Assembly: GCA_964493895.1 (NCBI GenBank)
Contig: CAZBPY010000001.1
Location: 91,233-155,232, forward strand
Direction: 5' to 3'
Length of the DNA stretch: 64,000 nt
From: an uncultured Candidatus Saccharibacteria bacterium
GTDB lineage: Bacteria; Patescibacteriota; Saccharimonadia; Saccharimonadales; JAGQNJ01
In this document: piece after piece, positions 1 through 64,000 of the stretch
Layout: each line of letters opens with the position of its first letter
Numbering within the stretch: position 1 is the stretch's first letter
Notes under the pieces: generated by a model
Told to the model about the DNA's origin: nothing
What the model saw: the letters and a program-made list of their open reading frames with translations, nothing else
The model's database searches: none
Program-made: the position numbers and the translations under genes

Positions 1-588
1 GATCTTCTCGGCATAGTCTTGAAATGCCCCGATGTCATTGCCGTTGTTTTCCAGATGGATATCAGCCATTTCTTTCATGGCCGGCAAATTTTGGACTGTC
101 TTATCGCCTTTGGGGGCGGCGCTTTCGCTTTGTTCCATGGCGATAAAGTCGTCAAAAGAGGCTTTTTCATCGTTGGCATCACGTTTACGAGAAAACACCC
201 GGTCATATCTTACTTTGGGATCGGCGTCAACAAATACAACCACCCCTCCTAAGTCTTTAACTTTTTCAGCCTCGCCAATTGATCGGATAGCCGTGGCAAC
301 CAGACCGCCCGGATATTTAGTCTGATTTTTGGCATATTCATCATGGGCCAGCTCCACCAAAACCCCTGGACCTTTAGTGGCCCGTAGTTCATTAGCAAAA
401 GGATCGTTACGCAATAGTAATGCCTTGGGGCTATCACCGTATTTCTTTTTCTTAGCCGCCCGCAACATATCACTGGTCGAAACATGAAAAAACCCATGCC
501 GCTCTTCCAACATGTCGCCAACTGTATCTTTGCCACTACCCAAAGTTCCGGCAACACCAATAATTCGAGGTTTATTTGATGTAGTCAT
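1..588 (-). CDS. P-loop nucleotide/nucleoside kinase-like protein (C-terminal end runs off the window)
   Basis: This open frame is missing from the ORF track because it has no stop inside the window. ATG at 588; no in-frame stop down to base 1 (checked codon by codon). The translation [27 protein letters not shown] carries a GxxGxGK Walker A typical of small kinase-fold proteins. Its start overlaps the rpoD stop. Tracked ORF 249..560 is an out-of-frame shadow of this gene. Confidence 0.6.
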
Positions 589-1690
589 GCAGTTTTTTGC
601 TGTCCTTATGTTTGCGCAGTTTGGCTAGAGCTTTAGCTTCAATTTGGCGAATCCGCTCACGAGTAACGTTAAATTCTTGGCCAACTTCCTCCAAGGTATG
701 TGAACGCCCATCTTCCAGCCCAAACCTAAGTCGCAAAATCTTTTGCTCACGCTCACTTAAAACGCCTAGCATGTTGCCGACGTGTTCTTTTAAGAGCGAA
801 CCGGTGGCTGACTCCTCGGGCGTGACAGTATCCTCATCCTCGATGAAGTCACCTAAGACCGAATCTTCCTCGTCCTCGCGCACACTGGCGTCCAAAGAAG
901 AAATATCCTGCTTGATCTTCATGATGTGCTCGACTTTTTCGACATCAATCTCCATTTCTTTGGCAATCTCTTCGTTAGTCGGTTCGCGGTTCAATTCTTG
1001 AGTCAGACGACGTTGGGTGCGCAGCAATTTGTTAATGGTCTCGACCATGTGCACCGGAATACGAATTGTTCTGGCTTGGTCAGCAATCGCCCGAGTAATG
1101 GCCTGGCGAATCCACCAGGTAGCGTAAGTACTGAACTTAAAACCTTTGTCCGGATCAAATTTCTCCACGGCCCTGAGCAGTCCGGTGTTTCCCTCTTGAA
1201 TCAGATCCAGAAGATCTAGGCCGCGACCAACATAACGCTTAGCGATTGACACCACCAAACGCATATTAGCTTCGGCCATCTTGTCCTTGGCCTTTTTACT
1301 GCCCTTTTTAACTTTATAGGCCAAGGCCAGCTCCTCATCCGGCTTTAACAGCGGAATTTTTCCAATTTCGCGCAAATATAGCCGCACCGAGTCATCAGCA
1401 ATATCATCAAGATAATTTTGCTCGGTCAGCTTTACCTCCTCCTCTTCCTCTTCTTCAACCCACTCATCAGAAAAATCCTCGGCATTAGGCTCGGTAGCTT
1501 CAATCACTTCAATGTCTTTTTCAGCTAGCTCGGCATAAAACTTTTCCAAAGTATCAAGATTCTCCGGTGTATCCGGAATTTCCTTTATAATCTCGCGCTG
1601 CTCAATTTTCTTAGTTTTCAGCGCCTTCTTAGTTAATTTTTCTTTAATCTTTTGGATGTCAGCATCAGTCAACTTCTTCTTGGTTGCCAT
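572..1690 (-). CDS. rpoD: RNA polymerase primary sigma factor (sigma-70 family)
   Basis: Regions 2-4 are unmistakable: [27 protein letters not shown], and [25 protein letters not shown]. Acidic N-terminal linker. The start directly abuts the dnaG stop. Confidence 0.95.
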
Positions 1691-3424
1691 CTATTTCTCC
1701 CTTGCCCGCTTTAATAATTCGTTAAGCTTTTTATCTTTAGCCTGCAGCCCGACCCGCTGGATTTCATTAGCATTTTCCAACGCAGCCGCCAATCGGCTTT
1801 TTTGAGTTTTCACATATCGCTCTATGACGCGGACCTGCAATCGAGCGGCTTCGTATTCAAGCTCAACATACTCGAGGCCTCCGTATAGCTCATCGTATTG
1901 TACTGCCAATATTTTACCATAATCGTCATTTTCAAACAATGCTTCGCCAGGTTCTCGCGAAGAACGCAACTTCTTAAAGGCGTTTTGCAGTCGTTCATCG
2001 GCAAACATTACTTCGTGCAGCTCCTCCAACCAACTTCGAAGATCGGGATGCATATAGGTTAAGGAAAGCAACTGATTTTGAGCCTTCAAACTTTCAGCAT
2101 CAACTTTCGGCACCTTTGGCGGCTCAACTTTCTTCATCCGCCGGGTCGGCGACGCCGCTTGCTTGGCCTGTAACTTTATACTCAAAGCCGATTTGGAAAC
2201 ATCCAGAAGTTTAGCCAGTTCACTGATATAGTGATCGCGCTCAACGCTATCTTTTAATTTAGCAATCACCGGCAAGACCGCATCTGTCAGAGCCTTCTTG
2301 CCAGCCCCCTTAGTGATATCCAGCTGTTCACTGTGGCGGCGAATCAACCAATCGATGGCATATTCATAGTCACCCACAGCTTTTTCCCATAGCTCGGGGT
2401 CTTTTTGAATCAATTCATCGGGATCTTTTCCTTCCGGCACGGTGATAATACTCAAACTAATATCAACATTGCTGGCCAGAGGAATAATCCGCTCCATAGC
2501 ATTGAGTCCAGCCTGATCCTGATCAAAGGCTAACCTAACATCGTAAGTAAACCGGGACAATTCCTTCAGGTGCATTTCGGTCATGGCTGTACCTGCAGTG
2601 GCCACGACATTTTCCACTCCAGATTGATGGCTAGCAATAACGTCCAGGTTGCCCTCAACCACAACTGCAAACTTTGATTTTCGAATCGAATCCTTGGCCA
2701 AATGTAGGCCATAAACATGCCGACCCTTATCATATACCGCCGTCTGAGGTGTATTTATGTACTTCGGCCCCTTATCATTCGGGTCTAGACTGCGGGCCGT
2801 AAAGCCGATCACCTTCCCCTGTCCATCCTGCAGCGGAATCATAATCCGTCCCCTAAACATATCGCTGATATTAGAATATCTGGTTGTCGCCAGCCCGGCC
2901 TTCTTGATTATGTCCTCAGAAAAACTCTTACTCTTTAGAAATGACAACAAGGCTCTTCCGGTATTCGAAGCATAACCAATCCGAAAATCCAGCACGGTTT
3001 TTTTGCTAAAGCCCCTAGTTCTAATCATATATCTAAGAGCCGCTTGGTTTTTAGAAAACTGCACCTGGTAAAACTTAGCCGCCGCCTCCAGACAGTCCAG
3101 TAATTGCGCTTTTAATTTTGCCTGCTGGCCATCGCCCCGTTGATACTGGCTTAGATCAACACCAGCCTTGTTAGCTAAAAGCTCTAAAGCTCCCTTAAAG
3201 TCCAGCCCTTCCAGCTCCATTACCAGCGTAAACATGTCGCCGCCCTTGCCCGAAGAAAAGTCATGCCATATTTGTTTCTCTGGACTAACCATAAATGATG
3301 GCGTCTTTTCGTTTGTAAACGGGCTCAGGCCTTTAAGGTTGCGGCCAGCCCGCTTTAGCTCCATGTAGTCGGCCGCCACATCCTCAACCGCCAACCGCGA
3401 CTTAATGTCCTCTACCGCATCCAT
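1691..3424 (-). CDS. dnaG: DNA primase DnaG
   Basis: Toprim motif VVVEGNLDVIASHQSGVENVVATAGTA. Primase core PKYINTPQTAVYDKGRHVYG. The N-terminal zinc-ribbon region aligns to canonical DnaG but lacks all four metal ligands (see findings). Classical dnaG-rpoD pairing. Confidence 0.95.
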   Translation of the reverse strand: MDAVEDIKSRLAVEDVAADYMELKRAGRNLKGLSPFTNEKTPSFMVSPEKQIWHDFSSGKGGDMFTLVMELEGLDFKGALELLANKAGVDLSQYQRGDGQQAKLKAQLLDCLEAAAKFYQVQFSKNQAALRYMIRTRGFSKKTVLDFRIGYASNTGRALLSFLKSKSFSEDIIKKAGLATTRYSNISDMFRGRIMIPLQDGQGKVIGFTARSLDPNDKGPKYINTPQTAVYDKGRHVYGLHLAKDSIRKSKFAVVVEGNLDVIASHQSGVENVVATAGTAMTEMHLKELSRFTYDVRLAFDQDQAGLNAMERIIPLASNVDISLSIITVPEGKDPDELIQKDPELWEKAVGDYEYAIDWLIRRHSEQLDITKGAGKKALTDAVLPVIAKLKDSVERDHYISELAKLLDVSKSALSIKLQAKQAASPTRRMKKVEPPKVPKVDAESLKAQNQLLSLTYMHPDLRSWLEELHEVMFADERLQNAFKKLRSSREPGEALFENDDYGKILAVQYDELYGGLEYVELEYEAARLQVRVIERYVKTQKSRLAAALENANEIQRVGLQAKDKKLNELLKRAREK

Positions 3425-3480
3425 ACCTTAATTGTACGCCATCTGGTCATAAGCATGCTGCATATGCTTAAATAGTAGGT

Positions 3481-4089
3481 ATGGATCCACAGCAACAGTA
3501 TCAACCTGGACCAACTGCTCAGCCGCCAATGCAGCCCGGGCAATACGATTTTATTACTAATCCGCAAAAACCGCCGCGGCGGGGCCTACTTGGAGGTGGA
3601 AAAAATAGCCTGTTGGCATTGATTGCCGGCGGTCTGGGGTTGTTGACACTTTTGGTTATAATTGCCAGCCTAATATTTGGCGGCAGTGATAATAAGGATG
3701 TTTTGTTAGAGGTTGCTCGTAAGCAAAATCAAATCATTGAAATCTCTAAAATAGGCACTGATGAAGGTGGCTCGGCTGAGACCAGAGCGTTGGGTGAGGC
3801 TGTAGGCCTGTCGCTAACCAGTGAACAACAAGCCGTATTAGCCAAAGTCGGCAAGGTGAAGTCCAAGGATTATGCGATGGCACCGAGTTCGGAGGACTTA
3901 AAGACTTTGGAAACGGCTCAACAAAATGGTCGCTTTGATGAGGTTTTCGCCAATATCATCAAACAGGAATTAACAGAGTATCAACAGGTACTAAGGTCGG
4001 CCAATAATCAAGTTTCAGGTCAAAGCACTAAGGATGTGTTGGCTAAGAATTTCGAAGATGCCGGTTTACTGCTGCAGATTCCGAAGTAG
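3481..4089 (+). CDS. Hypothetical membrane-anchored protein (Pro/Gln-rich N-terminus, one TM helix)
   Basis: N-terminus MDPQQQYQPGPTAQPPMQPGQYDFITNPQKPPRRG, then hydrophobic helix LLALIAGGLGLLTLLVIIASLIFGG. No recognisable domain. Confidence 0.55.
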   Translation: MDPQQQYQPGPTAQPPMQPGQYDFITNPQKPPRRGLLGGGKNSLLALIAGGLGLLTLLVIIASLIFGGSDNKDVLLEVARKQNQIIEISKIGTDEGGSAETRALGEAVGLSLTSEQQAVLAKVGKVKSKDYAMAPSSEDLKTLETAQQNGRFDEVFANIIKQELTEYQQVLRSANNQVSGQSTKDVLAKNFEDAGLLLQIPK

Positions 4090-4099
4090 TTGGGTTGAT

Positions 4100-4456
4100 T
4101 TAGCTAAATTCGGGCGGACTGTCGCCAGTTTTAGCTACTAGATTGTAGGAATGGCGGATTAAATCGTGAATTTCGTCCGGACTGAGCTGGCCGGTGATTA
4201 AGACTGTTATCCAGTGCTTTTTGTTGAGGTGATAGCCCTCCATGACCTCTTCATATTTGTCGCGCAGTAAAGTTGCCAGTTTGGGGTCACATTTTAAGCT
4301 TATATTGATCGGTGATTTGCCCTCCGGAATCAAAGCGAACATTTTGCCACTAGCCTTCGGGCCAACTTTATAAACAGCCACCCCTTCGCCAAAGGGATAG
4401 TCCAACCAGGCATCTGGCATACTAAGTAAGTATTTCTCGAGCTCTTTATGATTCAT
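4100..4456 (-). CDS. MmcQ/YjbR family DNA-binding protein
   Basis: C-terminal signature GYHLNKKHWITVLITGQLSPDEIHDLIRHSYNLV matches the YjbR family pattern. 4-nt overlap with orn. Confidence 0.7.
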   Translation of the reverse strand: MNHKELEKYLLSMPDAWLDYPFGEGVAVYKVGPKASGKMFALIPEGKSPINISLKCDPKLATLLRDKYEEVMEGYHLNKKHWITVLITGQLSPDEIHDLIRHSYNLVAKTGDSPPEFS

Positions 4457-5016
4457 TTCTTATCTGAGTGTTTCTTAAACCAGTCGAGATAGTACTGCAG
4501 TTCGGCAATTGAACCTTGAATATCCTCGAAGGCCCGGTGAGTCTCTGGTTTGCTAAATTCCAAGCCATGTTTGCCCTGCATAAACACTTTCCAAGCACTG
4601 ACATCCAGCATCCTATAGTGTAGTTTTAAGTCCAAAGCTGGCATCCATTGTTTGATAAATAGCCGGTCATTGTAAATGGAGTTGCCTCCCAAAATTGCTG
4701 GCTCGGCTGCAAACTGTTCGGCCACCAGTTCAATTAGTTCTTTTTCAACGTCGACCAGTGGTTTGCCTTTGTCTAAATTATTCATGAAGTGGTCACGATT
4801 ATTGGGAAAATCCTGCCACCAGGCATTAGCCTGCATCCGCTTGGCTACCACCGATTTGGGGTGCCGAATGCACTCTTCATAGGTGGCCAGAGTCTTAAAA
4901 TCAAAGTCAGTGATTTCGGCCGCTACCTCAAGGATGACATCTTTAGCCGGATCAAGTCCGGTCATTTCCAAATCAATCCACAGTATCTTGGTAGGCTTGG
5001 TTTTTTTGTCGATCAT
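4453..5016 (-). CDS. orn: Oligoribonuclease (DEDDh 3-prime to 5-prime exonuclease)
   Basis: ILWIDLEMTGLDP (Exo I), GNSIYNDRLFI (Exo II), HRAFEDIQGSIAELQYY (Exo III). Colinear with E. coli Orn. Confidence 0.85.
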   Translation of the reverse strand: MIDKKTKPTKILWIDLEMTGLDPAKDVILEVAAEITDFDFKTLATYEECIRHPKSVVAKRMQANAWWQDFPNNRDHFMNNLDKGKPLVDVEKELIELVAEQFAAEPAILGGNSIYNDRLFIKQWMPALDLKLHYRMLDVSAWKVFMQGKHGLEFSKPETHRAFEDIQGSIAELQYYLDWFKKHSDKK

Positions 5017-5032
5017 TATGGATTAGTATACC

Positions 5033-5422
5033 CTAGCCGCCCGACTTTTTTCGAAAATCTAGAGCGCAAGAATTGACGCAGAAACGCATACCTGTCGGTG
5101 TTTGAGGCGCATCGTGAAAAACATGGCCCAGGTGGCTGTCGCAATTGGCACATTTAATTTCGATTCGCTGCAGGCCCTGAGAGGTGTCTTCTGTCAAGTG
5201 AACGTTTTGGTTATTTTTGACATTGTAAAAGCTGGACCAGCCAGTGCCGGAGTCAAACTTAGTTTTGGAATCAAATAGCTCGGCACCACAGGCGGCACAG
5301 CGATAGGTGCCATCCTCCTTGTTGTTCAGCAATTTACCGCTGAACGGGGCTTCGGTATCACCTTGGCGCATGACGGAATACTGTTGCTTGGTCAGCTTTT
5401 TCTTAAAATCAATGTCAGCCAT
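5033..5422 (-). CDS. msrB: Peptide-methionine (R)-S-oxide reductase MsrB
   Basis: Two CxxC zinc motifs (CAACGAELF, CANCDSHLGHVF) and the catalytic region GMRFCVNSCAL. Confidence 0.9.
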   Translation of the reverse strand: MADIDFKKKLTKQQYSVMRQGDTEAPFSGKLLNNKEDGTYRCAACGAELFDSKTKFDSGTGWSSFYNVKNNQNVHLTEDTSQGLQRIEIKCANCDSHLGHVFHDAPQTPTGMRFCVNSCALDFRKKSGG

Positions 5423-5434
5423 TGATTGCCTCAG

Positions 5435-5845
5435 CTATTGCTTTTTCTTATCTAGCTTGTCCAGACGCAACCAGCGGAAAGTAAAGTAAATGATGGCCGC
5501 CGTGATAATGAAGTTAATCAGCACGAAAACAAACTGGCCCCAAGAAAATACGGCTGTATCGTTGCCGATAGTCAGCGAAAACTGCTGTCCGGTTAGGCTT
5601 TCGCCGCTGCCTAGCAACAGACCCAGCAAAGGATTTACAAAACTAGAGCTGAACTGATCGACTAACACCTTGGCTTGGGTGCCAATAATGAAACCAATCG
5701 CCAAGCCAACTACACCCTGGGTCCGGATAAATTCCACAAAGCCAGTGAATTGCTGACGGGTTTTGGCTTTGGCTTTGGCGGCCACTACTTTTCGTTTTGG
5801 CTGGGGTTGTTGGCCAGGACGTCTTCGAGGTCTATTTTCTGCCAT
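5435..5845 (-). CDS. mscL: Large-conductance mechanosensitive channel MscL with a basic N-terminal extension
   Basis: FVEFIRTQGVVGLAIGFIIGTQAKVLVDQFSSSFVNPLLG aligns to the MscL TM1/periplasmic-loop consensus. A second TM helix and a C-terminal basic tail are present. Confidence 0.85.
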   Translation of the reverse strand: MAENRPRRRPGQQPQPKRKVVAAKAKAKTRQQFTGFVEFIRTQGVVGLAIGFIIGTQAKVLVDQFSSSFVNPLLGLLLGSGESLTGQQFSLTIGNDTAVFSWGQFVFVLINFIITAAIIYFTFRWLRLDKLDKKKQ

Positions 5846-5854
5846 TTACCTCCC

Positions 5855-6277
5855 CTATCTCCACACTGCCAAAACTGCGCTCATCAAAGCAAAGGTCACT
5901 ACATCGGCTGATGAGGTCACCACGTTATACGACAGAGGTCGCTTTTCGAACTGAGCCTGCATTATCTTATTAGTAGCCAGAAATGCCAGCGCCACTAATA
6001 TGCCGAAGGTTGCTCCTTGCCAAACAGTGTTAAGTTCTAGCACCTGTAGGAGAACGCCCAGGGCTACAGCTGTAACAAAACTGCTAACAACTGCCAAGAC
6101 AATCGGCTGCATACTACCGTTCATGAAATCTTTTTTCTTCATACCAATTGATTTCATCCAGGCATTTCCAAAAAGCCCGGGTGAATACCAAACTGATCCC
6201 ACCACCATGGCTATCAGTGTGGCGACCACAACTGCTACCCAATTTAATGCGCTTACATAATCTAAAAGCACTTCCAT
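5855..6277 (-). CDS. DUF1761-like membrane protein
   Basis: LNWVAVVVATLIAMVVGSVWYSPGLFGNAWMKSIG resembles the DUF1761 N-terminal motif. Four hydrophobic segments. Confidence 0.55.
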   Translation of the reverse strand: MEVLLDYVSALNWVAVVVATLIAMVVGSVWYSPGLFGNAWMKSIGMKKKDFMNGSMQPIVLAVVSSFVTAVALGVLLQVLELNTVWQGATFGILVALAFLATNKIMQAQFEKRPLSYNVVTSSADVVTFALMSAVLAVWR

Positions 6278-6329
6278 GCCTCTTCCCTCCTTTAGTTTAT
6301 GCCTTTAGTATACACCGTAAAGGCAAGTG

Positions 6330-7991
6330 TCACATTTTTTCTGGAGTTGGAATGTTTAATAGATCTAGCCCGATCTTTAGTGTCTCAGCATATCTTTTGA
6401 CTAAGGCTAAACGCTGGGCCTGACGAGGGTCACCAATTACCCGGCTGTTTTCATAAAAACGATTGAAGGTTTGAGACAGCTCATACAGATAATTACAGAT
6501 GTAGTGTGGCAGGAATTCGACGCCGGCCTGACTGACGACTCGATTAAATTGGCTGAGTTTTCGGACAAGGCTGCGCTCGTCATCTGACAATTCATTAACC
6601 TGTTTAGCCTCTTCGAGCGGAGCCTTAGCCAAAATCGATCGGGCCCGAGCATGAGCATACTGTAAGTATGGACCGCTATTGCCTTGCAGGCTGACCGACT
6701 CCGATACATCAAAAGCAATATCACCGCCGAGACGTTGCTTTAAGAAGCTGTACTTGACCGCACCAAGAGCAATTTGTCGACGCAGCACATCGCTATTGGC
6801 CTCGACATTCTTGATAACTGCATCCAGTACATCAACGGCTCGAGTAACATTTCCCAGACGTGAACTCATTTTTTGGCCATCACCGAATTTTACAGTTCCG
6901 TTAGGTTTATGGGTTTGCTTGGCAGCCAGCTTTGGATCAATTTCTTTTAGAGCCGCAAAGACAACTTTCATGTATTCAACTTGATCATTACCAGTAATCA
7001 AAAAGCGTCGATAATAGGGAAAATCATCTGCCTCAGTAAATATGACGCCTAGATCTTTGGTTTCATAAGTTGGCAGCCCGGCCGATGTAATGAACACTCT
7101 GGTATGCAGGCCCTGATCTTCACCCTTAAAGACAATTGCTCCGTCACTTTCTTTGAAGACTGTGCCTATGTGTTTCTTGACTATCTCAATGCCTCTGTTG
7201 GTGGTTTCGCTTTCCGGGTAGTACTTATCAAAAGCCGCTACTTCAATATCGCGGTAAAAGTCTTTGAAATAGTTATAGCTCCATTCCCGGCAGCGCCAAT
7301 AAATTTGAGCTAGATCCGACTGATGGTCATCTTTAGCATGAAACTCATAAATCTTCTGATTGATGGCTTTAATCTCGTCACTAGCTGACTTGTCTTCTGT
7401 ATCAGCCTTGGCGCCTAAGACGTAAGCCTTGCTGATCCATTGAGCCCGGGAGTCTGCTGGTACATCGTCGAGAGTCGGCGGGTCGCCGGCGGCCAACAGT
7501 TTTTGAATGCCCCAAAGGCTCCTGGCGACATGCAAACCAACGTCGCCGCCAAAGTTAGCCCGGAAAACCCGGCCGCCGGCGGCCTGGAAAATTCGGCCCA
7601 TGGTATCACCGACAATTGTCTGATAAAGATGGCCGGTGTGAAGCTCCTTAAAGGCATTGGGGCAGGAATACTCCAACAGAATCTTTTCACCTTCTAGCCA
7701 CTGGCGTAAATCGGACGTGGCATCTTGCCATAAAGCTTGATCGGTTAGACGCAGGTTAATAAATCCAGGCCCGGCCACCGTCGCCTCAGCTATAACATCG
7801 TTTTTGGGCAGAGCCTTGATGATTTTTTGGGCAACTTCCCGCGGGTTCTGACCGGACTTCTTAGCCAGCTGCATGGCGACATTAGAGGCTAGATCACCAA
7901 ACTGCTCGTCTGGTATTTCTAAACTGACATGGACGTCTTGACTGACGACTGTCTTTACAGCCTGTTTTAGCAGATCTCCGGCTGGGTACAT
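6330..7991 (-). CDS. argS: Arginine--tRNA ligase
   Basis: Class I HIGH-type motif ELHTGHLYQTIVGD. DALR anticodon-binding end YICNYLYELSQTFNRFYE. Length 553 aa. Confidence 0.95.
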   Translation of the reverse strand: MYPAGDLLKQAVKTVVSQDVHVSLEIPDEQFGDLASNVAMQLAKKSGQNPREVAQKIIKALPKNDVIAEATVAGPGFINLRLTDQALWQDATSDLRQWLEGEKILLEYSCPNAFKELHTGHLYQTIVGDTMGRIFQAAGGRVFRANFGGDVGLHVARSLWGIQKLLAAGDPPTLDDVPADSRAQWISKAYVLGAKADTEDKSASDEIKAINQKIYEFHAKDDHQSDLAQIYWRCREWSYNYFKDFYRDIEVAAFDKYYPESETTNRGIEIVKKHIGTVFKESDGAIVFKGEDQGLHTRVFITSAGLPTYETKDLGVIFTEADDFPYYRRFLITGNDQVEYMKVVFAALKEIDPKLAAKQTHKPNGTVKFGDGQKMSSRLGNVTRAVDVLDAVIKNVEANSDVLRRQIALGAVKYSFLKQRLGGDIAFDVSESVSLQGNSGPYLQYAHARARSILAKAPLEEAKQVNELSDDERSLVRKLSQFNRVVSQAGVEFLPHYICNYLYELSQTFNRFYENSRVIGDPRQAQRLALVKRYAETLKIGLDLLNIPTPEKM

Positions 7992-8022
7992 AACAGATGT
8001 AAGTATAGCATGCTGCGGTTGG

Positions 8023-8724
8023 CTAATGGCGCTCGCTGGTTGTGCTTAAAACTTTAATTAGTTGGTAAATTACTGCGTAGGTTGCGCTGATCAGGACAAA
8101 GAATGTTAGAGTGACGATATAAGTCTGGGCGTGAAAGACTGGATTAATAACTCGCTCACTGAGGTCAAAAATAATCCCAAAAGGATTTATGAGAATGTCC
8201 CAAGTATTCCATCGTAAGTAGCGACCTAAGTAAATCGCAAAGCCATTGGCTAAAAAGATAAAGCCTAGAAACCATAAAACGGCTTTGACGGACCACTGCT
8301 TGAGCAGTTGGACGTGGACAATGTAGATGCTTAGATAACCAAGGATTAAGCCGTTGATTATAAAGCTCATCATCATGGCAATGTCATAAAGTATTGATGT
8401 TTCGCCGGAACTTTGCAGGTGGATTAGATCGCTCATCAGATAAAACGCGTTGGGTAAAAATCCCAGCCATAACCCTAAAAGCAGTAGGTTTTGCCAAGCG
8501 TAAAGACGGTGCTTGGCCAAATTCACCCGAAAACCAAGCGCAAAAATCACTGGCAACCAGGCCAGAAACAGGTTCCAGATCATAAACCAGAACCGAGTAT
8601 TGCCTGCCACAATCATCCTGACCGCCAATAACAGGACACTGACACCGCTGGAACCAATCAAAGTCAGCAACAACTGAGCGGTGAACGGCGTATTCTTGAT
8701 GAGCTCTGAGCCTCTGCGAATCAC
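8023..8724 (-). CDS. DUF1361-like polytopic membrane protein
   Basis: WNLFLAWLPVIFA and LPNAFYLMSDLIHL resemble DUF1361 motifs. About 6 TM segments. Confidence 0.55.
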   Translation of the reverse strand: MIRRGSELIKNTPFTAQLLLTLIGSSGVSVLLLAVRMIVAGNTRFWFMIWNLFLAWLPVIFALGFRVNLAKHRLYAWQNLLLLGLWLGFLPNAFYLMSDLIHLQSSGETSILYDIAMMMSFIINGLILGYLSIYIVHVQLLKQWSVKAVLWFLGFIFLANGFAIYLGRYLRWNTWDILINPFGIIFDLSERVINPVFHAQTYIVTLTFFVLISATYAVIYQLIKVLSTTSERH

Positions 8725-8759
8725 AGCTATATTATACCTTGCTTTTAGCTAAATAGTCA

Positions 8760-8788
8760 TTGACAATATCATTGTGATATGTTAATAT
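8760..8788 (+). promoter_or_regulatory. Sigma-70 type promoter (TTGACA - 17 nt - TAATAT, with a TGn extended -10)
   Basis: TTGACA at 8760..8765, a 17-nt spacer, TGt TAATAT ending at 8788. It points into the frameshifted gene at 8825. Confidence 0.55.
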
Positions 8789-8824
8789 GTTTACAGTCGA
8801 AGATTAGAACGAAAAGAAAAATCA

Positions 8825-9386
8825 ATGACCGAACAACTGCCCCAAGAAGCACATACTCCAAAAACCGAAGCGCAAGTAAGCGAGCAAATAGATCGTATAG
8901 CCGGAATGCTAATGGAGAGAGTTGTAAGTAATCGTAAGTAATCCCACCCGCATTATTGAAACAACTCAGGGAGACCCCAGACATGATGTTAATCCAGACC
9001 CTGACCACGACATTATGAGTCAGGTGGCTACTGCTTTGCCAGAACGAGGTGAATTCACTTATTCTGTAAGTGACGACCCTGGAAACACGGACAAGGTAGA
9101 TTTGCGTCAAGGTAAGACACGTATTGAACGAGCTCGTTCCGATGGCGAAGGGACAATACACGCAGCAGTTGTAGGCGGCAGCAGAGAAAGAGACCAAAAC
9201 TTTCTGATATCAGGACAACAGGGAGAGCAAATACCTCTAGGCGGTAAGGACAGAATAAAAGTAGCTGCTCGAACTCTAAATAAGGCACGAAGTGATATAG
9301 GAAAAGCTCAAAGAGCCGCCGAAGAGCGAGCCGCATCGCAACAAGCTGAAAGAAAAAAGAAGGCTCTAGATACAATTCTAGCTTAG
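8825..9386 (+). pseudogene. Hypothetical charged protein gene disrupted by a perfect 10-bp tandem duplication (GTAAGTAATC x2)
   Basis: The frame from ATG 8825 stops at 8939..8941. The frame of tracked ORF 9015..9386 is open back to 8928. Deleting one copy of GTAAGTAATC (8924..8933 / 8934..8943) fuses the two frames into one 183-codon ORF. The opposite-strand ORFs 8769..9197 and 9055..9411 look non-coding. Confidence 0.6.
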
Positions 9387-9436
9387 TCAAAGACATGGAG
9401 GTTGCGAGCACACCATAGTTAGCTCATACTGTTGGC

Positions 9437-10060
9437 ATGGATAAGTTCTTGAACTCTGTGAGCAGCGCCGGTCGTAAGGTGTCGTTCCAAGTGGCTAAGG
9501 GGTTAAACCGGGCAAGCGGCGGCCGATTGCGTCCAAACATAATCACCTTCACTGGCCTTTTGGCCCACTTGCCGATTGCATGGTGCATAGCCACTGGTCG
9601 GTTCGGTCTGGCAGCCGGATTGTTAGTCTTTTTCGGCCTGTTTGATGCTCTTGACGGCGGCTTGGCCAAAGTCCAAAACCGAGCCTCGTCCGCCGGCATG
9701 TTGCTTGACGCCTCGACCGATCGCATGAAAGAGGTCATTCTCTACACCGGGGCGGCTTACTATTTCGTAGCTAGCGGCATGCCGTTTTATGCTGCCTGGG
9801 CGGTGGCCGCCTGCGGAGGCTCATTACTAGTCAGTTACGTTAAGGCCAAGGGTGAAACCGCTATCCGCGACCAAAAATTGTCGGCCAATGAAGTTAACCG
9901 ACTATTTGGCGATGGTCTGATGCGGTTTGAAGTCAGAATGTTTACTCTAATTGTTGGCTTGCTAGCCGGTTACCTGTGGATAGCGGTGGTGATAATCGCT
10001 GTTTTGTCCTGGCTAACTGCTGTCCAGCGTCTGTTGCGCTTAAGTAAAAAACTATCATGA
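9437..10060 (+). CDS. CDP-alcohol phosphatidyltransferase
   Basis: Family motif DALDGGLAKVQNRASSAGMLLDASTDR (D-G-x2-A-R/K ... G-x3-D-x3-D). Multiple TM helices. Confidence 0.85.
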   Translation: MDKFLNSVSSAGRKVSFQVAKGLNRASGGRLRPNIITFTGLLAHLPIAWCIATGRFGLAAGLLVFFGLFDALDGGLAKVQNRASSAGMLLDASTDRMKEVILYTGAAYYFVASGMPFYAAWAVAACGGSLLVSYVKAKGETAIRDQKLSANEVNRLFGDGLMRFEVRMFTLIVGLLAGYLWIAVVIIAVLSWLTAVQRLLRLSKKLS

Positions 10061-10707
10061 TCCGAGCCGACTTTCACACCCACTCAACTGCCTCGCCGGA
10101 TGGCGGAATTACAGCCGAACAATACCGGCAGTTACTAGCCGAGGACATTCTAGACTGCATTGCTATAACTGATCACAACACGATTGATTTGGCTCTGGAA
10201 CTGCACCGCGAACTGGGAAACCGGATTATAGTTGGTGAAGAGATTATGACCAATCAGGGTGAAGTCATCGGGCTGTTTTTAAAGCAGGCTGTGCCAGCTG
10301 GACTTGAGCTTAAAGATGCAATTAAGACTATTCGTAATCAGGGCGGTTTGGTCTACCTGCCCCATCCGTTTGAGACTGTTCGCAAGGGCGTTGACCAGGT
10401 AACCGCAGAAACATTGGCTGACCAAATCGATATCGTTGAAACCTACAATGGCCGAGCGGTGGCTCAAAACAAAGGTCCCCAGGCCACGGTCTGGGCTCGA
10501 CTGCATCATAAACCAGGAGCAGCCAGCAGTGATGCTCACGGAATCAAAGGGGTTGGTTCGGCATTCACAGCTATTGAAAAGATGCCGACCGCTAAAAATC
10601 TAGTCAAGCAACTTCAGACAGCAAAACTAACCATGGAACGTCCGCCGCTGCAAAGCCTGCTTTATCCAAAGTGGCATCGCTTGCGCAGTAAGTTCAAATC
10701 GCGTTAA
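10057..10707 (+). CDS. PHP-domain metal-dependent phosphoesterase
   Basis: N-terminal ADFHTHSTASPDG and later HPFE / SDAHG histidine motifs typical of PHP. ATGA overlap with the upstream gene. Confidence 0.8.
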   Translation: MIRADFHTHSTASPDGGITAEQYRQLLAEDILDCIAITDHNTIDLALELHRELGNRIIVGEEIMTNQGEVIGLFLKQAVPAGLELKDAIKTIRNQGGLVYLPHPFETVRKGVDQVTAETLADQIDIVETYNGRAVAQNKGPQATVWARLHHKPGAASSDAHGIKGVGSAFTAIEKMPTAKNLVKQLQTAKLTMERPPLQSLLYPKWHRLRSKFKSR

Positions 10708-10719
10708 AGTATAAGCAAT

Positions 10720-11274
10720 ATGGATCTAATACTGTTCGCTTTGTGGTTCTTTCTGCCAGCCGGTTTAGCCAACGCCTCCCCCGTTATAGCCAATAAAATT
10801 CCGGTTTTACGCAAGTGGAATCTGCCACTAGATTTTGGAGCCAAATTCCGCGGCAAGCGAGTTTTTGGCGACAGCAAAACCTGGCGCGGGCTGCTGGTCG
10901 GCATTATCGTAGCGACCATAACTCTAAGTCTGCAGGTATGGGCCTTCAATAACTTCGGCTGGGCCCAAGACATTGCTATCAACATCAACTACTTCATCCT
11001 GCCGGTTTATGTTTTGGGGCCGCTCTTCGCCATCGGAGCCCTCGGCGGTGACGCCATCGAAAGTTTTGTCAAACGACAGCGCGGCATCAAACCCGGCCAA
11101 TCCTGGTTCCCTTTCGACCAACTTGATTACATCATCGGTGGCCTGATCGCTAGCTTTATCGTCATCGAACTAACAATGCAAGAATACCTGGCCATCATCG
11201 TTGTGTGGTTTGCCGTACACCTCATCGCTGTCTATATCGGCTATGTCCTCGGCATCCGCCAAGCCAAGATCTAA
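10720..11274 (+). CDS. CarS-like (CDP-archaeol synthase family, DUF46) CTP:lipid cytidylyltransferase
   Basis: FFLPAGLANASPVIANK...LPLDFGAKFRGKRVFGDSKTWRGLLVGI and GALGGDAIESFVKRQRGIKPGQSWFPFDQLDYII align closely, from memory, with archaeal CarS (e.g. the A. fulgidus protein). Confidence 0.75.
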   Translation: MDLILFALWFFLPAGLANASPVIANKIPVLRKWNLPLDFGAKFRGKRVFGDSKTWRGLLVGIIVATITLSLQVWAFNNFGWAQDIAININYFILPVYVLGPLFAIGALGGDAIESFVKRQRGIKPGQSWFPFDQLDYIIGGLIASFIVIELTMQEYLAIIVVWFAVHLIAVYIGYVLGIRQAKI

Positions 11275-11678
11275 CCCTGTCGTAATACCCGGCATTTGAA
11301 CTTTGGATATTGGACGGGCGCAAAATCCTTATCAAATGTGACTAAAGTTAGATTGTGTTGCACAGCCTGGGCAGCCAACCACAAATCATGATGAGCTAAT
11401 TGGACACCCTTTCGGCGAGTTTTGGTGCCAATATCTGCAAAAACAGACGTCGTTAGCCTGTCCGGGATGAGAAGCTTAATCTTGCGAGCCTGCAAAAATC
11501 TCGTCAACAACGATCTATTCTGACCAGCTCGTGAGCCATTTTGAAATCCATACTCCAATTCGGCTACTGTGACAAGAGAAACATAAACCCTATCGGCCGA
11601 TTGCAACAAGTGGGCAACCTGCTTGTTTCCTCTAACCATTTGGCTGTAGGCAGATGTATCAAACAGATAATTCTTCAT
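11271..11678 (-). CDS. vapC: PIN-domain toxin (VapC-like)
   Basis: YLFDTSAY (first acidic residue), VTVAELEYG, and FDKDF near the C-terminus. 4-nt overlap with the upstream antitoxin gene. Confidence 0.8.
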   Translation of the reverse strand: MKNYLFDTSAYSQMVRGNKQVAHLLQSADRVYVSLVTVAELEYGFQNGSRAGQNRSLLTRFLQARKIKLLIPDRLTTSVFADIGTKTRRKGVQLAHHDLWLAAQAVQHNLTLVTFDKDFAPVQYPKFKCRVLRQG

Positions 11679-11929
11679 GGGATTTGTTGTTTGAGCTTGT
11701 CAGTTTTTTTCAAATTAGCTATAGCTTTCAGCGATCGGTTGTCAATTGTATCAGCACCGATAATCCAAGCGAAATCATCGGACTCTGCCTCCAGGTCTAC
11801 CTTGATACTTTGCCCCAAATAGTCCAGGACAACAGCGTTGAGACTGCGGCCGCTAAGCCGGGCCTGTTGTCGCAAAAATTCGTCCAACTGTTTTGGGACG
11901 GATCGAATAGTGTATTGAATATCGCTCAT
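11675..11929 (-). CDS. VapB-like antitoxin (ribbon-helix-helix type)
   Basis: Start moved to the internal ATG at 11929 (MSDIQYTIRSVPKQLDEFLRQQARLSGRSLNAVVLDYL). A TTGACA-17-TACACT promoter (11964..11936, minus strand) lies inside the longer tracked ORF, 6 nt upstream of this ATG. Confidence 0.65.
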   Translation of the reverse strand: MSDIQYTIRSVPKQLDEFLRQQARLSGRSLNAVVLDYLGQSIKVDLEAESDDFAWIIGADTIDNRSLKAIANLKKTDKLKQQIP

Positions 11930-12035
11930 ATCTGTAGTGTAGGCACTCTGCCTGCACATGTCAATTTTGTAAGAGGATGCCCTATAACCTGTCATGACCT
12001 CTAGTCTACATGGCCAAAGTTAAAAGATTCCTAAA

Positions 12036-13067
12036 TTAGGCCAATTCTTTTTTGAGCTTTTCGATCAGCTCAACCGGCGTTGGATCGACATTATTAAGCA
12101 GTGCAGTGTAAATAGAAACAAAATCTCCGAGTACTGTTGTCCAAAGCATTTGGCGCAACCGCGTGTCACCGGCGGCTACAACTTCTAGTGGGTGCGGCCA
12201 CTTGCCGCTTAAAAGTTTGCTTGAAACATCGAATCGCTTAGAAATCTGATCACCATCAAACGAACTTCGCAGATAAATCACTCTGTAAGGTTTATCTACG
12301 GGGTGCGACGACCAGCCCATGAACTCGTTGTGGTTGAACTCTGGAAATTGGTTGCACCAGGCAACATTCTTGGCATTCTCATTAAAGCTAATTTTCCATT
12401 TGTAAGCCACAGGATACAACAGTGGTCCGCCATAAATTACTGGCGACAAACCGATGCAATCCTGGGCAATTTGCTTAGCCTCGTTCTTGATAGTAGGTAC
12501 ATCCGGCAGCCAATGGCCTATTTTAGTAGCCAGCCAGTCAGCTGCTTCGTGAAGTTCATCGACAGATTCAGGCTCCAGCAAATCATTGGTTACAAACAGC
12601 TGGGTCAAAGCCGCAAAATTGGCAAACGTCGCCATCCGCGGCTGTAATCCTTTCGGTAATTCATAAAGCGGGTATTTTTTGTCTTTGGCGATCTTAGCCA
12701 ACTTTCCACCGGAGGCAACAACTACGATTCTGGCCTTGCGGGCTTCGGCTTGTTTTAAAGCCGCCAAAACTTCTTCAGTGTTGCCAGAATAACTCGAGGT
12801 AACAAACAATGTATCGGCGTCGACATACTCCGGCGGGTCGTATTCTTGCAAAACCTGGAAGGGTTTTTTGAGCCGATAAAGATGGTCAACCAAACGAGCT
12901 GCTAGGCCTGAACCGCCCATGCCAGCCAAAACTATATCTGTCGTCGAGGCAGCGTCGGCTGCTGGAACTTTAGAGAAATCCAGCTTCAACTGCCGATGTT
13001 GCTTAGCCGCTACACCCAAAGCATCGCTTTTATCGCGGTGGTGGATAATTTTCAGGTCGTCTAACAT
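12036..13067 (-). CDS. Bifunctional phosphoglucose/phosphomannose isomerase (SIS domain)
   Basis: GMGGSGLAARLV and SSYSGNTEEVL SIS motifs. Start moved to ATG 13067, preceded by AGAAAGAGGGAAAT. The longer tracked start would overlap the divergent nudix gene. Confidence 0.8.
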   Translation of the reverse strand: MLDDLKIIHHRDKSDALGVAAKQHRQLKLDFSKVPAADAASTTDIVLAGMGGSGLAARLVDHLYRLKKPFQVLQEYDPPEYVDADTLFVTSSYSGNTEEVLAALKQAEARKARIVVVASGGKLAKIAKDKKYPLYELPKGLQPRMATFANFAALTQLFVTNDLLEPESVDELHEAADWLATKIGHWLPDVPTIKNEAKQIAQDCIGLSPVIYGGPLLYPVAYKWKISFNENAKNVAWCNQFPEFNHNEFMGWSSHPVDKPYRVIYLRSSFDGDQISKRFDVSSKLLSGKWPHPLEVVAAGDTRLRQMLWTTVLGDFVSIYTALLNNVDPTPVELIEKLKKELA

Positions 13068-13119
13068 ATTTCCCTCTTTCTGGATCCAGTATACAGTCTT
13101 GGCTTGATACAATACAGTC

Positions 13120-13653
13120 ATGCCCAAAACATTCCTGGATAGAAGATTCTGTGGGTGGTGCGGCGGAAAGCTAAACAAGAAAAGCAGCAATCAACTTGTT
13201 TGTTCTGATTGTCATGTTAGTGAATACAATAATCCCCGGACAGCAGCTGCTGCTTTGATTTTTAATGAATCTGGTGAGCTGCTTGTAACTACTCGCCGGC
13301 TTTCGCCGGGTGCCGGAAAACTAGACACACCAGGGGGGTTTGTTGATAATGATGAGCATCCGGTAGGGGCAATTATTCGTGAGGTTAAAGAGGAAGCCGG
13401 ACTAGATCTAGTAGCCGATGACCTAACATTAGCCGGTGTAGCTTCTCATAGCTACAGATTCCAAGATCGACTGATATCGACATGCCCTGTGTTTTACGCA
13501 GTACATCTATCCTACACTCCTTCGGTTCAGCCTGGTAAGGAGATCTCGAAGCTTCAATGGATAGCTCCCAAGCATCTGGATTTTAATGAGTTTTTCTGGC
13601 CTGAAAAAACAGAAGTTATAAAGGCTTATTTACAAGCCAAAAATATGCTATAG
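13120..13653 (+). CDS. NUDIX hydrolase with N-terminal zinc ribbon (NudC-like)
   Basis: CGWCGGKL...CSDCH zinc ribbon. Nudix box GGFVDNDEHPVGAIIREVKEEAGLD. Confidence 0.85.
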   Translation: MPKTFLDRRFCGWCGGKLNKKSSNQLVCSDCHVSEYNNPRTAAAALIFNESGELLVTTRRLSPGAGKLDTPGGFVDNDEHPVGAIIREVKEEAGLDLVADDLTLAGVASHSYRFQDRLISTCPVFYAVHLSYTPSVQPGKEISKLQWIAPKHLDFNEFFWPEKTEVIKAYLQAKNML

Positions 13654-13677
13654 TCGGATTAACCATAGGGGGAATAA

Positions 13678-14295
13678 ATGTTCGGGCACGACGATAATAA
13701 AAATCAAGCTGATCAAGAAGAACATGTAACAGGTTCCAGCGGTGATGTTGTTCAGCCGATCAGCACCACTCCGCCAAATGAAGGTTTAATTGGAGTTGGA
13801 GCAGCCAAGCCGTCTGCATCCCCAACCACAACTGGAGATGATGACAGCGACGATGACATCGATAAGATTGTCGATGATATCAACCAAGCAGATGACACAT
13901 CGTCAGTACCAGCACCGCCGCCTACGCCGTCTGTTGATGACAATGAACCTGAACCAGAGGCTGAACCAGTCGCCGAACCAGAACCTGAACCGGCACCAGA
14001 ACTATCCACCAACCGTGAAGGCGACCAGGCCGTGGAGTCCGCGGGCGAAACTCCGGCTGAACTCATGGAGGTCAAGAAGAGTGCTTTGCAGGAGCTTTCA
14101 CCACTGTTAGATGAACTTGACCAGCCGGCCGATGAAAAGCTGGCCATTCTGATGATGACCATTCAAGCTACTGATGACCAGTCTCTGCTGGCCAAGGCCC
14201 TGGAAGAGGCTAAGAAGATCGACGACAAGAAGGCTCGGGCTGAGGCTATGCTGGATATAATTCAAGAAATTAATTACTTCACCAAGAAAAGTTAA
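13678..14295 (+). CDS. Hypothetical acidic low-complexity protein
   Basis: Long D/E/P-rich tract (EPEPEAEPVAEPEPEPAPE), then a helical C-terminal domain. The overlapping ORFs in other frames are shadows of the low-complexity region. Confidence 0.5.
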   Translation: MFGHDDNKNQADQEEHVTGSSGDVVQPISTTPPNEGLIGVGAAKPSASPTTTGDDDSDDDIDKIVDDINQADDTSSVPAPPPTPSVDDNEPEPEAEPVAEPEPEPAPELSTNREGDQAVESAGETPAELMEVKKSALQELSPLLDELDQPADEKLAILMMTIQATDDQSLLAKALEEAKKIDDKKARAEAMLDIIQEINYFTKKS

Positions 14296-14305
14296 TTAAA
14301 ACAGC

Positions 14306-15604
14306 TTAAATATCGGCTGGAACGGTAACTGTTTCGACTTCGGTTGATACGGTTCGGACAACTTCGCGCAGCTCTGGTGGGCAGAATGGATCATTGGTAT
14401 CAAGCACGCCTTTTTCAGGGCTATCACCGGAACCACTGTCCCAGTCGATGCGTGAAGCACCATAGCCAATACCTAGAGCTAAGGCAATAGCTAAGCCCCC
14501 GGCTGAGATCTTTCTCCAAGGTAGACCTGCAAAACGTCGCTGTTCTTTTTTACCTCCAGAACCAGTCTGGGCGGCTGCCAAGTCTCGCTTGACCCGGTCT
14601 AATTCACGTTGTCTAAAAGTTGCCGGTTGTGACTGGGTTGGATGAGCTTGTTCTTGTCCATCAGCCGGACTGGCGCCCTTACCTTTGCGTCGGCGACGAA
14701 CAATAGGAATCGGCACAACTATTGGCATCGGTATAGTTACATCATCCCACTTTACTTCTTCGTGTTCATAATTCGTAGTAACGGTCTTAACGGGTACTAC
14801 ACAAATTAATTCTTCTGTTTGCGTACCAGCTTCACTACCGGGCACTTCTCGCTGAGCAATAATCTCAACTGATACAGATCGATCCGCACCTAGCCAAGAT
14901 TGCAATGTTCTATCAACAATCGGCGGCATGCTTTCAGGGTCATTATTCCAGCCATCGATCATTTCTTTGACGTTTTGATAGCCAAAGTGTTCGGTATAGC
15001 CAACCAGGGTCAAATACTGATCGGCAGTTAAATTACCTTCTCGTCCTCTCAGCGGAACAATCTCTACCCCCTCGGGGATAGCCTGAGTTTCTTCCAGATG
15101 GTTGATAAAAGAGTCACGCCGTTCGTCGGCCAGGTCAATATTCTTTTGACTAGGGGTAGTTGTCCCACCATGCGGAGCGATGCTTTCGTCCTCAGCCGAA
15201 GCCTTGCCAAAAACTTCCAGACGAACGGTCCAGCCCTCATCTAGTAGACCGGAAACAATATTGCCGATTTCTTCGGCTGCTGGAGTATCAACAACCTCTG
15301 CATTTGGGTCATCAGCAAAGTTTCGAGCGTATTCACCGGCGGGGTACCTAAGCTCAACCGATGTATTAACTTCTGGAAGTCCTGGGGTATGAAGCTCTAG
15401 ACTACCAACATAAGGCTTTCCGGCTGGCTTTTCTTCAGTTGTAGTGCGATCATGTACAGTCTCAATATCAAAGTCGTATGGTACATCCACCTCTGGATCG
15501 GCGTGCTCATGAGCCAGATAGGTAGCGCCAGCTGAAACTAGAATAGTGGCTGCCAGGCTGGCTCGCTTAAGTAGTTCGAAGCTGTGTGATGGATGTGGAC
15601 GCAT
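14306..15604 (-). CDS. Hypothetical membrane-associated protein
   Basis: N-terminal hydrophobic helix LAATILVSAGATYLA and a second one near the C-terminus (ISAGGLAIALALGIGYGA). No confident domain. Confidence 0.5.
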   Translation of the reverse strand: MRPHPSHSFELLKRASLAATILVSAGATYLAHEHADPEVDVPYDFDIETVHDRTTTEEKPAGKPYVGSLELHTPGLPEVNTSVELRYPAGEYARNFADDPNAEVVDTPAAEEIGNIVSGLLDEGWTVRLEVFGKASAEDESIAPHGGTTTPSQKNIDLADERRDSFINHLEETQAIPEGVEIVPLRGREGNLTADQYLTLVGYTEHFGYQNVKEMIDGWNNDPESMPPIVDRTLQSWLGADRSVSVEIIAQREVPGSEAGTQTEELICVVPVKTVTTNYEHEEVKWDDVTIPMPIVVPIPIVRRRRKGKGASPADGQEQAHPTQSQPATFRQRELDRVKRDLAAAQTGSGGKKEQRRFAGLPWRKISAGGLAIALALGIGYGASRIDWDSGSGDSPEKGVLDTNDPFCPPELREVVRTVSTEVETVTVPADI

Positions 15605-15692
15605 TGCTGTACTTTACCTAGCGTATAAACTTAGGGTTAATAGTTATTATTCTAGCACTATATCGATAATTTGTCAATTGTTTGGTGTTGAT

Positions 15693-16142
15693 TTATTGTA
15701 AGCCGCCGGCGCCCGGGCCAGTGTCCGGGATTTCGCTGGTTGAATCGCCGGTGCTTGGTGTGGCCGAGGTATCGGCCGAATCTGTTGGCGATGAAGATGT
15801 GGCAGCCGGCGTTTCCGAATCCGAACCCTCTGGTGATGACAGAGACGCCTCATTCGCATCTGAATCGTCTTCTGGGACGGGGGCTTGATCAGTCTCGGCC
15901 TGGTCGGTTGGAGCCTGTTCAGTTGGAGCTGGAGCCGGCTCGTCATTACCAAAAATTTTCTGGTAAACCCAGCGGCCGCCAAAGAACAGTACCAATGCCA
16001 GCACTACGGTGACAACTAAAGTAGCCAGGGCTAACAACCAAGCCATTCCGGTTCGCTGTTTGCGGCCAGACTCGTAGTATTCTTTGACCTCTTCGGGAAG
16101 ATCGTCTGATTTCTGCTTGCGGTTGAACGGCCAAATTGCCAT
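15693..16142 (-). CDS. Hypothetical single-pass membrane protein with Pro/Thr/Asp/Ser-rich tail
   Basis: AAGGAG Shine-Dalgarno 6 nt upstream of the ATG. TM helix WLLALATLVVTVVLALVLFFGG. Confidence 0.55.
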   Translation of the reverse strand: MAIWPFNRKQKSDDLPEEVKEYYESGRKQRTGMAWLLALATLVVTVVLALVLFFGGRWVYQKIFGNDEPAPAPTEQAPTDQAETDQAPVPEDDSDANEASLSSPEGSDSETPAATSSSPTDSADTSATPSTGDSTSEIPDTGPGAGGLQ

Positions 16143-16326
16143 GCTAACTCCTTAGCTCTTATATAAACTTTATGATACTACAAGCTGGCCAGCAGTAATA
16201 TTGCTTACGCTTACTTTGGTGTGTTTAGCGGCAAACTACTGTCTAGAAGACTGGTTAGAAGCGGTGTCTTTTGCAATATATCTTTTAAGGCATATCGCAA
16301 AAAAGGAGGCGTTTGGAGGGCCTACA

Positions 16327-17973
16327 TTACATCATGCCCATGCCGCCGGGCATTCCGCCGCCGACACCGGCAGCCGGAGTCTCCTCTTTTGGAACTTCAG
16401 CCACCAAGGCTCCCATGGTCATAGCTGTACCGGCAATCGACACGGCATTTTGGATGGCTTCGCGGGTAACCCGTTTTGGATCGACAATACCAGCCGCTTT
16501 TAGATCAACCAACTTAGATGGGTTGCTGACATCAACACCCTGGCCCTTTTTGCCTTTGACTTGAGGCAGCCATTCATCAGCGTTCAGTCCGGCATTGGTC
16601 AACAGGATTCTAAAAGGCTGTTCAAGGGCATTTTGTAACAGTTGGGCACCAGCTGCCGCTGAGTCGTTGCCGCTGACTTTGACTGATGAAGCCAAGTTAA
16701 TCAGCGTCACACCACCGCCGGGCACAATACCCTCTTCCAGGGCCGCCTTGGTAGCGGCTACGGCGTCATCGACGCGGAACTTCTTCTCTTCGATTTCAGT
16801 TTCGGTGGCGCCGCCGACTTTAATGACAGCAACTTTGCCCTGCAGGGCAGCACGGCGTTCATCGAGACCTTCGCGCTCATAATCACTGTTTGCTGCTTCG
16901 GCTTGAGCCGCAATCTGAGCAATTCGAGCATTCAATTCGCTAGATTTACCGGCGCCTTCAATAATGGTGGTGTCGTCTTTAGTGACAATAACCTTTCGAG
17001 CCGAACCAACATATGACATGTCGAAGTTCTCAAATGTGTCACCACGCTCTTCGGAGATGACCTGGCCGCCAGTTAGGGTAGCGATATCTTCCAGGATTTC
17101 TTTGCGCTTGTCACCAAAGCTTGGTGCCTTGACGGCCACAGCATTCAGCACACCTTTTAGTTTGTTAAGGATCAGTACACCAAGCACTTCACCCTCGACA
17201 TCTTCGGCAATAATCAAGACGTCTTTCTTGCCGGCTTGAGCCAACTGCTCCAGAACCGGCAAAAACTCTTGGGCATTGGAGATTTTCTTGTCAGTGATGA
17301 TGATCGATGGTTTGTTGATTACAGCTTCCATCCGAGTTGTGTCAGTGGCCATGAAGGGGCTGACAAAACCTTTATCCATGGTGAAGCCTTCGACAACCTC
17401 CTGTTCAAGCTCCAGGCTCTGGCCTTCTTCGACGGTTACCACCCCGTCCTTGCCAACCTTTTCAATGACATCGGCGATCAGCCCGCCAATTTCACTGTCG
17501 CCAGCCGAAATGGTCGCCACTTCAGCCACCCGCTTTTTATTAGCTTTGATGTCTTCACTCAAACCGTCCAGTTGCTTAATAACATCGTGAGCGGCTGCTT
17601 CTAGACCTTTGCGAAGCTGCATTGGGTTATGGCCAGCCGCAATCAGCTTATTAGCTTCGCTTAGAATGTGATACGTCAAAACCGTAACAGTGGTTGTACC
17701 ATCACCCGCTACATCGTTCATCTTATTGGCAGCCTGCTTGATCAGCTCAGCGCCAACTTTGTAACCCAGTGTCTCGTCATCACGATCTTCAATCTCGACA
17801 GCTTTTGCTACTGTCACACCATCGTGGGTAACGGTTGGGTTGCCGTAAGATTTATCAATTACTACGTTGCGGCCCTTTGGACCCATGGTAGTTTTGACGG
17901 CTTCGTATAAAATTCGAGCACCTTCTAAAACTCGGCGCCGAGCATCTTCGTCATAAAAAACTTTGTTAGCCAC
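16327..17973 (-). CDS. groL: Chaperonin GroEL
   Basis: Full-length match to the GroEL pattern (AGDGTTTVTVL, GGGMPGGMGMM tail). Confidence 0.97.
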   Translation of the reverse strand: MANKVFYDEDARRRVLEGARILYEAVKTTMGPKGRNVVIDKSYGNPTVTHDGVTVAKAVEIEDRDDETLGYKVGAELIKQAANKMNDVAGDGTTTVTVLTYHILSEANKLIAAGHNPMQLRKGLEAAAHDVIKQLDGLSEDIKANKKRVAEVATISAGDSEIGGLIADVIEKVGKDGVVTVEEGQSLELEQEVVEGFTMDKGFVSPFMATDTTRMEAVINKPSIIITDKKISNAQEFLPVLEQLAQAGKKDVLIIAEDVEGEVLGVLILNKLKGVLNAVAVKAPSFGDKRKEILEDIATLTGGQVISEERGDTFENFDMSYVGSARKVIVTKDDTTIIEGAGKSSELNARIAQIAAQAEAANSDYEREGLDERRAALQGKVAVIKVGGATETEIEEKKFRVDDAVAATKAALEEGIVPGGGVTLINLASSVKVSGNDSAAAGAQLLQNALEQPFRILLTNAGLNADEWLPQVKGKKGQGVDVSNPSKLVDLKAAGIVDPKRVTREAIQNAVSIAGTAMTMGALVAEVPKEETPAAGVGGGMPGGMGMM

Positions 17974-17987
17974 TTTTGAAACTCCTC

Positions 17988-18257
17988 CTATTTAACTGTC
18001 GCAATTATGTTCATATGGAAAACGATGGTGTACTCTTCACCGCCAACTTTGACAGTGGTTGCTTCGTACTCGTTTTTATAAAGAACCGTATCGCCAACCT
18101 TAACTTCTTTAACGCCGGCTCCGACGGCTAAAACCTTGGCGGTTTTAGGCTTTTCTTTAGCGCTGTCCGGAAGATAAAGTCCGCCAGCGGTTTTGCTTTC
18201 AGATTTTTCAGCCTGCAGCACTACGTACTCGGGCATAGGATTTATAGGTGTTGCCAC
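17988..18257 (-). CDS. groS: Co-chaperonin GroES
   Basis: Start corrected to GTG 18257, which sits 8 nt after AGGAGG. The 89-aa product has the GroES pattern (AGGLYLPDSAKEKP..VLAVG.G..VKVGD.V). Confidence 0.9.
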   Translation of the reverse strand: MATPINPMPEYVVLQAEKSESKTAGGLYLPDSAKEKPKTAKVLAVGAGVKEVKVGDTVLYKNEYEATTVKVGGEEYTIVFHMNIIATVK

Positions 18258-18308
18258 AACTCTAACCTCCTGCTTAACTTGTTTGTATCCGAATTCTACC
18301 AAAGCAAA

Positions 18309-18335
18309 TTAGCACTTGCAAGGCCCGAGTGCTAA
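18309..18335 (-). promoter_or_regulatory. CIRCE (HrcA) operator overlapping the groESL promoter
   Basis: TTAGCACTT-N9-GAGTGCTAA, one mismatch from the CIRCE consensus TTAGCACTC-N9-GAGTGCTAA. On the groES strand, TTGCAA (18316..18321) - 17 nt - TAGAAT (18293..18298) overlaps the element. Confidence 0.85.
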
Positions 18336-18339
18336 TGGC

Positions 18340-19140
18340 TTATGCTTGCTTTGTAGTAGGAGCTGGAGCTTGGTAGTCTGGAGTGCCGACCAAATCTTTG
18401 CTTGGCAAACGAACAAGTTGATCAAATTGATATAGGGTACCCTCCTCAAGATAGCCGGTCGGTACACCATACATAATTCCTTCTGGAGCTACAAAGCCCA
18501 GACCTACCCTAGGGGTAATCCCGGAAAGACCAGGAACCCCACAGCCGAATACGCCAAAGCTTAATTTTAAATGATCAACCGGCTCCTGTGGGTCGTGCCA
18601 CATAAAATCTTTATCATCATCCACTGAAGTAGTTAGTCGTCCACTGCTAGCGTGACCGATAAAAATAATGTGGCCTATACTTTCATCAGCCAGCGCCTGG
18701 GAAATGGCTTCCTTGGTGGCTAGACGGGTTTCTACTTCGGCCGATTGCCCAACCTTTTGTTTTATCTGGTGCTCAACGCCCTTGGCTGCCTGCAAATGCT
18801 CGGCATACTCATTAGTTGAAACCTCGTACTCGTAGTGAAACCTCGGCTCCTCACCCTCTACAACCGGTTCATCTACCTCATATGCACCGATCTCAGAAGC
18901 AAAAATAGCAATCTTGCTGCCTGTGGCATAGCGCCCCTGCTCAACAAGTTGGGCACGATGAGTAGCTTGCCAACTATAAAAGTCTCTCGTTTCTGTAGCC
19001 AGATCCTCAAACTCCGGCTCTTTAGCTGCCGGTTTTTTAGGAGAGAGCATAACTGGCAGCATTTCTAGAAAGTTATCATCTGGCAGATGGGATGGCTCAC
19101 CAGAACCTGGATCAACAGGTACGATTTGCTCTTTTATCAT
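18340..19140 (-). CDS. Hypothetical protein
   Basis: Protein-like composition; no recognised domain. The stop lies 4 nt from the CIRCE element. Confidence 0.5.
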   Translation of the reverse strand: MIKEQIVPVDPGSGEPSHLPDDNFLEMLPVMLSPKKPAAKEPEFEDLATETRDFYSWQATHRAQLVEQGRYATGSKIAIFASEIGAYEVDEPVVEGEEPRFHYEYEVSTNEYAEHLQAAKGVEHQIKQKVGQSAEVETRLATKEAISQALADESIGHIIFIGHASSGRLTTSVDDDKDFMWHDPQEPVDHLKLSFGVFGCGVPGLSGITPRVGLGFVAPEGIMYGVPTGYLEEGTLYQFDQLVRLPSKDLVGTPDYQAPAPTTKQA

Positions 19141-19234
19141 ATATGTATTATAGCACGAAAAACAGATAAAATCAATGGAGTTGGGGTTACCATAAAGTGC
19201 CCTGGGCTGTTTGCTATACTAGGTGGCAATGCTT

Positions 19235-20086
19235 ATGAATAAAAAAGTGCTGATGTCCGGTGCTGATTACTTCGATGATGGCTTTGCTATTAACCCCTAT
19301 ATGGACGCAGCTGTACCGGTAGATGTTGAAGCTGCCAAAAAAGAGCACGAGGATATCCGTCGGGCCCTGGAACAAGCCGGCGTTGAAGTCGTTCAAGTGC
19401 CGCCGCCGCATGGTTGCCAGGATGGGGTTTACACTGCCAACTGGGGTCTGTGCCAAGGCGACACAGTTGTCTTGTCAGTCTTGCCGCCAAAGCGCCGGGA
19501 TGAAGAGCCCTATGCTGCTGATGTCTTATCGCGACTAGGTAAACGTCTGGTGTATTTACCTGATGGACTGAAATTCAGCGGCCAGGGTGATGCCTTGCCC
19601 TGCGGTGACTATTTGTTCATTGGTTCAAACTATCGAACCGATCCGGCTGTCCATGAGTTTATCCGCCGAGAATTGGGCTATAAAGTCATTGGCCTGCAAA
19701 CCATTCCTAGCTTGGATGAAAACGGCCAGCCGGCCACCAATGCAGTCACTGGCTGGCCGGACAGCTTCTTCTATGACATCGACTTGGCGCTGGCGGTCCT
19801 GACGCCATCATTGATTGCCTGGTGCCCGGAAGCTTTCACCCCTGAAAGCCAAGCCAAAATCCGATCAATGGCCTACTTAGATAAGATCGAAGTTTCTTTC
19901 GATGAAGCCACCAAGGGCTTTGCCTGCAATTTGGTCTCAACCGGCCAAACAGTCGTCATGAGCGCTAACGCTCCAGAGCTTCAAAAGGCCATCGAAGCCC
20001 ACGGCCTAAGAACGATTACTCCATCGATAACCGAACTGGCCAAAGGCGGCGGCTACATCCGCTGCACCACTCTGACCTTGGACTAG
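19235..20086 (+). CDS. Amidinotransferase/DDAH/arginine-deiminase-fold (guanidino-group modifying) enzyme
   Basis: C-terminal GGGYIRCTTLTL contains the family catalytic Cys. N-terminal LMSGADYF..INPYM is typical of the family. Start set to ATG 19235, 8 nt after AGGTGG. Confidence 0.65.
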   Translation: MNKKVLMSGADYFDDGFAINPYMDAAVPVDVEAAKKEHEDIRRALEQAGVEVVQVPPPHGCQDGVYTANWGLCQGDTVVLSVLPPKRRDEEPYAADVLSRLGKRLVYLPDGLKFSGQGDALPCGDYLFIGSNYRTDPAVHEFIRRELGYKVIGLQTIPSLDENGQPATNAVTGWPDSFFYDIDLALAVLTPSLIAWCPEAFTPESQAKIRSMAYLDKIEVSFDEATKGFACNLVSTGQTVVMSANAPELQKAIEAHGLRTITPSITELAKGGGYIRCTTLTLD

Positions 20087-20445
20087 CTTTCTTCGCTCTG
20101 GAGTATCAGGAACTTTTCCAGCTCTTCATAACTCTTGGCTTTTATTTGGAGAAGATCTCCCGGGAGCAACTCTTCTTGAGCTACCGTATAGATAGCACTG
20201 TTTTCACCTTCTTCAGAAATGTCATCATTTGATTCAGATCTGTCTATATACAGAGGTAACGATTCAACTTGAAGCAAATAACTTCCCTCCCGGTCGGGAA
20301 ACTTCATTAATAATTCCAAACCCAACAATTTATCGCCATGGTTGTTGACACTTATCGGGTCGAAACTTTCATCAAAAAAATCACCGACTTTTTTAAGAAA
20401 ATCATGAATTTCAGGAGTGGCCATCTCTCTTTCGTCTCTGCCCAC
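20083..20445 (-). CDS. Hypothetical acidic protein
   Basis: ORF only. Overlaps the upstream ORF; the start could be the internal ATG at 20424. Confidence 0.4.
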   Translation of the reverse strand: MGRDEREMATPEIHDFLKKVGDFFDESFDPISVNNHGDKLLGLELLMKFPDREGSYLLQVESLPLYIDRSESNDDISEEGENSAIYTVAQEELLPGDLLQIKAKSYEELEKFLILQSEES

Positions 20446-20947
20446 CTCCGTTTAATATTCCCATCATACGTTGCTGATCCTTGTGACGCGCGATTCCGAC
20501 CTTAATAATAACAGGTGTGCCCCGATTTTCCAGACGTATGAATGCCAGCCTAGCGACATCGTTCCCGCGCTTGGCAACTTTATATACCGGCTGATCAGAT
20601 TCGGTCATAGCTACAGTATCGATGTTGGGATGATTTTGATTGTTCAAGAAGGAAGGCAGAGCCTTGAATAGACCCGCCTCTGCTTGTCTAGATTTTTCAG
20701 GCGGTACTTTACCGGCAATGTTGACCAGGGAATTATTAGCACTCACCGCACTGCCATACTCTACCGTGGTACCGTCCTCAAGAGTGATAAAGGCCGTAGA
20801 AACCTCGTAATCCTCGTGTGCCCAAGGTAATGTGCTTTCGGGAATCCGTATTAATCCAGAGGGAGAGACTGTTTCAATACCTAAGTCTGGTCGCTGGGGT
20901 TCCTGTATTCCGGGAGAGGTTTCGGGGTTTTGTATCATGTGATACAT
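20411..20947 (-). CDS. Hypothetical protein
   Basis: ORF only; no recognised domain. Confidence 0.45.
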   Translation of the reverse strand: MYHMIQNPETSPGIQEPQRPDLGIETVSPSGLIRIPESTLPWAHEDYEVSTAFITLEDGTTVEYGSAVSANNSLVNIAGKVPPEKSRQAEAGLFKALPSFLNNQNHPNIDTVAMTESDQPVYKVAKRGNDVARLAFIRLENRGTPVIIKVGIARHKDQQRMMGILNGGGQRRKRDGHS

Positions 20948-20986
20948 ATTACCATATTATAGCTTTTTATGCAACATGATTTATTG

Positions 20987-22285
20987 CTACTTGAGCTTTT
21001 TGAGTGCTTTCTTAGCTTCGGCAACCTCGTCCCATGGGCGTTCGGTGCCCTTGGTCTCTATAGTTTTCTCATGTCCCTTGCCCAGCAGCAGTACAGTGTC
21101 ACTTTTCTTAGCCTTAGAGAGAGCAAAAGCAATCGCCTCTGGCCGATCATGAACCAAGAATAGATCTTTGCCCCGAACTTTGCCGGCTTTTTCAGCGCCG
21201 CGGGCAATATCGTCAAGGATTTGATTAGGATCTTCCAGGCGGTCGTCTTCTTCGCACAGAACCACAATATCGGCGTATTTTCCGGCCAATTCACCCTGCA
21301 AAGGCCGTTTACCCTTATCACCGCCCCCGAGACTGCCGAACAGCACGATCATCTTACCCTTCACCACTGATTTCATGTCCTTAAATAGCTTTTCAAAACT
21401 GTCCGGAGTATGAGCATAATCGACAATCACCTCAAACGGCTGACCCTCATCAACCCGGGTCATCCGCCCTTCCACCGACTTCAGAGCCGCGATACCGTCC
21501 TCGATCTGCTTTTTATCCAAGCCAATGGCTCGTCCGACTGCCGCTGCGGCCAGCGCATTAAAGACATTGAAGGTCCCCGGCAAATGACAGCTGATCCAAT
21601 ACTCATCATCGTCAATAACGGCCGCGAAACGGCTGCCGGAAGACTTTAGATCGATATGTTTGGCCTGCATGTCTCCCTCTTTGATGCCGTAAGTAATGTG
21701 ATTCTTGATATCGGTCGAAAACAGAGCGGCACTGGGGTCCTCGGCATTAATTATGCCAACCTGCAACCCGCGGCGGTTTTTATTCGCCAGACGGAACATT
21801 TTACGTTTAGCATCACGGTAAGCATCAAAGGTGCCATGATAGGACAAGTGTTCGTGCGTCAGATTGGTCATTACAGCCACACTGAATGGCAGGCCCCAAA
21901 CTCGGTTCTGAGCCAAAGCATGCGAAGTAGTCTCTAAAATCAGCCACTCCACCCCCCGTTGCTTCATGTATTTGAGCCGCTTCATCAGCACCGGCACAGT
22001 CTGCGAAGTCATGTGCACCATTTGCGGTTTGACGGTCTTGCCGACACCATAGCCAACAGTGGTCATCAAGCCGGTTTTCTTGCCAGAGGCTACCATCATG
22101 CTATGGATTAAAAAGCATGTCGAGGTCTTGCCGTTGGTGCCAGTCACCCCGATAACCTTCATATTCCGAGCCGGAAAGCCATAAGCAATGTTGAAAATCA
22201 CCGCCTCTAGAAGGTGGCCGTAGGGCTCAATTTTTTGAAATAGTTTGCTGGGGATTAATTTCTTAACAAAGCCTCGAAAGCTCAT
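20987..22285 (-). CDS. Mur ligase family protein (MurE-like UDP-MurNAc-dipeptide amino-acid ligase)
   Basis: ATP-binding loop VIGVTGTNGKTSTCF. Central and C-terminal Mur ligase domains (DYAHTPDS, GKGHE). The short N-terminus means substrate specificity is not assignable by eye. Confidence 0.85.
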   Translation of the reverse strand: MSFRGFVKKLIPSKLFQKIEPYGHLLEAVIFNIAYGFPARNMKVIGVTGTNGKTSTCFLIHSMMVASGKKTGLMTTVGYGVGKTVKPQMVHMTSQTVPVLMKRLKYMKQRGVEWLILETTSHALAQNRVWGLPFSVAVMTNLTHEHLSYHGTFDAYRDAKRKMFRLANKNRRGLQVGIINAEDPSAALFSTDIKNHITYGIKEGDMQAKHIDLKSSGSRFAAVIDDDEYWISCHLPGTFNVFNALAAAAVGRAIGLDKKQIEDGIAALKSVEGRMTRVDEGQPFEVIVDYAHTPDSFEKLFKDMKSVVKGKMIVLFGSLGGGDKGKRPLQGELAGKYADIVVLCEEDDRLEDPNQILDDIARGAEKAGKVRGKDLFLVHDRPEAIAFALSKAKKSDTVLLLGKGHEKTIETKGTERPWDEVAEAKKALKKLK

Positions 22286-22308
22286 GGGCTTTAGTATACT
22301 AGTTTTTA

Positions 22309-23370
22309 GTGATTGTTCTAGGGATTGAAACCAGTTGTGACGAGACGGCCGCCGGAGTTGTCAAAAATGGGTCCATACTGCTGTCTAACGTAGTGGCCAG
22401 TAGCATGGACTTGCATGCTAAGTATGGCGGCGTGGTGCCGGAAATTGCGGCTCGCAGCCATATTGAGGCGATTAACCCGGTTATCAAGCAGGCTCTTAAA
22501 GATGCCGATTGCACTTGGGACGACATTGATGCCATCGCCGTAACTTATGGAGCCGGTCTGGGCGGCTGCCTGTTGGTCGGAGTTTTAGCGGCTCGAACTT
22601 TAGCGATTTTACATGATAAGCCGCTGTATGGCTGCAATCATGTGGAGGGTCATGTCTATGCCAACTTTTTGACCAAGACTTCCCTGCCGGATTACGACAT
22701 GCCGACTGGGGCACCAAAGTTTCCGATGTTGGCCCTGATTGTCAGCGGCGGGCACAGCCAGCTAGCGCTGTTTCGTGATCACTTTGATTACCAACTGCTG
22801 GGGCGAACTCAGGATGATGCCATCGGCGAAGCTTTTGATAAGGTAGCCAGTGTTCTCGGCTTGCCCTACCCTGGCGGGCCCAGCATTAGTAAAGCTGCTA
22901 TCGAAGGTAATTCTAAAGCCTTCAATTTTCCCAAAGCCAAGCTATCCGAACCGTACAATTTCTCGTTCTCTGGCCTTAAAACAGCCGTTCTAAGGGCTGC
23001 TCAGGCCGCAATCGGTAAAGACTACACCTTCCCTAGTAAGGACATTGCTGAGCACCTCTCCGCGTCTCAAGCATCTGATTTAGCCGCCAGTTTTCAGCGC
23101 GCAGCCATCGAAACAGTGGCCGATAAAACTGTCCGAGCCTTTGAAGAGTTCCAACCGAAATCGGTGGTGATTGCCGGCGGTGTGGCCGCCAGCCCGGAGT
23201 TGCGCCGGCAGCTCTTAGAGCGCTTACCGCTCGATGTCCAATATCCGGATATAAAATTATGTACCGATAACGGCGCCATGATTGCCGCTTTGGGCTGCTT
23301 TAAGCTCAAACATGGCCAGCCGCCTGCTAACCCCTACACTCTCGATGTCGAGCCCAACCTTAGCATGTAG
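22309..23370 (+). CDS. tsaD: tRNA N6-adenosine threonylcarbamoyltransferase TsaD
   Basis: ILGIETSCDETAAGVV, HVEGH metal motif, and the GGVAAS..LR C-terminal motif. Confidence 0.95.
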   Translation: MIVLGIETSCDETAAGVVKNGSILLSNVVASSMDLHAKYGGVVPEIAARSHIEAINPVIKQALKDADCTWDDIDAIAVTYGAGLGGCLLVGVLAARTLAILHDKPLYGCNHVEGHVYANFLTKTSLPDYDMPTGAPKFPMLALIVSGGHSQLALFRDHFDYQLLGRTQDDAIGEAFDKVASVLGLPYPGGPSISKAAIEGNSKAFNFPKAKLSEPYNFSFSGLKTAVLRAAQAAIGKDYTFPSKDIAEHLSASQASDLAASFQRAAIETVADKTVRAFEEFQPKSVVIAGGVAASPELRRQLLERLPLDVQYPDIKLCTDNGAMIAALGCFKLKHGQPPANPYTLDVEPNLSM

Positions 23371-23373
23371 TTA

Positions 23374-23952
23374 CTATTCGCCATTGGCAGGAGCAAAATC
23401 TGGCGGCAGGCTAGCTGGAATTTGCAATCGCCATGACCGGCCATTATCTGGATTTACATCGGCCACTAATTCCTCAAGACCAATATTAGTGATGGCTGTT
23501 GGATTATCAACCTCCCTCAGAGCAATTTTCCACCGGCTCTCTTCCCGGCCATCCGAGCCTCTGGTTGAAGTCTGATATGGGGCTTTGCGGATCAGGTACT
23601 CTTTATCCCCATCGCCATCTTTGGGGCGATGCCGAATGATACGGCCTCCTTCTTGGAGCAAATGACTAATATTGGTCTGGCCATTTTCAGAGCTAACTAG
23701 CACCCGCGGAATCTCCTCCTCATAAGGGTTGGCTACCCGCATATCTACTGCAGCCGGTCTCTTATCGAGCGGATCCAAGACTTCCCGCACTTTATCTAGG
23801 TACTCAGACCACCCCTCGCCGCCGGTATCGTGCTCGGCCTTTACGGCAACTGCAGCTGCCACTGCGGCACCACCGGGGAGTATGTCAATGCTGGCTGTTC
23901 GTTCTGGGGTCTTGCCGATGGTTGATTTTAATAGTTTTGTTTCAGATGTCAT
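23374..23952 (-). CDS. Hypothetical protein
   Basis: ORF only. Confidence 0.45.
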   Translation of the reverse strand: MTSETKLLKSTIGKTPERTASIDILPGGAAVAAAVAVKAEHDTGGEGWSEYLDKVREVLDPLDKRPAAVDMRVANPYEEEIPRVLVSSENGQTNISHLLQEGGRIIRHRPKDGDGDKEYLIRKAPYQTSTRGSDGREESRWKIALREVDNPTAITNIGLEELVADVNPDNGRSWRLQIPASLPPDFAPANGE

Positions 23953-24121
23953 GCAAACATTTTAGCATGTCTGGCCTCGATTGTCAATGTTGTGCATCTG
24001 CTTAAAAAGGCTTATGCTTGTTGGTGAAAACAAAAACGGGTATTGCCGCAATGCCATGCGGATCGCACCTTTCCCAAGCTGCCAAAATATGGCATAAAAT
24101 TGTATAAAGTTAGAGGGTTTT

Positions 24122-24153
24122 GCGAACAAAAACCTTGTGTGGTTTTTGTTCGC
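24122..24153 (+). terminator. Perfect 13-bp stem hairpin (terminator/attenuator-like) in the valS upstream region
   Basis: GCGAACAAAAACC - TTGTGT - GGTTTTTGTTCGC, followed by TGTTTCAT on the plus strand. It lies 150 nt upstream of the valS ATG, inside a 350-bp AT-rich divergent intergenic region. Confidence 0.35.
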
Positions 24154-24302
24154 TGTTTCATATGAAATATTTAATAATTCTTGAGGTCAAAAATCTTAAA
24201 TATTAAATCGTTGTTGTAATATTTATACCAACCAAAAGTCCAAAAATACGAACAAATTATTAACTTTTTATTAAATGGGCTCTAAGGTGTTATGCTGTAG
24301 AC

Positions 24303-26867
24303 ATGAAACTCGGGAAAGTTTATGAGCCCGCCAAGTACGAGGCCGACATATATGCATTGTGGGAAGCGGCTGAGGCATTCCAGCCAAAGGACAGGGGTAG
24401 CAAGAACTATTACAGCATAGTTGTGCCGCCGCCAAACGCCAATGGAGATTTACATATTGGTCATGGATTGAACCATGCTTTAATGGACATTGCGGCTCGT
24501 TATCACCGGATGAAAGGGGAAGCCACATTATTTTTGCCAGGAGCCGATCACGCCGGTTTCGAAACGCAAGTAGTCTATGAAAAAGAGCTAGCTAAACAGG
24601 GAAAAAGCCGGTTTGATTTCAGCCGAGAAGAGCTTTATAAGCAGATCTGGGACTTTGTGGCTCAAAATAAGGACAATTACGAGTCACAGTTTAGAAAGCT
24701 GGGTGATAGCGTTGATTGGAGCCGCTATGTCTATACTCTGGACGACAAGATTATCAAGCAAGCTTATAAAACCTTCCAGCAGATGTGGGACGATGGCTTA
24801 ATTTACAGGGGTGAGCGACTAGTAAATTACTGTACTTTTCACGGCACGGGCTTTGCCGATATTGAGGTGGCTTATAAAAATGAGAAAACTCATCTGTGGC
24901 ATATTCGCTATCCGCTGACTGATGGCAGCGGGGAAGTCGTAGTCGCCACCACCCGACCGGAAACCATGTTCGGCGATGTAGCTGTGGCTGTAAATCCGAA
25001 TGATAAGCGTTATAAAAAGTTGGTTGGCAAGACCATAAAATTACCCCTAACAGAGAGGGAATTACCAGTTTTGGCCGATGACATGGTCGACGTCGAGTTT
25101 GGCACCGGCGCAGTCAAAATTACGCCAGCCCATGATAATAATGACTATGAGGTTGCCCAGCGTCATAGCTTGCCGATGGTGACAGTGATTGATTTCGAGG
25201 GCAAAATGAACCATAAGGTGCCGGATGAATTGGTTGGTCTTGAGGTTAAAGAGGCTCGTAAAAAGACAGCGGAACTACTGCAGGAACAGGGGTACATTGT
25301 CAAAAAGGAAGCCTACGAACACTCGGTCGGCAAATGCTACAAGTGCGGCACGACTATCGAGCCGTTGCTTCGCGAACAGTGGTTTGTGGATGTCCAGCCG
25401 CTGGCCAAACCAGCTATCAAAGCTCTAAAAGACAAGAAAATCAAATTCTATCCTGATAGCAAACGTCTGCAGCTAATTCGGTATTTTGAAGGCCTGCGTG
25501 ACTGGAACATCAGCCGTCAAATTGCTTGGGGTATTCCCATTCCGGCATTTCAAAGCCTAGAAAAGCCTGAAAAGTGGATTTTTGACGTAAGGGTCGACCA
25601 AGAAATTATAGAGGTAGATGGCCTGTCTTATCGCCGTGATCCGGATGTTTTTGATACCTGGTTCTCAAGTTCCAGTTGGCCCTATGCCACACTGGGTCTA
25701 GGTAGTGAGGACTTTGAGAAGTTCTATCCGCTGTCACTAATGGAAACGGCTGACGATATTCTTTATCCATGGGTTTCTAGGATGATTATGTTTGGACTGT
25801 ACACCACAGGCAAAATCCCATTCGAAGAAGTTTATTTGCACGGACTTATTCAGGACGAGCACGGTGCCAAAATGAGTAAATCCAGGGGTAATGTCATTGA
25901 TCCAATGTCCAAGATTGATGAGTATGGTTCGGACGCCTTTAGGATGGGAATTATTGCCGATGAATCTCCGGCTAACAACCGGCCATTTGATAATTCAAAG
26001 TTTGTCGGAGCCCGCAATTTCTGCAATAAATTATGGAATCTGGCTCGATATATTGAAGGCAAGAACATCGCTGCGGTTGATCCGCCAACTGATCCAAAAA
26101 ATCCATACATAGCCGATGAATGGATGTTGAGCAAATTACAACAGGCAATAGGGGCGATTTCTGAGGATTTGGACACCTATCGGTTCGCTGAAGCCTATGA
26201 CAAGCTTTATCACTTGGTCTGGGACGATTTTGCCGATTGGTATATCGAAGCTAGTAAAGTTGATTTCAATCCCTATGTATTGACTGGCGCTCTCCAGGAT
26301 ATTTTAAAGCTGGCTCATCCGTTTGCTCCATTTATAACTGAGACAATTTGGCAAACCCTTGCTAGAGATAAAAGCGTTCTTGCCATTGAAAGCTGGCCAG
26401 AGCCACCGCGCCCTGACAAGAAGTTGGCTAGACAGTTTGAAGACATTAAGTCGTTAGTCACAGAAGTGAGGCGAATCAATAGTAATTTGAAAAAGCCGGC
26501 TCAGTCAGCCATTACGTCAGCCGACAATGCCCTGGCGGCTCATGTTGATTTGATTGACCAGTTGGCCAGAGTAACTACCACTGTCACTGCCGGCGAGCCG
26601 GACGGCATCAAACTATCTTCCGGCGATATGTCGCTTTGGCTGACTTTGGATAAAGCTAGCCTAGATGATCTACGTCAAGCCCTGCAGACCAAAATTGATA
26701 GCCTTAACAGGGAAGTGCAAGCCCTAAAAAAACGCTTGTCCAATAGGTCATATATCGAGAATGCTCCGAAGAAACTGGTGGAAGAAACCAAATCAAATCT
26801 AAGAGATAAACAAACGCACTTAAAGACTTCTGTAGCTGATTTTAAGCGTCTAGGATTTCATCGATAG
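24303..26867 (+). CDS. valS: Valine--tRNA ligase
   Basis: PPPNANGDLHIGH (HIGH), KMSKSRGN (KMSKS), editing domain, C-terminal coiled coil. An extended -10 TGtTATGCT ends 6 nt before the ATG. Confidence 0.97.
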   Translation: MKLGKVYEPAKYEADIYALWEAAEAFQPKDRGSKNYYSIVVPPPNANGDLHIGHGLNHALMDIAARYHRMKGEATLFLPGADHAGFETQVVYEKELAKQGKSRFDFSREELYKQIWDFVAQNKDNYESQFRKLGDSVDWSRYVYTLDDKIIKQAYKTFQQMWDDGLIYRGERLVNYCTFHGTGFADIEVAYKNEKTHLWHIRYPLTDGSGEVVVATTRPETMFGDVAVAVNPNDKRYKKLVGKTIKLPLTERELPVLADDMVDVEFGTGAVKITPAHDNNDYEVAQRHSLPMVTVIDFEGKMNHKVPDELVGLEVKEARKKTAELLQEQGYIVKKEAYEHSVGKCYKCGTTIEPLLREQWFVDVQPLAKPAIKALKDKKIKFYPDSKRLQLIRYFEGLRDWNISRQIAWGIPIPAFQSLEKPEKWIFDVRVDQEIIEVDGLSYRRDPDVFDTWFSSSSWPYATLGLGSEDFEKFYPLSLMETADDILYPWVSRMIMFGLYTTGKIPFEEVYLHGLIQDEHGAKMSKSRGNVIDPMSKIDEYGSDAFRMGIIADESPANNRPFDNSKFVGARNFCNKLWNLARYIEGKNIAAVDPPTDPKNPYIADEWMLSKLQQAIGAISEDLDTYRFAEAYDKLYHLVWDDFADWYIEASKVDFNPYVLTGALQDILKLAHPFAPFITETIWQTLARDKSVLAIESWPEPPRPDKKLARQFEDIKSLVTEVRRINSNLKKPAQSAITSADNALAAHVDLIDQLARVTTTVTAGEPDGIKLSSGDMSLWLTLDKASLDDLRQALQTKIDSLNREVQALKKRLSNRSYIENAPKKLVEETKSNLRDKQTHLKTSVADFKRLGFHR

Positions 26868-27522
26868 ACAGTAGTTGCGGTGGTGGTGTTTCTGATGCAA
26901 CTCTATCTTTAAGAGCCTGGACATGTTCGTTCTCGCGTGTTGCTAGTTGACCTCGCAACTCAGCAAGTGCTCCGGCCGCGGCATGTCGTTTACTATCATG
27001 GCCGCCGAGCTGGTGCACCCTTGTTGGATTAGTTTGCCCATCCCTTGCTAGACTCACGCCATCAAGTTGATCATCATATTGATCCTGCTCAACTTGAAAA
27101 TTTCTATAAGTTTGCACCGGCGCCAGGGTGCTAACGCTCTTGGAGACAACTGCCTTTTGAATATTATGTTTCTTGCTTTCCCGGCGGGCTGAGCTATTGG
27201 GATTAGGGGTTATTTTTGCTTGTGTAACAATAGTTCTACCGGTATCATTTCGTTGCCATGTTAATGTTCCTTTTTCAGTAATGCCAAAGGTATCATCTTT
27301 AGTATTCGGGCTCGTGATACCATGAGCTCTTTCGCTGGTCTCTAGATTATGGGTGCGTGCAATCAGATTTTTAGTGATGCGGTGGATTTGACCCTGTTTT
27401 CTAGCAGCATAAGCGCGGCTTTGTTCCGGAGTGCGTAATTCACTGGCTGCTTCAGGTGTAGGATCTGCTGTAGAGGTGTATTCAGCTGGTGCGGGGTCGA
27501 CTGAACCCAGAATTTCGCTCAT
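26842..27522 (-). CDS. Hypothetical protein
   Basis: ORF only. Its 3-prime end overlaps the valS 3-prime end by 26 nt (convergent). Confidence 0.45.
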   Translation of the reverse strand: MSEILGSVDPAPAEYTSTADPTPEAASELRTPEQSRAYAARKQGQIHRITKNLIARTHNLETSERAHGITSPNTKDDTFGITEKGTLTWQRNDTGRTIVTQAKITPNPNSSARRESKKHNIQKAVVSKSVSTLAPVQTYRNFQVEQDQYDDQLDGVSLARDGQTNPTRVHQLGGHDSKRHAAAGALAELRGQLATRENEHVQALKDRVASETPPPQLLSIDEILDA

Positions 27523-27590
27523 ATGTGTATATTATCATACTATTAACTAAAAGTCAATAAAGTAGTCTTGTTGATGTTGGCTGAAAAGAC

Positions 27591-28451
27591 TTAAAAGTCT
27601 AGGATTTCGCGAACGCGTTGAGAGCTGGCACTGGGGTTGTAGTCGTCAAACCATAGCACTGACCAACCCTTTTGATCGGCAGCCATTAGATTAGCCCGGG
27701 TGTCGTCAACTAGAAGTATCTCGGAGGCCGGTGCACCGGCTCGATCTTGGGCTATCTCGTAAATTTTGGCCTCTGGCTTGATAGTATGTTCGACGGAAGA
27801 ATCTATTATAACGTCGTAGGGCAGGTCTGGAATGATTTTCTTAGCCCGCATCTCTTCGATCATGCCGGGCATAATGTTGCTCATCAATCCGATACGATAA
27901 TGTTGGTGAGCCCAATCGAGAAGTTTGTGCATTTCTTTGATTGGCTTGACTGCTTTTAGATAATAGGGGGACCAGTCGATTGGTTCGGTTTCCATCTGTT
28001 TTGAGAACTTTTTGTTGAACTGATCAAGAGTGATTTCGCCGCGGCAGACTGCGTCGTTAAAGCGCCAGAAGGCAGCTTCGACTTTGTGCAGCGGCACTCC
28101 GGTTTTGGCTGACAAATCAGTGAAGGCACTGTGGAAAAAGTGCACCAGGCAGCCGTTGATATCAAAGTAAACAAAGCTGATGCCATTCTTAGAAGTTTTC
28201 TTGGTTGAAGCATTGTTGTCGCGTGATTGGCGACCGACGAGTTCATCCAGAGAAACTCCAATGACATCGGCGATGCTTTCAATTGTGAAAATCGACGGCG
28301 CCTTAATTGCTCCGCGTTCGACTTTGGCCAGAGTTGAATAAGAAAGATCAGCCTTGGCACACAGTTCCTGCTGAGTCAGTCCGGCCTTTTGTCGTGCCAT
28401 CTGTAAACGTTTGCCTAGAGCAATCTCTTGCCCATCCACCTCTGATTGCAT
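27591..28451 (-). CDS. XRE-family HTH domain fused to a HAD-superfamily hydrolase domain
   Basis: N-terminal LGKRLQMARQKAGLTQQELCAKADLSYSTLAKVERG (HTH_3-like). C-terminal FVYFDINGCLV (HAD motif I-like) and LLVDDTRANLMAA (motif IV-like). Confidence 0.75.
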   Translation of the reverse strand: MQSEVDGQEIALGKRLQMARQKAGLTQQELCAKADLSYSTLAKVERGAIKAPSIFTIESIADVIGVSLDELVGRQSRDNNASTKKTSKNGISFVYFDINGCLVHFFHSAFTDLSAKTGVPLHKVEAAFWRFNDAVCRGEITLDQFNKKFSKQMETEPIDWSPYYLKAVKPIKEMHKLLDWAHQHYRIGLMSNIMPGMIEEMRAKKIIPDLPYDVIIDSSVEHTIKPEAKIYEIAQDRAGAPASEILLVDDTRANLMAADQKGWSVLWFDDYNPSASSQRVREILDF

Positions 28452-28510
28452 AACCCTATAATACTAGAAAATTGTGAGTGAGGGTAGTACTAAATGGCTA
28501 GTTTCTAAAG

Positions 28511-28696
28511 CTAATTTCCAATTGCGTTGCCAATTATGGCCAGCACCACTAGCATAAAGACGAACAATAGGGCGCCAGACAAACCGGCTACAATCAAAGA
28601 ACTTTGGGTGTTACCACCAGTCCGAGAATACATCTTACTGTATATCCAGGTACCAGCTCCGGCGGCAAAGAAAAAGGCAATTAGAAAGTTCGACAT
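28511..28696 (-). CDS. Small two-helix membrane protein
   Basis: 61 aa with two hydrophobic helices. Confidence 0.4.
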   Translation of the reverse strand: MSNFLIAFFFAAGAGTWIYSKMYSRTGGNTQSSLIVAGLSGALLFVFMLVVLAIIGNAIGN

Positions 28697-28705
28697 ATAG
28701 TTATT

Positions 28706-29107
28706 TTAACTCATGCGCAGCTTTTCAGCCATGGCTGCCAGCTCCTCTTGAGTCGGAGCCGGTATTTTGTTAGCCAGAGCCTCTTCTATGCCAGTATCCA
28801 GGGGGAAGACGTGAATATGAACGTGATCGGGCACCCCAAAGCCTTCAACAGTAATGCCGACGCGCTTTGGCTTAAGTACTTGGCGCTGACGATTAGCAAT
28901 CTTTTTAGCAATTTTCATTAAATAAATGTAGTCCTGATCATCCATGTCCCAAAGATGATCGACAGGATGCTTGGGAACCACTAAAGTGTGGCCAGCTGTC
29001 ACCGGTGTGATGTCCAGAAAAGCCAGGGTTTTATCATCCTCATAGACTTTGTGCGATGGAATTTCACCTTTTATAATCTTGGTAAAAATTGAGTCTCCCT
29101 CAGCCAT
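28706..29107 (-). CDS. HIT-family (histidine triad) nucleotide hydrolase
   Basis: HVHIHVFP histidine triad; N-terminal IFTKIIKGEIPS. Confidence 0.9.
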   Translation of the reverse strand: MAEGDSIFTKIIKGEIPSHKVYEDDKTLAFLDITPVTAGHTLVVPKHPVDHLWDMDDQDYIYLMKIAKKIANRQRQVLKPKRVGITVEGFGVPDHVHIHVFPLDTGIEEALANKIPAPTQEELAAMAEKLRMS

Positions 29108-29145
29108 ACAGCCATTATAGCATCGAGCGGTGTTACAATAGACGC

Positions 29146-30225
29146 ATGCAAGGCCTGAAAAAGTTTGGCTTGGTTGTCTCGATTATAGTATTCGGGCCGT
29201 TATTTATCTTGAGTGTGGTTTCATTTTCCTTTAATCGTACCCTGGGCGATAAAGAGTATACAAAACAGACAATCACCGATGCCAGGCTGTATGATGCAAT
29301 TGGTCAGACTATTCAAAGCGAGGCTGTTGGATCTGATCTAGCCAATGCTGATCCGTTGATAACCACAGCTCTGCAGACAGCTGTTTCTGGAGATAGTCTC
29401 CAGTCAGCTCTGGAGCCCCTGATTGACAATACTTACGGCTGGCTTGATGGAAGTGCCGAGCAGCCGGAATTTTCTTTAGCAGTTGACCCCATAAAAGCGA
29501 ATTTTCAACAGAATTTGACTGCGTCTTTGCAGCAGCGGGCGGCTAGTTTGCCAGTTTGTCCGGGGTTCCAGCCTACTTCCGGAACTGATATCTTCACCTA
29601 TAACTGTATCCCGCGCGGTACCGACGTGACTGCCCTAATTAACGACACTGTCAATCGTATTAGTACTAATGCCAGCATCTTTGCTGATGAAGCTGCCGCC
29701 GATGGCACCATTAGCACCGAGGAGGCCAGAGAATTAGGGGTCAGCGATCCGACCCAGAACTTGCCCGATACTTTACCAAACACCTTTCAATTCCTAGCCA
29801 AAGGTCAGTGGTGGTTTATAATCGGCGCCTTCTTAAGCGCCGTTGGCGTAGTATTGTTAAGCAAAACTGCCCTGTATGGCTTTAGGAAGCTTGGCATTCT
29901 TCTGGTGATAAACGGTGTAGGTGTTCTAATTGTTGGGTTCATTTTTGGCTTTATTATCAGTGCTTTGACGCCAAATGCCTCCGTTGAGGTGACTGAGTCA
30001 GCCGTAAACGCCCTCAAGCAAGCCTCTAGGATCATCCTCAACGACAACGCCGGCATGCTTAAGATCATTGGCTTAGTAGCCTTGAGTTTGGGTGTGATCA
30101 GCATTGTAGTCAGCTCGATCTTGCTCAAAAACTCACGCGATAACGATATGCCCAAGCCGCCCAGGATACCCAAGAAAACACCGGGGTCTACTGTAAAAAA
30201 TCCGGCCTCAAAAGCCGCTAAATGA
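29146..30225 (+). CDS. Hypothetical polytopic membrane protein
   Basis: Start set to MQGLKKFGLVVSIIVFGPLF (ATG 29146), which avoids overlap with the HIT gene. N-terminal TM helix, a large loop, and 3-4 C-terminal TM helices. Confidence 0.55.
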   Translation: MQGLKKFGLVVSIIVFGPLFILSVVSFSFNRTLGDKEYTKQTITDARLYDAIGQTIQSEAVGSDLANADPLITTALQTAVSGDSLQSALEPLIDNTYGWLDGSAEQPEFSLAVDPIKANFQQNLTASLQQRAASLPVCPGFQPTSGTDIFTYNCIPRGTDVTALINDTVNRISTNASIFADEAAADGTISTEEARELGVSDPTQNLPDTLPNTFQFLAKGQWWFIIGAFLSAVGVVLLSKTALYGFRKLGILLVINGVGVLIVGFIFGFIISALTPNASVEVTESAVNALKQASRIILNDNAGMLKIIGLVALSLGVISIVVSSILLKNSRDNDMPKPPRIPKKTPGSTVKNPASKAAK

Positions 30226-30227
30226 AC

Positions 30228-30319
30228 TGGCGGAGAGGGTGGGATTCGAACCCACGAGACCGCTTGCGCGGCCTGCTGGTTTTCAAGACCAGTTCCTTCA
30301 ACCACTCGGACACCTCTCC
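30228..30319 (-). tRNA. tRNA-Ser (anticodon UGA), CCA encoded
   Basis: Manual fold: GGAGAGG acceptor, anticodon arm CTGGT-CTTGAAA-ACCAG, long variable arm, GGTTCGAATCC T-loop, 3-prime GCCA. Confidence 0.9.
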
Positions 30320-30341
30320 TGGTGTCTGCTTCCAGGTATTA

Positions 30342-30437
<96 letters not shown>

Positions 30438-30502
30438 ATGTTGATGGCCTAGGACCTGGCTATTATAACAGAGAGGGAAGGGGAAATAAACTGACGGGGT
30501 TA

Positions 30503-30531
30503 TTGACATTTTATGAACCTTCGGGTATAAT
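30503..30531 (+). promoter_or_regulatory. Perfect consensus sigma-70 promoter (TTGACA - 17 nt - TATAAT)
   Basis: TTGACA 30503..30508, 17-nt spacer, TATAAT 30526..30531. The TTG start of the tracked ORF is the -35 hexamer itself. Confidence 0.65.
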
Positions 30532-30544
30532 GTTATTATTATTT

Positions 30545-30820
30545 ATGTCAGTACCAGAAACAAACACAGCACTAGAAGCACAAACCAGGGGTGAACGTTT
30601 TAAAAACGGAGCATTGGGACTTGGACTTTTAGCGGTCGGTGCCACAATGGCAGTTAAAAATGGACTAGAACTTCCAGAGTTTATTGACCTAGCCAATATG
30701 CACATAGATTCAGATGCGCCAGGTGCGCTGGGAACTTTTTTTGGTGCAGGCTCTGGCCTTGCATCTATGTCGCTTGGGCTACGGCGTTTAGCCCGAAATA
30801 ATCCTCAAGATCAAGCATAA
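30545..30820 (+). CDS. Small hypothetical Gly/Ala-rich membrane protein
   Basis: First ATG downstream of the consensus promoter (13 nt after the -10, no Shine-Dalgarno). 91 aa. Confidence 0.5.
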   Translation: MSVPETNTALEAQTRGERFKNGALGLGLLAVGATMAVKNGLELPEFIDLANMHIDSDAPGALGTFFGAGSGLASMSLGLRRLARNNPQDQA

Positions 30821-30857
30821 CCCCACTGTCATTAGCTTGATGTAGTACAATATTCTT

Positions 30858-31430
30858 ATGGCAGAGAGGGCTAAGCAGGATAAGTCGGCGCCGAAGAAGA
30901 CCGATCCTCAGGCGGATTGGCAGTATCAGGACGATACGCCAGCCCCTGCTGGCAATACCAGGTTTTCTGAAATAGACCCGGTTTCTTGGACAGCTTCAGA
31001 GTACATTGAACACGAAAAGTCGGCTGGCTGGTTTGTGAGATACGTGCTGGCGGTGATAGTTTTGGTTAGCTTAATTTTCTTGCTCACTCGGGAGTGGTTC
31101 TCGGTAATACTTACCTTTGCTTTAGCGGTGGTGTTTGGTATTTTTGCAGCTCGCAAGCCAACTGTTTTGCAGTATCACTTAGACAACCGCGGCGTTGTTA
31201 TTGGTCAAAAACTATATCCCATAAGCCTATTTAGGTCGTTTGCGGTAGTTGATGAAGGGGCTTTTCACTCAATCATACTGCTACCAATGAAGCGATTTAT
31301 GCCATCAATATCCATTTACTATGCCCCGGATGACGAAGCCGCCATACTGAACGCTTTTAGTCTGCTTTTGCCGCAGGAAACTCACCAACACGATGCCATT
31401 GACCGCTTGATGCACCGAATCCGATTTTAA
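30858..31430 (+). CDS. Hypothetical membrane protein (two TM helices followed by a small soluble domain)
   Basis: WFVRYVLAVIVLVSLIFLL and FSVILTFALAVVFGIFA helices. No confident family. Confidence 0.5.
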   Translation: MAERAKQDKSAPKKTDPQADWQYQDDTPAPAGNTRFSEIDPVSWTASEYIEHEKSAGWFVRYVLAVIVLVSLIFLLTREWFSVILTFALAVVFGIFAARKPTVLQYHLDNRGVVIGQKLYPISLFRSFAVVDEGAFHSIILLPMKRFMPSISIYYAPDDEAAILNAFSLLLPQETHQHDAIDRLMHRIRF

Positions 31431-31437
31431 AATCAGT

Positions 31438-31527
31438 CTAATAGACTATAAATTTTTGCCAAAATTCTCGTTTGTCTGTTTGTTTTTCCATATATTTATC
31501 GCTCTCTCGTGGAACTCTTTTTGACAT
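31438..31527 (-). CDS. Candidate small basic protein (29 aa), not in the ORF track
   Basis: GGAGGTGG Shine-Dalgarno directly upstream of tandem ATG ATG (31530/31527). Translation MSKRVPRESDKYMEKQTDKREFWQKFIVY, then TAG. Confidence 0.35.
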   Translation of the reverse strand: MSKRVPRESDKYMEKQTDKREFWQKFIVY

Positions 31528-31636
31528 CATCCACCTCCTACCCAAAAGCTTAAACAAGATGCTGCTGTCAAGCTGTAAAAAATTTCGCTAGAGGTGGCAG
31601 AGGCGTGCTATGCTATGTTTACAACTTGTAAAATCT

Positions 31637-32197
31637 ATGAAAGCCTTAGTTATTGCCGACCGAAACCCCCATCTGAACATTCCGGAATTTGTTAAGGAAC
31701 AAGTTGTTGATTTAGTTATAACCCTGGGAGATCTGACGCGAGAAGATATTCTGGGTCTTGAATCCACCCGCAATATACCCAAAATCGGTGTCTACGGCAA
31801 TCACGACAGCGGTCAATACATGGATGAGCTGGGAATAATCAATCTGCACCTGAAAACCTGGCAACTCGACGACCTAACATTTGGTGGTTTTGAGGGCTGC
31901 GTCCGCTATAAAGACAATCCTGACGCAATTATGTACACCCAGGACGAAGCCAATTCGCTAATGTCTAATTTCCCTTACGTTGATGTGTTTATTTGTCACT
32001 GCCCACCATACGGTATCAATGACGAACCGGACGAAGTTGCCCACCAGGGTTTTCATGCTTTACGCAATTATATCGATGCTCAGCATCCTAGGGTATTGTT
32101 GCACGGACACACCTATCCTGCCGATAGCAATCTGGCAACCCAGCACGGTTCAACCCGCATAGAATACGTTTTTGGTTACCGTGTGATTGAGCTTTAG
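31637..32197 (+). CDS. Calcineurin-like metallophosphoesterase
   Basis: MKALVIAD, GDL, GNHD, and GHTY(H) motifs in the canonical order. Start set to ATG 31637 because an extended -10 TGcTATGCT (31606..31614) overlaps the tracked start 31610. Confidence 0.8.
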   Translation: MKALVIADRNPHLNIPEFVKEQVVDLVITLGDLTREDILGLESTRNIPKIGVYGNHDSGQYMDELGIINLHLKTWQLDDLTFGGFEGCVRYKDNPDAIMYTQDEANSLMSNFPYVDVFICHCPPYGINDEPDEVAHQGFHALRNYIDAQHPRVLLHGHTYPADSNLATQHGSTRIEYVFGYRVIEL

Positions 32198-32490
32198 TAG
32201 TCAGTATTTTGCTGTCTCTGGCGGTGAGAGATTTCACCGAGGATTTGCTGGAAAGCCAAGAGTCTCTTCTGGGGGTCTGTGATTGATTTTGCGGCTGTTA
32301 TCGCCTCATTAGCAAGTGCATCATCCCACTCATCACGCAGTAAATCCATAGTCGCAAAAACTCGACTTTCCGGATCCTTCACCTGAGATATCAGGGGTTT
32401 TATTTCACTGGTAACCTGTTGTTTTAACTGATCCAGACTTGTGTTATTGTCAGTTGTTTGTTCGTCCATGACGCCCTCCGCTTTTTTCAT
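32194..32490 (-). CDS. Hypothetical helical protein
   Basis: ORF only. 4-nt overlap with the convergent upstream gene end. Confidence 0.4.
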   Translation of the reverse strand: MKKAEGVMDEQTTDNNTSLDQLKQQVTSEIKPLISQVKDPESRVFATMDLLRDEWDDALANEAITAAKSITDPQKRLLAFQQILGEISHRQRQQNTDY

Positions 32491-32630
32491 GTGTCAACCA
32501 TTACTTTAACAGCATAAAGGTAAACGAACAACGGGTATGATCCTGGTTTGTTAGAGTTCATTCACCTCTCTGCGCTAAAGGTTTTATTGGCGTGGTATGC
32601 TACATCTATGACACACGGAGGGGAGCTATC

Positions 32631-33050
32631 ATGAGCAGTATAAAAACTCTAGCCAACGACGCCAGCGTAGAGGGCTTCATAAACTCCGTGGACAGCGATA
32701 AAAAGAGAGCTGATGCTTATAAGTTATTGGAGATTTACAAGAAGGCCACCGGCGAGAAGCCGGTGATGTGGGGCTCTAGCATCATTGGTTTTGGCAAGTA
32801 TCATTATAAGTCTGAGCGAAGCCGGCAGGAAGGCGACTGGCCCCTGGCTGGCTTTTCGCCCCGCAAACAAAGCCTGACACTTTATGTCATGAATGAGGGT
32901 TTTAATTACGGCAATTTGCTTGACCGCTTGGGCAAACACTCGACCTCCAAAGCCTGCTTGTACATCAAAAAACTAGACGATGTCGATCTTAGTATCCTGG
33001 AGAAGCTGGTGAAACGCGCCTATGAAGACGCCAAAAGGATGCTGACATAG
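32631..33050 (+). CDS. DUF1801 (YdhG-like) domain protein
   Basis: VEGFINSV..KRADAYKLLEIYKKATGEKPVMWGSSIIGFGKYHYKSERSRQEGDWPLAGFSPRKQSLTLYVM matches the DUF1801 pattern. Start set to ATG 32631, preceded by GGAGGGGAG. Confidence 0.75.
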   Translation: MSSIKTLANDASVEGFINSVDSDKKRADAYKLLEIYKKATGEKPVMWGSSIIGFGKYHYKSERSRQEGDWPLAGFSPRKQSLTLYVMNEGFNYGNLLDRLGKHSTSKACLYIKKLDDVDLSILEKLVKRAYEDAKRMLT

Positions 33051-33187
33051 CAAGAAGAATGGAAGAGACCCGCACATCAAGCGTGGTACGGTGCGCGGTA
33101 GTAAAAGAAGTTCAAGCAATGGCCACCAAGTTGCTTATGTTTGTTAATGCTTATAGTTAGTAGATGCCCCCTTGATATACTTAGAAT

Positions 33188-33826
33188 ATGGTTTTACCAA
33201 GCTACACCGGAACTAAAGAAAATTCACTGACAAGATCAGAAGGTGTAGCACTTACCCTTGAGCTTGGTGCTGCACATCACGGTGATGATTACCATAATGC
33301 CGATGCATTTGGTCGAGTATTACATTTTGGAGGCGTGAATTATCTTGAAGCAGAAAGAGACCGAGACCCCGGCGCATTCGCCGGTAAAGTAGAAAGACAA
33401 ATTGAGGAGCTAAAAGAGATAGTTGCGCCTCATATCGGCAAATGGGCTGCCGCAAAGCATAGGATGCTAGGTGTAGATAATGATGGGGGCTGGGAGTTAT
33501 GGGAACGGCTATTTGATAGGTCTAAAGTTATGCATACGAGCGGCATTATTCTTGGTGTAGCAGGTGTAAAAATGGAAAGGTGTATGCACTTTGATCATGA
33601 TTATCCGAATGAAGTTGCTAAAGCAAGGGTGAGTTCGTGGCGAGGCGGCGCTTATAAGATAGGTGTTTTATTAGATACAACTCACACAACCCCTTACTTC
33701 AGTTACCGAGTTGAAGCTCCTGGCACCAACAGAATGCTTGTTCCTGTACGAGGTTTCCCAAGACACAGAAAGTCGTTTAGCGGCCTATGGTCTTGGCAGC
33801 TAAGTGGCTTTGATAAGCGGGACTAA
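33188..33826 (+). CDS. Hypothetical protein (module 1 of the tRNA-Arg-linked array)
   Basis: 212-aa ORF bounded by junction motifs at 33084 and 33892. No recognised domain. Confidence 0.5.
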   Translation: MVLPSYTGTKENSLTRSEGVALTLELGAAHHGDDYHNADAFGRVLHFGGVNYLEAERDRDPGAFAGKVERQIEELKEIVAPHIGKWAAAKHRMLGVDNDGGWELWERLFDRSKVMHTSGIILGVAGVKMERCMHFDHDYPNEVAKARVSSWRGGAYKIGVLLDTTHTTPYFSYRVEAPGTNRMLVPVRGFPRHRKSFSGLWSWQLSGFDKRD

Positions 33827-33840
33827 TACGCTACCGCCAA

Positions 33841-33898
33841 AACACCAAACCGGATTCAAACTCATTTCAATCTCTATCTGTAATTACCTCGTGGTACA
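33841..33898. repeat. Degenerate, internally deleted copy of the 110-bp tRNA-Arg-flank repeat
   Basis: AACACCAAACCGGATTCAAACTCATTTCAA...CTGTAATTACCTCGTGGTACA aligns with both ends of the 110-bp repeat, including the terminal TGGTACA. Confidence 0.55.
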
Positions 33899-33924
33899 CG
33901 GTAGTAAAAGGGGTAAGAGCCTTA

Positions 33925-34317
33925 CTATTGACTGCTTGATGCCTTAATTGCTTTGATGACTGCTGCAGATTCGCTAAGTATTGAAGCAATGACCGGTTCG
34001 TCAATAGTATTGGCAGCCTCGGCGATATCACCAACCAAAGCATGTCTACCTTTGCTGTATTCAACAAACCTGATTGCTGGCGAAGGAGTCTCAGACAAAA
34101 TTTCCATTAAGTGATGCCAGGCACTAGTCGCATCCTGAGGGTTACTAATCTTAAAGTCGGTGAGAGTTAGAATGTCTTCTTGGGTTTCATCACATAGCCG
34201 TGAAAATGCCTGTCGCTCTTCTAGCTTCACTCTCATTCGGTCTTCTGCCTGGGCGATTTCCTCAACCTGATTGCCTATAATTTCAGCTCGTTGCTCAATC
34301 ACTGTCGCAATTCCCAA
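33925..34317 (-). CDS. Hypothetical protein (module 2), possibly 5-prime truncated
   Basis: The tracked start is a TTG. The same frame stays open for 43 more codons upstream with no ATG or GTG, up to a stop at 34447..34449, about 20 nt from repeat copy 1. Confidence 0.4.
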   Translation of the reverse strand: MGIATVIEQRAEIIGNQVEEIAQAEDRMRVKLEERQAFSRLCDETQEDILTLTDFKISNPQDATSAWHHLMEILSETPSPAIRFVEYSKGRHALVGDIAEAANTIDEPVIASILSESAAVIKAIKASSSQ

Positions 34318-34467
34318 TAAGCCAACCCTACGTGCCGTGAATGCAACATCAAAGTATGGTTTTTGGGCGTATGCTATATCCCAAGCAAGTCCTTCGTCAG
34401 CTCTTAAATCTTCTGGATTTTCAGCTATGTGTAAATTATCAGTAATTTATAGAGCCAGCGCAAGCAC

Positions 34468-34577
34468 AAGCAAAACACCAAGCAGGAATCAAACTCAATT
34501 TAAAGTGTTAATTTCCAGCCATCAAAAAAGAGATTGAAAATGGCTTCAATCCCTACCTGTAATTTCACTATGGTACA
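34468..34577. repeat. 110-bp direct repeat, copy 1 (identical to 35684..35793)
   Basis: Base-for-base identical to copy 2 by manual comparison. Ends in TGGTACA, the complement of the tRNA-Arg 3-prime terminus. Carries the hairpin GATTGAA-N6-TTCAATC plus a T-run (minus-strand sense). Confidence 0.9.
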
Positions 34578-34603
34578 GCACAATTTACGAGGTTAGAACT
34601 ATT

Positions 34604-35113
34604 TTAGCTAGCTAATGGTTGGTGGCGATAATTTTGATTATAGTCTTCTGCTAAGCGCAGGATGTCTATTGGCCCTTCATCAGAAGCATATATTCCATAT
34701 GTGGATTCAACTAGTTTTTGCAAGTGATTACCGTCAAAACTAAAGGCTGTATCTACAATGTGCTGCATTGCGTCCTCATGTGGTTGGGTGAAATCAAAAG
34801 TAGGCGGGTGGGTAAGCACAACGTGTCCTGTAAATGAATCTCTTGTGACAGAATAACTTAAATTGGCTTCTGTTCCGTAAAGCTCTTCAGCGAAAGCAAC
34901 AAGATCTGGAGCAAATCTAGATAACCTCCAGGGCACATCAGTAATCGTAGCGCCTGTTTCAATTGCCGACTTCCAGTCTGCTAGATAAATAAGGCGGCCC
35001 AGCACTCTAATCTCAGTTGGATCGAGTTTTGGAGCCTCAATAAATCCATCTGTCATTCTATGAGCAACCGAGTTAAGTATTTCTCCATTCCCAGTAGGTG
35101 GCGCCCTAAACAT
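34604..35113 (-). CDS. Hypothetical protein (module 3)
   Basis: 169-aa ORF. The segment RLIYLADWKSAIETGATITDVPW faintly resembles Panacea/SocA-like (DUF4065) domains, but I cannot support that call. Confidence 0.45.
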   Translation of the reverse strand: MFRAPPTGNGEILNSVAHRMTDGFIEAPKLDPTEIRVLGRLIYLADWKSAIETGATITDVPWRLSRFAPDLVAFAEELYGTEANLSYSVTRDSFTGHVVLTHPPTFDFTQPHEDAMQHIVDTAFSFDGNHLQKLVESTYGIYASDEGPIDILRLAEDYNQNYRHQPLAS

Positions 35114-35124
35114 ATATACAGCTT

Positions 35125-35153
35125 AACAAAAAAGACTCTCAATGAAAGTCTTT
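35125..35153 (-). terminator. Rho-independent terminator-like hairpin between modules 4 and 3
   Basis: Minus-strand sense: AAAGACT - 9 nt - AGTCTTT, followed by TTTTG. Confidence 0.45.
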
Positions 35154-35216
35154 AGAAACGTTTATGTTTGGTACACAAGGCAGTAAAAGAAGTTCAAACG
35201 TTACTAGTACGCATTA

Positions 35217-35615
35217 CTACGGCTGCTGCCTAACGCCCAAATAATAATTATCAGCGCCGACCGCCCCATGCCATTCGGCTTTGCGAATTTCGGCAAGCTC
35301 TTCTTGAAGCTGTCTCCTTGCTCTGGGGCTTAAAGCTGCACCTGGGATTGACTCTAGTGTAGGTGGCTCGCTTCTCCAGGCCGGCATTCCGCCAGGGAGA
35401 TTCTTGCCCCTTACTATATGTTTGCCTGCTAGAAAAATGTTGAACGCCTCAGTTCTATCGTGGGGTACCTGCAATACATCGGCAAATTCTCGCATAGCAG
35501 CATTTAATTCTGTACGTTCATTTTCTGGTCCCAGTAATGCAATGGCTGCTAGGTGATGAATAGTCTTTACGTCATTATTACCGACCTCAACAGGTGGCTC
35601 AAAATCGTATGCCAT
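35217..35615 (-). CDS. Hypothetical protein (module 4)
   Basis: The tracked start 35714 lies inside repeat copy 2 (the tRNA-Arg terminator region), so the first internal ATG (35615, MAYDFEPPVEV) is preferred. The start remains uncertain. Confidence 0.45.
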   Translation of the reverse strand: MAYDFEPPVEVGNNDVKTIHHLAAIALLGPENERTELNAAMREFADVLQVPHDRTEAFNIFLAGKHIVRGKNLPGGMPAWRSEPPTLESIPGAALSPRARRQLQEELAEIRKAEWHGAVGADNYYLGVRQQP

Positions 35616-35683
35616 TCCGTCTTGTTCAAAGTGGGCGATTTGCACATTTTTATTATGGTTGAATGAATATGTTTTGCAAGGAT

Positions 35684-35793
35684 AAGCAAAACACCAAGCA
35701 GGAATCAAACTCAATTTAAAGTGTTAATTTCCAGCCATCAAAAAAGAGATTGAAAATGGCTTCAATCCCTACCTGTAATTTCACTATGGTACA
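35684..35793. repeat. 110-bp direct repeat, copy 2 (overlaps the last 7 nt of tRNA-Arg and contains its terminator)
   Basis: Identical to 34468..34577. Hairpin GATTGAA (35748..35754) / TTCAATC (35761..35767), followed on the minus strand by TCTTTTTTG. Confidence 0.9.
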
Positions 35794-35863
35794 CCCGACA
35801 GGATTCGAACCTGTGGCCTCCGGCTCCGCAAGCCGACGCTCTATCCAGCTGAGCTACGGGTGC
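35787..35863 (-). tRNA. tRNA-Arg with anticodon GCG (not the usual bacterial ACG), CCA encoded
   Basis: Manual fold: GCACCCG-TA-GCTC-AGCTGGATA-GAGC-G-TCGGC-TTGCGGA-GCCGG-AGGCC-ACAGG-TTCGAAT-CCTGT-CGGGTGT-ACCA. The body resembles E. coli tRNA-Arg(ACG). Confidence 0.85.
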
Positions 35864-35938
35864 AAGTTGGTTGCTTGCGCAACAGGGGTAATTTTAGCAT
35901 GGTACAGATGTGATTACCAGTGTAGAATGGAGGTGCGC

Positions 35939-36030
35939 GGAGAGGTGCAGGAGTGGTTGAACTGGCCGCTCTCGAAAAGCGGTAGGCCGTTTTCGCGGTC
36001 TCGTGGGTTCGAATCCCACCCTCTCCGCCA
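35939..36030 (+). tRNA. tRNA-Ser (anticodon CGA), CCA encoded
   Basis: Manual fold: anticodon arm CCGCT-CTCGAAA-AGCGG, long variable arm. The 3-prime 36 nt are identical to those of tRNA-Ser(UGA). Confidence 0.9.
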
Positions 36031-36231
36031 GGTTATTGTCTACCTAAAGGATCGACGTCCGAAGCGCGTAGTTCCTTTATGGGCTATTCCAGCCAATCTC
36101 TGCCGGTTACCATCTTCGATACATGGTCTTGGCCATAATCGATCGAGGTCTTCACGCCTGTTTTGGCGACGTTTTGGCTTCCTTATTGTAGAAAATTTGT
36201 GCTCTTCTGTTCAGATGCTATAGATGTATAC

Positions 36232-36260
36232 TTGTCTTTTTCGCTAATCTATGCTATAAT
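36232..36260 (+). promoter_or_regulatory. Sigma-70 promoter (TTGTCT - 17 nt - TGcTATAAT)
   Basis: TTGTCT 36232..36237, 17-nt spacer, extended -10 TGc TATAAT ending at 36260. It lies 30 nt upstream of ATG 36291. Confidence 0.6.
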
Positions 36261-36290
36261 CAAAGATGTTAGAAGCAAAAACTCAAACAC

Positions 36291-37181
36291 ATGACAGAAA
36301 AAGAGCCAGGCAAAAACAGTGAACAAGCTAACCAGAGTGGTGGTTTACCCGAGGTTGTTAACTTTGAGAGACCGCTTCGTACACCTGATGAACTGATGGA
36401 GGCCTTGGGTGCGCCGGCTATAGCACAGTCTGGCGGCGATGTCACCCCGGTACCAGAGACCAAGGCTAGTGATACAATAGCTGCCGCTGAGGTACAAAGT
36501 GGTGTGGATCCTGACCTAAGGACGCTGATTGAAAACCCTGACGCTCTGAGCCCAAAGGAGCGTCAAAGAATTGTTGAAAAAGCCGAGGTGCAAGCTGCTT
36601 GGGAATCTGCCAAACACCGAGTGGTTGTTATGGACAAGACTGGGCAACCATATTGGGGGGCAGAATTTCCATCAGTGTTTGCCTTTAATGGTCAGATGCG
36701 CGGCAAATTCGGTCGTGTCCCTAAGGATCGTGACAAGTGGACACCTGGCATGCAAGCCGCTGGTCTTTCCGGAGAACGCGCCATGGGCGGGGCCTACAAC
36801 ACTGTGATAATTGCGTTCGACGATGGAGAAAAAGTAGTGGTACGTAAGAAAAATGAGGCCATTAGCGCCGATGCCCAGCAATTCGAAATCATCTCAACTT
36901 CGCGAAGTCGCAAAAATGGCGAGATAAGTCGTGAAGATTTGCCGTCTGAGCTGCTGGATGGCGTGATTGTCGTTCCTGGCGAGCCACTGGTGCTTGGCGC
37001 TGATGCCAGCGGTAAGCGAATGCGTTCTAGGGGATTGGTCACTAAAATTACGGCCATGGAACATGATGACAACGGTTTAGTCCCAAGCAACCATCCTCAT
37101 TTACAGAAAGCTGAGAAGCAACGCAATACCTTAAATGACTTCAGGGCTGATCTCGTAGAAGCCACAGGAAGGACAGCATAA
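36291..37181 (+). CDS. Hypothetical protein (first gene of a two-gene module next to tRNA-Ser)
   Basis: 296-aa ORF with no recognised domain. Its stop lies 2 nt before the next start. Confidence 0.5.
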   Translation: MTEKEPGKNSEQANQSGGLPEVVNFERPLRTPDELMEALGAPAIAQSGGDVTPVPETKASDTIAAAEVQSGVDPDLRTLIENPDALSPKERQRIVEKAEVQAAWESAKHRVVVMDKTGQPYWGAEFPSVFAFNGQMRGKFGRVPKDRDKWTPGMQAAGLSGERAMGGAYNTVIIAFDDGEKVVVRKKNEAISADAQQFEIISTSRSRKNGEISREDLPSELLDGVIVVPGEPLVLGADASGKRMRSRGLVTKITAMEHDDNGLVPSNHPHLQKAEKQRNTLNDFRADLVEATGRTA

Positions 37182-37183
37182 TT

Positions 37184-38143
37184 ATGGGTGAGAAGATGGC
37201 ACACGACACCGATCCAGCTAACGGTGCCCTCCAGCCAGAAGCTGCCATTGACGATTTAGAGTCGGCAATTAATCAGCAGATCGAACTGGCAATAAAATCT
37301 GGTGAGCTTATTGTTGATGAATCTGGTGAACCTCAGTACGGATTTGCCCCTAGCGGTGAGCGTTCACAGTTGCCCGTTCGAGAGTGGGCCATGGTGCGCA
37401 CCGAAGGATTCAAACAGTGGTTTGGCGACTGGCAGTCTGACCCAGAAAATGCTTCGAAGATGGTTGATGAAAATGGTGAACCAAAATTGTTTTACCATGG
37501 CACACACCGTGAGTTTGACGACTTCGATCCTTTGGCACCAAGCGTTACCGCTGACCCGGGAATAAACGATGAAGCAAGTTATTTCACTGATAACCTTGAC
37601 CAGGCTAAACTTTATGCTCAGCACCTGCGCCAGGAAGGTAAGGAGCTTGTTCAACATCTTGCTCGTCAGATTGCTAATCAGGAGCATGCTCCAAAGGAGA
37701 TTGGCACGGTTTGGAATGAATTCATGTCTGCTCTGGCCGCTGGCAACTATAGCGAAGATGATGGACTTGTTACTGTCGCCTTGAATAACCAGGGTCATGA
37801 TTATAGGTTGTCCGGTGATGCCACGGAGTTGGAGGTGTTCTTCAATGGCAAATTACCGACCGCCGAAAATCCGGTTGAGCTAACTCCAAGCGGCAAGTAT
37901 ATGATGCCGGGCTCAATGGTTGCTGAGCCGAAAGTTGTATCGGTTTTTATTAATGCTCGAGATTTGAAACAAGGTCAATCGGCTGCTAACACTTTTGATC
38001 GTAAGTTTATGGAGCTTCTGGATCAAGAGGGTGATGCTGTGCTCGTAGATGTTGCCGGCTGGGGAGATCAACGACCAGCTCAACATATGGCGGCCGTAAA
38101 AGACCCAAGCAAAGTCATGATCGTTGGCTCGCAAGTTGTTTAG
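37184..38143 (+). CDS. Putative polyvalent-protein-type ADP-ribosyltransferase-like (ART-PolyVal-like) domain protein
   Basis: VRTEGFKQWFGDWQSDPENASKMVDENGEPKLFYHGTHREFDDFD...EASYFTDNLDQAKLYAQ matches my memory of the FKxWFGDS..DENGxP..YHGT..F..F...YFT...A..YA pattern in phage and conjugative-element polyvalent proteins. Not verified by search. Confidence 0.45.
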   Translation: MGEKMAHDTDPANGALQPEAAIDDLESAINQQIELAIKSGELIVDESGEPQYGFAPSGERSQLPVREWAMVRTEGFKQWFGDWQSDPENASKMVDENGEPKLFYHGTHREFDDFDPLAPSVTADPGINDEASYFTDNLDQAKLYAQHLRQEGKELVQHLARQIANQEHAPKEIGTVWNEFMSALAAGNYSEDDGLVTVALNNQGHDYRLSGDATELEVFFNGKLPTAENPVELTPSGKYMMPGSMVAEPKVVSVFINARDLKQGQSAANTFDRKFMELLDQEGDAVLVDVAGWGDQRPAQHMAAVKDPSKVMIVGSQVV

Positions 38144-38766
38144 ACTTTAGCAAACACGATTGCCCTAAAGGCTACGGCGTCGGTTTGGTGAAGGAGCTTA
38201 AAAATCTCGTTAATTGTGGCGCCGGTGGTTATAACATCATCGACAACTACAATTGGTCGTCTCCCGGAATAACTGGGGTGAATTTGATAAACTCCTTGAA
38301 TTTGCTGGGTACGCTGAGCTTTGGAGGCGCCGGCCTGTTTGGCTCGACCATGTCGCACTAGCAGCCGTTCATACTTCAAGCCGCGCAAGCGGGCAAACTC
38401 ATGGGCGATTAGGTGGGTGTGGTCAAAACCTCGCTCGCGTATTCGAGCCGGAGCAGTAGGTACAGAAGTAACAATATAATCTCGGGGCATTTGTGGTAAT
38501 CGCTCGTGCATTGCTTTGGCAATCAATAAGCATGCCGGTCGCTGACAGTCAATTTTCATTGCATGAACCAGTAACTTTGCAAAGCCGTTATAGGCTGTGG
38601 CCGCCGAGTACTCGATCGGAGTTGATTTAGTGTGTTCTCTAGACACAGTAGTGAATAAATGCGGCCAGCAGTCTTGGCAGATTAAATCACCTTCGGCTCG
38701 GCAGCCAAGACAGTCGTATGGAGCAATAAGGTTAAGGATTTTGTTCAGGAAGTTCATTGTTTTCAA
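38140..38766 (-). CDS. comFC: ComF family protein (ComFC-like phosphoribosyltransferase-fold)
   Basis: N-terminal zinc-finger cysteines CLGCRAEGDLICQDCW. PRTase motif VVVDDVITTGATINE. Confidence 0.85.
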   Translation of the reverse strand: MKTMNFLNKILNLIAPYDCLGCRAEGDLICQDCWPHLFTTVSREHTKSTPIEYSAATAYNGFAKLLVHAMKIDCQRPACLLIAKAMHERLPQMPRDYIVTSVPTAPARIRERGFDHTHLIAHEFARLRGLKYERLLVRHGRAKQAGASKAQRTQQIQGVYQIHPSYSGRRPIVVVDDVITTGATINEIFKLLHQTDAVAFRAIVFAKV

Positions 38767-38935
38767 GCATAGCCGAAAATGATTAAATTTAGATTAACAG
38801 AGGCCAGTTTGGGCGTTGTAAAAAGTGTGTTGTAAATAGTGTAGTCAAGCTGTTGCTCGGTCAGCTTAGTCTAGGATATACTTGCAGTAATACAAAAAGA
38901 TACTCATAGAAATTAGTAGTGGAGGGTAAAACACT

Positions 38936-39433
38936 ATGGCTCGAAAAGGCCGCAACGATGACGATTTATTAATCGAAGATGAATTGACCGCCGCTTTTCT
39001 AAGCGACGAAGATGTAGTCCAAGATGCTGCCGCAGCTGCCGGAGCAACTGTCGACCCAGCCGGCGAACCAGCTGGACCATCAGACGAGTGGGACGAAGAA
39101 GAGGCTGTACCAGGCCAACTGGCTGTTGATGTTTATGAAACCAAAGAAAAATTGGTCGTCAAAGCCCGCACTGCCGGTGTCAATAAATCAGACCTGGACG
39201 TTAATATCTCTGACAACACCCTTAGCATTAAGGGAACTTTGTCGGCCGGCAACGACGATAATGTCGTTAATTACTTCGTACAAGAGTGCTATTGGGGCGA
39301 ATTCTCACGCAGCATCGCTCTGCCAATTCCGGTGAAGGAAGAAGGCATTGTAGCCGAACTGAAAGACGGGGTCTTGACCATTTCGTTTACGAAGGTCAAG
39401 CAAGATACTGTTAAGAAGATCCAGGTTCTCTAG
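38936..39433 (+). CDS. Hsp20/alpha-crystallin small heat-shock protein
   Basis: Alpha-crystallin domain DVYETKEKLVVKARTAGVNKSDLDVNISDNTLSIKG ... AELKDGVLTISFTK. GGAGGG Shine-Dalgarno. Confidence 0.9.
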   Translation: MARKGRNDDDLLIEDELTAAFLSDEDVVQDAAAAAGATVDPAGEPAGPSDEWDEEEAVPGQLAVDVYETKEKLVVKARTAGVNKSDLDVNISDNTLSIKGTLSAGNDDNVVNYFVQECYWGEFSRSIALPIPVKEEGIVAELKDGVLTISFTKVKQDTVKKIQVL

Positions 39434-39456
39434 TAAAACAAACACCTGGAACAAGA

Positions 39457-39480
39457 AACACCCCCGGAAACGGGGGTGTT
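39457..39480. terminator. Bidirectional rho-independent terminator between hsp20 and the pilin operon
   Basis: AACACCCCCG-GAAA-CGGGGGTGTT: a 10-bp GC-rich stem with a GAAA loop, T-rich on the plus side (TTATT) and TCTTGTT on the minus side. Confidence 0.75.
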
Positions 39481-39500
39481 TTATTAGCTTTGACTTAGGT

Positions 39501-39908
39501 TTAAGCTTCGGTCACCCGCTGCAATACGAAGCGGACGATAACTTGGGCCAAGGCGACGATCACCAAGCCGATGATGGCTCCCAGGATGGTTTGCTTAGCG
39601 CCACTAACTCCGGTAGAGTCACCGCCAGAAGTAATGTACTTAATACCGCCGATGATGATCATGATGACGGCTACCACACCGACGACCAGCGAGAAGATGT
39701 TAATCACGGTCTCGATGATGGTGTTGACTCGTTCGTCAGGATCGTCAATATCACAGTTTCTACTGGTTGTACTTAGGCAGGTACCTCGTCTCAGGCCATC
39801 TTCGATATCTGCTTGGGCGCCTGCTGGTGCAGCCAGCAATGCAGCCGGGGTAAGCATCAGAGTGAGTGCTGCCAAGCTGGCTGCAAGTTGTTTTAGAATT
39901 TTTTTCAT
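39501..39908 (-). CDS. T4SS pilin-like protein (VirB2/TrbC-topology, CPR type), paralog 1
   Basis: Signal peptide (LAASLAALTLMLTPAALLAAPAGAQA), a Cys pair, then the two-helix core VVGVVAVIMIIIGGIKYITSGGDSTGVSGAKQTILGAIIGLVIVALAQVIVRFV. Confidence 0.75.
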   Translation of the reverse strand: MKKILKQLAASLAALTLMLTPAALLAAPAGAQADIEDGLRRGTCLSTTSRNCDIDDPDERVNTIIETVINIFSLVVGVVAVIMIIIGGIKYITSGGDSTGVSGAKQTILGAIIGLVIVALAQVIVRFVLQRVTEA

Positions 39909-39981
39909 TGGTTAGTTTCCTTTCGTTGTTTCTTGATTTTAATCTATCACACGCCTAGCATAACCGCAAGAATCATCACTG

Positions 39982-40353
39982 TCATGATACTCTCTCTAAG
40001 ACAAATCGGACTAGAATCTGAGCCATGGCTACGATTACTAGGCCAATCAAAGCGTATAAGATGGTGTTTTTGGCATTATTTACGCCAGTCGAGTCACCTC
40101 CGGACAAAACATAACGGAGGCCGCCGATGATGATCATAATAACAGCCGCTATCCCGACAACCCAACTGAGTATATTTATAACCAACCGGATTATCTCTTG
40201 GACATTGGGACCGCTGCTGGCTCGGCCGGTGGCATTGACACCCTGCCTAACATTTTGAACCGGGCTTTGGGCAGCAACTGAAACTGGTGCCAGAATCGGG
40301 ATACTCAATAATAGGCTGGCTGATAGCATGACAAGGGTCAAAAGTTTACGCAT
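39982..40353 (-). CDS. T4SS pilin-like protein, paralog 2
   Basis: Signal peptide and the core WVVGIAAVIMIIIGGLRYVLSGGDSTGVNNAKNTILYALIGLVIVAMAQILVRFV. Confidence 0.75.
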   Translation of the reverse strand: MRKLLTLVMLSASLLLSIPILAPVSVAAQSPVQNVRQGVNATGRASSGPNVQEIIRLVINILSWVVGIAAVIMIIIGGLRYVLSGGDSTGVNNAKNTILYALIGLVIVAMAQILVRFVLERVS

Positions 40354-40357
40354 GTTT

Positions 40358-40753
40358 TTATAGTCTCCTTAAAACAAATAATACCAGGGCCTGAGCCATT
40401 ACCGCAATGGCCACCCCAATCAAAGCGTATAAGATGGTGTTTTTGGCATTATTTACGCCGGCTGTGTCACCTTCGGACAAAACATAACGGAGACCGCCGA
40501 TGATGATCATAATAACAGCCGCTACCCCGACAACCCAGCCAAGAATCTCGATAGCCCGCGTCAATAGTCCCTCTGGACCGGTGATTGGGTTTTCGTCTGA
40601 AGCTTTACAGGCCGAGGCTTGGGGCGTTCGACGACAAACGACTTCCAAGGGATCGCCTTGGGCAAGGGCCGGCGCTGGCACAAGGCCGCCCAGGCCAACG
40701 CCAACAAAGCTTATCATCAGAAAAGCGACTGCGGCGGTAATTAAGCGCCTCAT
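40358..40753 (-). CDS. T4SS pilin-like protein, paralog 3
   Basis: Start set to ATG 40753 (MRRLITAAVAFLM), which forms an ATGA overlap with the paralog 4 stop. The core is nearly identical to paralog 2. Confidence 0.75.
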   Translation of the reverse strand: MRRLITAAVAFLMISFVGVGLGGLVPAPALAQGDPLEVVCRRTPQASACKASDENPITGPEGLLTRAIEILGWVVGVAAVIMIIIGGLRYVLSEGDTAGVNNAKNTILYALIGVAIAVMAQALVLFVLRRL

Positions 40754-41046
40754 GAGAAAGCTCTCCCAAGTACAAATTGGACAATTGCCCACGCTAAAAC
40801 TGCCACGACCAGGCCTATGACAGCGTAAATTATAGTGTCTTTAGCACGAGCGGTTTTCTGGGGGTCACCGGCCGACAACACGTACTGCAGAGCGGCCACC
40901 GTAATCACCAAGACTGCAATTGAACCAAGGATAATAAAAGTTAGCGACAAGACATCGGCCAGTCTCTCGGATACAAAGCCACCGGAAACCCGCTTGTTAG
41001 GCAGATTAACGTCTCTGGTGTTGATTTGAGCTAGAAGTCGTATCAT
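40750..41046 (-). CDS. T4SS pilin-like protein, paralog 4 (core only, no obvious signal peptide)
   Basis: Core LGSIAVLVITVAALQYVLSAGDPQKTARAKDTIIYAVIGLVVAVLAWAIVQFV. TAATG overlap with the paralog 5 stop. Confidence 0.7.
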   Translation of the reverse strand: MIRLLAQINTRDVNLPNKRVSGGFVSERLADVLSLTFIILGSIAVLVITVAALQYVLSAGDPQKTARAKDTIIYAVIGLVVAVLAWAIVQFVLGRAFS

Positions 41047-41495
41047 TATGCCACCAATCTTGTTGAAATAAATCGAACTAGTCCCGAAGCAATTATAGCA
41101 ATTGCCACACCGATAACGGCGTTAATTATGGCATCCTTGGCTTTGGCCGTTTCGTCCGGATTGCCCTGGCTAAGTACATAGCGGAATCCGCCAACAATGA
41201 TAAAGGCGATGGCTACAATGCCGGCTATGAACAATAGGATTTCAATTAAAGCCAAGCCGATTGACAGAAAGGACATCAGCTTGCCCACTTCAAAGTCCAT
41301 CACTAAACGGCACTTGTTGGCCGGATCTCTTTGCCCCTCGAGATATTTGTACCAAGTCGGAACGCCAAATCTTGAGGTCGGCAATTTGCAAGAGTCGCCG
41401 GCTCTGGCCATAGCCACAGAAGACATAGCTACTACTGGCACCAGGAAGCCCACTGTGAACATTATTAGTATTGCTAGACGCCTCATCCGTTTCAT
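41046..41495 (-). CDS. T4SS pilin-like protein, paralog 5
   Basis: Start set to ATG 41495 (MKRMRRLAILIMF; TAATG overlap with the paralog 6 stop). Signal peptide, a Cys pair, and the core IAGIVAIAFIIVGGFRYVLSQGNPDETAKAKDAIINAVIGVAIAIIASGLVRFI. Confidence 0.75.
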   Translation of the reverse strand: MKRMRRLAILIMFTVGFLVPVVAMSSVAMARAGDSCKLPTSRFGVPTWYKYLEGQRDPANKCRLVMDFEVGKLMSFLSIGLALIEILLFIAGIVAIAFIIVGGFRYVLSQGNPDETAKAKDAIINAVIGVAIAIIASGLVRFISTRLVA

Positions 41496-42139
41496 TATGT
41501 CAAACCTCCTGGAATTAGCCATTGTAATACCACGAACAACATGAAGTAAGCGATTAGGGCAATCATAGCATTGACTATTCTTTTTTTAGATTCGGCTGCT
41601 TGTTGGGGGTTGCCGCCAGAACTGCTGTACTGAATTCCGGCAATAATTATCACGGCAATAACTACAATCCCCACTAAAGCGCTGAGGATATTAATGACTA
41701 GTTTGGCCAGAATGACAATTGGATTACGATTAATACATCTTTGGCTAGCATTACAGTTAGCGATGGCTTCGCGGTTGGGGTTGGTAAGGCTTTGGGCGGC
41801 TCGCCGGTCTTCGTTTCTCTGTTGAAAGGCATCTAGCGCATCGGGGCCTTGAACCACGGCTGCATAATTGCGGCATATGAAGCTGTCTAGGGCGTAGGAT
41901 TGAACCCCAAACTGAGTTCGTACGTAACACTTATCATCCTCAGGACCCCTGCCAGTGGCGGCTACGATGTGAGCCCGGATTGAACTACAATCCACAGCTA
42001 CGGTTTGGGGATCTTGCTGGATAGGGCCTTGGAGTTTATAGCACACTGGTGGCGCAGCTGAGGCTGGCGACGCCAGGAATGCTCCAAGCCAAAAAACATT
42101 CACCAATATCAGGCCTAGAATATAGTGAAGTCTTTTCAT
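41495..42139 (-). CDS. T4SS pilin-like protein, paralog 6 (long Cys-rich ectodomain)
   Basis: Signal peptide, an approximately 120-aa region with 8 Cys, then the core LVGIVVIAVIIIAGIQYSSSGGNPQQAAESKKRIVNAMIALIAYFMLFVVLQWL. ATGA overlap with the upstream gene. Confidence 0.7.
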   Translation of the reverse strand: MKRLHYILGLILVNVFWLGAFLASPASAAPPVCYKLQGPIQQDPQTVAVDCSSIRAHIVAATGRGPEDDKCYVRTQFGVQSYALDSFICRNYAAVVQGPDALDAFQQRNEDRRAAQSLTNPNREAIANCNASQRCINRNPIVILAKLVINILSALVGIVVIAVIIIAGIQYSSSGGNPQQAAESKKRIVNAMIALIAYFMLFVVLQWLIPGGLT

Positions 42140-42708
42140 TCGGAGTCCACCAGCTGATAATTAAAAATCTTGACTGACTCGCCTTCGGAATTCATGTTGA
42201 AGGCCATATCGATGACGTCAACGCCTTCGAGAACCGGGCAGGCCACCACCACCCGCGGCTCTTCATCACCAACTTCGACGTCCAGAATGGTTTTGGTATC
42301 GTCAATGTCGCAGGCACCTAGGTTCAGCCCCTTCAGAAGCGGTACTGCTTCATTAATAAACACGTCGCGTTCAATTCCGCCCTGCGGATCAATGTAAGTG
42401 TCGTAAGCTTCTTCGTATTTATCTTGCTGGACCAGTTCAAAAAACTTTTTGATAGTTTCCTGCTCGGTAGGGGCTGTAGGCTGATCAGTTTCCTGCCGAG
42501 TTGTCACTTGTTCTTCATTAACATTACTAGAAGTCGAAAACAACATGCCAGCAATCAGCAGTATTATTGTAATCACCACCAACACAAGCAAAATTATTAG
42601 CTTTTTGCTCATTTTCTTTTTGCCGGCATTTGGCCCCGGGTCATCTTGGTTAACAATAAAATCAAAATTCGGAGCTGGCTTTTGATTGGTGCCTGATGGT
42701 GTTTCCAT
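42136..42708 (-). CDS. Bitopic membrane protein, candidate VirB8-like (TM helix plus a small putative NTF2-like domain)
   Basis: Cytoplasmic N-terminus with the FDFIVNQ motif, TM helix LIILLVLVVITIILLIAGMLF, a linker, and a roughly 110-aa domain starting IKKFFELVQQDKYEEAYDTYI. It is the first gene of the pilin operon. The fold assignment is inference only. Confidence 0.4.
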   Translation of the reverse strand: METPSGTNQKPAPNFDFIVNQDDPGPNAGKKKMSKKLIILLVLVVITIILLIAGMLFSTSSNVNEEQVTTRQETDQPTAPTEQETIKKFFELVQQDKYEEAYDTYIDPQGGIERDVFINEAVPLLKGLNLGACDIDDTKTILDVEVGDEEPRVVVACPVLEGVDVIDMAFNMNSEGESVKIFNYQLVDSE

Positions 42709-42878
42709 TTTTGTTATTCGCTTTTAGGATCCTGTTGATCGTTCAGCAGTTATTGTATACCAGTTTGTCGCCGACCTCAATAGACCTAATGTTTATTTAT
42801 CTCAATGATTGTATGATCTAGGCGCTTAGCATGTTTGAGCTAGTGGTTATGTGGTGTAAGATATCTAAAGAAGATCCG

Positions 42879-43964
42879 ATGTCAATGAAAAAACATTCTA
42901 GTACTAGAGCCAAATCCTTATTTTTTCTGCCATTGTTTCTGTTTGCTTCTATTTGTGCTCAGCTGATTATCATAGCTCCGCCGGCCGAGGCTATTGATTC
43001 GATTCAGTTGCGGGTCATCAACAAAACTGAAATCACCCTGGAGAATCTAACCTTCTCCAGAATAGACTATGATAATCTAAATTCATCTATAAAAGATGTC
43101 TGGGGCGATGCCAGTGCCGCTCAGGCTGGACTCCGCGAGTTGTATTCCGGCAAAACTTTTCTTGATTCAGATATTTGGGACTCTGAAGACGATTACCGGG
43201 TTACAGTTGAGCGTGCCGGAGAGAGCTGCGAAGGAGAAATAGATTATGATGTTCCGTATAAGGCGGGTGGATCAATAGATTTTACTGTTAGATTGCGAGT
43301 TCCCCTGGGAAACGGGTCTTGTCCAGTTATAACTACAAGAAATGATCGCATCTCCGTATCAAATCAGGGAAATCTTATTCGAGCATTTACGTGGCTGGAT
43401 GAGACCACTATGCGTCCGTATCAACGGCCAAACACGACCTACACCAAAGACCCGAATCGAGCTGGAAGATACAATAATGACCTAGAAGAAGGCCGAGGCG
43501 CCTGCCGTGACTTTGTTGAAACAATTGATTTCGAAAATGGTACATTCTCGATGTTTAGAACCACATTTGGTCCGGACGATGGGGGTGAGTGTGAACTGTG
43601 GAACCCGTGGATTGGCGAAGCAACCACCATGCCGATTAAGATTTCCAATTTGGAAGCCCGCAGCAACCCGCCCGGCACAGGACGAGACAATGCCGATGAG
43701 GAGGGCGAAGAAGAAACTCCATCATGTGAAAGCGAGAACCCGGGCATCAGCTTAAGTTGGTTTATTTGCTCGGTAATCCAGTTTTTAGACAATACAGTCA
43801 CGGGGTTGGCTGGAGCCGTCGAGCAACTCCTGGAGGTCGACAGCAGCTATTACAGTGACAATCGGCTGCGTAGATCGTGGTCGTACTTTAGAAATATAGC
43901 CAGCTTTATGTTGATTCTGATTGGGTTGGTCATGATAATCGGGCAGGCGGTCAGTAAGGAATAG
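42879..43964 (+). CDS. Secreted/cell-surface protein with C-terminal membrane anchor (T4SS locus, unknown role)
   Basis: Signal peptide LFFLPLFLFASICAQLIIIAPPAEA, several Cys pairs, an acidic patch, and a C-terminal TM helix FMLILIGLVMIIGQAV. The start could be 42831 or 42879. Confidence 0.55.
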   Translation: MSMKKHSSTRAKSLFFLPLFLFASICAQLIIIAPPAEAIDSIQLRVINKTEITLENLTFSRIDYDNLNSSIKDVWGDASAAQAGLRELYSGKTFLDSDIWDSEDDYRVTVERAGESCEGEIDYDVPYKAGGSIDFTVRLRVPLGNGSCPVITTRNDRISVSNQGNLIRAFTWLDETTMRPYQRPNTTYTKDPNRAGRYNNDLEEGRGACRDFVETIDFENGTFSMFRTTFGPDDGGECELWNPWIGEATTMPIKISNLEARSNPPGTGRDNADEEGEEETPSCESENPGISLSWFICSVIQFLDNTVTGLAGAVEQLLEVDSSYYSDNRLRRSWSYFRNIASFMLILIGLVMIIGQAVSKE

Positions 43965-43966
43965 TT

Positions 43967-45769
43967 ATGTTTGATGCTTATACCGTCAAAAAAGTCCTGC
44001 CGCGCCTAGCCATTGCCGTGATTTTAATCCAGCTATCTTGGTTTATTTTCACTGGCATGATCACACTGACGACTGCTATCGCCTATGGTGTGGAGGGGCT
44101 GATTTATTCTCCGTTCGGCGGATCGGGTGAATTTACCCTTTCAGCATTACTGGGTGCAGCAACTCCATCGGCTGGAATAACCGGCGGCGGAAACGGTTTG
44201 TTCTTCTATGCAGCGGTTGCAGGCGGGGCTGGACTAGCACTCTTCGGAGGACTGGGGGTAATTCTAAGCCTGGTAGCCACAGCCTTTATTGCCATTTTAA
44301 TGGGTTTTGCTCTTCTGATGTTCCGACAGATTCTAATTGTTGCTTTATTGTTAATTTCCCCCATTGCATTGGTTGCCTGGATCCTGCCCAATACTGAAAA
44401 GCTTTGGAAAATGTGGTGGGAAAGCTTTAGTAAGTTACTAATAGTGTTTCCCATGATTGTTGCCCTGATTGCAGTTGGTCGAGTGTTTGCCTTCCTGACC
44501 TCTGGTGTTCGTCCGGGCGAAGCCGCCGACAACCTGTTGAGTGACATAGGTGTTGACACTATTATACGGTTGGTATTTGTCGTCCTTGGATTCTTTGGGC
44601 CTTACTTCTTGATTCCAAAGCTGTTTGTCCTAGCCGGCAGCGCCTTCGCCTTCTTTGCCGGTATGGCCAATGATCGCAGCCGCGGCGTCTTTGATCGACT
44701 CAAGAAGGGCCGCCAGCAGACAGCAGCCAAAAAACTTCAAGATCTGAGAACAGGTGAAAGATTTAAGGAGCGTACCCGGTTCGGAAGTAGGCTAAATGCT
44801 ATCAGCCGAGGAGTTGCCACTGGCCCGCGCGGACGTTTCGGGCTTGGACAAAGAGGGAATGCGGCTACAAGTAATGTGACTAGCCAGGCAGCCGATGCTT
44901 TTAAGCAAACTGATACATTCAAAACAAATGCCAATAATGACCCCTTGTTGCAAGCCTTGGCATCGGGAAGTAGCCATGGCGAAGCTGTTAGAAATCTCCA
45001 GCGAACTTTCGGATATAGTGAGGCAGAAGCACAGCGCTTGGCTAGAGAGGCTGGTGCGGTGTTCGGGGGATTCTCACAAGCTAAGCAGGTCGCTGCTGCT
45101 GAACAGTTAGTTGCAACCGGTACCGGCTACTCTAACAATCGACAGATGGTGGAGACGCTTGCAACTGCCTCCGGAGGCAACACAGCCCTTGCCAGTCGCT
45201 TGTCGGGTTATAGTAATGCGACGGCTAAACAGGTGGGGCGATTTGATTTGGCTCCTGGTTTTACCCACCTTAACGACTTGGTGCATCGTGAAGCGGGAAT
45301 TGCCGGATCTTATGGAATGCGTGGTCGGGAAGAAGATGGAGGGGGTGAAAATGCCACAGGTGATCTTAACGCCGCCCCAACTGAGGCTGAGTATGTAACG
45401 GCACGAGTTGAGGGATCAAGAGCCGGCGATCCGGTTACCCTGTTGCGTGGTAAAACCCCGCAGGTTACAGAACTTATGGAGTCGCTTGAGCGGGATATTG
45501 GAAGGAGTTACGCCGTACTTCAGGATCCCGCCTCTACAATCGATGACCGTCAGGCCGCCCAGGCCAAGATTGATAGAGCTAGCCAACAGGCTCATTTACT
45601 GCATAGAAATGTTGAGTTGGGATATGCAAGTGACGCCAACGCTGAAGTGGTTCGACAGTTTATGGGAAGAATGAGTGGAGTTCTTACTGAATCTAGAGTA
45701 CCAGCCCATACACCAGACCCTGATAGCCCCCTGATAACACCGCCAAGTGACGGTACACCAGGAGCATAA
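43967..45769 (+). CDS. VirB6/TrbL-like polytopic inner-membrane channel component
   Basis: About 6-7 TM helices in the first 260 aa, then a 340-aa hydrophilic C-terminal region. Located immediately upstream of the VirB3-like and VirB4 genes, as in Gram-positive T4SS loci. Confidence 0.6.
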   Translation: MFDAYTVKKVLPRLAIAVILIQLSWFIFTGMITLTTAIAYGVEGLIYSPFGGSGEFTLSALLGAATPSAGITGGGNGLFFYAAVAGGAGLALFGGLGVILSLVATAFIAILMGFALLMFRQILIVALLLISPIALVAWILPNTEKLWKMWWESFSKLLIVFPMIVALIAVGRVFAFLTSGVRPGEAADNLLSDIGVDTIIRLVFVVLGFFGPYFLIPKLFVLAGSAFAFFAGMANDRSRGVFDRLKKGRQQTAAKKLQDLRTGERFKERTRFGSRLNAISRGVATGPRGRFGLGQRGNAATSNVTSQAADAFKQTDTFKTNANNDPLLQALASGSSHGEAVRNLQRTFGYSEAEAQRLAREAGAVFGGFSQAKQVAAAEQLVATGTGYSNNRQMVETLATASGGNTALASRLSGYSNATAKQVGRFDLAPGFTHLNDLVHREAGIAGSYGMRGREEDGGGENATGDLNAAPTEAEYVTARVEGSRAGDPVTLLRGKTPQVTELMESLERDIGRSYAVLQDPASTIDDRQAAQAKIDRASQQAHLLHRNVELGYASDANAEVVRQFMGRMSGVLTESRVPAHTPDPDSPLITPPSDGTPGA

Positions 45770-45780
45770 GAGGTTAAATT

Positions 45781-46662
45781 ATGGCCCAGTACAAAGTACT
45801 CCAAGACATTGAAGCTGAAGATAAACTGCTTGGTCCGCTGACTCTGCGGCAGTTTATATATGCCGCTATTGTGGTTGGATTGGGTGTGGTGGCTTGGCAA
45901 CTGGCCCGGGTTCAGTGGCTGTTGATAATACCGTTTATTCCTCCGATTGTTTTTTTTGGTTTGTTGGCAGCACCATTCGGGCGTGATCAGTCTTCAGAAG
46001 TGTGGTTGTTGGCCAAAATTAGGTATTGGGTGTTTCCGCGAAAGAGAATTTGGAACCAAGATGGACTACAAAATCTAGTAACGGTTTCTGCTCCAAAAGT
46101 TGTTGAGAAACATAGAACCAAGGATTTTGACAAAGATGAAGCCAAAAGTCGTCTCAAGGCCCTGGCAGCCACCATGGACAGCCGCGGCTGGGCTATTAAA
46201 AATGTTAACGCTCCAGGCTATCACACAGCTATGCAGCAGGGTTCAAGCGATAGGTTATTGCAGCTAGATGTGGTGCCGCAAGAGGATTTAGCGGCCGTCA
46301 AACCTGATGCTGATGTTCTGGATCCGAACGGCACGCCGTTGGCTCAATCTATTGCTAGTCAGCAAACTCAAAATGAACAGGCTCATCGGCAGGCTATTTT
46401 GCAAAAAATGCAAGATATTAGCACTCAGCAAAAGGCAGCCCAGGCCAATTTGCCGGCATTGCCGGCGGCTCCGGTGACCAGAGCAGCACCTAAACCAGCT
46501 CCAGCCCCTGTTAGTGCCCAGCCTTTGCAGCCGGTGACACAGCCCCAGGCGCCTGCTATACTGAAAGAAGTCAAGTCACCAAAACCGGCATCAGAGTTGC
46601 GGCCTCAAGAGATCGCTAAAAATGATGACGAGCCTGACGAAGTAGTTATTTCATTGCACTAG
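45781..46662 (+). CDS. PrgI/VirB3-like small membrane protein with Pro/Ala/Gln-rich C-terminal extension
   Basis: N-terminus YKVLQDIEAEDKLLGPLTLRQFIYAAIVVGLGVVAW plus a second TM helix matches the PrgI-family pattern. Confidence 0.65.
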   Translation: MAQYKVLQDIEAEDKLLGPLTLRQFIYAAIVVGLGVVAWQLARVQWLLIIPFIPPIVFFGLLAAPFGRDQSSEVWLLAKIRYWVFPRKRIWNQDGLQNLVTVSAPKVVEKHRTKDFDKDEAKSRLKALAATMDSRGWAIKNVNAPGYHTAMQQGSSDRLLQLDVVPQEDLAAVKPDADVLDPNGTPLAQSIASQQTQNEQAHRQAILQKMQDISTQQKAAQANLPALPAAPVTRAAPKPAPAPVSAQPLQPVTQPQAPAILKEVKSPKPASELRPQEIAKNDDEPDEVVISLH

Positions 46663-46703
46663 ATTCGGGCAAAAGGTACGGCGAACTTGGTGGGCAAACA
46701 AGC

Positions 46704-47678
46704 ATGAATCCATCAGACCAACAATCACCACAAACACCGGCACCTGGCCAACCAGCAGCGGCGCCCCAACCAGCACCGCAAATGCCGCCAGCGCCCCAAG
46801 CCTCAGGGCCAATCCCGCAACCACAACCGGTAGCCAATTTACCTCTCCCAACTCAACCTCAGGCCCAAGTACCAATACCGACTGCAGCTGCCTCAGCTCA
46901 AGCAGCGCCTGCCGCCCAGGCCGGCGGTAAAAGTGCTAAACCAAAATCCAATCCTACCAGCACCCAAAATATGCTGCAAATTGCCGAAATCCGTGATGGT
47001 ATTGTCATTATGGAGGATGGTTCGTTCAGATCGGTCGTGATGCTTAAATCGATTAACTTTGATCTGATGAGCCCGCAGGAACGTGAAGGAGTCGAAACCG
47101 GCTATCAGGCGTTCTTAAACTCGCTGTACTTCCCGATTCAGATTTTCGTCCGCTCGCAAAAGGTTGATATCCGACCATATATAGAAAAACTAGACAAAAT
47201 CCGCAGCGAGCAAGATAACATGCTGTTGGCGCTGTTAATGGAGGATTACATTAATTACATCGGTGAGCTGTCGACTCAAACCAACATCATGGACAAGACT
47301 TTTTACATTGTGATTCCGTTTTTCCCTAAGGCTGATGTCCAAAAAGCCATCACTCAAAGTAAGAACTTTTTCAGCGGTCTCAGTGGGATTTTCGGCAAGA
47401 AAGCCGATTCGGCGATTCGCGTCAACGAAAAAGACCTGGAAGACGCCAAGATCGAACTTCGCAACCGAGTCCAGGCAGTTTTGGGCGGTCTTCAACACTG
47501 TAGTGTACCTGGGGTGCCGCTTGATACTCAGGAACTTATCGAGCTTTACTATGATTTCTACAACCCTGATACAGCCACTCGTCAGCAGCTGAAAAGTTTT
47601 GAGGATCTGGGCGCCACGGTGATAACCAAAGGCCAAGGACAGGCTCCGCAACCCCACCTAGATAAGGAGTTGGTCTAG
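46704..47678 (+). CDS. VirB4 N-terminal-domain-like protein (separate cistron, same frame as the VirB4 ATPase)
   Basis: After a 90-aa Pro/Gln/Ala-rich tract comes LQIAEIRDGIVIMEDGSFRSVVMLKSINFDLMSPQEREGVETGYQAFLNSLYFPIQIFVRSQKVDIRPYIEKL. This is the pattern found at the extreme N-terminus of single-chain Gram-positive VirB4/TcpF/Orf16-type ATPases. Confidence 0.6.
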   Translation: MNPSDQQSPQTPAPGQPAAAPQPAPQMPPAPQASGPIPQPQPVANLPLPTQPQAQVPIPTAAASAQAAPAAQAGGKSAKPKSNPTSTQNMLQIAEIRDGIVIMEDGSFRSVVMLKSINFDLMSPQEREGVETGYQAFLNSLYFPIQIFVRSQKVDIRPYIEKLDKIRSEQDNMLLALLMEDYINYIGELSTQTNIMDKTFYIVIPFFPKADVQKAITQSKNFFSGLSGIFGKKADSAIRVNEKDLEDAKIELRNRVQAVLGGLQHCSVPGVPLDTQELIELYYDFYNPDTATRQQLKSFEDLGATVITKGQGQAPQPHLDKELV

Positions 47679-49622
47679 ATGGCTTTGTTTGGGGATAAAA
47701 AAGCCGTTACTGATCCGGTAGCCTTGGCTGAGGCACAGCGCCGGCGGGAACAGGCCGAAGTTAGCGAAGCCTTTCAAAAGGGTGTCACCGCTTTACGCGA
47801 TTTCATTGCGCCTAGCTCTGTCGAGCTCAATAGTCGTTATTTCCAAATCGGCACCCGATTGGCTAGAACATTTTATGTTTTTGGTTATCCTAGAACTCTG
47901 AATACTGGCTGGCTCAGCAGCATCATTAATATCGATGAAATCCTTGACTTGTCGATGTTTATTTATCCGGTAGAAAGCCAGGTAGTCCTGGAGAATCTGC
48001 GCAAGAAAGTCAGCCAATTGGAAGCTGGAATTCAAATTGATGCTGAAAAGGGCCGGGTTCGAGATCCGGGCAAGCAGGCCACCATTGTCGACGCCGAAGA
48101 GATGCGCGATAAATTACAGGTTGGTGAAGAACGCTTCTTCCGGCTGGGCTTTTACTTCACGATTTACGCCGACAGCATAGACGAGTTGGACTTCGTGACT
48201 CACAAAGTTGAGTCAATGTTGGGCCAGCAGTTAGTCTACTCCAAGGCTGCTACCTCTCAACAAGAACAAGGCTTAGCCAGTACCGTACCGCAGTTCATGG
48301 ACCAACTGCAGATTCGTCGTAATATGAGCACCGGCGCCCTGTCGACCAGCTTCCCATTCACCAGTGCTGATCTTAGCCAAGATGACGGAATCTTGTATGG
48401 CATCAACATGCACAATTCCGGTCTGGTAATATTTGACCGCTTTTCATTGGAGAACGGCAACTCGGTAGTGTTTGCTAAGTCCGGGGCCGGTAAGTCATTC
48501 GCTGTCAAGCTGGAGGCCCTGCGCAGCATGATGTTCGGCACCGAAATTGTGATTATCGACCCGGAAAATGAATACCAAAGAATGGCCGAAGCTGTCGGCG
48601 GCGCCTATGTCCGGCTGAGCCTAAACTCAGCCACCCGAATCAACCCGTTTGACCTGCCGAAGGTAGTCGATACCGAAGAAGCCGATAACGCTCTGCGCAG
48701 TAACTTGATTACCTTGCACGGATTATTGCGTCTAATGATGGGCGGGGCTCAGGCTCAAATGGCAGCTAGTTCGGTATCTGGAGGAGCTGTCGCTCCAGCT
48801 CTGACCCCGGTCGAAGAAGCTGACCTTGATGCGGCCCTGATTGAAACTTATGCCAAAGCCGGTATCACTAACGACCCTCTGACCCACAACTCGCCGCCGC
48901 CGACAATTGCTGATCTGTATGATACCCTGCTGCATATGGGCAACACCGGTCCGCAACTGGCTCAGCGGTTGCGTAAATACACCACAGGCACCTTTGCCGG
49001 CATTTTCTCGCAGCAGTCCAACATCAGCATTGATAACCAGATGGTGGTGTTTAACATTCGTGACCTTGAGGATGAGCTGCGTCCGGTAGCTATGTACATT
49101 GTGCTTAACTATATCTGGAATACTACCAAGTCTGATCAAAAGCGCCGGATGCTGATTGTTGACGAAGCCTGGCAGCTTATGAAGTATGAAGATTCAGCTA
49201 ATTTTATGTTTTCTTTAGCTAAGCGAGCCCGTAAGTATAACTTAGGTATCACTACAATTTCTCAGGATGTTGAAGACTTTATCGCCTCTAGGATGGGGCG
49301 GGCAATTGTAGCTAACGCTTCCATGCAATTGCTTTTGAAGCAGTCCCCGGCAGCAGTAGATCTGCTGGCTGAAGTGTTTAAACTCACCAGTGAAGAGACA
49401 GCCCGTTTGACCCAATTTCCGGTTGGCCAAGGTCTATTCTTTGCCGGCCAAAACCATGTCCATATTCAAGTGATAGCCAGCCCGACAGAGACTAGTCTGA
49501 TCACCACTAACCCCGGTGAGAATATTCCACCAGTCACCGGCGAGATTAACGAAACTCAGCCGCAAGGAACAATAAATTTGGGAGGCCAAGGTCTGGGTAA
49601 CCTGGGTGTGGCCGGGTTATAA
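47679..49622 (+). CDS. virB4: VirB4-family T4SS ATPase
   Basis: Walker A VFAKSGAGKSFAVK. Walker B RRMLIVDEAWQLM. Middle-domain pattern FIAPSSVELNSRYFQIGTRLARTFYVFGYPRTLNTGWL. AAGGAG lies 9 nt upstream of the ATG. Confidence 0.9.
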   Translation: MALFGDKKAVTDPVALAEAQRRREQAEVSEAFQKGVTALRDFIAPSSVELNSRYFQIGTRLARTFYVFGYPRTLNTGWLSSIINIDEILDLSMFIYPVESQVVLENLRKKVSQLEAGIQIDAEKGRVRDPGKQATIVDAEEMRDKLQVGEERFFRLGFYFTIYADSIDELDFVTHKVESMLGQQLVYSKAATSQQEQGLASTVPQFMDQLQIRRNMSTGALSTSFPFTSADLSQDDGILYGINMHNSGLVIFDRFSLENGNSVVFAKSGAGKSFAVKLEALRSMMFGTEIVIIDPENEYQRMAEAVGGAYVRLSLNSATRINPFDLPKVVDTEEADNALRSNLITLHGLLRLMMGGAQAQMAASSVSGGAVAPALTPVEEADLDAALIETYAKAGITNDPLTHNSPPPTIADLYDTLLHMGNTGPQLAQRLRKYTTGTFAGIFSQQSNISIDNQMVVFNIRDLEDELRPVAMYIVLNYIWNTTKSDQKRRMLIVDEAWQLMKYEDSANFMFSLAKRARKYNLGITTISQDVEDFIASRMGRAIVANASMQLLLKQSPAAVDLLAEVFKLTSEETARLTQFPVGQGLFFAGQNHVHIQVIASPTETSLITTNPGENIPPVTGEINETQPQGTINLGGQGLGNLGVAGL

Positions 49623-49658
49623 TAGCCCTTGTGGTAAACGACAAAAAAGAGAGAAACC

Positions 49659-52475
49659 ATGACACCAAATAGTCCCTCTGGTGGCGGCGTTTACGACCCG
49701 GAAGAAAAGTCCCGGGAGCGCACTCGACGCTTGTGGCGACGAAGCGAAGAAAAAGACCCCCGCAAAAAGCGCATAACTGACAAGGCGTCAAGCCCTCAGC
49801 AGCTATCAAGGGCCGAGAGGGCCGCCGCCGACAGCCTTAGAGCCATTGCTGATTTGAAAGATGAAAAAGCTAAGATTGATTCTGGTGTTGATGATGACGG
49901 GTTTTACGATGAGAAGTCTCCGCGCCGGCGAAAATGGTCTCGCCGCAAGAAAATGGTTACCGGTGGTGCCGGAATTATCGGCGGCGGCGCCATTGGCATG
50001 CTGCTAATGGGTATTGGCCCGTTTCAATTTATTCACTTAGCCCAAAATCTGCAGGACTTCCACTTTGGCAATAATGAATCTATGATGGATGGCCGGGTGT
50101 CACGAATTATCAACTATGGCAGACATAACCGGCACCGCGGCAACTTGGGAATCATCGGCAACCAGGTCGCCGACATTTATGAACGTAAGTTGGCTCGTGC
50201 CGGTCTCCGAGCTGATTACCGTGATCCGGTGACTGGGCGACCAACTCGAGCTATTCAGTCATTCAATATAGATGTTGATTCTCCGCAAGGTCAGAAAGTG
50301 CTCGCTGACCTTAGGGCTAACGGGGTCGATATCCCCGACCCAACACCAGGCACCAGAACCATAAACATTCCGTTGCGCAGGCGGGGGAGTAACGCCTTAA
50401 GCCGCAGCATTATCCGGTCCAGCCTTAAGTCACTGGGCATAAATAGTGTTTCTAGCTGGATGGGGGGACGGCTGCTGATTACCCGGGGAGGCGTAAGCTT
50501 TCACCGGTTGTCTAATAAGGCTAGGGAGGTTGGTGAGGGTATACGTGACTATTTCCGGCGAACCGATACCGAATATCGTGAAAGTACTGCAGACTACACC
50601 AGTGACGGATCGCAAAACTTGCCGGATGATGCCAGGAGACCAGCAGAAAATCCTGATGACCCAGATGGAGATAACGTCAGACAACAAGCTGGAGCCGAGG
50701 GCGATAAGATTGTGGTGCCGGGAGATCCGGAGGCTACGGCTGGTAGACTAAGGGGTGTTCTTACCAGTGCAGGGTTGGGCTTATTTGGCTTTGCTACTTT
50801 AGTTTGTGCTCTTGATAGTTTTGGTGACGGTATTGGAGCAATTATGCACGCCAATGTAGTTTTGCCGTTGATGCGAATTGGAGTTGGCACAGCTATTTCA
50901 ATTGGCAATCAGGTTATGGCTAATCAAGATTTAAACGCCTACGAATTGGGCGCAGCCTCTAGGCAGTTGTGGGACAGCGAATCTGGATCGTGGGCCGCCG
51001 CCAAAAGTATTCAAGCCGAGTGGGGGGTACCAGACCCGGGTGGACCCGATATGCCTGAGGCCGCTAAACCAGGGAAAGATAAGCCGGCGTTTTTCGAGAC
51101 GATAGACTCGGTGGTCAGCGATATTCCAGCCGGAGAGCAAATCTGTGACTTTCTAACCAGCCCGGCCGGTGAGGTTATAGGTTTTGGTGCTGATGCGATT
51201 GCGGCGGCATTTTCTGGTGGTCTGTCGGGTGTGGCTGTGTCTGCTGGTGGAGAGTTGGCCGGCAATATTGCCGGTAGGGCCGCTGAGCCCTTCATTCAAA
51301 ACATGGCAACCTGGTTGGCTGGTGACCCAGTTGAAGAGTTTGCTCAGGGGGCACTATTTGGCAACTACGCTAACTACGGAGCCCGTTTGGGGGCTAACGA
51401 CAATGCCCTTAGTATGGGCGGAGCTGAGCTTAGCAACAGTGAGGTAGCCGCTCTTGATGCTGAAAGGCAATCGGCTTATAAAACCCGGTTGCAACACAAG
51501 GGCTTGTACGCTCGACTATTTGACCCATACGAGCGTGGATCACTGGTAGCAACAACGGTTTTACGTAATCCGAATTTGTCCGGGCCTCAAGCAGCTGCCA
51601 CTGGCGTAGCCCGTATGCCAATGACATTCTTGTCCCAACTCGGCAGTACCTTTAGTAATCTGTTTGTTCCAAAAGCCCAGGCCTTAAATGTTGCCAACTA
51701 TGATTATGGTTTTCCGGAATACGGCTTTTCATTAGATCTACAGAACGACCCGCGATACGAAGACCCGTTTGATAATGCTCAGAAGGTGGAGGACTATGGC
51801 CTTAAAAAGCTCAATGATGATTATGGTGACTGTTTCGGTACCACCATCACTGACGATGGCAGCATTGTGTCTGAAGAGTCTAGGCGCATGGACGAGATTG
51901 ACGATGGTTGTAGCGATAACTCCAATGAAATGCTAGTCAGGTACAGATTTTATATCGCTGATACAGTCGCCGCCAAGTCGATGGCTTGCTTTAATAGTAT
52001 TGATGAGGGAGCTTGTTCAGAGCTGGGATTCCAGAGCAGCTCGAGCGATGATGGCGGTGATACTCCTGATGGCTTGGTTGGCCCAGAAGACATTGTTGAT
52101 ATCCCCGGTTTAGATCCTGGTCAAGGGTGTCATAAGAGCATTGCCGATGAGGTTCGTCGTATGATCGAAGATGCCGGAAAGGCTGGTGTAACTCTGACCG
52201 GGCATTGCTGGCGCAGCCCAGAAGAGCAAATTGAGCTGCGCAAAAAAAATTGCGGCACAACACCATACGATATTTATCAGAAACCATCTAGTGAGTGCAA
52301 CCCGCCAACGGCTATCCCTGGAACTTCTAATCATGAAAAGGGCCTGGCTATTGACTTTGATAACTGCAGTTCTCGCTCGACTGCCTGTTTCCAGTGGTTG
52401 AATGCTAACGCCGCGCGATATGGTATGTATAACCTGCCGAGTGAGCCTTGGCACTGGTCAGTGGATGGTGGATAG
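49659..52475 (+). CDS. Large membrane protein with C-terminal VanY/peptidase M15-like D-Ala-D-Ala carboxypeptidase domain
   Basis: Basic N-terminus; TM helices near residues 100-125 and 370-410. C-terminus GHCWRSPEEQIELR...IPGTSNHEKGLAIDFD...FQWLNANAARYGMYNLPSEPWHW fits the VanY/M15B zinc-peptidase pattern. Confidence 0.75.
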   Translation: MTPNSPSGGGVYDPEEKSRERTRRLWRRSEEKDPRKKRITDKASSPQQLSRAERAAADSLRAIADLKDEKAKIDSGVDDDGFYDEKSPRRRKWSRRKKMVTGGAGIIGGGAIGMLLMGIGPFQFIHLAQNLQDFHFGNNESMMDGRVSRIINYGRHNRHRGNLGIIGNQVADIYERKLARAGLRADYRDPVTGRPTRAIQSFNIDVDSPQGQKVLADLRANGVDIPDPTPGTRTINIPLRRRGSNALSRSIIRSSLKSLGINSVSSWMGGRLLITRGGVSFHRLSNKAREVGEGIRDYFRRTDTEYRESTADYTSDGSQNLPDDARRPAENPDDPDGDNVRQQAGAEGDKIVVPGDPEATAGRLRGVLTSAGLGLFGFATLVCALDSFGDGIGAIMHANVVLPLMRIGVGTAISIGNQVMANQDLNAYELGAASRQLWDSESGSWAAAKSIQAEWGVPDPGGPDMPEAAKPGKDKPAFFETIDSVVSDIPAGEQICDFLTSPAGEVIGFGADAIAAAFSGGLSGVAVSAGGELAGNIAGRAAEPFIQNMATWLAGDPVEEFAQGALFGNYANYGARLGANDNALSMGGAELSNSEVAALDAERQSAYKTRLQHKGLYARLFDPYERGSLVATTVLRNPNLSGPQAAATGVARMPMTFLSQLGSTFSNLFVPKAQALNVANYDYGFPEYGFSLDLQNDPRYEDPFDNAQKVEDYGLKKLNDDYGDCFGTTITDDGSIVSEESRRMDEIDDGCSDNSNEMLVRYRFYIADTVAAKSMACFNSIDEGACSELGFQSSSSDDGGDTPDGLVGPEDIVDIPGLDPGQGCHKSIADEVRRMIEDAGKAGVTLTGHCWRSPEEQIELRKKNCGTTPYDIYQKPSSECNPPTAIPGTSNHEKGLAIDFDNCSSRSTACFQWLNANAARYGMYNLPSEPWHWSVDGG

Positions 52476-52478
52476 GTT

Positions 52479-53645
52479 ATGAAGCGAATTGTTGCAGTAT
52501 TACTACTAGTTGTTTTGGCCGTCGGCCTGACAAGTACGCACCCGCCGGTCGCTCAAGCGCTAAGTGCTGAGCAAGTTCGGATATTAAGTGGTGGAATCTA
52601 CGCCTTTGATTACGAGACTGAAAGCGATAGTTGCGGCCATCTCTCGGGAGATGATATACAGGCCCTAATCTTCAACAATCTTATTGGCAAGATAGTCCAT
52701 GGAAAAGAACTAAAGGATTTTCAGGCCGCCGGAATCATGGGTAATATCTGGGCTGAGTCTGGGTATCAGCCTCAGCGACTGCAAGGCACACCTTCTGGTA
52801 CAGAAACACCGGCTGATAAGGCGGAACAATCGTCGTTGGGTTGGGGTCTAGTGCAATGGACACCGGCCGGAAAGATGATTACCCCCACAAAGGCTGCCGG
52901 TAAAGACCCGAATGATCCGGTTGTTCAAATTGACTTTCTCATCGGACTACTAAACGGTGAGGGGCTCGACGGAGAAGCTGGTGAATTGCTGGTCAATACA
53001 ACAAATGTTGCCGATGCCACATTAATATTTGAGACCAAATACGAGCGCCACGCCGGGCCGCCGCAGCCGGATCGGGTAGTTGAAGCTCAACGTGTTCTCG
53101 ATGAGGTGGCTGCCTCGGCCTCCGAGAGCGGAGGCTGCGGCGGCAGTGGGCTGTCGGAAACCACCCTTAAGTACGCCTGGGAAGACCCCCACGACCCGCC
53201 TTATATCCAAGCCAAAGAGGCCTACACCCAGGCCATAGCGGAAGCCGACGCAGCCGGGCAGTATGTTGGTGGCGGACCACATCCTGGAATTGACTGTGGC
53301 GGCTGGGTGACAAGGTTGATGATTGATAGCGGCTTTGAACCAAATTACAACTTCGGTGGAGTGGAGGCCAACGGAGCAGCTAACGTGGCTGATGGACAAA
53401 CTCCATGGCTACAGGCTAACTGGGATAAGATTACGATTACCGGGACTCAAGACCTACGGCCTGGCGATGTGGCAATTAATACCGGTCGCACGCACACCTT
53501 TGCTTTTGTGGGAGATATACCAGGTTTCAACTCCAGTATTGCTTCAGCTTCTTTTAGTAGAAATGGAAGAGGCTGGCGTGCTCCAATGGCCGGCAAAGAA
53601 AATCCATTAAAAAGTGATATAGAATGGTATAGGAAGCGACAATAA
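52479..53645 (+). CDS. Secreted bifunctional peptidoglycan hydrolase (phage-tail-lysozyme-like domain plus NlpC/P60- or CHAP-like cysteine peptidase domain)
   Basis: Signal peptide. AAGIMGNIWAESGYQPQRLQ...WGLVQWTPAGK...QIDFLIGLL (lysozyme-like). C-terminal GIDCGGWVTRLM ... PGDVAINTGRTHTFAFVG (Cys/His peptidase). Confidence 0.7.
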   Translation: MKRIVAVLLLVVLAVGLTSTHPPVAQALSAEQVRILSGGIYAFDYETESDSCGHLSGDDIQALIFNNLIGKIVHGKELKDFQAAGIMGNIWAESGYQPQRLQGTPSGTETPADKAEQSSLGWGLVQWTPAGKMITPTKAAGKDPNDPVVQIDFLIGLLNGEGLDGEAGELLVNTTNVADATLIFETKYERHAGPPQPDRVVEAQRVLDEVAASASESGGCGGSGLSETTLKYAWEDPHDPPYIQAKEAYTQAIAEADAAGQYVGGGPHPGIDCGGWVTRLMIDSGFEPNYNFGGVEANGAANVADGQTPWLQANWDKITITGTQDLRPGDVAINTGRTHTFAFVGDIPGFNSSIASASFSRNGRGWRAPMAGKENPLKSDIEWYRKRQ

Positions 53646-53649
53646 GATC

Positions 53650-54306
53650 ATGGACGATAATTATAATCAACTATACAAAAATAGATTTTGGGTCATTGGC
53701 GGAATAATACTGCTGATGGTTTTGGCTGTGGTAGTTTTTCTCTGGCTATCCAATCGCGACCGAAATGCCAATCTTGAAATCATATCTGTACCAGATGATG
53801 CTGTATTCGTTATTGATGGTCAGCGGCTTGAAGCTGGTAAGCATAGGCTCGACTCTGGAGAATACGAAATTAAGGCGGAGCGTCAAGGCTTTGAGTCGAT
53901 GACTCAAAGAGTTGAGCTTGGGACCGAACTAAAACAGGTTCTGTTTTCAATGACCCCTGTTTCGGAGGAGGCCAAACGGTGGGCTCAAGACCACAAACAA
54001 GACTACTTGGACCTTGAAGCAATCGGTGGCGAACTATCTCAACAGCAGGGGCAAGAATTCGCTGAACGCTATCCGATAGTCGCTAGGTTGCCTTACTCTA
54101 ATTCATTGATGTCAATCAATTATACGAAAGATGTTACCAATCCGGATAATATCTATATTCGTATTGATACAACCGGACCGGCTGCTAGGCAAGTAGCCCT
54201 GGCTCAAATCAGAGAGTGGGGCTATAACCCAACAGATTACGATATAGTCTTTGCCGGCGCCCCTAATCCTTTTGACCCATCAATTCAGGAGGCCCCGGGT
54301 GAATAG
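53650..54306 (+). CDS. PEGA-domain membrane-anchored protein
   Basis: TM helix FWVIGGIILLMVLAVVVFLWL, then LEIISVPDDAVFVIDGQRLEAGKHRLDSGEYEIKAERQGFESMTQRVEL (PEGA-like). Confidence 0.65.
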   Translation: MDDNYNQLYKNRFWVIGGIILLMVLAVVVFLWLSNRDRNANLEIISVPDDAVFVIDGQRLEAGKHRLDSGEYEIKAERQGFESMTQRVELGTELKQVLFSMTPVSEEAKRWAQDHKQDYLDLEAIGGELSQQQGQEFAERYPIVARLPYSNSLMSINYTKDVTNPDNIYIRIDTTGPAARQVALAQIREWGYNPTDYDIVFAGAPNPFDPSIQEAPGE

Positions 54307-54982
54307 GTTTATAGCTGCAATCGTTAATCACCCAATTCGCACTGCTGTAGTGGTGATTCTAATAATCGGTGGTTTTGCGGCTTGGCGGTTCTGGCCTCGT
54401 TACTACAACCTAAGCATTGAGGTTGAGACATCAGTGCCGGGCTATGAGGTGCAGGTGTTTAGTGGCGCTTCGAATGATTCAGGTGAGCCGATTGTTAAAA
54501 CGACTGAAAGCCAGACTTTCTCCTTAAGATCTGGGGAGTACGTGGTCGTTGGCGGCACAGCGCCGGATTTTTCTCCCACAAGCCAGACAATTGCTTTAAA
54601 CGAAGATATATCGATCAGTACCAGACCGGTCTACTCGGATTTGAAGCTATCTAACATGCTAGACAGCGAGCTGCCAGCTATCCAGCAAGCCATACGTTCG
54701 TCCGTCTCAGGGTTTAGCGATGAATACAAACTTGGCCGAGGGCGTCTGTACGATCTTGGTCAATGGTACGGCACAATCATTTACCCGAATCTTTCGGCCG
54801 AGCAGTTGAGGGTTCAATACGTCGATGTTTTTCGCCTGGTGATGAAAAAGGAAGGGGGTAAGTGGACTCTAGCCACTAACCCACCTAGACTTGTTCTTGG
54901 TCAGCCCAATTATCCCAACATTCCATTTGAAGTCTTAAATAATACCAACAACCAACTGTTGCCGGGTGCTAACTCAGACTGA
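54299..54982 (+). CDS. Membrane-anchored hypothetical protein (last gene of the T4SS-like operon)
   Basis: Start set to GTG 54299, 6 nt after AGGAGG (54287..54292). TM helix TAVVVILIIGGFAAW. It has a beta-rich domain resembling that of the preceding gene. Confidence 0.55.
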   Translation: MNRFIAAIVNHPIRTAVVVILIIGGFAAWRFWPRYYNLSIEVETSVPGYEVQVFSGASNDSGEPIVKTTESQTFSLRSGEYVVVGGTAPDFSPTSQTIALNEDISISTRPVYSDLKLSNMLDSELPAIQQAIRSSVSGFSDEYKLGRGRLYDLGQWYGTIIYPNLSAEQLRVQYVDVFRLVMKKEGGKWTLATNPPRLVLGQPNYPNIPFEVLNNTNNQLLPGANSD

Positions 54983-56042
54983 TTAGCCTTGTGCTGCGAG
55001 TAAAGCGCTTGCTGACTACATCAGCGTCAGTGGTTGTAATGAAGCTTTGGTAGTTCCGTATGAAGGCCGTAAGAGCTTTGCGGCGTTTGCCGTCTAGTTC
55101 GCTAAAGACATCGTCCAGCAATAATAGAGGTTTTTGGTCGCGGTGTTCTTCTAGTAGTTGGGTTTCTTGGACCTTCAGGGCCAGCAGGGTGGTCCGAGTC
55201 TCACCCCTAGAGGCATGGTGATAAATCGGGATTTTATTTATCTCAATAGCGATATCGTCTCGGTGCGGGCCGATGCCGGTAAAGCCGCGAGCTAGGTCTT
55301 TTTCTAGTGATTTTTCAAGTTTTTTTAACATTTGGCTGGCATACTGAGAGGGGGCCAACGTTGACAAATATGACAGGGTAACTTGATGCTTTTTGTCGGC
55401 TAGCTGGCTGTAGCTGTGGCTTATTCCCCGGTTAAGTCTATTCAACAAAGCGTGGCGTTTGGCAGCAATTTGCCCGCCCAAGTCGCTTAGACGGATGTTC
55501 CAGGCAAATATTGATTCCTTAGCAGCCGAGGTTCCGGTTTTTAACAACCGGTTGCGTTGAGCCAAGACCCGGTTATAATCACGTTGTTGGCGACTGAACT
55601 CCGGGTGGGTTTGGCTTAGAATCGAATCGATAAATTGCCGCCGGCGTTCCGGAGAAGTGGTTAAGGACTGAAGGTTGTCTGGCTCAAATAAAACCACCGG
55701 GATAGTGTCCTCGAGGCCGAGCCGTTTTTTAGGATAATCGTCAATAATAAATTCTTTGCGGACAACTTCATTTCCAGACGCAGCGGTGTCTAGTTGCAAT
55801 TTTATGATCCGGGTTTGGTTAGTGGCCGTAGCGCCGTCTAGGCGGGCCCAGGTGGCTTTGTAGCGAATATTTTCACGGTCTAGGGCTCGAAATGGTGAGC
55901 CGATGCAGATATAGACCAAGCCTTCTAAAATATTGGTTTTACCGCTGGCGTTGGGACCAATAATAATATTAACACCGTCATTGAATTCAAAAGAGGCATC
56001 CTTATATGAGCGAAAATTCTGCAGCCGCAGACTGGAAATCAT
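54969..56042 (-). CDS. recF: DNA replication/repair protein RecF
   Basis: LRLQNFRSYKDASFEF..GVNIIIGPNASGKTNILEGL (Walker A). Signature LLLLDDVFSELD. Confidence 0.92.
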   Translation of the reverse strand: MISSLRLQNFRSYKDASFEFNDGVNIIIGPNASGKTNILEGLVYICIGSPFRALDRENIRYKATWARLDGATATNQTRIIKLQLDTAASGNEVVRKEFIIDDYPKKRLGLEDTIPVVLFEPDNLQSLTTSPERRRQFIDSILSQTHPEFSRQQRDYNRVLAQRNRLLKTGTSAAKESIFAWNIRLSDLGGQIAAKRHALLNRLNRGISHSYSQLADKKHQVTLSYLSTLAPSQYASQMLKKLEKSLEKDLARGFTGIGPHRDDIAIEINKIPIYHHASRGETRTTLLALKVQETQLLEEHRDQKPLLLLDDVFSELDGKRRKALTAFIRNYQSFITTTDADVVSKRFTRSTRLISLS

Positions 56043-56063
56043 ATCTATCTTAGTTTAGCAGCC

Positions 56064-57161
56064 CTAACTCTTTAGCGGCATGACTATGTGAACATAATCC
56101 GGCTGCTGGGGGCTTCTTAGGGCGACTGGTTGAAGCTTTTCATTAAAACCGATTGTTACTGTCTCACCGTCCAGAGCATTGATAGCATCCAGCAAAAAGC
56201 GGGCGTTAAGTGTAATCTCGCCGTCAGCGGTGACTTTGGCACTACTGCTGGCGGTGTTCTCACCAATTTGTGAGGCTACTGATTGGATGTCGAGGGTTTG
56301 CTTTTCCTGGTTGGTGCGGACGATGATGCTGCCGGCGCTGGCTCGGGCAAATAGGCTGGAAACTTTAGTGATGGAAATTAGTTCGGTTTTTGGCAAGGTA
56401 GCCTCGACAGCAAATTCAGTTGGAATCAGCTTTTGATAAGCCGGATATTCACCTTCTATCAGCCTGGCGATTAGCTCTGTATCAGCCGTTTCAAAGCGAA
56501 CCTGTTGAGAGTCTTGGGTGATGTTAACCTGGCTTGATTCGTTGGCATCACTAATTATCCGCAAAATGTCATGAGCGGCTGTAGCCGGCAGGATGAAAGG
56601 CTCCATCTTTTTACCGTTGGCTAGCTTTTTCTCAGCCAGTCGGTAACTGTCGGTAGCGGCTATGTAGAGGTTGTTATCAACAGTTTGGAAAAAGACTCCG
56701 GTTAGAACTGGCCGGGCCTCATCGGTCGACGCAGCCACTACGACTTGTTGAATGGCCGACTTCAGTTGGCCAGCGCTGATTTTCCAGTTTTGGCCGTTTT
56801 TAATAACTGGCATGACCGGAAACTCTTCGGCACTAATTCCATTAATGGTTGAATTGTGGTTTTCGGTGGTTACGTGAAGTTTGTTATCCTCTTGTTTTAA
56901 GCGAATAGTGGTATCGGGCAGGTTGGCCACAAAATCTTGCAGCAAGCGGGCGGGTATAGTCAGAGTTCCGGGTTTGCTAACTTTAGCGCCAACTAGGGTG
57001 TTAATGGCGATGTCTAAATTTGTAGCGGACAGACGAAGTTGATTGTTGTCAACATTTAGTAAGATGTTACTCAGTACCGGCAGGGTACTTTTGTTAGTGG
57101 CAACCCTGGCGACAATGGCTAGGGCTTTGTGAAGATTAGCTTGGGTGACTTTAATATCCAT
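56064..57161 (-). CDS. dnaN: DNA polymerase III beta sliding clamp
   Basis: 365 aa with the typical three-domain clamp pattern (LPVLSNILL, ATDSYRLA, PDYVHIVMPLK). Confidence 0.93.
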   Translation of the reverse strand: MDIKVTQANLHKALAIVARVATNKSTLPVLSNILLNVDNNQLRLSATNLDIAINTLVGAKVSKPGTLTIPARLLQDFVANLPDTTIRLKQEDNKLHVTTENHNSTINGISAEEFPVMPVIKNGQNWKISAGQLKSAIQQVVVAASTDEARPVLTGVFFQTVDNNLYIAATDSYRLAEKKLANGKKMEPFILPATAAHDILRIISDANESSQVNITQDSQQVRFETADTELIARLIEGEYPAYQKLIPTEFAVEATLPKTELISITKVSSLFARASAGSIIVRTNQEKQTLDIQSVASQIGENTASSSAKVTADGEITLNARFLLDAINALDGETVTIGFNEKLQPVALRSPQQPDYVHIVMPLKS

Positions 57162-57394
57162 AATTATTAAAACCTTTCTTTAAATTCCTTATTTCATTAA
57201 TTAAGCCTGTGGGTTGTGTGTAAAAAGTTGATTTAACAGTGGCCAGTTCGACCAGATCGGTTGTGTAAAAAGCCCGGAAAAAACTGTCTAAAAGCTTGGC
57301 ATTTTCAAAACCTGAAACTTGGCAAAGCCACAAACCTTCCACAAAAAACTGACGGCTTTTACGCACCATTTCCACAACCAAAACACAAATATTT
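57162..57394. other. dnaA-dnaN spacer with DnaA-box-like 9-mers (second part of a candidate bipartite oriC)
   Basis: TGTGTAAAA at 57217..57225 and 57262..57270, both inside a repeated GGTTGTGT(GT)AAAAAG motif. ATTTCCACA at 57368..57376. cCTTCCACA at 57335..57343. AT-rich. Confidence 0.5.
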
Positions 57395-58753
57395 TTAAGC
57401 ATACAACCGCCCTTTTATATCGTTAAGCGCTGATTTCACAAGGTTGTCAACCGCGGCCTCGCGCTCGATTTTATCAACCGAGTGAATAGCCGTAGTGTGA
57501 TCTTTGCGACCCAGCTCCTTAGCAATTTTAGGAAAACTCAGATGCAACTCACTGCGCATCAAATACATAGCCACTTGGCGCGGCAGAACAATGTCCTTAT
57601 CACGTTTAGGACCGAGTATTTCATCAACAGATACCGAGAAGTACCTGGCGGTTCGCTCGACAATTTGTTTTGGTGAAATATGCTTAGGGCGGGACCGATG
57701 CGAACCAAGAACCGATTTAGCCAGCGGAACATCCGGATCGACACTCTTTACTTCACAGACGGCAATTAGCTGGTTCAAGGCCCCCTCTAGTTCACGAATA
57801 TTATTTCGAAGATTGTTAGCCAAAAACTCGACCACGTCAGTTGGCAGCTCCATACCTTGGGCGGCGGCCTTGGTCTGGACAATCGCACAACGGGTTTCGT
57901 AATCAGGAATTTGCATGTCAACGCTCATGCCCTGCATAAAGCGCGATTTCAACCGGTCCTCCAGACCATCAATTTCATTGGGCGGCCGGTCGCTGCTGAT
58001 GATTATTTGTTTATTAGCCTGTTGAAGTGCATTGAAAGTGTGAAAGAATTCCTCTAGAGTTTTCTCTTTGCCGGCAAAAAACTGAACATCGTCGATTATC
58101 AAAACATCGCTAGACCGATAAAAGTTAGCAAATTCGGTGTTCTTTTTATAGCGCACCGCATCGATGAATTCTTGGGTGAACTGTTCACTGGTCACATAGG
58201 TAACTTTAGACTTTGGGTTTTTTTCCAAAACAGCGTTGCCAACAGCCTGCATCAGATGAGTTTTGCCGATACCGACTCCGCCATAAAGTGATAGCGGGTT
58301 ATATTTTGTTCCCGGACTGGCCGCTGCACCCTGGGCTGCAGCATAGGCCAGTTCGTTACTAGATCCGACCACAAAATTTTCAAAAGTAAAGTTTTCCCTT
58401 AACCCCTGCCGATAAGAATGAGCCAGACTGTTAGTTTTCGGACCAGCAGCAGCTTTAGCTTCTGGCAGCATCACCACGTCATCGGAGATTTTCTGATTGG
58501 TTTTAGGTGTCGGCACACCTTTGTACTGAATTTGTTTGGGCTTTACCCCTTGATTCGCTAGAGCCTCCAGAATTAAAGGTTTGAACTTCAATTCAAGTTG
58601 CTGAGAGATAAACACATTCGGTACACCAATTACCAAAGTTTCTTTGTCATAGCGCAGCAACTGAGTGTTCTTAAACCAAGTAGAAAAATTTCCGGCTGAA
58701 ACCGAGAGCTCTATTTCGCCGAGGACGGCTTGCCAGAGGCGGTCGTCATGCAT
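57395..58753 (-). CDS. dnaA: Chromosomal replication initiator DnaA
   Basis: AAA+ Walker A GGVGIGKTHLMQA. Box VII/sensor motifs. C-terminal DNA-binding helix DHTTAIHSVDKI. Confidence 0.96.
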   Translation of the reverse strand: MHDDRLWQAVLGEIELSVSAGNFSTWFKNTQLLRYDKETLVIGVPNVFISQQLELKFKPLILEALANQGVKPKQIQYKGVPTPKTNQKISDDVVMLPEAKAAAGPKTNSLAHSYRQGLRENFTFENFVVGSSNELAYAAAQGAAASPGTKYNPLSLYGGVGIGKTHLMQAVGNAVLEKNPKSKVTYVTSEQFTQEFIDAVRYKKNTEFANFYRSSDVLIIDDVQFFAGKEKTLEEFFHTFNALQQANKQIIISSDRPPNEIDGLEDRLKSRFMQGMSVDMQIPDYETRCAIVQTKAAAQGMELPTDVVEFLANNLRNNIRELEGALNQLIAVCEVKSVDPDVPLAKSVLGSHRSRPKHISPKQIVERTARYFSVSVDEILGPKRDKDIVLPRQVAMYLMRSELHLSFPKIAKELGRKDHTTAIHSVDKIEREAAVDNLVKSALNDIKGRLYA

Positions 58754-59012
58754 TTTTGATTAATCCCTCACTTACTTTTCGCCTTTTAATAAGGCAGCTG
58801 TGTATAAAACTATATCAAGACGTCCGAGGCTTTTCCACAGCTTCATACAAAAATACAGCACCAATCATTAAAAAATCTTAAAACAGGGAACAAATTATAC
58901 ACAGTCGACACTAACACCTTAGGAATTGTGGAAAAAGCTAGCATTTCAGTGGAAAACTTGCTAGAATTCGTGGGTAAACATTGTCAATTTCACTGTGATA
59001 TAGTTAATTCAT
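58754..59012. other. Candidate oriC: DnaA-box cluster between dnaA and rpmH
   Basis: One-mismatch DnaA boxes: TGTGTATAA 58799..58807, TTTTCCACA 58831..58839, TTATACACA 58895..58903, TGTGGAAAA 58927..58935. A weaker AGTGGAAAA at 58948..58956. An AT-rich stretch at 58841..58900. Confidence 0.65.
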
Positions 59013-59150
59013 ATGCCAAAAAGAACATTCCAGCCCAAAAAGCGTTACCGCTCTCGAGTTCATGGTTTCATGAAGCGCATGTCTACTCGCGGCGGACGCA
59101 GCGTGATTGCCAGGCGCCGCCAAAAAGGTCGAGCCCGCTTAACTCACTAA
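59013..59150 (+). CDS. rpmH: 50S ribosomal protein L34
   Basis: Not in the ORF track (45 aa). [45 protein letters not shown] matches L34. Tracked ORF 58928..59164 is a wrong-frame shadow. Confidence 0.93.
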
Positions 59151-59165
59151 AGGAACAGTCATAAA

Positions 59166-59507
59166 ATGCTTGACCGCCAGAACCGCTTCCACGGTTACAA
59201 CAGTGTTTTACCGGTTTATAAAAGCGCAAAAACTGTTCGCGGCGATGGCTGCAGCCTGCACTACCGATTGAACCCGCGGCGCAAGACCTATCGCCTAGCT
59301 GTAGTGGTTAGTCGCAAGACAGCCAAGTCAGCCGTGGTACGAAACCGGATCCGCCGGCGGATTTATGAAATTATGCGCAATCGGCAAATCAGCCAACCAT
59401 ACGATTTAATTATCACGGTTTATGACGATAAAATGGCCACCATAAAGTCGGCATCCTTGGAAAAAATAATCGACGGCTTATTACGTAAAAGTCACATCAC
59501 CCCTTAG
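59166..59507 (+). CDS. rnpA: Ribonuclease P protein component
   Basis: Conserved position after rpmH. Basic RNR-like motif AVVRNRIRRRIYE. Confidence 0.88.
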   Translation: MLDRQNRFHGYNSVLPVYKSAKTVRGDGCSLHYRLNPRRKTYRLAVVVSRKTAKSAVVRNRIRRRIYEIMRNRQISQPYDLIITVYDDKMATIKSASLEKIIDGLLRKSHITP

Positions 59508-59602
59508 AAAACGCCCCAAAAACTGCTAGTATAAAAGCAGGCCTGAATCCGGTCTTATTAAGCGGCATATGAAAAGCGCGCACCCGGCCTGAAGGAGGAA
59601 AC

Positions 59603-60562
59603 ATGTTCGACACACTCATAGTCCAACCGATCTTCAATCTGTTGGTGTTTATCTATGCTCTATTGCCTGGACATAATTTCGGATTAGCGATTATCTTGTT
59701 TACTGTTGTGATTCGCCTATTGATGTGGCCGCTGGTCAAAAAGCAGATTCACCATGCCAAGGCTATGCGAGAGTTGCAACCAGAACTTAAGCGCATCAAG
59801 AAAGAAGCTAAAGGTGATCGGCAAAAAGAGTCGATGATGACCATGGCGCTTTATAAAGAGAAGGAGATTAACCCTTTTGCATCGATTGGCTTGCTGATTG
59901 TCCAGATTCCGATCTTGATCGCTCTTTATAGCGGTCTGAGGCGCATTATTGATAATCCCCAGACTGTAATTGATTTTGCTTATCCGTTTGTCCAGCAAAT
60001 CGGAAACTTACCCGAGTTGGCCGCCAATATTAGTAATTTTGACGCCACCTTGTTCGGATTTATAGATTTAACCCGGGCTGCCCTAGTTTCAGGCAGTGGA
60101 ATTTATTGGCCAGCCATGGTGCTGGTCATCGGCAGTGCTGTGACTCAGTATTATCAAAGCAAGCAGCTGATGCCGACTGATAAACAAGCTCGTAAGCTGC
60201 GCGATATCCTTAAAGAAGCTGGCGAGGGCAAGCAAGCCGATCAAACCGAAGTCAACCAAGCTGTCGGCCGTTCCACCAGGTTCTTTATACCAGCTTTGAT
60301 TTTCATTTTCACAGTCAGCCTGCCGGCGGCTCTATCACTATACTGGATGACTAGCGGTATAGTGGCCATCATTCAACAGGCTAGAGTGCTGGGCCGCGAG
60401 GAAAAGGCACTGGAAAAGAGCACCACCACTATTTCGACCTCATCTAAACCGACTGCCAAGCAGCGGGCTCAGAAAGCTTCTGAAGCTCAGGTAGTGACTA
60501 AGCCAAAGAAGTCGAAAAAGAAGTCTGCTAAGAAAAACAAGAATAAGAAAGGCCGGAGGTAG
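59603..60562 (+). CDS. yidC: Membrane protein insertase YidC/Oxa1 (short Gram-positive type) with Lys-rich tail
   Basis: LLMWPLVKKQIHHAKAMRELQPELKRIKKE and LYWMTSGIVAIIQQ motifs. Five TM helices. Confidence 0.9.
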   Translation: MFDTLIVQPIFNLLVFIYALLPGHNFGLAIILFTVVIRLLMWPLVKKQIHHAKAMRELQPELKRIKKEAKGDRQKESMMTMALYKEKEINPFASIGLLIVQIPILIALYSGLRRIIDNPQTVIDFAYPFVQQIGNLPELAANISNFDATLFGFIDLTRAALVSGSGIYWPAMVLVIGSAVTQYYQSKQLMPTDKQARKLRDILKEAGEGKQADQTEVNQAVGRSTRFFIPALIFIFTVSLPAALSLYWMTSGIVAIIQQARVLGREEKALEKSTTTISTSSKPTAKQRAQKASEAQVVTKPKKSKKKSAKKNKNKKGRR

Positions 60563-60564
60563 GT

Positions 60565-61050
60565 ATGAGCGACGCAAAAACCAACGATTCCATGGAAGAG
60601 GCCTTGTTGTTTGCCAAGAAATTCCTAGAGGACATCTTGTCTTTTTTTGGTCTAAATACCGATGTTTATGCCACTAAAAGTGACGAGGAAGAGGTTTTAG
60701 AACTGCATGTACCGTCAACTCATCTCAATGGGTTTTTAATCGGGCAGCGCGGCGACACCATCCGAGCCATTCAGTTTATGACCTCCAACGCTCTGCGCAA
60801 TCAGGGTTTTACTCATAACCGGGTTCACGTTGACGTAGCTGACTATAAAAAGCAGCAGGCCGAACGGCTGGCCGCCAAAGCCGAGGAGTGGATCGACCAA
60901 GTCAAAAAGTCTGGCGAACCGATGGATCTGCGGCCCATGAACGCTGCCGACCGACGGACTGTTCACAAAGCTGCCTCCGAGGCCGGGCTAGTGACCGAAT
61001 CAGTCGGCGAAGGCCGCGACCGCCACATCGTGCTGCGGCCAGCCGCTTAA
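60565..61050 (+). CDS. jag: Jag/KhpB-like RNA-binding protein (KH plus R3H domains)
   Basis: R3H motif MNAADRRTVHKAASEAGLVTESVGEGRDRHIVLRP. Conserved position after yidC. Confidence 0.85.
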   Translation: MSDAKTNDSMEEALLFAKKFLEDILSFFGLNTDVYATKSDEEEVLELHVPSTHLNGFLIGQRGDTIRAIQFMTSNALRNQGFTHNRVHVDVADYKKQQAERLAAKAEEWIDQVKKSGEPMDLRPMNAADRRTVHKAASEAGLVTESVGEGRDRHIVLRPAA

Positions 61051-62150
61051 TCGTCGTTTAGGGCGCGGTTAAAGACGTCTAAGGTTTGTCGAGCCATCCG
61101 TTCCCAAGAATAACTGGCAGCAACCTTGCGGCCGCGGGCGATGTGCTTTTGACGCAACTTTTCATCAGTAATCATGGTTTCAATTTGCTTGGCCATATCT
61201 TGGATGTCCAGGGGATCAAAATACAGCGGTGCATCCTGGTTGATCTCTGGCAGGCAAGTAGCGTTACTGGACACCACCGGTGCACCGTGAACCATGGCCT
61301 CCAGTGACGGCAGACCAAACCCTTCGCTTAGACTCGGGAATATATAGGCAGCCGTGTGCTCGTAAAGCCATCGCAGCTGGCCCTCTGAAACAAAGCCGGT
61401 GAATATAACATTTTTGATGCCGCGATCGGTGACAATTTTTTCTAGGGCATCATAGAGAATGTCTTTTTTGCCAACAAACACCAGATAGAGCCCGGGATGG
61501 CTTTGCCGCAAGATTTCAAAAGCATCCACCAGCCGGTTCAGATTTTTATGTGGTTGCGGCCGGCCAACATACATAATGAATTGCTTGCCTTCGATCTCCT
61601 CAACCGGTTCTGGCTTGTCAGATATTTTGTCGGCTGACTCATAGGTCACGGTTATTTTGCGCGAATTAATTCGGGCAAATTTGGCCAGATCTTCTTTGAC
61701 GAACTCACTGGGCGTTATTAATAGTTTGGATTTTCGAGCAACGCGCTTGACCACCCACCTATATACCAGTTGCTTGACCTTAAAAATGAGCCAGTTTTTA
61801 GCCGGATTACCAAACCGAACGGTGGTCAAGTCGTGAATAGTGGTAACAACTCTACTTCGGTAAAAAATCGGTTGCTGAGCTGCCGGGAAAAACACCAAAT
61901 CGGGTTTAAGTTTTTTGATTTGTTTAAGCAGGGCAGTTTGTTCGGCAAAAGTGAATTCTTTAATACTGCTGCGCTTGATGGTGAACTTTGGGGCGACACC
62001 TTCTAGAAACTCTATGCGCCGGCGTTTGGCTAGAACAGTTATTTTGTGCCCAGTACCGATTTTATGCAGGTATTCGACAAGCTTGTCAATGTAACGTCCG
62101 GTGCTGGTGCCCGACTCACGAGCATCGATTACAATGTGCTTTCGCTTCAT
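61047..62150 (-). CDS. Glycosyltransferase family 4 (group 1)
   Basis: C-terminal GT-B motif FPSLSEGFGLPSLEAMVHGAPVVSSN. Confidence 0.85.
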   Translation of the reverse strand: MKRKHIVIDARESGTSTGRYIDKLVEYLHKIGTGHKITVLAKRRRIEFLEGVAPKFTIKRSSIKEFTFAEQTALLKQIKKLKPDLVFFPAAQQPIFYRSRVVTTIHDLTTVRFGNPAKNWLIFKVKQLVYRWVVKRVARKSKLLITPSEFVKEDLAKFARINSRKITVTYESADKISDKPEPVEEIEGKQFIMYVGRPQPHKNLNRLVDAFEILRQSHPGLYLVFVGKKDILYDALEKIVTDRGIKNVIFTGFVSEGQLRWLYEHTAAYIFPSLSEGFGLPSLEAMVHGAPVVSSNATCLPEINQDAPLYFDPLDIQDMAKQIETMITDEKLRQKHIARGRKVAASYSWERMARQTLDVFNRALNDD

Positions 62151-63130
62151 TTACTTTCTCCTAATTTTGGTGGTCTTGGCGGACGGGCGTGGTACAACAG
62201 TTCATCCATTTCACTGGAGGTGACCCGGCGCAATTTCTTGCGACGATGGCGGACCACTAGCGTTTTAGGCAACAGTAAAAAGGCTGAAAATAGAGCATGA
62301 AAAAATGATCCAACCACGCCGTCACGAAAGGTGCCGACGAACATCCGCGCTAATTGAACGAATAGTAATAGTTTGTATTTCCAAAACAATTTGCCCGGCA
62401 TGTTGCGGTTGTACATCAGGATTATGTTTTTGACGCTGTGATAGCGAGCAAAGCTGCCCATTTTTGAACTGGTGGCACCGAGTTTGTGATAGGCCACTGC
62501 CTTTGGTTCATAGTAGACTTTCCAGCCATTTGATTGAGCCCGGAAGCTGATATCAGCGTCTTCAAAGTAGGCAAAAAAGTCTTCGTCAAAGAGGCCGATT
62601 TGCTTTAACATTTTTATGCGGTAGAGGCTGGCTCCGCCGGTGGCTCCAAAAATAAAGCCGGCCTTATCATATTGACCTTTGTCCAGTTCGCCGCGGCCGC
62701 GGGGGAAGGATATTCCGTAAATACTGAGCAAGTCTCCAGTGCTGTCAATATGTTTTTTGTCGCTTAGCATGAATTTTCCAGTGACGATGCCAGCCCCAGG
62801 ATATTTCTTAGCAGCGGCCAGCAAATTTTTTAACCAATCCCTATCGGCAATGGCATCATTGTTAAATAAGACTACGAACTCGCAGCCGTTTTCCACGGCT
62901 CGTTCAATGCCACGGTTAACACCGCCGGTAAAGCCAGTGTTCTCATCTAAGCGCACCAATTCTGCTTGTGGGAAGTTTTCGGCAATGTACTCGCTTGATC
63001 CGTCACTTGAGCCATTGTCGACGACGATGATTTGGGCCGGCTGGGACTGGCTTTGCAAAGATTTCAAACAAGCCCCAATAAAATCTTTGCCATTCCAATT
63101 GGGGATCACGACCGCAATATTCGTTTTCAT
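62147..63130 (-). CDS. Glycosyltransferase family 2
   Basis: VVIPNWNGKDFIGACLKSL...IIVVDNGSSDGS and the DxD-region NNDAIAD. 4-nt overlap with the downstream GT4 gene. Confidence 0.85.
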   Translation of the reverse strand: MKTNIAVVIPNWNGKDFIGACLKSLQSQSQPAQIIVVDNGSSDGSSEYIAENFPQAELVRLDENTGFTGGVNRGIERAVENGCEFVVLFNNDAIADRDWLKNLLAAAKKYPGAGIVTGKFMLSDKKHIDSTGDLLSIYGISFPRGRGELDKGQYDKAGFIFGATGGASLYRIKMLKQIGLFDEDFFAYFEDADISFRAQSNGWKVYYEPKAVAYHKLGATSSKMGSFARYHSVKNIILMYNRNMPGKLFWKYKLLLFVQLARMFVGTFRDGVVGSFFHALFSAFLLLPKTLVVRHRRKKLRRVTSSEMDELLYHARPPRPPKLGESK

Positions 63131-63171
63131 AAGGCTTACTACTATTCTATAATAGATAGACGAAATTACTC

Positions 63172-63972
63172 ATGAAACATGTATTTTCCAAACAAAACCG
63201 AGCCCTCCTCGCCGAGCTGGTGCGCACCGACTTCAAACTGCGCTACCAGGGATCGGTGCTGGGCTATGCCTGGTCACTGCTGCGGCCGCTGTTCATGTTT
63301 GTGATTCTATACATCGTGTTTACTCGGTTTATTAGGCTGGGTGATACGGTGCCTCATTATCCTATGTACCTGCTACTAGGCATTGTGCTGTGGCAATTTT
63401 TTGATGATCTTACAAACCAAAGCCTAACCTCAATTGTTTCCAGAGGTGATTTGATAGGAAAAATACGCATTCCAAGATGGATGATTGTTCTTTCGAGCAG
63501 CGTCTCAGCGGTAATCAACCTATCTCTTAACCTAGTGGTTGTTGCTGTATTTTTGTTTATAAACCAAGTTTCGTTGAGTTGGCAGGCGGTATGGCTTATA
63601 GTTGCACTGTTTGAGATTTATGTGTTCGCTGCAGGCTTGGCGTTGTTTTTAAGTGCTGCGTATGTAAAGTACCGCGACATCAGCTTTATATGGGAAGTTA
63701 TTATGCGAGCTGGTTTTTACTTGACGCCGATACTCTATCCACTTTCAATCATCACTAACATATCGTTTCAAAAAATATTATTACTAAACCCTGTAGCACA
63801 AGCCATGCAAGATGCGCGCAACGTACTAGTAACCAAAGAGACCATTACTATAGCTGAAGTATTTGGCCGAAGCAGCGCGAGACTGATCCCTATTGGCATA
63901 AGCTTGGTTGTGTTAATACTTGGGGTTCTATATTTCAAGAAAGAGTCTAAATATTTTGCGGAGAATCTGTAA
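63172..63972 (+). CDS. ABC-2 type polysaccharide/teichoic-acid exporter permease (Wzm/TagG-like)
   Basis: N-terminal LVRTDFKLRYQGSVLGYAWSLLRPLFMFVILYIVF is the ABC-2 permease signature. Six TM helices. Confidence 0.85.
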   Translation: MKHVFSKQNRALLAELVRTDFKLRYQGSVLGYAWSLLRPLFMFVILYIVFTRFIRLGDTVPHYPMYLLLGIVLWQFFDDLTNQSLTSIVSRGDLIGKIRIPRWMIVLSSSVSAVINLSLNLVVVAVFLFINQVSLSWQAVWLIVALFEIYVFAAGLALFLSAAYVKYRDISFIWEVIMRAGFYLTPILYPLSIITNISFQKILLLNPVAQAMQDARNVLVTKETITIAEVFGRSSARLIPIGISLVVLILGVLYFKKESKYFAENL

Positions 63973-64000
63973 TGGACAGATCTAATGACATAGCTATTAG
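63972..64000 (+). CDS. Start of the next gene (probably the cognate ABC ATPase); only 9 codons are visible
   Basis: TAATG stop/start overlap with the permease gene; MDRSNDIAI... The function is inferred only from the usual Wzm-Wzt/TagG-TagH order. Confidence 0.3.

Follow-up and report, generated by a model that had tools for sequence, protein, structure and literature searches.

We propose that three adjacent genes of a Saccharibacteria bacterium form a module that activates a scavenged lipid, transfers a head group to it and then dephosphorylates it, and that this module is the sole CDP-lipid head-group machinery of the genome, a reading to which we assign a probability of roughly 0.55. The genome is represented by an assembly of 0.71 Mb that is 99.66% complete, and the positions given below are those of the window, the whole stretch of 64,000 nucleotides that was analysed. 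The genes, with the sources of their assignments, are the following.

9437..10060, + strand: gene 1, CDP-alcohol phosphatidyltransferase of the AIP/PIP-synthase type, 207 aa (ORF list, Pfam, NCBIfam).
10057..10707, + strand: gene 2, PHP-family metal-dependent phosphoesterase, 216 aa (ORF list, Pfam, AlphaFold2).
10720..11274, + strand: gene 3, CarS-family CTP:lipid-phosphate cytidylyltransferase, 184 aa (ORF list, Pfam, AlphaFold2).

All three ORFs are co-oriented. Genes 1 and 2 overlap by ATGA, with the ATG at 10057-10059 and the TGA at 10058-10060, and a 12-nt spacer separates genes 2 and 3. An earlier reading of this DNA, which we call the original prediction, had described three neighbouring genes, the first pair sharing ATGA, and both the ORF list and the sequence agree with it; every motif that it quoted is present, DALDGGLAK...GMLLDASTDR in the translation of gene 1 and both LPLDFGAKFRGKRVFGDSKTWRGLLVG and GGDAIESFVKRQRGIKPGQSWFPFDQLD in that of gene 3. 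The family that it had named for each protein was likewise borne out by profile searches and structure comparison; none of the three proteins reaches an NCBIfam equivalog cut-off. The three genes form a conserved module that is probably transcribed as one unit. Promoter and terminator scans of the locus gave results at chance level only, and the 712-bp spacer upstream of the operon has no match in Rfam, tRNA and Pfam searches.

How would such a module work? In the first step, the membrane enzyme encoded by gene 3, which belongs to the CarS family, would react a lipid phosphate with CTP to form a CDP-activated lipid. Phosphatidic acid, either taken up as such or derived from the lipids of another cell, is its most likely substrate and would yield CDP-diacylglycerol. 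In the second step, the gene 1 product, a member of the CDP-alcohol transferase family, would transfer the phosphatidyl group to a phosphorylated alcohol; homology suggests that this acceptor is inositol phosphate, with glycerol phosphate or another phosphorylated polyol as alternatives. In the third, the PHP phosphoesterase may strip the terminal phosphate to give the finished lipid, a role suggested by its genomic context, and its conserved basic C-terminal helix probably serves in membrane anchoring.

The gene content of the genome is in line with salvage. Profile searches found a single PF01066 match, which is gene 1, and a single PF01148 match, which is gene 3, making it the only CTP-transferase; a canonical cdsA, for which the original prediction had proposed to look, is thus absent from the genome. 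Searches with named families, on which the gene absences reported here rest, gave no match in this genome to PlsC, PlsY, DAGK_cat, DAGK_prokar, PLDc_2, PcrB/GGGPS or inositol-phosphate synthase. Since the genome has no recognised route by which the tails of the lipid, phosphatidic acid or the acceptor alcohol could be made, the module would re-tailor scavenged material rather than serve de novo synthesis. Salvage had been put forward in the original prediction, and the missing lipid-building genes (PlsC, PlsY, the DAG kinases, PLD and PcrB) fit it. The complete route that it had sketched, from activation through transfer to dephosphorylation, finds partial support in the protein families, in the conservation of the cassette and in the missing lipid-building genes, but the searches revealed no source gene for phosphatidic acid or for the alcohol that accepts it. 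Salvage as a general idea has been published, and public annotation names the CarS-like genes CDP-archaeol synthase.

The assignment of gene 3 to the CarS type rather than the CdsA type, which had been made from its motifs, is upheld by profile searches and by a match to 5GUF in both sequence and fold. The protein matches positions 2-172 of the 175 of the PF01864 profile, with 103.6 bits (cut-off 22). Its match to PF01148, the CdsA family (CTP_transf_1), amounts to 30.5 bits and is confined to profile positions 169-231 of 264, and against NF003114, the NCBIfam equivalog for archaeal CarS, it scores 126.4 bits, below the cut-off of 148. By sequence, gene 3 matches ApCarS (5GUF) with an E of 2e-15. 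The AlphaFold2 model (pLDDT 95.4) has five long helices and, in Foldseek, matches the same structure with an E of 1e-6, a TM of 0.79 (by target) and an rmsd of 2.8 Å over 166 columns; the next match, TmCdsA (4Q2E/4Q2G), has an E of 0.2-0.4 and a TM (by query) of 0.36-0.44. In an alignment of 30 sequences of the gene 3 family, drawn from CPR and small archaea, residues P13, D38, G50, K53, T54, G57, D111, S115, K118, R119, G126, D133, Q134 and D136 are invariant, and all 14 are identical in ApCarS when gene 3 is aligned with 5GUF.

CarS-like genes are widespread among the relatives of this bacterium, being present in 38 of the 41 genomes of the order. The full gene order is kept in each of the 13 relatives' loci whose upstream sequence is long enough to judge it; among loci of named public genomes with enough upstream DNA, it is kept in 30 of 49, a recurrence far beyond chance. 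The CarS-like gene is, then, retained with the transferase across relatives, a point on which the original prediction had staked its reading. True CdsA occurs in one genome of the 41, that of relative G033, which has a CarS-like gene as well. In a phylum-wide sample of 251 genomes, 48 have PF01864 matches other than CdsA cross-hits (three of them weak, at <35 bits), seven have true CdsA and none has both, so that, in this sample, genomes with the CarS family outnumber those with CdsA about sevenfold. Three independent fusion proteins, one of them on a 1.08-Mb Nomurabacteria contig, join a CDP-alcohol transferase part to a CarS part.

Does the CarS assignment also fix the substrate? According to the part of a review that was consulted (PMC9385802), archaeal CarS enzymes strongly prefer DGGGP over phosphatidic acid, and AfCarS fails to complement an E. 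coli cdsA mutant. The enzyme studied here might accordingly retain an archaeal or isoprenoid specificity and activate a glycerolipid phosphate of the ether or isoprenoid kind, or a polyprenyl phosphate, in place of bacterial phosphatidic acid. Phylogeny is compatible with this, in that a tree of 95 sequences interleaves the CarS-like proteins of several CPR phyla with those of archaea that have small genomes and carry such labels as Woesearchaeota and Aenigmatarchaeota; the tree is poorly resolved, with 15 of its 92 branches starred, and, holding no canonical (non-DPANN) archaeal CarS as outgroup, is unrooted, and the direction of transfer cannot be read from it. Among small-genome archaeal loci, too, a CDP-alcohol transferase adjoins CarS in 7 of 21, the query of the related-loci search having been a single archaeal protein. 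Nevertheless, we consider retained isoprenoid specificity quite improbable, given that this genome has no match to PcrB/GGGPS and that the neighbours of the CarS-like gene in other CPR loci are of bacterial type: a DAG-kinase-fold lipid kinase of the YegS type together with PHP in locus L058, PS decarboxylase and a lipid kinase in L064, and PLD with a PgsA-like transferase (best profile PgsA, 49.7 bits) in L039. The earlier suggestion that gene 3 may accept scavenged phosphatidic acid gains contextual support from these neighbours, while the discrimination against phosphatidic acid by archaeal CarS, as described in the part of PMC9385802 consulted, speaks against it.

As a separate observation on the archaeal side, locus L078 bears the label Methanosarcinales, and the phylum around it consists of genomes of 0.7-1.6 Mb, 12 of 31 of which carry CarS.

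We return to the activation of phosphatidic acid as the preferred reading and turn to the acceptor in the second step. Gene 1 matches PF01066 with 41.6 bits and carries the complete CDP-alcohol motif, D70-x2-D73-G74-x2-A77-K78 ... G87-x3-D91-x3-D95, the residues of which are invariant in 27 orthologues, save that K78 is R in most of them. Its best NCBIfam matches are archaetidylinositol-phosphate synthase (NF040950; 89.2 bits, cut-off 180) and PIP synthase (NF045883; 78.1 bits, cut-off 170), and its nearest solved structure is the PIP synthase of M. tuberculosis (6H53, E 3e-9). Manual mapping from the 6H53 alignment places A90, R94, Y133 and R137 of PgsA1 at A92, R96, Y134 and K138 of gene 1, and P153 aligns to V153, in a weakly aligned stretch. 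To our knowledge, all CDP-alcohol transferases carry a basic residue at the position of R94, and its equivalent in gene 1 is therefore not specific to inositol phosphate. Section 9 of PMC6506517 places A90, R94, Y133, R137 and P153 of M. tuberculosis PgsA1 in the lining of the inositol-phosphate pocket, and the portion consulted of the same paper reports that a P153V substitution in this enzyme lowers the affinity for inositol phosphate.

The same chemistry could instead lead to phosphatidylglycerol, with the transferase using glycerol phosphate and the PHP protein acting as a phosphatidylglycerophosphate phosphatase. Several observations point this way. Myo-inositol-phosphate synthase (PF07994) was found in none of the 41 genomes of the order, this one included, and neither was PgpA. 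In locus L050, a YqeG/Gep4-type HAD phosphatase occupies the position of the PHP gene, beside an orthologous transferase (48% identity), and it matches PF09419 (PGP_phosphatase) with 41.1 bits and the YqeG family with 79.3 bits, the cut-off of the latter being 89.1. The transferase that adjoins the CarS-like gene of L039 has, as noted, PgsA as its best profile. Gene 1 itself, however, has no match at E<=0.01 to the NCBIfam profiles of PgsA and PssA; its best profiles belong to enzymes that use inositol phosphate, and so does its best solved relative. Moreover, true GpsA, which occurs in 4 of the 41 genomes, was not found in this one. On balance, phosphatidylglycerol is a rather unlikely product, and we favour inositol phosphate as the acceptor.

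What, then, is the role of gene 2? The protein matches PF02811 with 27.2 bits (cut-off 26.4) and PF13263 (PHP_C) with 32.4 bits. Across 33 orthologues, residues D5, H7, H9, D15, D39, H40, E62, H103, D159 and H161 do not vary; they include the His/Asp/Glu set of the PHP metal site (H7, H9, D15, H40, E62, H103, D159 and H161), which is intact. The basic C-terminal tail (LLYPKxNRLRKK-like) is conserved among the same 33 sequences. The AlphaFold2 model (pLDDT 94.8) has a helix at 198-214 and no transmembrane segment, and Foldseek matches it to PHP proteins at an E of 1e-10, the best being 3E38 and 2ANU, both uncharacterised, and RNase AM. NCBIfam matches are weak and mixed (CehA/McbA, RNase RNM, nucleoside bisphosphate phosphatase). 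Being PHP-fold, gene 2 shows no homology to the folds of PgpA, PgpB/PAP2, PgpC or the Gep4 HAD, and a literature search found nothing on a PHP-type phosphatidylglycerophosphate phosphatase. Its context makes gene 2 a candidate head-group phosphate phosphatase. It is not the sole candidate, since the genome has a PAP2 gene on a different contig, and it encodes BacA as well.

It is conceivable that the PHP protein, rather than being a lipid phosphatase, acts on a soluble by-product or nucleotide (such as pyrophosphate, CMP or a nucleoside bisphosphate) or is an unrelated housekeeping phosphoesterase placed in the operon by coincidence, with PAP2 or another enzyme finishing the lipid. The nearest solved folds, which include the nucleotide phosphatase-type amidohydrolase 2YB1 besides the uncharacterised PHP proteins and RNase AM, would suit such a role, as would the weak and mixed NCBIfam matches, the lack of a transmembrane segment in the model and the PAP2 protein itself. 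We doubt this explanation, because the place of the PHP gene between the transferase and the CarS-like gene is kept in the 13/13 and 30/49 loci described above, with its start overlapping the stop of the transferase, and because PAP2 is present in 23 of the 41 genomes of the order as compared with 38 for the CarS-like gene, the fetched CarS-like loci carrying the cassette. Locus L058 links PHP to a lipid kinase and CarS, a different phosphatase fold takes the same position in L050, and the conserved C-terminal helix, which is basic and amphipathic, lies outside the PHP domain. The proposal that the PHP protein is the missing PGP/PIP-type phosphatase draws contextual support from translational coupling, from conserved position and from the HAD replacement in L050, and is weakened by the presence of PAP2 in the genome.

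CarS and CdsA are usually viewed as the enzymes that separate archaeal from bacterial lipid synthesis. Here, the only cytidylyltransferase of a bacterium with no PcrB/GGGPS match is of the CarS family, and, if phosphatidic acid is its substrate, this divide needs revision. It is tempting to propose, tentatively and as something short of an even chance, that it is the CarS family and not CdsA that makes CDP-diacylglycerol in Saccharibacteria and in most of those Patescibacteria that possess an enzyme for this step, and that the PHP protein represents a previously undescribed class of phosphatases for lipid head-group phosphates, filling a role unassigned in the two-step inositol-lipid pathways of mycobacteria and archaea. 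Were CarS to serve the Patescibacteria in this way, the split between CarS and CdsA would not run along the archaeal/bacterial lipid divide. Literature searches turned up nothing on point about CarS-type enzymes of CPR, Patescibacteria or Saccharibacteria. Activity of gene 3 on phosphatidic acid would also show how ultra-small symbionts remodel borrowed membranes, and the PHP gene provides a testable candidate for a head-group phosphatase of new fold.

One of the closest known systems is the reconstruction of a rhizosphere Saccharibacterium by Starr et al. (2018), in which, according to the part of PMC6031116 consulted, fatty acids are not made and scavenged phospholipids are interconverted by way of a "putative phosphatidate cytidylyltransferase" and CDP-diacylglycerol transferases. 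The CarS type of the cytidylyltransferase, the PHP phosphatase and the operon are not mentioned in that part of PMC6031116.

The logic of the proposed pathway is like that of the phosphatidylglycerol branch, in which PgsA acts first and PgpA, PgpB, PgpC or a HAD of the Gep4/YqeG type follows: transfer to a phosphorylated alcohol is succeeded by dephosphorylation. It differs in that gene 1 lacks a PgsA profile match. The two-step PI pathway of Actinobacteria, Archaea and Bacteroides (PgsA1, AIPS and BT_1523, respectively) supplies the best profile and structure matches of gene 1. In the PI cluster of Bacteroides, the genes for the transferase (BT_1523) and for the phosphatase (the PgpA-like BT_1525) are coupled, as are those for transferase and phosphatase here (PMC9246714, in the part consulted). 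In contrast to that pathway, the phosphatase of the present cassette is PHP-fold and not PgpA, the activating enzyme is CarS-type, inositol-phosphate synthase was not found in the 41 genomes, and gene 1 falls below the equivalog cut-offs.

With CdsA (PF01148; T. maritima 4Q2E), gene 3 would share the role of providing the CDP-activated lipid donor for CDP-alcohol transferases, and it has the C-terminal signature of the superfamily in common with it, corresponding to PF01148 positions 169-231. Gene 3 is, however, about 80 residues shorter, its profile match is partial and its fold match is weak. With the archaeal CarS enzymes, A. pernix ApCarS (5GUF) and A. fulgidus AfCarS, gene 3 shares family, length and five-helix fold, differing from ApCarS by about 20 additional residues between helices 2 and 3. 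It also differs from archaeal CarS in its setting, since its host is a bacterium without a PcrB/GGGPS match and the CarS-like genes adjoin phospholipid genes of bacterial type.

The three-gene module is the sole CDP-lipid machinery of its source genome (709,749 bp in 7 contigs, completeness rating 99.66%; nearest named relatives, Saccharibacteria/Saccharimonadales MAGs), and we regard this status and the family identities of the three genes as solid.

Predicted features of the cassette and its surroundings, in window coordinates
8023-8724, minus strand: DUF1361 integral membrane protein (PF07099, 118.5 bits), divergent neighbour of the cassette
9437-10060, plus strand: gene 1, CDP-alcohol phosphatidyltransferase (207-aa ORF)
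10057-10707, plus strand: gene 2, PHP phosphoesterase (216-aa ORF)
10720-11274, plus strand: gene 3, CarS-type cytidylyltransferase (184-aa ORF)
11271-11995, minus strand: PIN-domain toxin (134 aa) and FitA-like RHH antitoxin (105 aa), a pair converging on the end of the CarS-like gene
27594-28451, minus strand: 286-aa protein with domain matches to HTH_3 (N-terminal, DNA-binding) and HAD_2 hydrolase (C-terminal)

The stop of gene 1 and the start of gene 2 share ATGA, and 12 bases separate gene 2 from gene 3. Upstream, on the minus strand, are ArgRS and the DUF1361 protein; downstream, the convergent toxin-antitoxin pair is followed by a PGI-like gene. Otherwise, the window's first 30 kb encode housekeeping functions (sigma-70, primase, GroEL/ES, Mur ligase, TsaD, ValRS). 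The PIN/RHH pair overlaps the stop of the CarS-like gene by 4 nt and is not found at the corresponding place in the closest relatives. Of 56 named loci, 15 likewise have a DUF1361 gene ahead of the cassette and in opposite orientation to it, adjoining it in most and up to about 1 kb off in four; this protein, of unassigned function, may or may not be part of the lipid module. Between it and the cassette is a 712-bp spacer (8725-9436), present in one copy in the source genome, with no match among 20 relatives and no Rfam, tRNA or Pfam match. The closest relative (locus L015) has only about 46 nt there. The spacer holds two ORFs, 9015-9386 (+) and 8769-9197 (-), neither of which has a family.

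The original prediction placed gene 3 with archaeal CarS rather than bacterial CdsA, and the profiles agree: PF01864 covers the whole protein at 103.6 bits, versus 30.5 bits for PF01148 over profile positions 169-231 only. The NCBI CarS equivalog model gives 126.4 bits, below its 148-bit cut-off. By sequence, the A. pernix enzyme, ApCarS (5GUF; E 2e-15, full length), is its sole relative with a solved structure, and ApCarS is identical at all 14 residues invariant in a 30-sequence CarS-like alignment. An AlphaFold2 model (30 relatives as input; pLDDT 95.4) matches 5GUF at E 1e-6, TM 0.79 and rmsd 2.8 Å, T. maritima CdsA coming next at E 0.2-0.4. By sequence and modelled fold, then, gene 3 is CarS-type and not CdsA-type; public annotation calls such proteins [quoted passage not shown]. 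A phylogeny was also called for, and a quick tree of 95 sequences (15 of 92 branches starred) unites Saccharibacteria, Dojkabacteria, Levyibacteria and Gracilibacteria on one side (SH-aLRT 84). Sequences of Kerfeld-, Andersen-, Doudna- and Peregrinibacteria are intermixed with archaeal ones that carry the labels Woesearchaeota, Aenigmatarchaeota and "Methanosarcinales"; this third name here denotes a phylum of 0.7-1.6-Mb genomes. Since the tree has no canonical archaeal outgroup, we state neither the direction nor the age of any transfer.

Canonical cdsA is missing from the source genome: its sole PF01148 match is gene 3, and its sole PF01066 match is gene 1. Named family searches, each of which gave matches in the expected control genomes, found there no PlsC-type acyltransferase, PlsY, DAG kinase of either family, PcrB/GGGPS, PLD or inositol-phosphate synthase, and for GpsA only a weak Rossmann cross-hit. 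A PAP2 phosphatase is encoded on contig 2, and BacA is also present. Across the order (41 genomes including the source genome; G005 contributes to the tallies but no sequence of it was used, and without it each count shifts by at most one), a CarS-like gene occurs in 38 and true CdsA in one (G033), other above-cut-off PF01148 matches being cross-hits of the CarS-like genes themselves. PAP2 is found in 23, PlsC-type enzymes in 17, DAGK_cat in 11 and true GpsA in four.

In the phylum sample of 251 Patescibacteria genomes, 49 have PF01864 matches and seven have broad, strong CdsA matches. G189, the one genome in both sets, owes its PF01864 match to a cross-hit within its CdsA gene; therefore, 48 genomes have CarS-like matches, seven have CdsA and none has both. 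About 196 have neither, and within the window's own order a family with six sampled genomes has the CarS-like gene in none of them, so many relatives manage without any CDP-lipid enzyme. Some Patescibacteria carry a third, divergent CTP_transf_1-like family, distinct from both (G009:C1:527603-528157, G024:C11:4268-4807, G101, G198, G283, G284; profile positions ~17-216, ORFs of 205-242 aa, 18-32 bits), which was not found in the source genome; the G009 and G024 matches fall below the PF01148 cut-off.

Gene 1 has the complete catalytic motif of a CDP-alcohol phosphatidyltransferase, as had been proposed. Among curated profiles it scores best against archaetidylinositol-phosphate synthase (89.2 bits) and PIP synthase (78.1 bits), in each case far under the equivalog cut-off, and neither PgsA nor PssA models reach E<=0.01. 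Of solved structures, M. tuberculosis PIP synthase (6H53, E 3e-9) is its best relative, and the inositol-phosphate pocket of that enzyme was mapped by mutagenesis to A90, R94, Y133 and R137 (PMC6506517); by hand mapping of the alignment, the counterparts are A92, R96, Y134 and K138. P153 aligns with a valine, in a stretch where the alignment is weak. Gene 2 is, by family, the PHP phosphoesterase expected, with His/Asp/Glu metal ligands invariant across 33 orthologues and a conserved, basic, LLYPKxNRLRKK-like C-terminal tail that is modelled as a helix (198-214; pLDDT 94.8). Because the solved structures closest to it in fold belong to uncharacterised PHP proteins and to RNase AM, the fold names no substrate.

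The CarS-like gene keeps company with the transferase. Where 1350 nt or more of sequence precede it (two shorter loci from relatives' genomes and seven named public ones were set aside), the order transferase-PHP-CarS is seen in 13 of 13 loci of relatives' genomes and 30 of 49 named public loci. Six of the 49 have PHP-CarS but no transferase orthologue immediately before it, and in two of those examined (L028, L044) a CDP-alcohol transferase is on the other strand. One has transferase-CarS without PHP; the 12 with neither are mostly from other CPR phyla, plus one archaeon. In small-genome archaea CarS adjoins a CDP-alcohol transferase in at least seven of 21 distinct loci, a lower bound because many have 1.5-kb flanks only, and PHP is present in none of them. 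Three different predicted proteins, each a singleton cluster and one of them an NCBI protein encoded on a Nomurabacteria contig of 1.08 Mb, fuse a motif-bearing transferase part and a CarS part, both arrangements being represented; the transferase parts span only about two-thirds of the profile, so we take the fusions as supportive, not decisive.

An ORF of 314-333 aa lies directly upstream of the CarS-like gene in Dojkabacteria and one locus labelled Saccharibacteria (L043:3064-4005, L068:3055-3999, L060:2954-3955). Neither Pfam nor NCBIfam gives a match for it, and an Atlas structure search returned protein-kinase-like rows (Kdo/WaaP, ABC1; TM 0.44-0.53), all below the bar. The ORF might encode a lipid kinase of unrecognised type, which we offer as a lead only.

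The simplest reading of the module is activation, transfer and dephosphorylation, to which we give a probability of roughly 0.55. In the first step the substrate would be bacterial phosphatidic acid, to which neighbourhoods in other CPR point: PHP, a YegS-type lipid kinase and CarS (L058); PS decarboxylase, CarS and a DAG-kinase-fold gene (L064); a PgsA-like transferase, CarS and PLD (L039); CarS and PLD (L052). However, archaeal CarS enzymes discriminate against phosphatidic acid, and AfCarS, from A. fulgidus, does not complement E. coli cdsA (available part of PMC9385802). The acceptor in the second step would, by homology, be inositol phosphate; since none of the order's 41 genomes has inositol-phosphate synthase, the acceptor could also be glycerol phosphate or some other phosphorylated polyol. 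In the third step PHP would, from its context, dephosphorylate the product, the PAP2 protein being an alternative in the source genome. The best argument that the slot belongs to a phosphatase for the transferase's product is locus L050, where a different fold, a HAD phosphatase (YqeG family, 79.3 bits; PF09419 PGP_phosphatase, 41.1 bits), replaces PHP and precedes an orthologous transferase (48% identity).

Interconversion of scavenged phospholipids by Saccharibacteria, via a putative phosphatidate cytidylyltransferase, has already been proposed by Starr et al. 2018, in the part of PMC6031116 available. Our literature search found no paper noting CarS-type enzymes from CPR or lipid phosphatases of the PHP type; "CarS" does not occur in the available portion of Coleman 2019, and PMC11868695, considered as relevant literature, is unrelated in content. 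The PIP phosphatase is termed unidentified for mycobacteria (PMC6506517) and, in the accessible text of PMC9385802, for archaea. In Bacteroides, going by the accessible part of PMC9246714, it is a PgpA-like protein, whereas PgpA occurs in none of the 41 genomes of this order and the cassette here carries a PHP phosphoesterase.

Follow-up and report, generated by a model that had tools for sequence, protein, structure and literature searches.

A tRNA-anchored array of small single-gene cassettes with a perfect 110-bp repeat in a Saccharibacteria genome

Known tRNA-anchored islands and the layout of the array

In tycheposons, successive integrations at one tRNA gene push older elements inward and leave partial tRNAs behind (bioRxiv 10.1101/2020.12.28.424599). 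Besides the tycheposon islands of Prochlorococcus, tRNA-anchored islands that grow by repeated site-specific integration include the ssrA islands of Dehalococcoides (PMC3146451) and the tandem accretion with cis-mobilizable elements (CIMEs) described in streptococci (PMC5704250). The locus discussed here lies in a stretch of 64,000 nt (the window) that belongs to a Saccharibacteria (TM7) genome, and by analogy its closest known counterpart is a tRNA-anchored accretion island, tycheposon-like or CIME-like, in a miniature and integron-like form. As in such islands, the array is anchored at a tRNA 3′ end, its content varies among close relatives, older units lie further from the tRNA, and the cargo is of accessory or defense type; its units may likewise be split by direct repeats resembling the tRNA end, and, as in CIMEs, they have no integrase of their own. 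The differences are that the units measure merely 0.6–0.8 kb, with one gene and its own promoter, that an integrase-bearing member was seen at none of the loci, and that the end sites share a conserved 29-nt motif, 5 nt longer than the real tRNA end, instead of being simple copies of it.

The array spans 2.7 kb (33084–35793) and comprises four small single-gene cassettes on the tRNA strand, behind a tRNA-Arg gene with anticodon GCG that anchors it (35787–35863, minus strand; predicted by ARAGORN and matched by the Rfam tRNA model at 68 bits). An Rfam scan over 32900–36300 returned two tRNAs and nothing else. The array is co-oriented with the tRNA and immediately 3′ of it, and the same is true of loci retrieved from other genomes (L017, L025, L021, L046, and L019). 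Each cassette is built of a short leader with a predicted promoter, one ORF, and an end site of about 29 nt. In the promoters the motif TTRTGCTTGC serves as −35, and the −10 lies merely 5–7 nt before the start codon; transcripts from them may be leaderless. The end site, GTTYKAAC-N15-GYACCA, is found 1–17 nt past the stop codon and resembles the T-loop-to-CCA end of tRNA-Arg, which in tRNA-Arg(GCG) reads ...GGTTCGAATCCTGTCGGGTGTACCA. In the window, TGTACCA alone matches the tRNA end exactly; the sites are 29-nt look-alikes of a 24-nt tRNA end.

All of the end sites are on the minus strand. Site b (GTTTGAACTTCTTTTACTGCCTTGTGTACCA, type II, 35169–35199) lies 17 nt after the gene 1 stop codon, and it also follows the gene 1 homolog in L017 (10516–10544) and in L046. 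Site c (GTTCTAACCTCGTAAATTGTGCTGTACCA, type I, 34571–34599) lies 4 nt after the gene 2 stop codon; L025 has three instances of its motif, which is present in L021, L017, and L023 as well. Site d (GCTCTTACCCCTTTTACTACCGTGTACCA, type II, 33892–33920) lies 4 nt past the gene 3 stop codon, while site e (GCTTGAACTTCTTTTACTACCGCGCACCGTACCA, type II with a 5-nt insertion, 33084–33117) marks the distal array end, abutting a convergent DUF1801 gene that ends at 33050. The sequence GTGTACCA has only three occurrences across the 64 kb, each of them intergenic, on the minus strand, and at most 1.9 kb from the tRNA, and CTGTACCA is found at the fourth junction. The type II core, CTTTTACTRCC, has exactly three occurrences, each inside the array. 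A regular expression for the site gave seven matches in 229 kb vs. 0.22 in shuffled sequences, a count drawn from about six lineages with a definition partly derived from the counted instances; all seven are on the coding strand, 1–17 nt past a stop codon. An HMM built from five sites added instances behind the NDT-like gene of L017 and behind a gene of L023; no such sites were seen at other Saccharibacteria loci with the same tRNA-Arg. RNAalifold predicted 0 pairs for seven sites with their flanks. A role for the site as a tRNA-like mRNA 3′ end was dropped for want of predicted structure, and a Xer/dif-type module was set aside because the sites are in direct orientation and show no dyad symmetry by eye.

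With integrons and CALINs the locus shares a one-orientation array of single-ORF cassettes of about 0.5–1 kb. A short recombination-site-like sequence just past each cassette’s stop codon, and a fixed anchor at which new cassettes presumably join, are integron-like; an array with no integrase nearby is CALIN-like. Unlike integron sites, however, those of the array have no predicted hairpin and no R″/L″–L′/R′ symmetry, the cassettes carry promoter-like boxes of their own, and the anchor is a tRNA gene instead of an attI next to intI, with no IntI found. Assignment as an integron was set aside because attC hairpins, intI, and an attI/Pc region were not recognized in the array. The cassette ORFs had no match in Pfam, NCBIfam, PHROGs, or PADLOC. 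Pfam likewise returned no integrase or recombinase domain in the array or in the 29 window ORFs scanned, and for L017 and L019 the precomputed Pfam calls within 10 kb include none. If it belongs to the tRNA-anchored islands, the array would therefore have to be a non-autonomous member, in the manner of CIMEs, that is mobilized in trans.

The perfect repeat and the two-cassette unit

Three of the four cassettes open with a module of about 100 nt, R, that carries a rho-independent terminator. Two copies, both on the minus strand (right copy, 35684–35793; left copy, 34468–34577), agree at 110 of 110 positions with a start-to-start spacing of 1216, which confirms the exact direct repeats reported in a preliminary description of this DNA. 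The similarity extends 8 nt further leftward with two mismatches (34460/35676; 118 nt, 98%), and a chance origin is impossible for a perfect repeat of 110 nt. The right copy contains, in order, the last 7 nt of the tRNA (TGTACCA), a hairpin (35770–35745) with a T-run, an AT-rich spacer, and the block GAGTTTGATTCCTGCTTGGTGTTTTGCTT, which runs into the −35-like TTGCAA of gene 1. The tRNA overlap had been noticed before and agrees with the ARAGORN boundaries; these 7 nt are the conserved end of the cassette-end sites, and the left copy starts with the last 7 nt of site c. In both copies the hairpin AGGGATTGAAGCCATTTTCAATCTCT is followed by TTTTTT (34554–34529 in the left copy), and its 11-pair stem, 4-nt loop, and T-run are those of a rho-independent terminator, as expected from the earlier placement of the tRNA terminator inside the repeat. 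Because it contains this terminator, R would terminate the upstream tRNA or the previous cassette and lead into the next promoter. In this role the left copy would serve gene 2 as terminator and gene 3 as leader.

The terminator hairpin is kept in L017 and L046, where single-side changes preserve the pairs (e.g., G-C to G-U). The whole of R also folds strongly, on the sense strand only (−32.1 kcal/mol, z −3.9), with two compensatory pairs relative to L017. A conserved whole-R structure is nevertheless not claimed, because L046 disrupts the outer stem and covariation contributes an unfavorable term; the terminator hairpin alone is conserved. As a terminator that leads into a promoter and recurs before unrelated genes, R is like the intergenic terminator-promoter modules that spread by homologous recombination or gene conversion. 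L030 has a comparable pair of 65-nt modules, each with a hairpin and TTGACA-17-TATAAT, ahead of successive small genes. Modules of this class are not normally linked to a tRNA 3′ end, however, nor do they come with a conserved site on the far side of the gene.

Among the loci retrieved, R-type sequences were seen solely in the window, L017/L018, and L046, and R anchors gave 0 matches in a metagenome scan. The tRNA-proximal copy is ancestral, since R and gene 1 stand directly behind tRNA-Arg in the window and in L046 and are displaced in L017 by two newer cassettes. Orthologous R sequences follow tRNA-Arg in L046 and precede the gene 1 homolog in L017. The left copy is then the derived one, in line with its earlier reading as a displaced duplicate of the tRNA flank. 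The two copies show 0/110 differences vs. 79–82% identity to the orthologous R of L017, a contrast that speaks for the very recent event proposed before.

The 1216-bp unit corresponds exactly to the first two cassettes: R, gene 1, and site, then leader, gene 2, and site. The two ORFs and the internal terminator described between the copies were found again, at 34604–35113 and 35217–35714 and as a computed terminator-like hairpin in the gene 2 cassette leader (35131–35153, minus strand). The proposal that recombination between the repeats could delete or excise this unit is supported. Its location at a tRNA 3′ end and its flanking direct repeats are what would be expected of the ordinary attL and attR of a prophage or ICE, and the repeats alone might recall a transposon target-site duplication. 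However, the segment has 1.1 kb and two small cargo genes, with no integrase, transposase, replication, or structural gene and no terminal inverted repeats, and 110 bp far exceeds the length of a target-site duplication. Phage, plasmid, and viral collections contained no relative of R, the array, gene 1, gene 3, or the site; searched in viral contigs, the 3′ 23-mer of tRNA-Arg matched mainly phage tRNA-Arg(TCT) genes and gave no information. A classical prophage, ICE, or transposon origin, already contradicted by gene content and repeat length, was set aside as very improbable.

The repeat might also be a product of assembly, in which R and a 1.1-kb loop in a de Bruijn graph were threaded once while the truth was two strains, or an empty chromosome together with a free or tandem 1216-bp unit. 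The assembly is of the metagenome type, and all three configurations yield an identical graph. The Logan contig L024 (SRR9016294) ends exactly 30 nt into the left R, as expected in a k=31 graph, and therefore a branch at R exists in that sample; moreover, the exact products of genes 1 and 2 are unrecorded in Logan, whereas that of gene 3 is recorded. On the other side, ordinary reads and inserts are longer than a 110-bp repeat, which assemblers normally resolve with direct read support, and the junction of site c with R must be present in some real molecule. Arrays with repeated junctions also occur in independent assemblies (L017, L025, and L030), and a 1.2-kb circle would lack any replication function. 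We hold an assembly product to be improbable, with a word of caution: this block of 1216 bp may be polymorphic, or the assembly may have mis-threaded it.

Cassette genes and a decayed third copy of R

Gene 1 (35217–35645, minus strand) encodes 142 aa from a GTG start, placed at MQI by alignment with P0003–P0008. The tracked ORF, 35217–35714, adds 23 spurious codons read out of R, and its TTG at 35714 lies inside the repeat, so the suspicion that this start was made fortuitously by the repeat proved right. The annotation is corrected to GTG 35645 because five of six homologs start at MQI or MNI, equivalent to this codon, and because an in-frame TAA closes the upstream extension in L046. A promoter-like TTGCAA-16-CATAAT precedes the gene (35679–35652). 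Its AF2 model is poor (pLDDT 45), too poor for a structure search.

Gene 2 (169 aa, 34604–35113, minus strand) is a probable distant relative of proteins with the SocA/Panacea antitoxin domain. The gene 2 product had no Pfam match at E ≤ 0.1, and a word-indexed search returned only itself, but exhaustive phmmer gave 67 matches, linking it to the family at E values of 1e-34 to 1e-4. PF13274 matches 20 of 25 aligned sequences (gene 2 and 24 homologs; best E 2.3e-14), gene 2 itself having no direct match. No toxin partner is evident next to it.

Gene 3 (33925–34428, minus strand) has 167 codons and encodes a helical protein, as delimited by alignment with P0009, P0011, P0012, and P0014. It had been described as decapitated, its frame remaining open and start-free above TTG 34317. 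The frame does extend without a stop to 34446, which is 21 nt from the repeat, and this extension contains no ATG, GTG, or TTG. Decapitation itself is contradicted: codon conservation with full-length homologs is complete from TTG 34317 up to codon 34428, an ATA occupies 34428 precisely where these carry their ATG start, and the upstream sequence and −10 region are homologous in L023 and L021. In the AF2 model (pLDDT 85; no PDB fold match) the N-terminal helix is integral to the fold. The lesion is thus a single-base loss of the start codon, not truncation by an insertion, and the annotation becomes 33925–34428 with a mutated start codon. Homologs of gene 3 sit in different arrays, with differing neighbors and site types.

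A third, decayed copy of R, copy A, lies at 33838–33899 (minus strand; blastn 85% and 74%, with E values of 2e-4 and 0.009 within 6 kb). It retains both ends but has lost some 47 nt between them, and in its 5′ part (GGTAATTACAGATAGAGATTGAA) it resembles the R of L046 and L017 more than it does the two perfect copies. The body of the fourth cassette behind it (33118–33837) has no intact ORF on the array strand, and an opposite-strand ORF of 212 aa (33188–33826) had no family match. Paralogy between 33097–33473 and 35179–35555, suggested by a repeat-family signal, was rejected, as blastn and tblastx were negative and the short site motif alone was shared.

Copy A, a diverged R paralog within the same array, bears on whether anything was inserted at all: if cassettes 1 and 3 both had paralogous R-type leaders beforehand, the tRNA-proximal R could recently have overwritten the older leader of gene 3 by gene conversion, leaving 110 identical nt. 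Lower-identity homology flanks the perfect tract, with 6/8 nt matching at 34460–34467 and site c aligning with the tRNA 3′ end. In L023, gene 3 has a native 5′ boundary (GTTTTGGTTGTGCTTGC) that already agrees with the final ~12 nt of R. Nevertheless, a pre-existing R before gene 3 is an assumption, because the homologs in L021, L023, and L025 have no terminator-bearing R upstream, and with no older R present conversion would have only very short anchors, of 7 nt and about 17 nt. Gene conversion without insertion seems to us unlikely.

Arrays in other Saccharibacteria and a proposed history

Saccharibacteria, like other CPR bacteria, have tiny genomes, and gene exchange among them is poorly understood. 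The sites, R, and the cargo of the window are conserved in other Saccharibacteria genomes, where they occur in differing order and behind tRNA-Arg(GCG), tRNA-Arg(TCG), and tRNA-Lys. In the syntenic L017, tRNA-Arg(GCG) is followed by a 19-bp perfect duplicate of its 3′ end, an NDT-like cassette, a TIR cassette, and a site–R–gene 1–site segment that is 79% identical to 35169–35798 of the window over 631 nt. In L046, R, gene 1, and a type II site directly follow the tRNA-Arg 3′ end. The unit of R, gene 1, and site thus takes the tRNA-proximal position in the window and L046 and the third position in L017. Neither L017 nor L046 has gene 2, gene 3, or cassette 4, and the NDT-like and TIR cassettes are found in L017 only. 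L025, the one locus returned by a metagenome scan for gene 3 relatives, has tRNA-Arg(TCG) and then three single-gene cassettes, each closed by the same site, with TTATGCTTG after the sites of cassettes 1 and 2. A gene 1 homolog lies in the tRNA-Lys array of L019, where the tRNA-Lys 3′ end recurs at the junctions in copies of 21 nt and 10 nt. In seven Saccharibacteria loci a copy of the tRNA 3′ end is found 84–185 nt downstream, and perfect tRNA-end duplicates of 16–21 nt occur in the relatives L008, L014, L017, L019, and L013. The cargo of the arrays is of accessory or conflict type, including Panacea-like, TIR, NDT-like, Zeta/AAA_33-like, and GIY-YIG proteins.

These arrangements are best explained, with a probability of roughly 60%, by a tRNA-anchored four-cassette array in which an R-led two-cassette block recently joined a tRNA–R–gene 3 arrangement. 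The array would grow and reshuffle as the 3′ end of the tRNA and the tRNA-like sites recombine, with newer units entering next to the tRNA and older ones being displaced outward. Very recently, the block would have met a tRNA–R–gene 3 arrangement from the same population, joining it by site-specific recombination at ...TGTACCA or by RecA-type recombination within R, and leaving two identical R copies now able to delete or excise the block. The sequences show the anatomy and, in other genomes, the conservation and varying order of sites, R, and cargo, whereas the mechanism, its direction, and an enzyme encoded elsewhere than nearby are what we infer; site-specific recombination, homologous recombination, and gene conversion are inseparable here because no recombinase was found in cis. 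Counting against the recent joining of the block, exact-protein look-ups of gene 2 and the 142-aa gene 1 and a metagenome pattern scan retrieved no empty site or circle junction, and the perfect identity of R, which extends over 103 nt of flank, takes in just 7 nt of the tRNA itself. Classical att duplications at tRNAs lie inside the tRNA, and in this the repeat, nearly all in the flank, also departs from tycheposon and CIME islands. The single insertion envisaged in the preliminary description stands as far as a duplicate of the tRNA flank is concerned; it was incomplete in treating as a one-off scar what is one junction of a four-cassette array, and in that gene conversion or an assembly loop gives the same picture.

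A broader reading, which we put forward as tentative and on balance doubtful, is an undescribed integron-like system in some Saccharibacteria. The 3′ ends of tRNA-Arg and tRNA-Lys would be its fixed insertion points and promoter-bearing single-gene cassettes, each with a site of about 29 nt mimicking the tRNA end, its mobile units. An unlinked recombinase, or competence and RecA acting on short junctions, would insert, excise, and shuffle conflict-system cargo, with the 110-bp repeat as a very recent footprint. The locus swaps cassettes of 0.6–0.8 kb among relatives. If confirmed, the 29-nt site would be a concrete, searchable signature of the flexible gene pool of Saccharibacteria, co-occurrence would offer a route to the responsible recombinase, and the locus would be a natural landing pad for genetic tools in the now-transformable Saccharibacteria.

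The cassette array behind tRNA-Arg

The 110-bp repeat R, a spacer combining a terminator and a promoter, occurs at 34468-34577 (left copy) and 35684-35793 (right copy). As the preliminary description held, the copies match at 110/110 positions and lie 1216 bp apart; similarity reaches 8 nt further left if two mismatches are allowed. The right copy takes in the last 7 nt, TGTACCA, of tRNA-Arg(GCG), which ARAGORN places on the minus strand at 35787-35863, and both copies contain a terminator-like hairpin with its T-run. The listed ORFs around the repeat and an extra terminator between the copies (35153-35131) were likewise recovered. A decayed third copy at 33838-33899 retains both ends and lacks the middle.

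A two-gene block flanked by repeats at a tRNA, as the finding was first put, is ordinary; the point of interest is the miniature cassette system behind the repeat. R is one junction of a multi-cassette array spanning 33084-35793. Read in the tRNA sense, each gene of this array is followed, 4-17 nt past its stop codon, by an end site of about 29 nt that starts like a T-loop (GTTYKAAC) and finishes like a tRNA (GYACCA). These sites, all on the minus strand, are b (35199-35169), c (34599-34571), d (33920-33892), and e (33117-33084); they can be aligned with one another and with the real tRNA end, and are 5 nt longer than the latter. The 64 kb contain GTGTACCA at only three places, every one on the array strand, intergenic, and at most 1.9 kb from the tRNA, and the core of the type II sites (b, d, and e; c is type I), CTTTTACTRCC, has exactly three occurrences, all inside the array. 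Because sites b and c close each gene, the 1216-bp unit is exactly two whole cassettes, one consisting of R, gene 1, and site b, the other of a terminator-bearing leader, gene 2, and site c. The fourth cassette (33118-33837) is either decayed or inverted; it has only ORF fragments on the array strand, and an opposite-strand ORF (33188-33826, 212 aa) has no match in Pfam, NCBIfam, PHROGs, or PADLOC.

Cassette genes and the start of gene 3

Gene 1 (35217-35645, minus strand) has homologues, five of six of which open with MQI or MNI, placing its start at GTG 35645; L046, a related contig, has an in-frame stop upstream of this start. The longer frame tracked earlier (35217-35714) does begin fortuitously, with 23 extra codons read out of R. 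Gene 2 (34604-35113, minus strand) appeared orphan-like in a word-indexed search, and exhaustive phmmer returned 67 relatives. The SocA/Panacea antitoxin domain is matched by 20 of 25 aligned sequences (gene 2 and 24 homologues), with no toxin partner for gene 2 evident. Its closest homologue (45% identity; contig L047, features at 5822-5850 and 6385-6400) is an inserted lone gene with radA on one side and a PBP gene on the other; a canonical-length tRNA 3′-end look-alike, GGTTCAATTCCTTCCATCCCCACCA, lies ahead of it, and TAGGTTCAAT is repeated on either side.

Gene 3 (33925-34428, minus strand), next to the left copy of R, had been thought to have lost its 5′ end, a claim that the homologues contradict. 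P0009, P0011, P0012, and P0014 have Met exactly at the window's ATA (34428-34426), all 37 codons from 34428 down to TTG 34317 are conserved in the homologue alignment, and homology to two relatives' loci, L023 and L021, extends upstream over the −10 region and the TTGTGCTTGC motif. The defect is a single-base change, ATG to ATA, which an independent Logan contig, L024, shares. Gene 3 may be silent, start at ATA, or yield an N-terminally shortened protein. In its AlphaFold model (pLDDT 85), residues 18-40 form an integral helix; public annotation starts the product at an internal GTG and gives it 125 aa.

The same pieces in other Saccharibacteria

The order of the cargo genes, the tRNA ahead of them, and the type of end site all vary from locus to locus. 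L017 (GCA_034520885.1) is syntenic with the window (HIT, HTH-HAD, ComF, Hsp20, and pilin genes), and behind its tRNA-Arg(GCG) come, in order, a perfect 19-bp duplicate of that tRNA's 3′ end, an NDT-like cassette, a TIR cassette, a 30-nt site, an R homologue, a homologue of gene 1, and a site of type II. The unit formed by the last four (site-R-gene 1-site) shares 79% identity with window 35169-35798 across 631 nt. L046 begins within a tRNA-Arg 3′ end, the last 28 nt being those of the tRNA-Arg(TCG) of L025, and runs straight into R, followed by gene 1 (85% aa identity) and a type II site. This order marks R-gene 1 adjoining tRNA-Arg as the older arrangement and the left copy of R in the window as derived.

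The pattern is purest in L025, a JGI contig, where tRNA-Arg(TCG) precedes three single-gene cassettes within 1.6 kb. All three end in GTTCTAAC...TGTACCA, TTATGCTTG directly follows the sites of cassettes 1 and 2, and cassette 3 holds a gene 3 homologue. The same end site also lies behind genes in L021, L023, and L017, and an end-site regular expression, itself partly derived from these instances, matched 7 times in 229 kb of fetched DNA versus 0.22 in shuffles. In L019, tRNA-Lys(CTT) heads an array that includes a gene 1 homologue and has copies of the tRNA-Lys end at its junctions. Seven Saccharibacteria loci carry a same-strand copy (13-16/16) of a tRNA's last 16 nt, 84-185 nt downstream (tRNA-Arg in L006, L007, L008, L014, and L017; tRNA-Ser in L013; tRNA-Lys in L019). 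The window is assigned to Saccharibacteria (TM7) by exact tRNA matches in species-representative genomes, none of which is a close relative.

The downstream tRNA-end copy encloses a mini-insert, usually carrying a terminator. L019 and L017 have tRNA 5′-end copies upstream as well, and in L017 a small ORF, GIY-YIG-like by eye, sits between this relic and the tRNA. In the window, the promoter region that separates tRNA-Arg from tRNA-Ser(CGA) (35888-35927) contains GTAATTTTAGCATGGTACAG, which matches the tRNA 3′-end junction GTAATTTCACTATGGTACAC at 75%; the tRNA-Arg gene is thus bracketed by similar 20-mers. As RNA, R (35684-35793, minus strand) folds far better than shuffles on the sense strand only (−32.1 kcal/mol, z −3.9; opposite strand, z −0.5), its two ends pairing around the terminator. 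This putative fold has two compensatory pairs relative to L017, yet the stem is broken in L046. Another Saccharibacteria contig, L030, carries two intergenic modules of about 65 nt (165-215 and 800-865), roughly 88% identical and analogous to R, each preceding one of successive small genes and comprising a hairpin, AACTCCTGCCGGAGTT, then a consensus TTGACA-17-TATAAT promoter; the contig also has a GIY-YIG gene and a Zeta/AAA_33-like gene.

Possible mechanism and genomic surroundings

The array's anatomy and its reshuffling are shown; the mechanism is inferred. The array pattern fits successive recombination at the tRNA 3′ end, in which older units would have been displaced and tRNA-like partial sites left between them. 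That mode of growth, with displaced older elements and leftover partial tRNAs, is described for tycheposon islands (bioRxiv 10.1101/2020.12.28.424599), and the same pattern is reported for ssrA islands (PMC3146451) and CIME accretion (PMC5704250). The locus works like such a tRNA-anchored accretion island. Autonomous tRNA-integrating elements are defined by an integrase, whereas this locus has none. No recombinase was found in the array, among 29 window ORFs scanned, or near the L017 and L019 arrays, so any site-specific enzyme would have to act in trans. The scale and layout also resemble an integron array; membership was rejected, since the sites form no hairpin, IntI is missing, and the cassettes bring promoters of their own. 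The literature searched, of incomplete coverage, holds no description of such arrays in Saccharibacteria, which is weak evidence of novelty.

The two R copies are identical though orthologous R is only about 80% identical, and the event is therefore very recent, as originally proposed. A conspecific two-cassette block beginning with R may have joined a tRNA-R-gene 3 chromosome, through either a site-specific exchange at ...TGTACCA or homologous recombination inside R; gene conversion that copied R over an older R-like leader of gene 3 is another candidate source of this identity. Recombination between the two copies could now remove the 1216-bp block. Logan contig L024 matches 33344-34497 with 100% identity and breaks off precisely 30 nt inside R, the behaviour expected of a k=31 graph at a repeat. 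The break establishes that R has two left contexts in that sample, and fits an integrated copy, two strains, or an empty site plus loop alike. The exact gene 1 and gene 2 products are not on record in Logan, and a metagenome pattern scan retrieved no alternative configuration of R or the 1216-bp unit.

Relative to the conserved flanks (HIT ... ComF, Hsp20), the tRNA-Arg/tRNA-Ser(CGA) pair and array occupy opposite ends, in opposite orientation, of the segment bounded by a tRNA-Ser(GCT/TGA) pair in the window (30228-36030) and L017 (7292-16033). Segment content is fully different between the two, the gene 1 unit excepted; the entire stretch between the tRNAs is variable and subject to rearrangement. 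Past the tRNA pair on its other side, the DNA likewise looks acquired: just beyond tRNA-Ser(CGA) a gene at 37184-38143 encodes a 319-aa protein with an ART-PolyVal domain, an ADP-ribosyltransferase domain found in polyvalent proteins from phages and conjugative elements; this protein also matches a 2900-residue PHROG. Genes resembling recF, dnaN, and dnaA lie at 54969-58753, and since they mark the probable replication origin, the array lies some 20 kb away from it.

What the first reader, a model, noticed from the sequence alone, without database searches (positions are those of the whole stretch)
46704..49622. VirB4 encoded as two same-frame cistrons separated by a single TAG
Seen in sequence:
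- ORF 46704..47678 and ORF 47679..49622 are in the same reading frame. Only one stop codon separates them: ...KELV TAG ATG ALFGDKK.
- The first product carries the segment LQIAEIRDGIVIMEDGSFRSVVMLKSINFDLMSPQEREG...FPIQIFVRSQKVDIRPYIEKL. In the Gram-positive VirB4 homologs I remember (TcpF and Tn916 Orf16 types), this segment is the extreme N-terminus of the same polypeptide that continues into the ..FYVFGYPR..GWL.. domain and the Walker A/B ATPase.
- An AAGGAG Shine-Dalgarno (47664..47669) lies 9 nt before the second ATG. The split could therefore be a functional two-cistron arrangement.
- The first product also has a 90-aa Pro/Gln/Ala-rich N-terminal tract. The preceding PrgI-like protein ends in a similar tract.

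Inference: there are three possibilities. It may be a genuine fission of VirB4 into an N-domain subunit and an ATPase subunit. It may be a recent nonsense mutation. Or it may be a sequencing error.
Basis: partly seen in the sequence, partly recalled or inferred. Interest (0 to 1): 0.6.

Follow-up and report, generated by a model that had tools for sequence, protein, structure and literature searches.

The report
Known TrsD-like plus VirB4 gene pair
The two back-to-back genes are the normal, already published arrangement in Saccharibacteria, in which the front piece of the VirB4 secretion motor is made as its own small protein (TrsD-like) just before the ATPase; it is neither a mutation nor a sequencing error.

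Summary
ORF A (46704..47678, 324 aa) and ORF B (47679..49622, 647 aa) share a frame. TAG abuts ATG, and AAGGAG lies 9 nt upstream.

A is homologous to the N-terminal part of VirB4, by HMM and fold matches and by colinearity with full-length profiles. B is a CD1110-family VirB4 ATPase that lacks that part.

The split is neither recent nor an error:
- All 78 informative Saccharibacteria/Patescibacteria genomes examined have two ORFs.
- 41 of them use a TAATG overlap.
- 68 have B in a different frame from A, so the shared frame here is incidental.
- A Shine-Dalgarno core precedes B in 62 of 78, which suggests translational coupling.
- The same split, at the same position, occurs on Bacillota plasmids (TrsD plus a short VirB4).
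- A Berkelbacteria clade carries the two parts fused through a hypervariable linker.

The pair is already published. Quinonero-Coronel et al. 2025 (PMC12102498) report TrsD, remotely homologous to the VirB4 N-terminus, as the most abundant Patescibacteria T4SS component. It usually lies next to virB4 and is essential in Southlakia epibionticum.

The locus is the chromosomal, oriC-proximal Saccharibacteria T4SS.

Verdict: real, ordinary for this lineage, already known, low interest.

The parts
46704..47678 (+). ORF A, 324 aa: TrsD-like / TraC-like protein, a stand-alone homologue of the first part of the VirB4 N-terminal domain
   Evidence: NCBIfam TrsD E 2e-6; CD1110 VirB4 profile 2-120; VirB4_plasma; VirB4_CagE 18-134. 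Precomputed PF26593 (TraC-like) on the 100%-identical database protein P0001 and on all 120 listed homologues. The top 10 Foldseek PDB hits of the AF2 model are all TrwK/VirB4.
46704..46958 (+). Pro/Ala/Gln-rich N-terminal tract of A (aa 1-85), probably disordered; length and sequence vary among relatives
   Evidence: Composition. Homologue lengths are 235-373 aa with a poorly conserved N-terminus. No hydrophobic segment (maximum KD hydropathy 0.94).
46959..47675 (+). Conserved core of A (aa 86-324): an alpha/beta domain plus a long helix, followed by an invariant YNPD..RQQL..F tail that is low-confidence when modelled alone
   Evidence: Invariant columns of alignment A1. AF2 pLDDT is 70-87 for core residues 8-121 and 157-200, and below 50 for 201-239.
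47664..47669 (+). AAGGAG Shine-Dalgarno for ORF B, embedded in the last codons of A (..DKEL..)
   Evidence: 62/78 related loci have a GGAG/GAGG/AGGA core within 20 nt upstream of B's start, against 11% background; spacer mode is 8 nt.
47676..47678 (+). TAG stop of A, directly abutting the ATG of B
   Evidence: In relatives the stop of A is TAA in 53, TAG in 14 and TGA in 11. The junction is a TAATG overlap in 41/78.
47679..49622 (+). ORF B, 647 aa: VirB4-like ATPase (CD1110 family) lacking the first ~175 profile positions. Walker A is SGAGKS; Walker B is MLIVDEAW.
   Evidence: NF045971 scores 360.8 bits (cutoff 325), profile 176-734/752. PDB 4ag5 VirB4 C-terminal domain, E 3e-48, residues 231-609. 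Motifs are visible in the translation.
45781..46662 (+). PrgI/VirB3-like membrane protein with a long Ala/Gln/Pro-rich C-terminal tail
   Evidence: Pfam PrgI 40.4 bits (cutoff 27), residues 5-90; composition.
43967..45769 (+). 600-aa polytopic membrane protein in the position of VirB6/PrgH; assigned by position only
   Evidence: No significant family hit. Hydrophobic N-terminal half in the translation. A large protein occupies the same position in the Pontibacillus plasmid locus.
49659..52475 (+). 938-aa protein with a C-terminal VanY-type peptidoglycan peptidase domain (VirB1-role cell-wall hydrolase)
   Evidence: Pfam VanY 41.3 bits (cutoff 25). PMC12102498 notes that peptidase and lysozyme homologues downstream of virB4 are essential in S. 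epibionticum.
52479..53645 (+). 388-aa protein with a lysozyme domain
   Evidence: Pfam Phage_lysozyme2 77.5 bits (cutoff 28.2).
39501..42139 (-). Five VirB2-like T4SS pilin genes, divergently oriented: 39501..39908, 39982..40353, 40358..40792, 41046..41522, 41495..42139
   Evidence: Pfam T4SS_pilin PF18895, 29-49 bits, each above the 26.6 cutoff. NCBIfam Mbov_0395 pilin-like hits.

Best explanation
ORF A and ORF B are the conserved TrsD-like/VirB4 gene pair of the chromosomal type IV secretion system of Saccharibacteria. The first ~170-200 residues of a canonical VirB4 (the TraC-like N-terminal subdomain) are encoded as a separate polypeptide, A. The rest of the N-terminal domain plus the ATPase domain are encoded by B. 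The two genes are transcribed together. B is probably translated by coupling: its Shine-Dalgarno sits in the last codons of A and its start abuts or overlaps A's stop. Inferred, not shown: A and B associate non-covalently to rebuild a VirB4-like motor subunit. The A module would provide the membrane-proximal contacts to the upstream PrgI/VirB3-like protein, as the VirB4 N-terminal domain does in the R388 machine. The in-frame TAG-ATG junction of this genome is one incidental variant of that junction.
For: A is homologous to the VirB4 N-terminus:
- NCBIfam hits to TrsD (E 2e-6), CD1110 VirB4 profile 2-120/752 (E 6e-6), Mbov_0397 VirB4 (E 1e-5) and VirB4_CagE 18-134 (E 2e-3).
- The AF2 model of the A core gives TrwK/VirB4 chains as all top 10 of 350,542 PDB chains, E 8e-4 to 1e-2.

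A and B are colinear with full-length VirB4:
- B starts at CD1110 profile position 176.
- Concatenating A core and B raises scores: CD1110 360.8 to 379.7 bits, VirB4_plasma 238 to 260 bits with one stretch crossing the junction, VirB4_CagE 120.5 to 132.5 bits.

The split is conserved:
- At least 7,868 homologue clusters; the top 120 are all 235-373 aa.
- 149 of the 150 best 50%-identity representatives are stand-alone.
- 78/78 species loci have two ORFs; 41 use a TAATG overlap and 68 have B in a different frame.
- A Shine-Dalgarno core precedes B in 62/78 loci against 11% background.

The same split position occurs on Bacillota plasmids: Pontibacillus 274 aa + 621 aa, and Planococcus 'TrsD' 344 aa + 623 aa.

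Rosetta-stone support: a Berkelbacteria clade of about 68 clusters has A-like and B-like parts in one 820-910 aa protein, joined by a hypervariable linker. Its model aligns end-to-end with TrwK.

Literature:
- PMC12102498 reports 2,272 TrsD homologues in Patescibacteria, 1,664 of them next to virB4, with remote homology to the VirB4 N-terminus. The one in S. epibionticum is essential.
- PMC10633639 reports that the T4SS is essential.

Locus context matches the published system: pilins, PrgI, peptidase, lysozyme, with dnaA/dnaN about 8 kb away.
Against: - Physical association of A with B, and of A with PrgI/VirB3, is not shown. The only model containing both parts (fused relative P0248) has pTM 0.39 and a disordered linker, so domain packing is undetermined.
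- A's score for the curated TrsD model (27.7 bits) is far below its cutoff of 200, so A is a distant relative of the staphylococcal prototype rather than an equivalog.
- The local Pfam copy gave no hit for A.
- Fold matches have modest TM-scores (0.26-0.48).
- Translational coupling is inferred from sequence only.
Confidence: 0.88

Rival explanations
1. A recent nonsense mutation split a formerly single VirB4 gene, making it a pseudogene or a freshly fissioned gene in this genome only.
For: The two ORFs share a frame and are separated by a single TAG. Fused relatives exist in Berkelbacteria.
Against: 78/78 Saccharibacteria/Patescibacteria species loci have two ORFs, and 68 have B in a different frame from A. 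The closest relatives (71-83% identity: L001-L003) have TAA-n-ATG or TAATG junctions. B has its own ATG and Shine-Dalgarno. Both proteins are strongly conserved.
Confidence: 0.01
2. A sequencing or assembly error introduced a false stop at 47676..47678.
For: None beyond the in-frame geometry. Read data are not available here.
Against: The same comparative evidence applies: the split is the family norm in independent assemblies from many projects. The database holds a 324-aa protein 100% identical to A, called as a separate gene (P0001).
Confidence: 0.01
3. Programmed readthrough of the in-frame TAG yields a minor fused A-B product alongside the separate subunits in this organism.
For: TAG is in frame with and immediately followed by B's ATG. 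Natural fusions are evidently functional in Berkelbacteria.
Against: The in-frame arrangement is not conserved: 10/78 loci, below random expectation. No suppressor tRNA was found in the window. TAG is used as a normal stop by the neighbouring gene. No readthrough-promoting context was looked for or seen.
Confidence: 0.03
4. A (TrsD-like) descends from the VirB4 N-terminus but now acts independently of B, for example as a separate scaffold or regulatory T4SS component. It would not reconstitute a VirB4 N-terminal domain.
For: [quoted passage not shown] Some plasmid TrsD proteins carry their own N-terminal transmembrane helices. The model of the fused relative gives no confident A-B packing.
Against: The genes are tightly and probably translationally coupled in 78/78 loci. 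B lacks exactly the segment A supplies. Natural fusions exist. A's invariant C-terminal tail is unstructured when modelled alone, as expected of a partner-binding segment.
Confidence: 0.08

Closest known systems
TrsD homologue + VirB4 of the Patescibacteria T4SS (Quinonero-Coronel et al. 2025, PMC12102498; Ca. Southlakia epibionticum SEML1_0006-0019, Wang et al. 2023, PMC10633639)
   Same: Same lineage (Saccharibacteria). Same gene order around the pair: VirB2-like pilins, VirB6-position protein, PrgI/VirB3, TrsD-like, VirB4, peptidase, lysozyme. Chromosomal and close to dnaA. TrsD-like protein immediately upstream of virB4 and remotely homologous to the VirB4 N-terminus.
   Different: Nothing substantive. 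This genome's junction happens to be in-frame TAG-ATG rather than the commoner TAATG overlap.
TrsD/TrsE of staphylococcal pGO1/pSK41 and TraD/TraE of pIP501 (NCBIfam NF041427 TrsD/TraD family; MPF_FATA pGO1 subclass, Guglielmini et al. 2014, PMC4027160)
   Same: A small protein encoded directly upstream of a short (~620-670 aa) VirB4-like ATPase. The Bacillota plasmid examples examined here (Pontibacillus, Planococcus) are split at the equivalent position.
   Different: The match to the curated TrsD model is weak (27.7 bits against a cutoff of 200). The plasmid proteins examined carry N-terminal transmembrane helices; the window's A instead has a soluble Pro/Ala/Gln-rich tract. Those systems are plasmid conjugation machines with relaxase and coupling protein, whereas this one is a chromosomal, pilin-bearing system. 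The pGO1, pSK41 and pIP501 sequences themselves were not examined here.
Full-length monoderm VirB4 ATPases (CD1110 family NF045971; Mbov_0397 family; PrgJ/TcpF types) and TrwK/VirB4 of R388 (PDB 7o41, 8rtd)
   Same: A followed by B is colinear with these proteins. B contains the rest of the N-terminal domain and the Walker A/B ATPase domain. The A model matches TrwK chains by fold.
   Different: In those proteins the parts form one polypeptide. A gave no hit to the TcpF model. Sequence identity to TrwK is ~10-17%.
Fused TraC-like-VirB4 proteins of Candidatus Berkelbacteria (e.g. P0248; CP066695.1 ORF at L086 2029..4749)
   Same: 34% identity to the A core and 50% to B, in the same order, preceded by a PrgI gene.
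   Different: A single 820-910 aa polypeptide with a 60-100 aa hypervariable Pro/Ala-rich linker where the window has the stop/start junction. No long low-complexity tail on PrgI or at the N-terminus.

Membership tests
TrsD/TraD family (NCBIfam NF041427) / Pfam PF26593 TraC-like | Significant match to the family model | tested here: inconclusive
   NF041427 E 2.1e-6 at 27.7 bits, far below the curated cutoff of 200. The local Pfam copy gave no hit. The protein database's precomputed annotation lists PF26593 (named TraC-like) for the 100%-identical P0001 and for all 120 listed homologues.
TrsD/TraD family | Encoded immediately upstream of, and co-oriented with, a short VirB4-like ATPase gene | tested here: met
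   0-nt gap in the window. Same adjacency in 78/78 related loci and on the Pontibacillus and Planococcus plasmids.
TrsD/TraD family | Remote homology to the N-terminal portion of VirB4 | tested here: met
   Hits to N-terminal positions of three VirB4 profiles. Additive scores, with one stretch crossing the junction, on concatenation. TrwK/VirB4 as the top 10 fold matches.
VirB4-like conjugal transfer ATPase, CD1110 family (NF045971), for ORF B | Score above the curated cutoff | tested here: met
   360.8 bits against a cutoff of 325, although only profile positions 176-734 of 752 are covered.
VirB4 ATPases, for ORF B | Walker A and Walker B motifs and the VirB4 C-terminal domain fold | tested here: met
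   SGAGKS and MLIVDEAW are in the translation. 4ag5 VirB4 C-terminal domain E 3e-48 over residues 231-609. Catalytic activity was not tested.
VirB4 ATPases | Complete N-terminal domain on the same polypeptide | tested here: not met
   B lacks profile positions 1-175. These are supplied by the separate ORF A.
Patescibacteria/Saccharibacteria chromosomal T4SS (PMC12102498, PMC10633639) | Co-located VirB2-like pilins, PrgI/VirB3, TrsD, VirB4, and cell-wall hydrolases downstream | tested here: met
   Five PF18895 pilins, PrgI, VanY peptidase and lysozyme, all above Pfam cutoffs. The VirB6 assignment rests on position only.
Patescibacteria/Saccharibacteria chromosomal T4SS | Location near the replication origin | tested here: met
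   recF-like, dnaN and dnaA at 54969..58753, with yidC at 59603; dnaA is about 8 kb downstream of virB4.
Patescibacteria/Saccharibacteria chromosomal T4SS | Required for epibiotic growth | not testable with these tools
   Reported for Southlakia epibionticum by Tn-seq (PMC10633639; PMC12102498). Not testable for this genome.

The most novel reading that the evidence does not exclude
The split may be functional rather than neutral. Making the N-terminal VirB4 module as a separate protein, with a long disordered Pro/Ala/Gln tail mirrored on PrgI/VirB3, could let it dock at the membrane first and recruit or release the ATPase dynamically. Engagement of the motor, or its stoichiometry, would then be regulated in a T4SS that these epibionts need to live. 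No function has yet been assigned to TrsD experimentally.
Probability: 0.12. Interest if true: 0.45.

Novelty: already known. Interest (0 to 1): 0.12.

Why it matters
For annotation: the pair should be called as two genes (TrsD-like and VirB4), not flagged as a pseudogene or frameshift. The short VirB4 should not be read as truncated.

For biology: the Saccharibacteria T4SS is reported to be essential for the epibiotic lifestyle, and TrsD is its most widespread yet functionally unassigned component. The comparative details gathered here add modest constraints for anyone studying how the split motor assembles:
- The junction is nearly always tightly coupled.
- The split falls in a region that is a hypervariable linker in the fused Berkelbacteria proteins.
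- An invariant YNP(D/E) tail follows the A core.

None of this changes the published picture.

Tried and rejected
2. A mixed alignment of concatenated A+B with separate A-type and B-type rows (A2) appeared misaligned. A-type rows showed 13-18% identity to the concatenated query against the 34-76% reported for them by the representative search. It was abandoned.
3. I modelled the natural fusion P0248 instead. pTM was 0.39 with a disordered linker, so A-B packing could not be read. Foldseek showed only end-to-end colinearity with TrwK at rmsd ~22 A.
4. A PDB sequence search with A found only low-complexity noise.
5. The local Pfam scan of A found nothing.
6. An exact-sequence look-up of A's contig found nothing on record, so the source record was not identified.
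7. I briefly inferred that fused and split forms alternate among very close relatives, because P0336 (582 aa) is 83% identical to the B-like part of the fused P0248. Reading the DNA showed that P0336 is a truncated public gene call inside a 906-aa fused ORF, so I withdrew that inference.
8. The pELF plasmid paper (PMC13492992) was irrelevant; its TraD is a VirD4 homologue.
9. I considered stop-codon reassignment and rejected it. TAG terminates the neighbouring gene, and relatives use TAA, TAG or TGA with frame changes.
Full report
**Observation.**
- ORF A runs 46704..47678 (324 aa) and ends in TAG at 47676..47678.
- ORF B starts with ATG at 47679 and runs to 49622 (647 aa). Both are in the same frame.
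- AAGGAG lies at 47664..47669, 9 nt before B's ATG.
- The first 85 residues of A are 27% Pro, 22% Ala and 16% Gln.
- The upstream PrgI-like protein (45781..46662) ends in a similar Ala/Gln/Pro-rich tail.

**What the two products are.** B is a VirB4-type ATPase.
- It scores 360.8 bits on the NCBIfam CD1110 VirB4 model (cutoff 325), but covers only profile positions 176-734 of 752.
- Residues 231-609 match the solved VirB4 C-terminal domain 4ag5 at E 3e-48.
- Walker A (SGAGKS) and Walker B (MLIVDEAW) are present.

A is homologous to the N-terminal part of VirB4.
- A residues 88-205 match positions 2-120 of the same CD1110 profile.
- A also matches the N-terminal parts of the Mbov_0397 and VirB4_CagE profiles, and the TrsD/TraD family model NF041427, with E values from 2e-6 to 2e-3.
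- These hits are weak taken one at a time, but consistent with each other.
- Joining the A core to B raises the full-length scores: CD1110 360.8 to 379.7 bits, VirB4_CagE 120.5 to 132.5 bits, and Mbov_0397 238 to 260 bits. For Mbov_0397, one aligned stretch crosses the A/B junction.
- An AlphaFold2 model of the A core has mean pLDDT 67; the alpha/beta core and a long helix are confident, and the C-terminal tail is not.
- That model retrieves TrwK/VirB4 chains of the R388 machine as all ten best matches among 350,542 PDB chains, with E 8e-4 to 1e-2 and TM-scores of 0.26-0.48.
- The protein database's precomputed annotation assigns Pfam PF26593 (TraC-like) to the 100%-identical entry P0001 and to all listed homologues. 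My local Pfam copy returned nothing for A.

**Is the split real and old?** It is both.
- A has at least 7,868 homologue clusters, and the 120 best are all 235-373 aa.
- In an exhaustive search of 50%-identity representatives, 149 of the best 150 are stand-alone proteins of 125-478 aa.
- A genome scan returned 80 loci from different Saccharibacteria/Patescibacteria species, at 57-83% identity.
- In all 78 loci that contain both genes, they are separate ORFs.
- 41 loci have a TAATG stop/start overlap.
- B is in A's frame in only 10 loci. Four have the same in-frame stop-abuts-start geometry as the window.
- A's stop is TAA in 53, TAG in 14 and TGA in 11.
- Because most relatives have the genes in different frames, neither a point nonsense mutation nor a base-call error can explain the split. 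The shared frame in this window is incidental.
- A GGAG/GAGG/AGGA core lies within 20 nt of B's start in 62 of 78 loci, against 11% of random 20-mers, with a spacer mode of 8 nt. It sits inside the conserved last codons of A, which points to translational coupling.

**Relatives outside the phylum, and fused forms.**
- Bacillota plasmids carry the same architecture, split at the equivalent position.
  - A Pontibacillus plasmid has a 274-aa hypothetical protein, 31% identical to the full A core. It overlaps a 621-aa CD1110-family VirB4 and is followed by a peptidoglycan endopeptidase.
  - A Planococcus plasmid has a 344-aa protein annotated TrsD, followed by a 623-aa ATPase.
- The one long hit in the representative search, P0248 (898 aa), is a natural fusion.
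  - Residues 13-228 match the A core at 34% identity, and residues 312-886 match B at 50%.
  - It occurs on at least five contigs from several samples, downstream of a PrgI gene.
- P0248 belongs to a clade of about 68 clusters of 820-910 aa, mostly labelled Berkelbacteria.
- In that clade the two parts are joined by a 60-100 residue hypervariable Pro/Ala-rich linker. The split point in the window therefore corresponds to a flexible inter-module region.
- An apparent 'B-only' close relative of this clade (P0336) proved to be a truncated public gene call inside a 906-aa fused ORF. I make no claim about frequent switching between fused and split forms.

**Context.** The pair sits in the typical Saccharibacteria chromosomal T4SS locus.
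- Five VirB2-like pilin genes lie on the minus strand (39501..42139).
- On the plus strand, in order, come a 377-aa unknown protein, a 600-aa polytopic membrane protein in the VirB6 position, PrgI/VirB3, A, B, a 938-aa VanY-domain peptidase and a lysozyme-domain protein.
- recF-like, dnaN and dnaA follow at 54969..58753, so the locus is close to the origin of replication.

**Comparison with the literature.**
- Quinonero-Coronel et al. [quoted passage not shown]
- They report 2,272 homologues, of which 1,664 are associated with VirB4.
[quoted passage not shown] Southlakia epibionticum is essential.
- They note peptidase and lysozyme genes downstream of virB4, and a location near the origin.
- Wang et al. 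2023 (PMC10633639) showed that this T4SS is essential for epibiotic growth.
- The finding is therefore a correct rediscovery of a published, lineage-wide arrangement.

**Mechanism.**
- Shown here:
  - A is homologous to, and colinear with, the start of VirB4.
  - The split and its tight junction are conserved.
  - Natural fusions exist.
- Inferred:
  - B is translated by coupling to A.
  - A and B associate to rebuild a VirB4-like subunit.
  - A provides the membrane-proximal contacts to PrgI/VirB3, by analogy with the N-terminal domain of TrwK/VirB4 in the R388 structures. That analogy rests on my own knowledge of those structures, not on a test made here.
- A's tail after the last confident helix contains invariant residues (YNPDTA.RQQL..F), yet it is low-confidence when modelled alone. 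This fits a partner-binding segment.
- The attempt to see the interface failed. The model of the fused relative has pTM 0.39, and it aligns with TrwK end-to-end only in local-fold order, at rmsd ~22 A.

**Verdict.** The 'genuine fission' reading is supported, and the mutation and error readings are refuted. The same-frame detail is incidental, and the arrangement is already known. Interest is low.

Noticed in passing
window 39501..42139 (- strand): Five consecutive, divergent VirB2-like T4SS pilin genes (PF18895), followed by a 189-aa single-pass membrane protein at 42136..42708. This matches the multi-pilin cluster reported for Southlakia epibionticum.
   Followed up: partly
window 54969..60562: recF-like (54969..56042, -), dnaN (56064..57161, -), dnaA (57395..58753, -) and yidC (59603..60562, +). 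The T4SS locus lies next to the chromosomal replication origin region.
   Followed up: partly
window 37184..38143 (+): A 319-aa ORF with an ART-PolyVal ADP-ribosyltransferase domain (E 6.7e-9, above the Pfam cutoff), about 1.3 kb from the pilin cluster. It is a possible toxin or effector.
   Followed up: no
window 45781..46662 and 46704..46958: Low-complexity Pro/Ala/Gln tracts sit at the C-terminus of PrgI/VirB3 and the N-terminus of the TrsD-like protein. In the fused Berkelbacteria proteins, the PrgI genes are short (130-139 aa), the VirB4 N-terminus has no such tract, and the low-complexity tract lies between the A-like and B-like parts instead.
   Followed up: partly
L082 4620..5654 (Planococcus plasmid NZ_CP019642.1) and L081 5884..6708 (Pontibacillus plasmid): The plasmid TrsD-like proteins carry N-terminal hydrophobic helices: two in Planococcus, which may be a VirB3-like hairpin fused to TrsD, and one in Pontibacillus. 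The window's protein has none.
   Followed up: no
L086 2029..4749 (CP066695.1, Candidatus Berkelbacteria complete genome): The public gene call (P0336, 582 aa, starting at locus position 3001) covers only the 3' two-thirds of a 906-aa uninterrupted ORF that encodes the fused TraC-like-VirB4. The 5' 970 nt are left unannotated.
   Followed up: yes
window 30228..36030: Four tRNA genes: Ser-TGA, Ser-GCT, Arg-GCG and Ser-CGA. None has a CTA anticodon.
   Followed up: no
window 46704..47675 versus Pfam: The local Pfam-A scan gave no hit for ORF A, whereas the protein database's precomputed annotation lists PF26593.2 (TraC-like) for the identical protein. The two copies of Pfam probably differ in version.
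   Followed up: no
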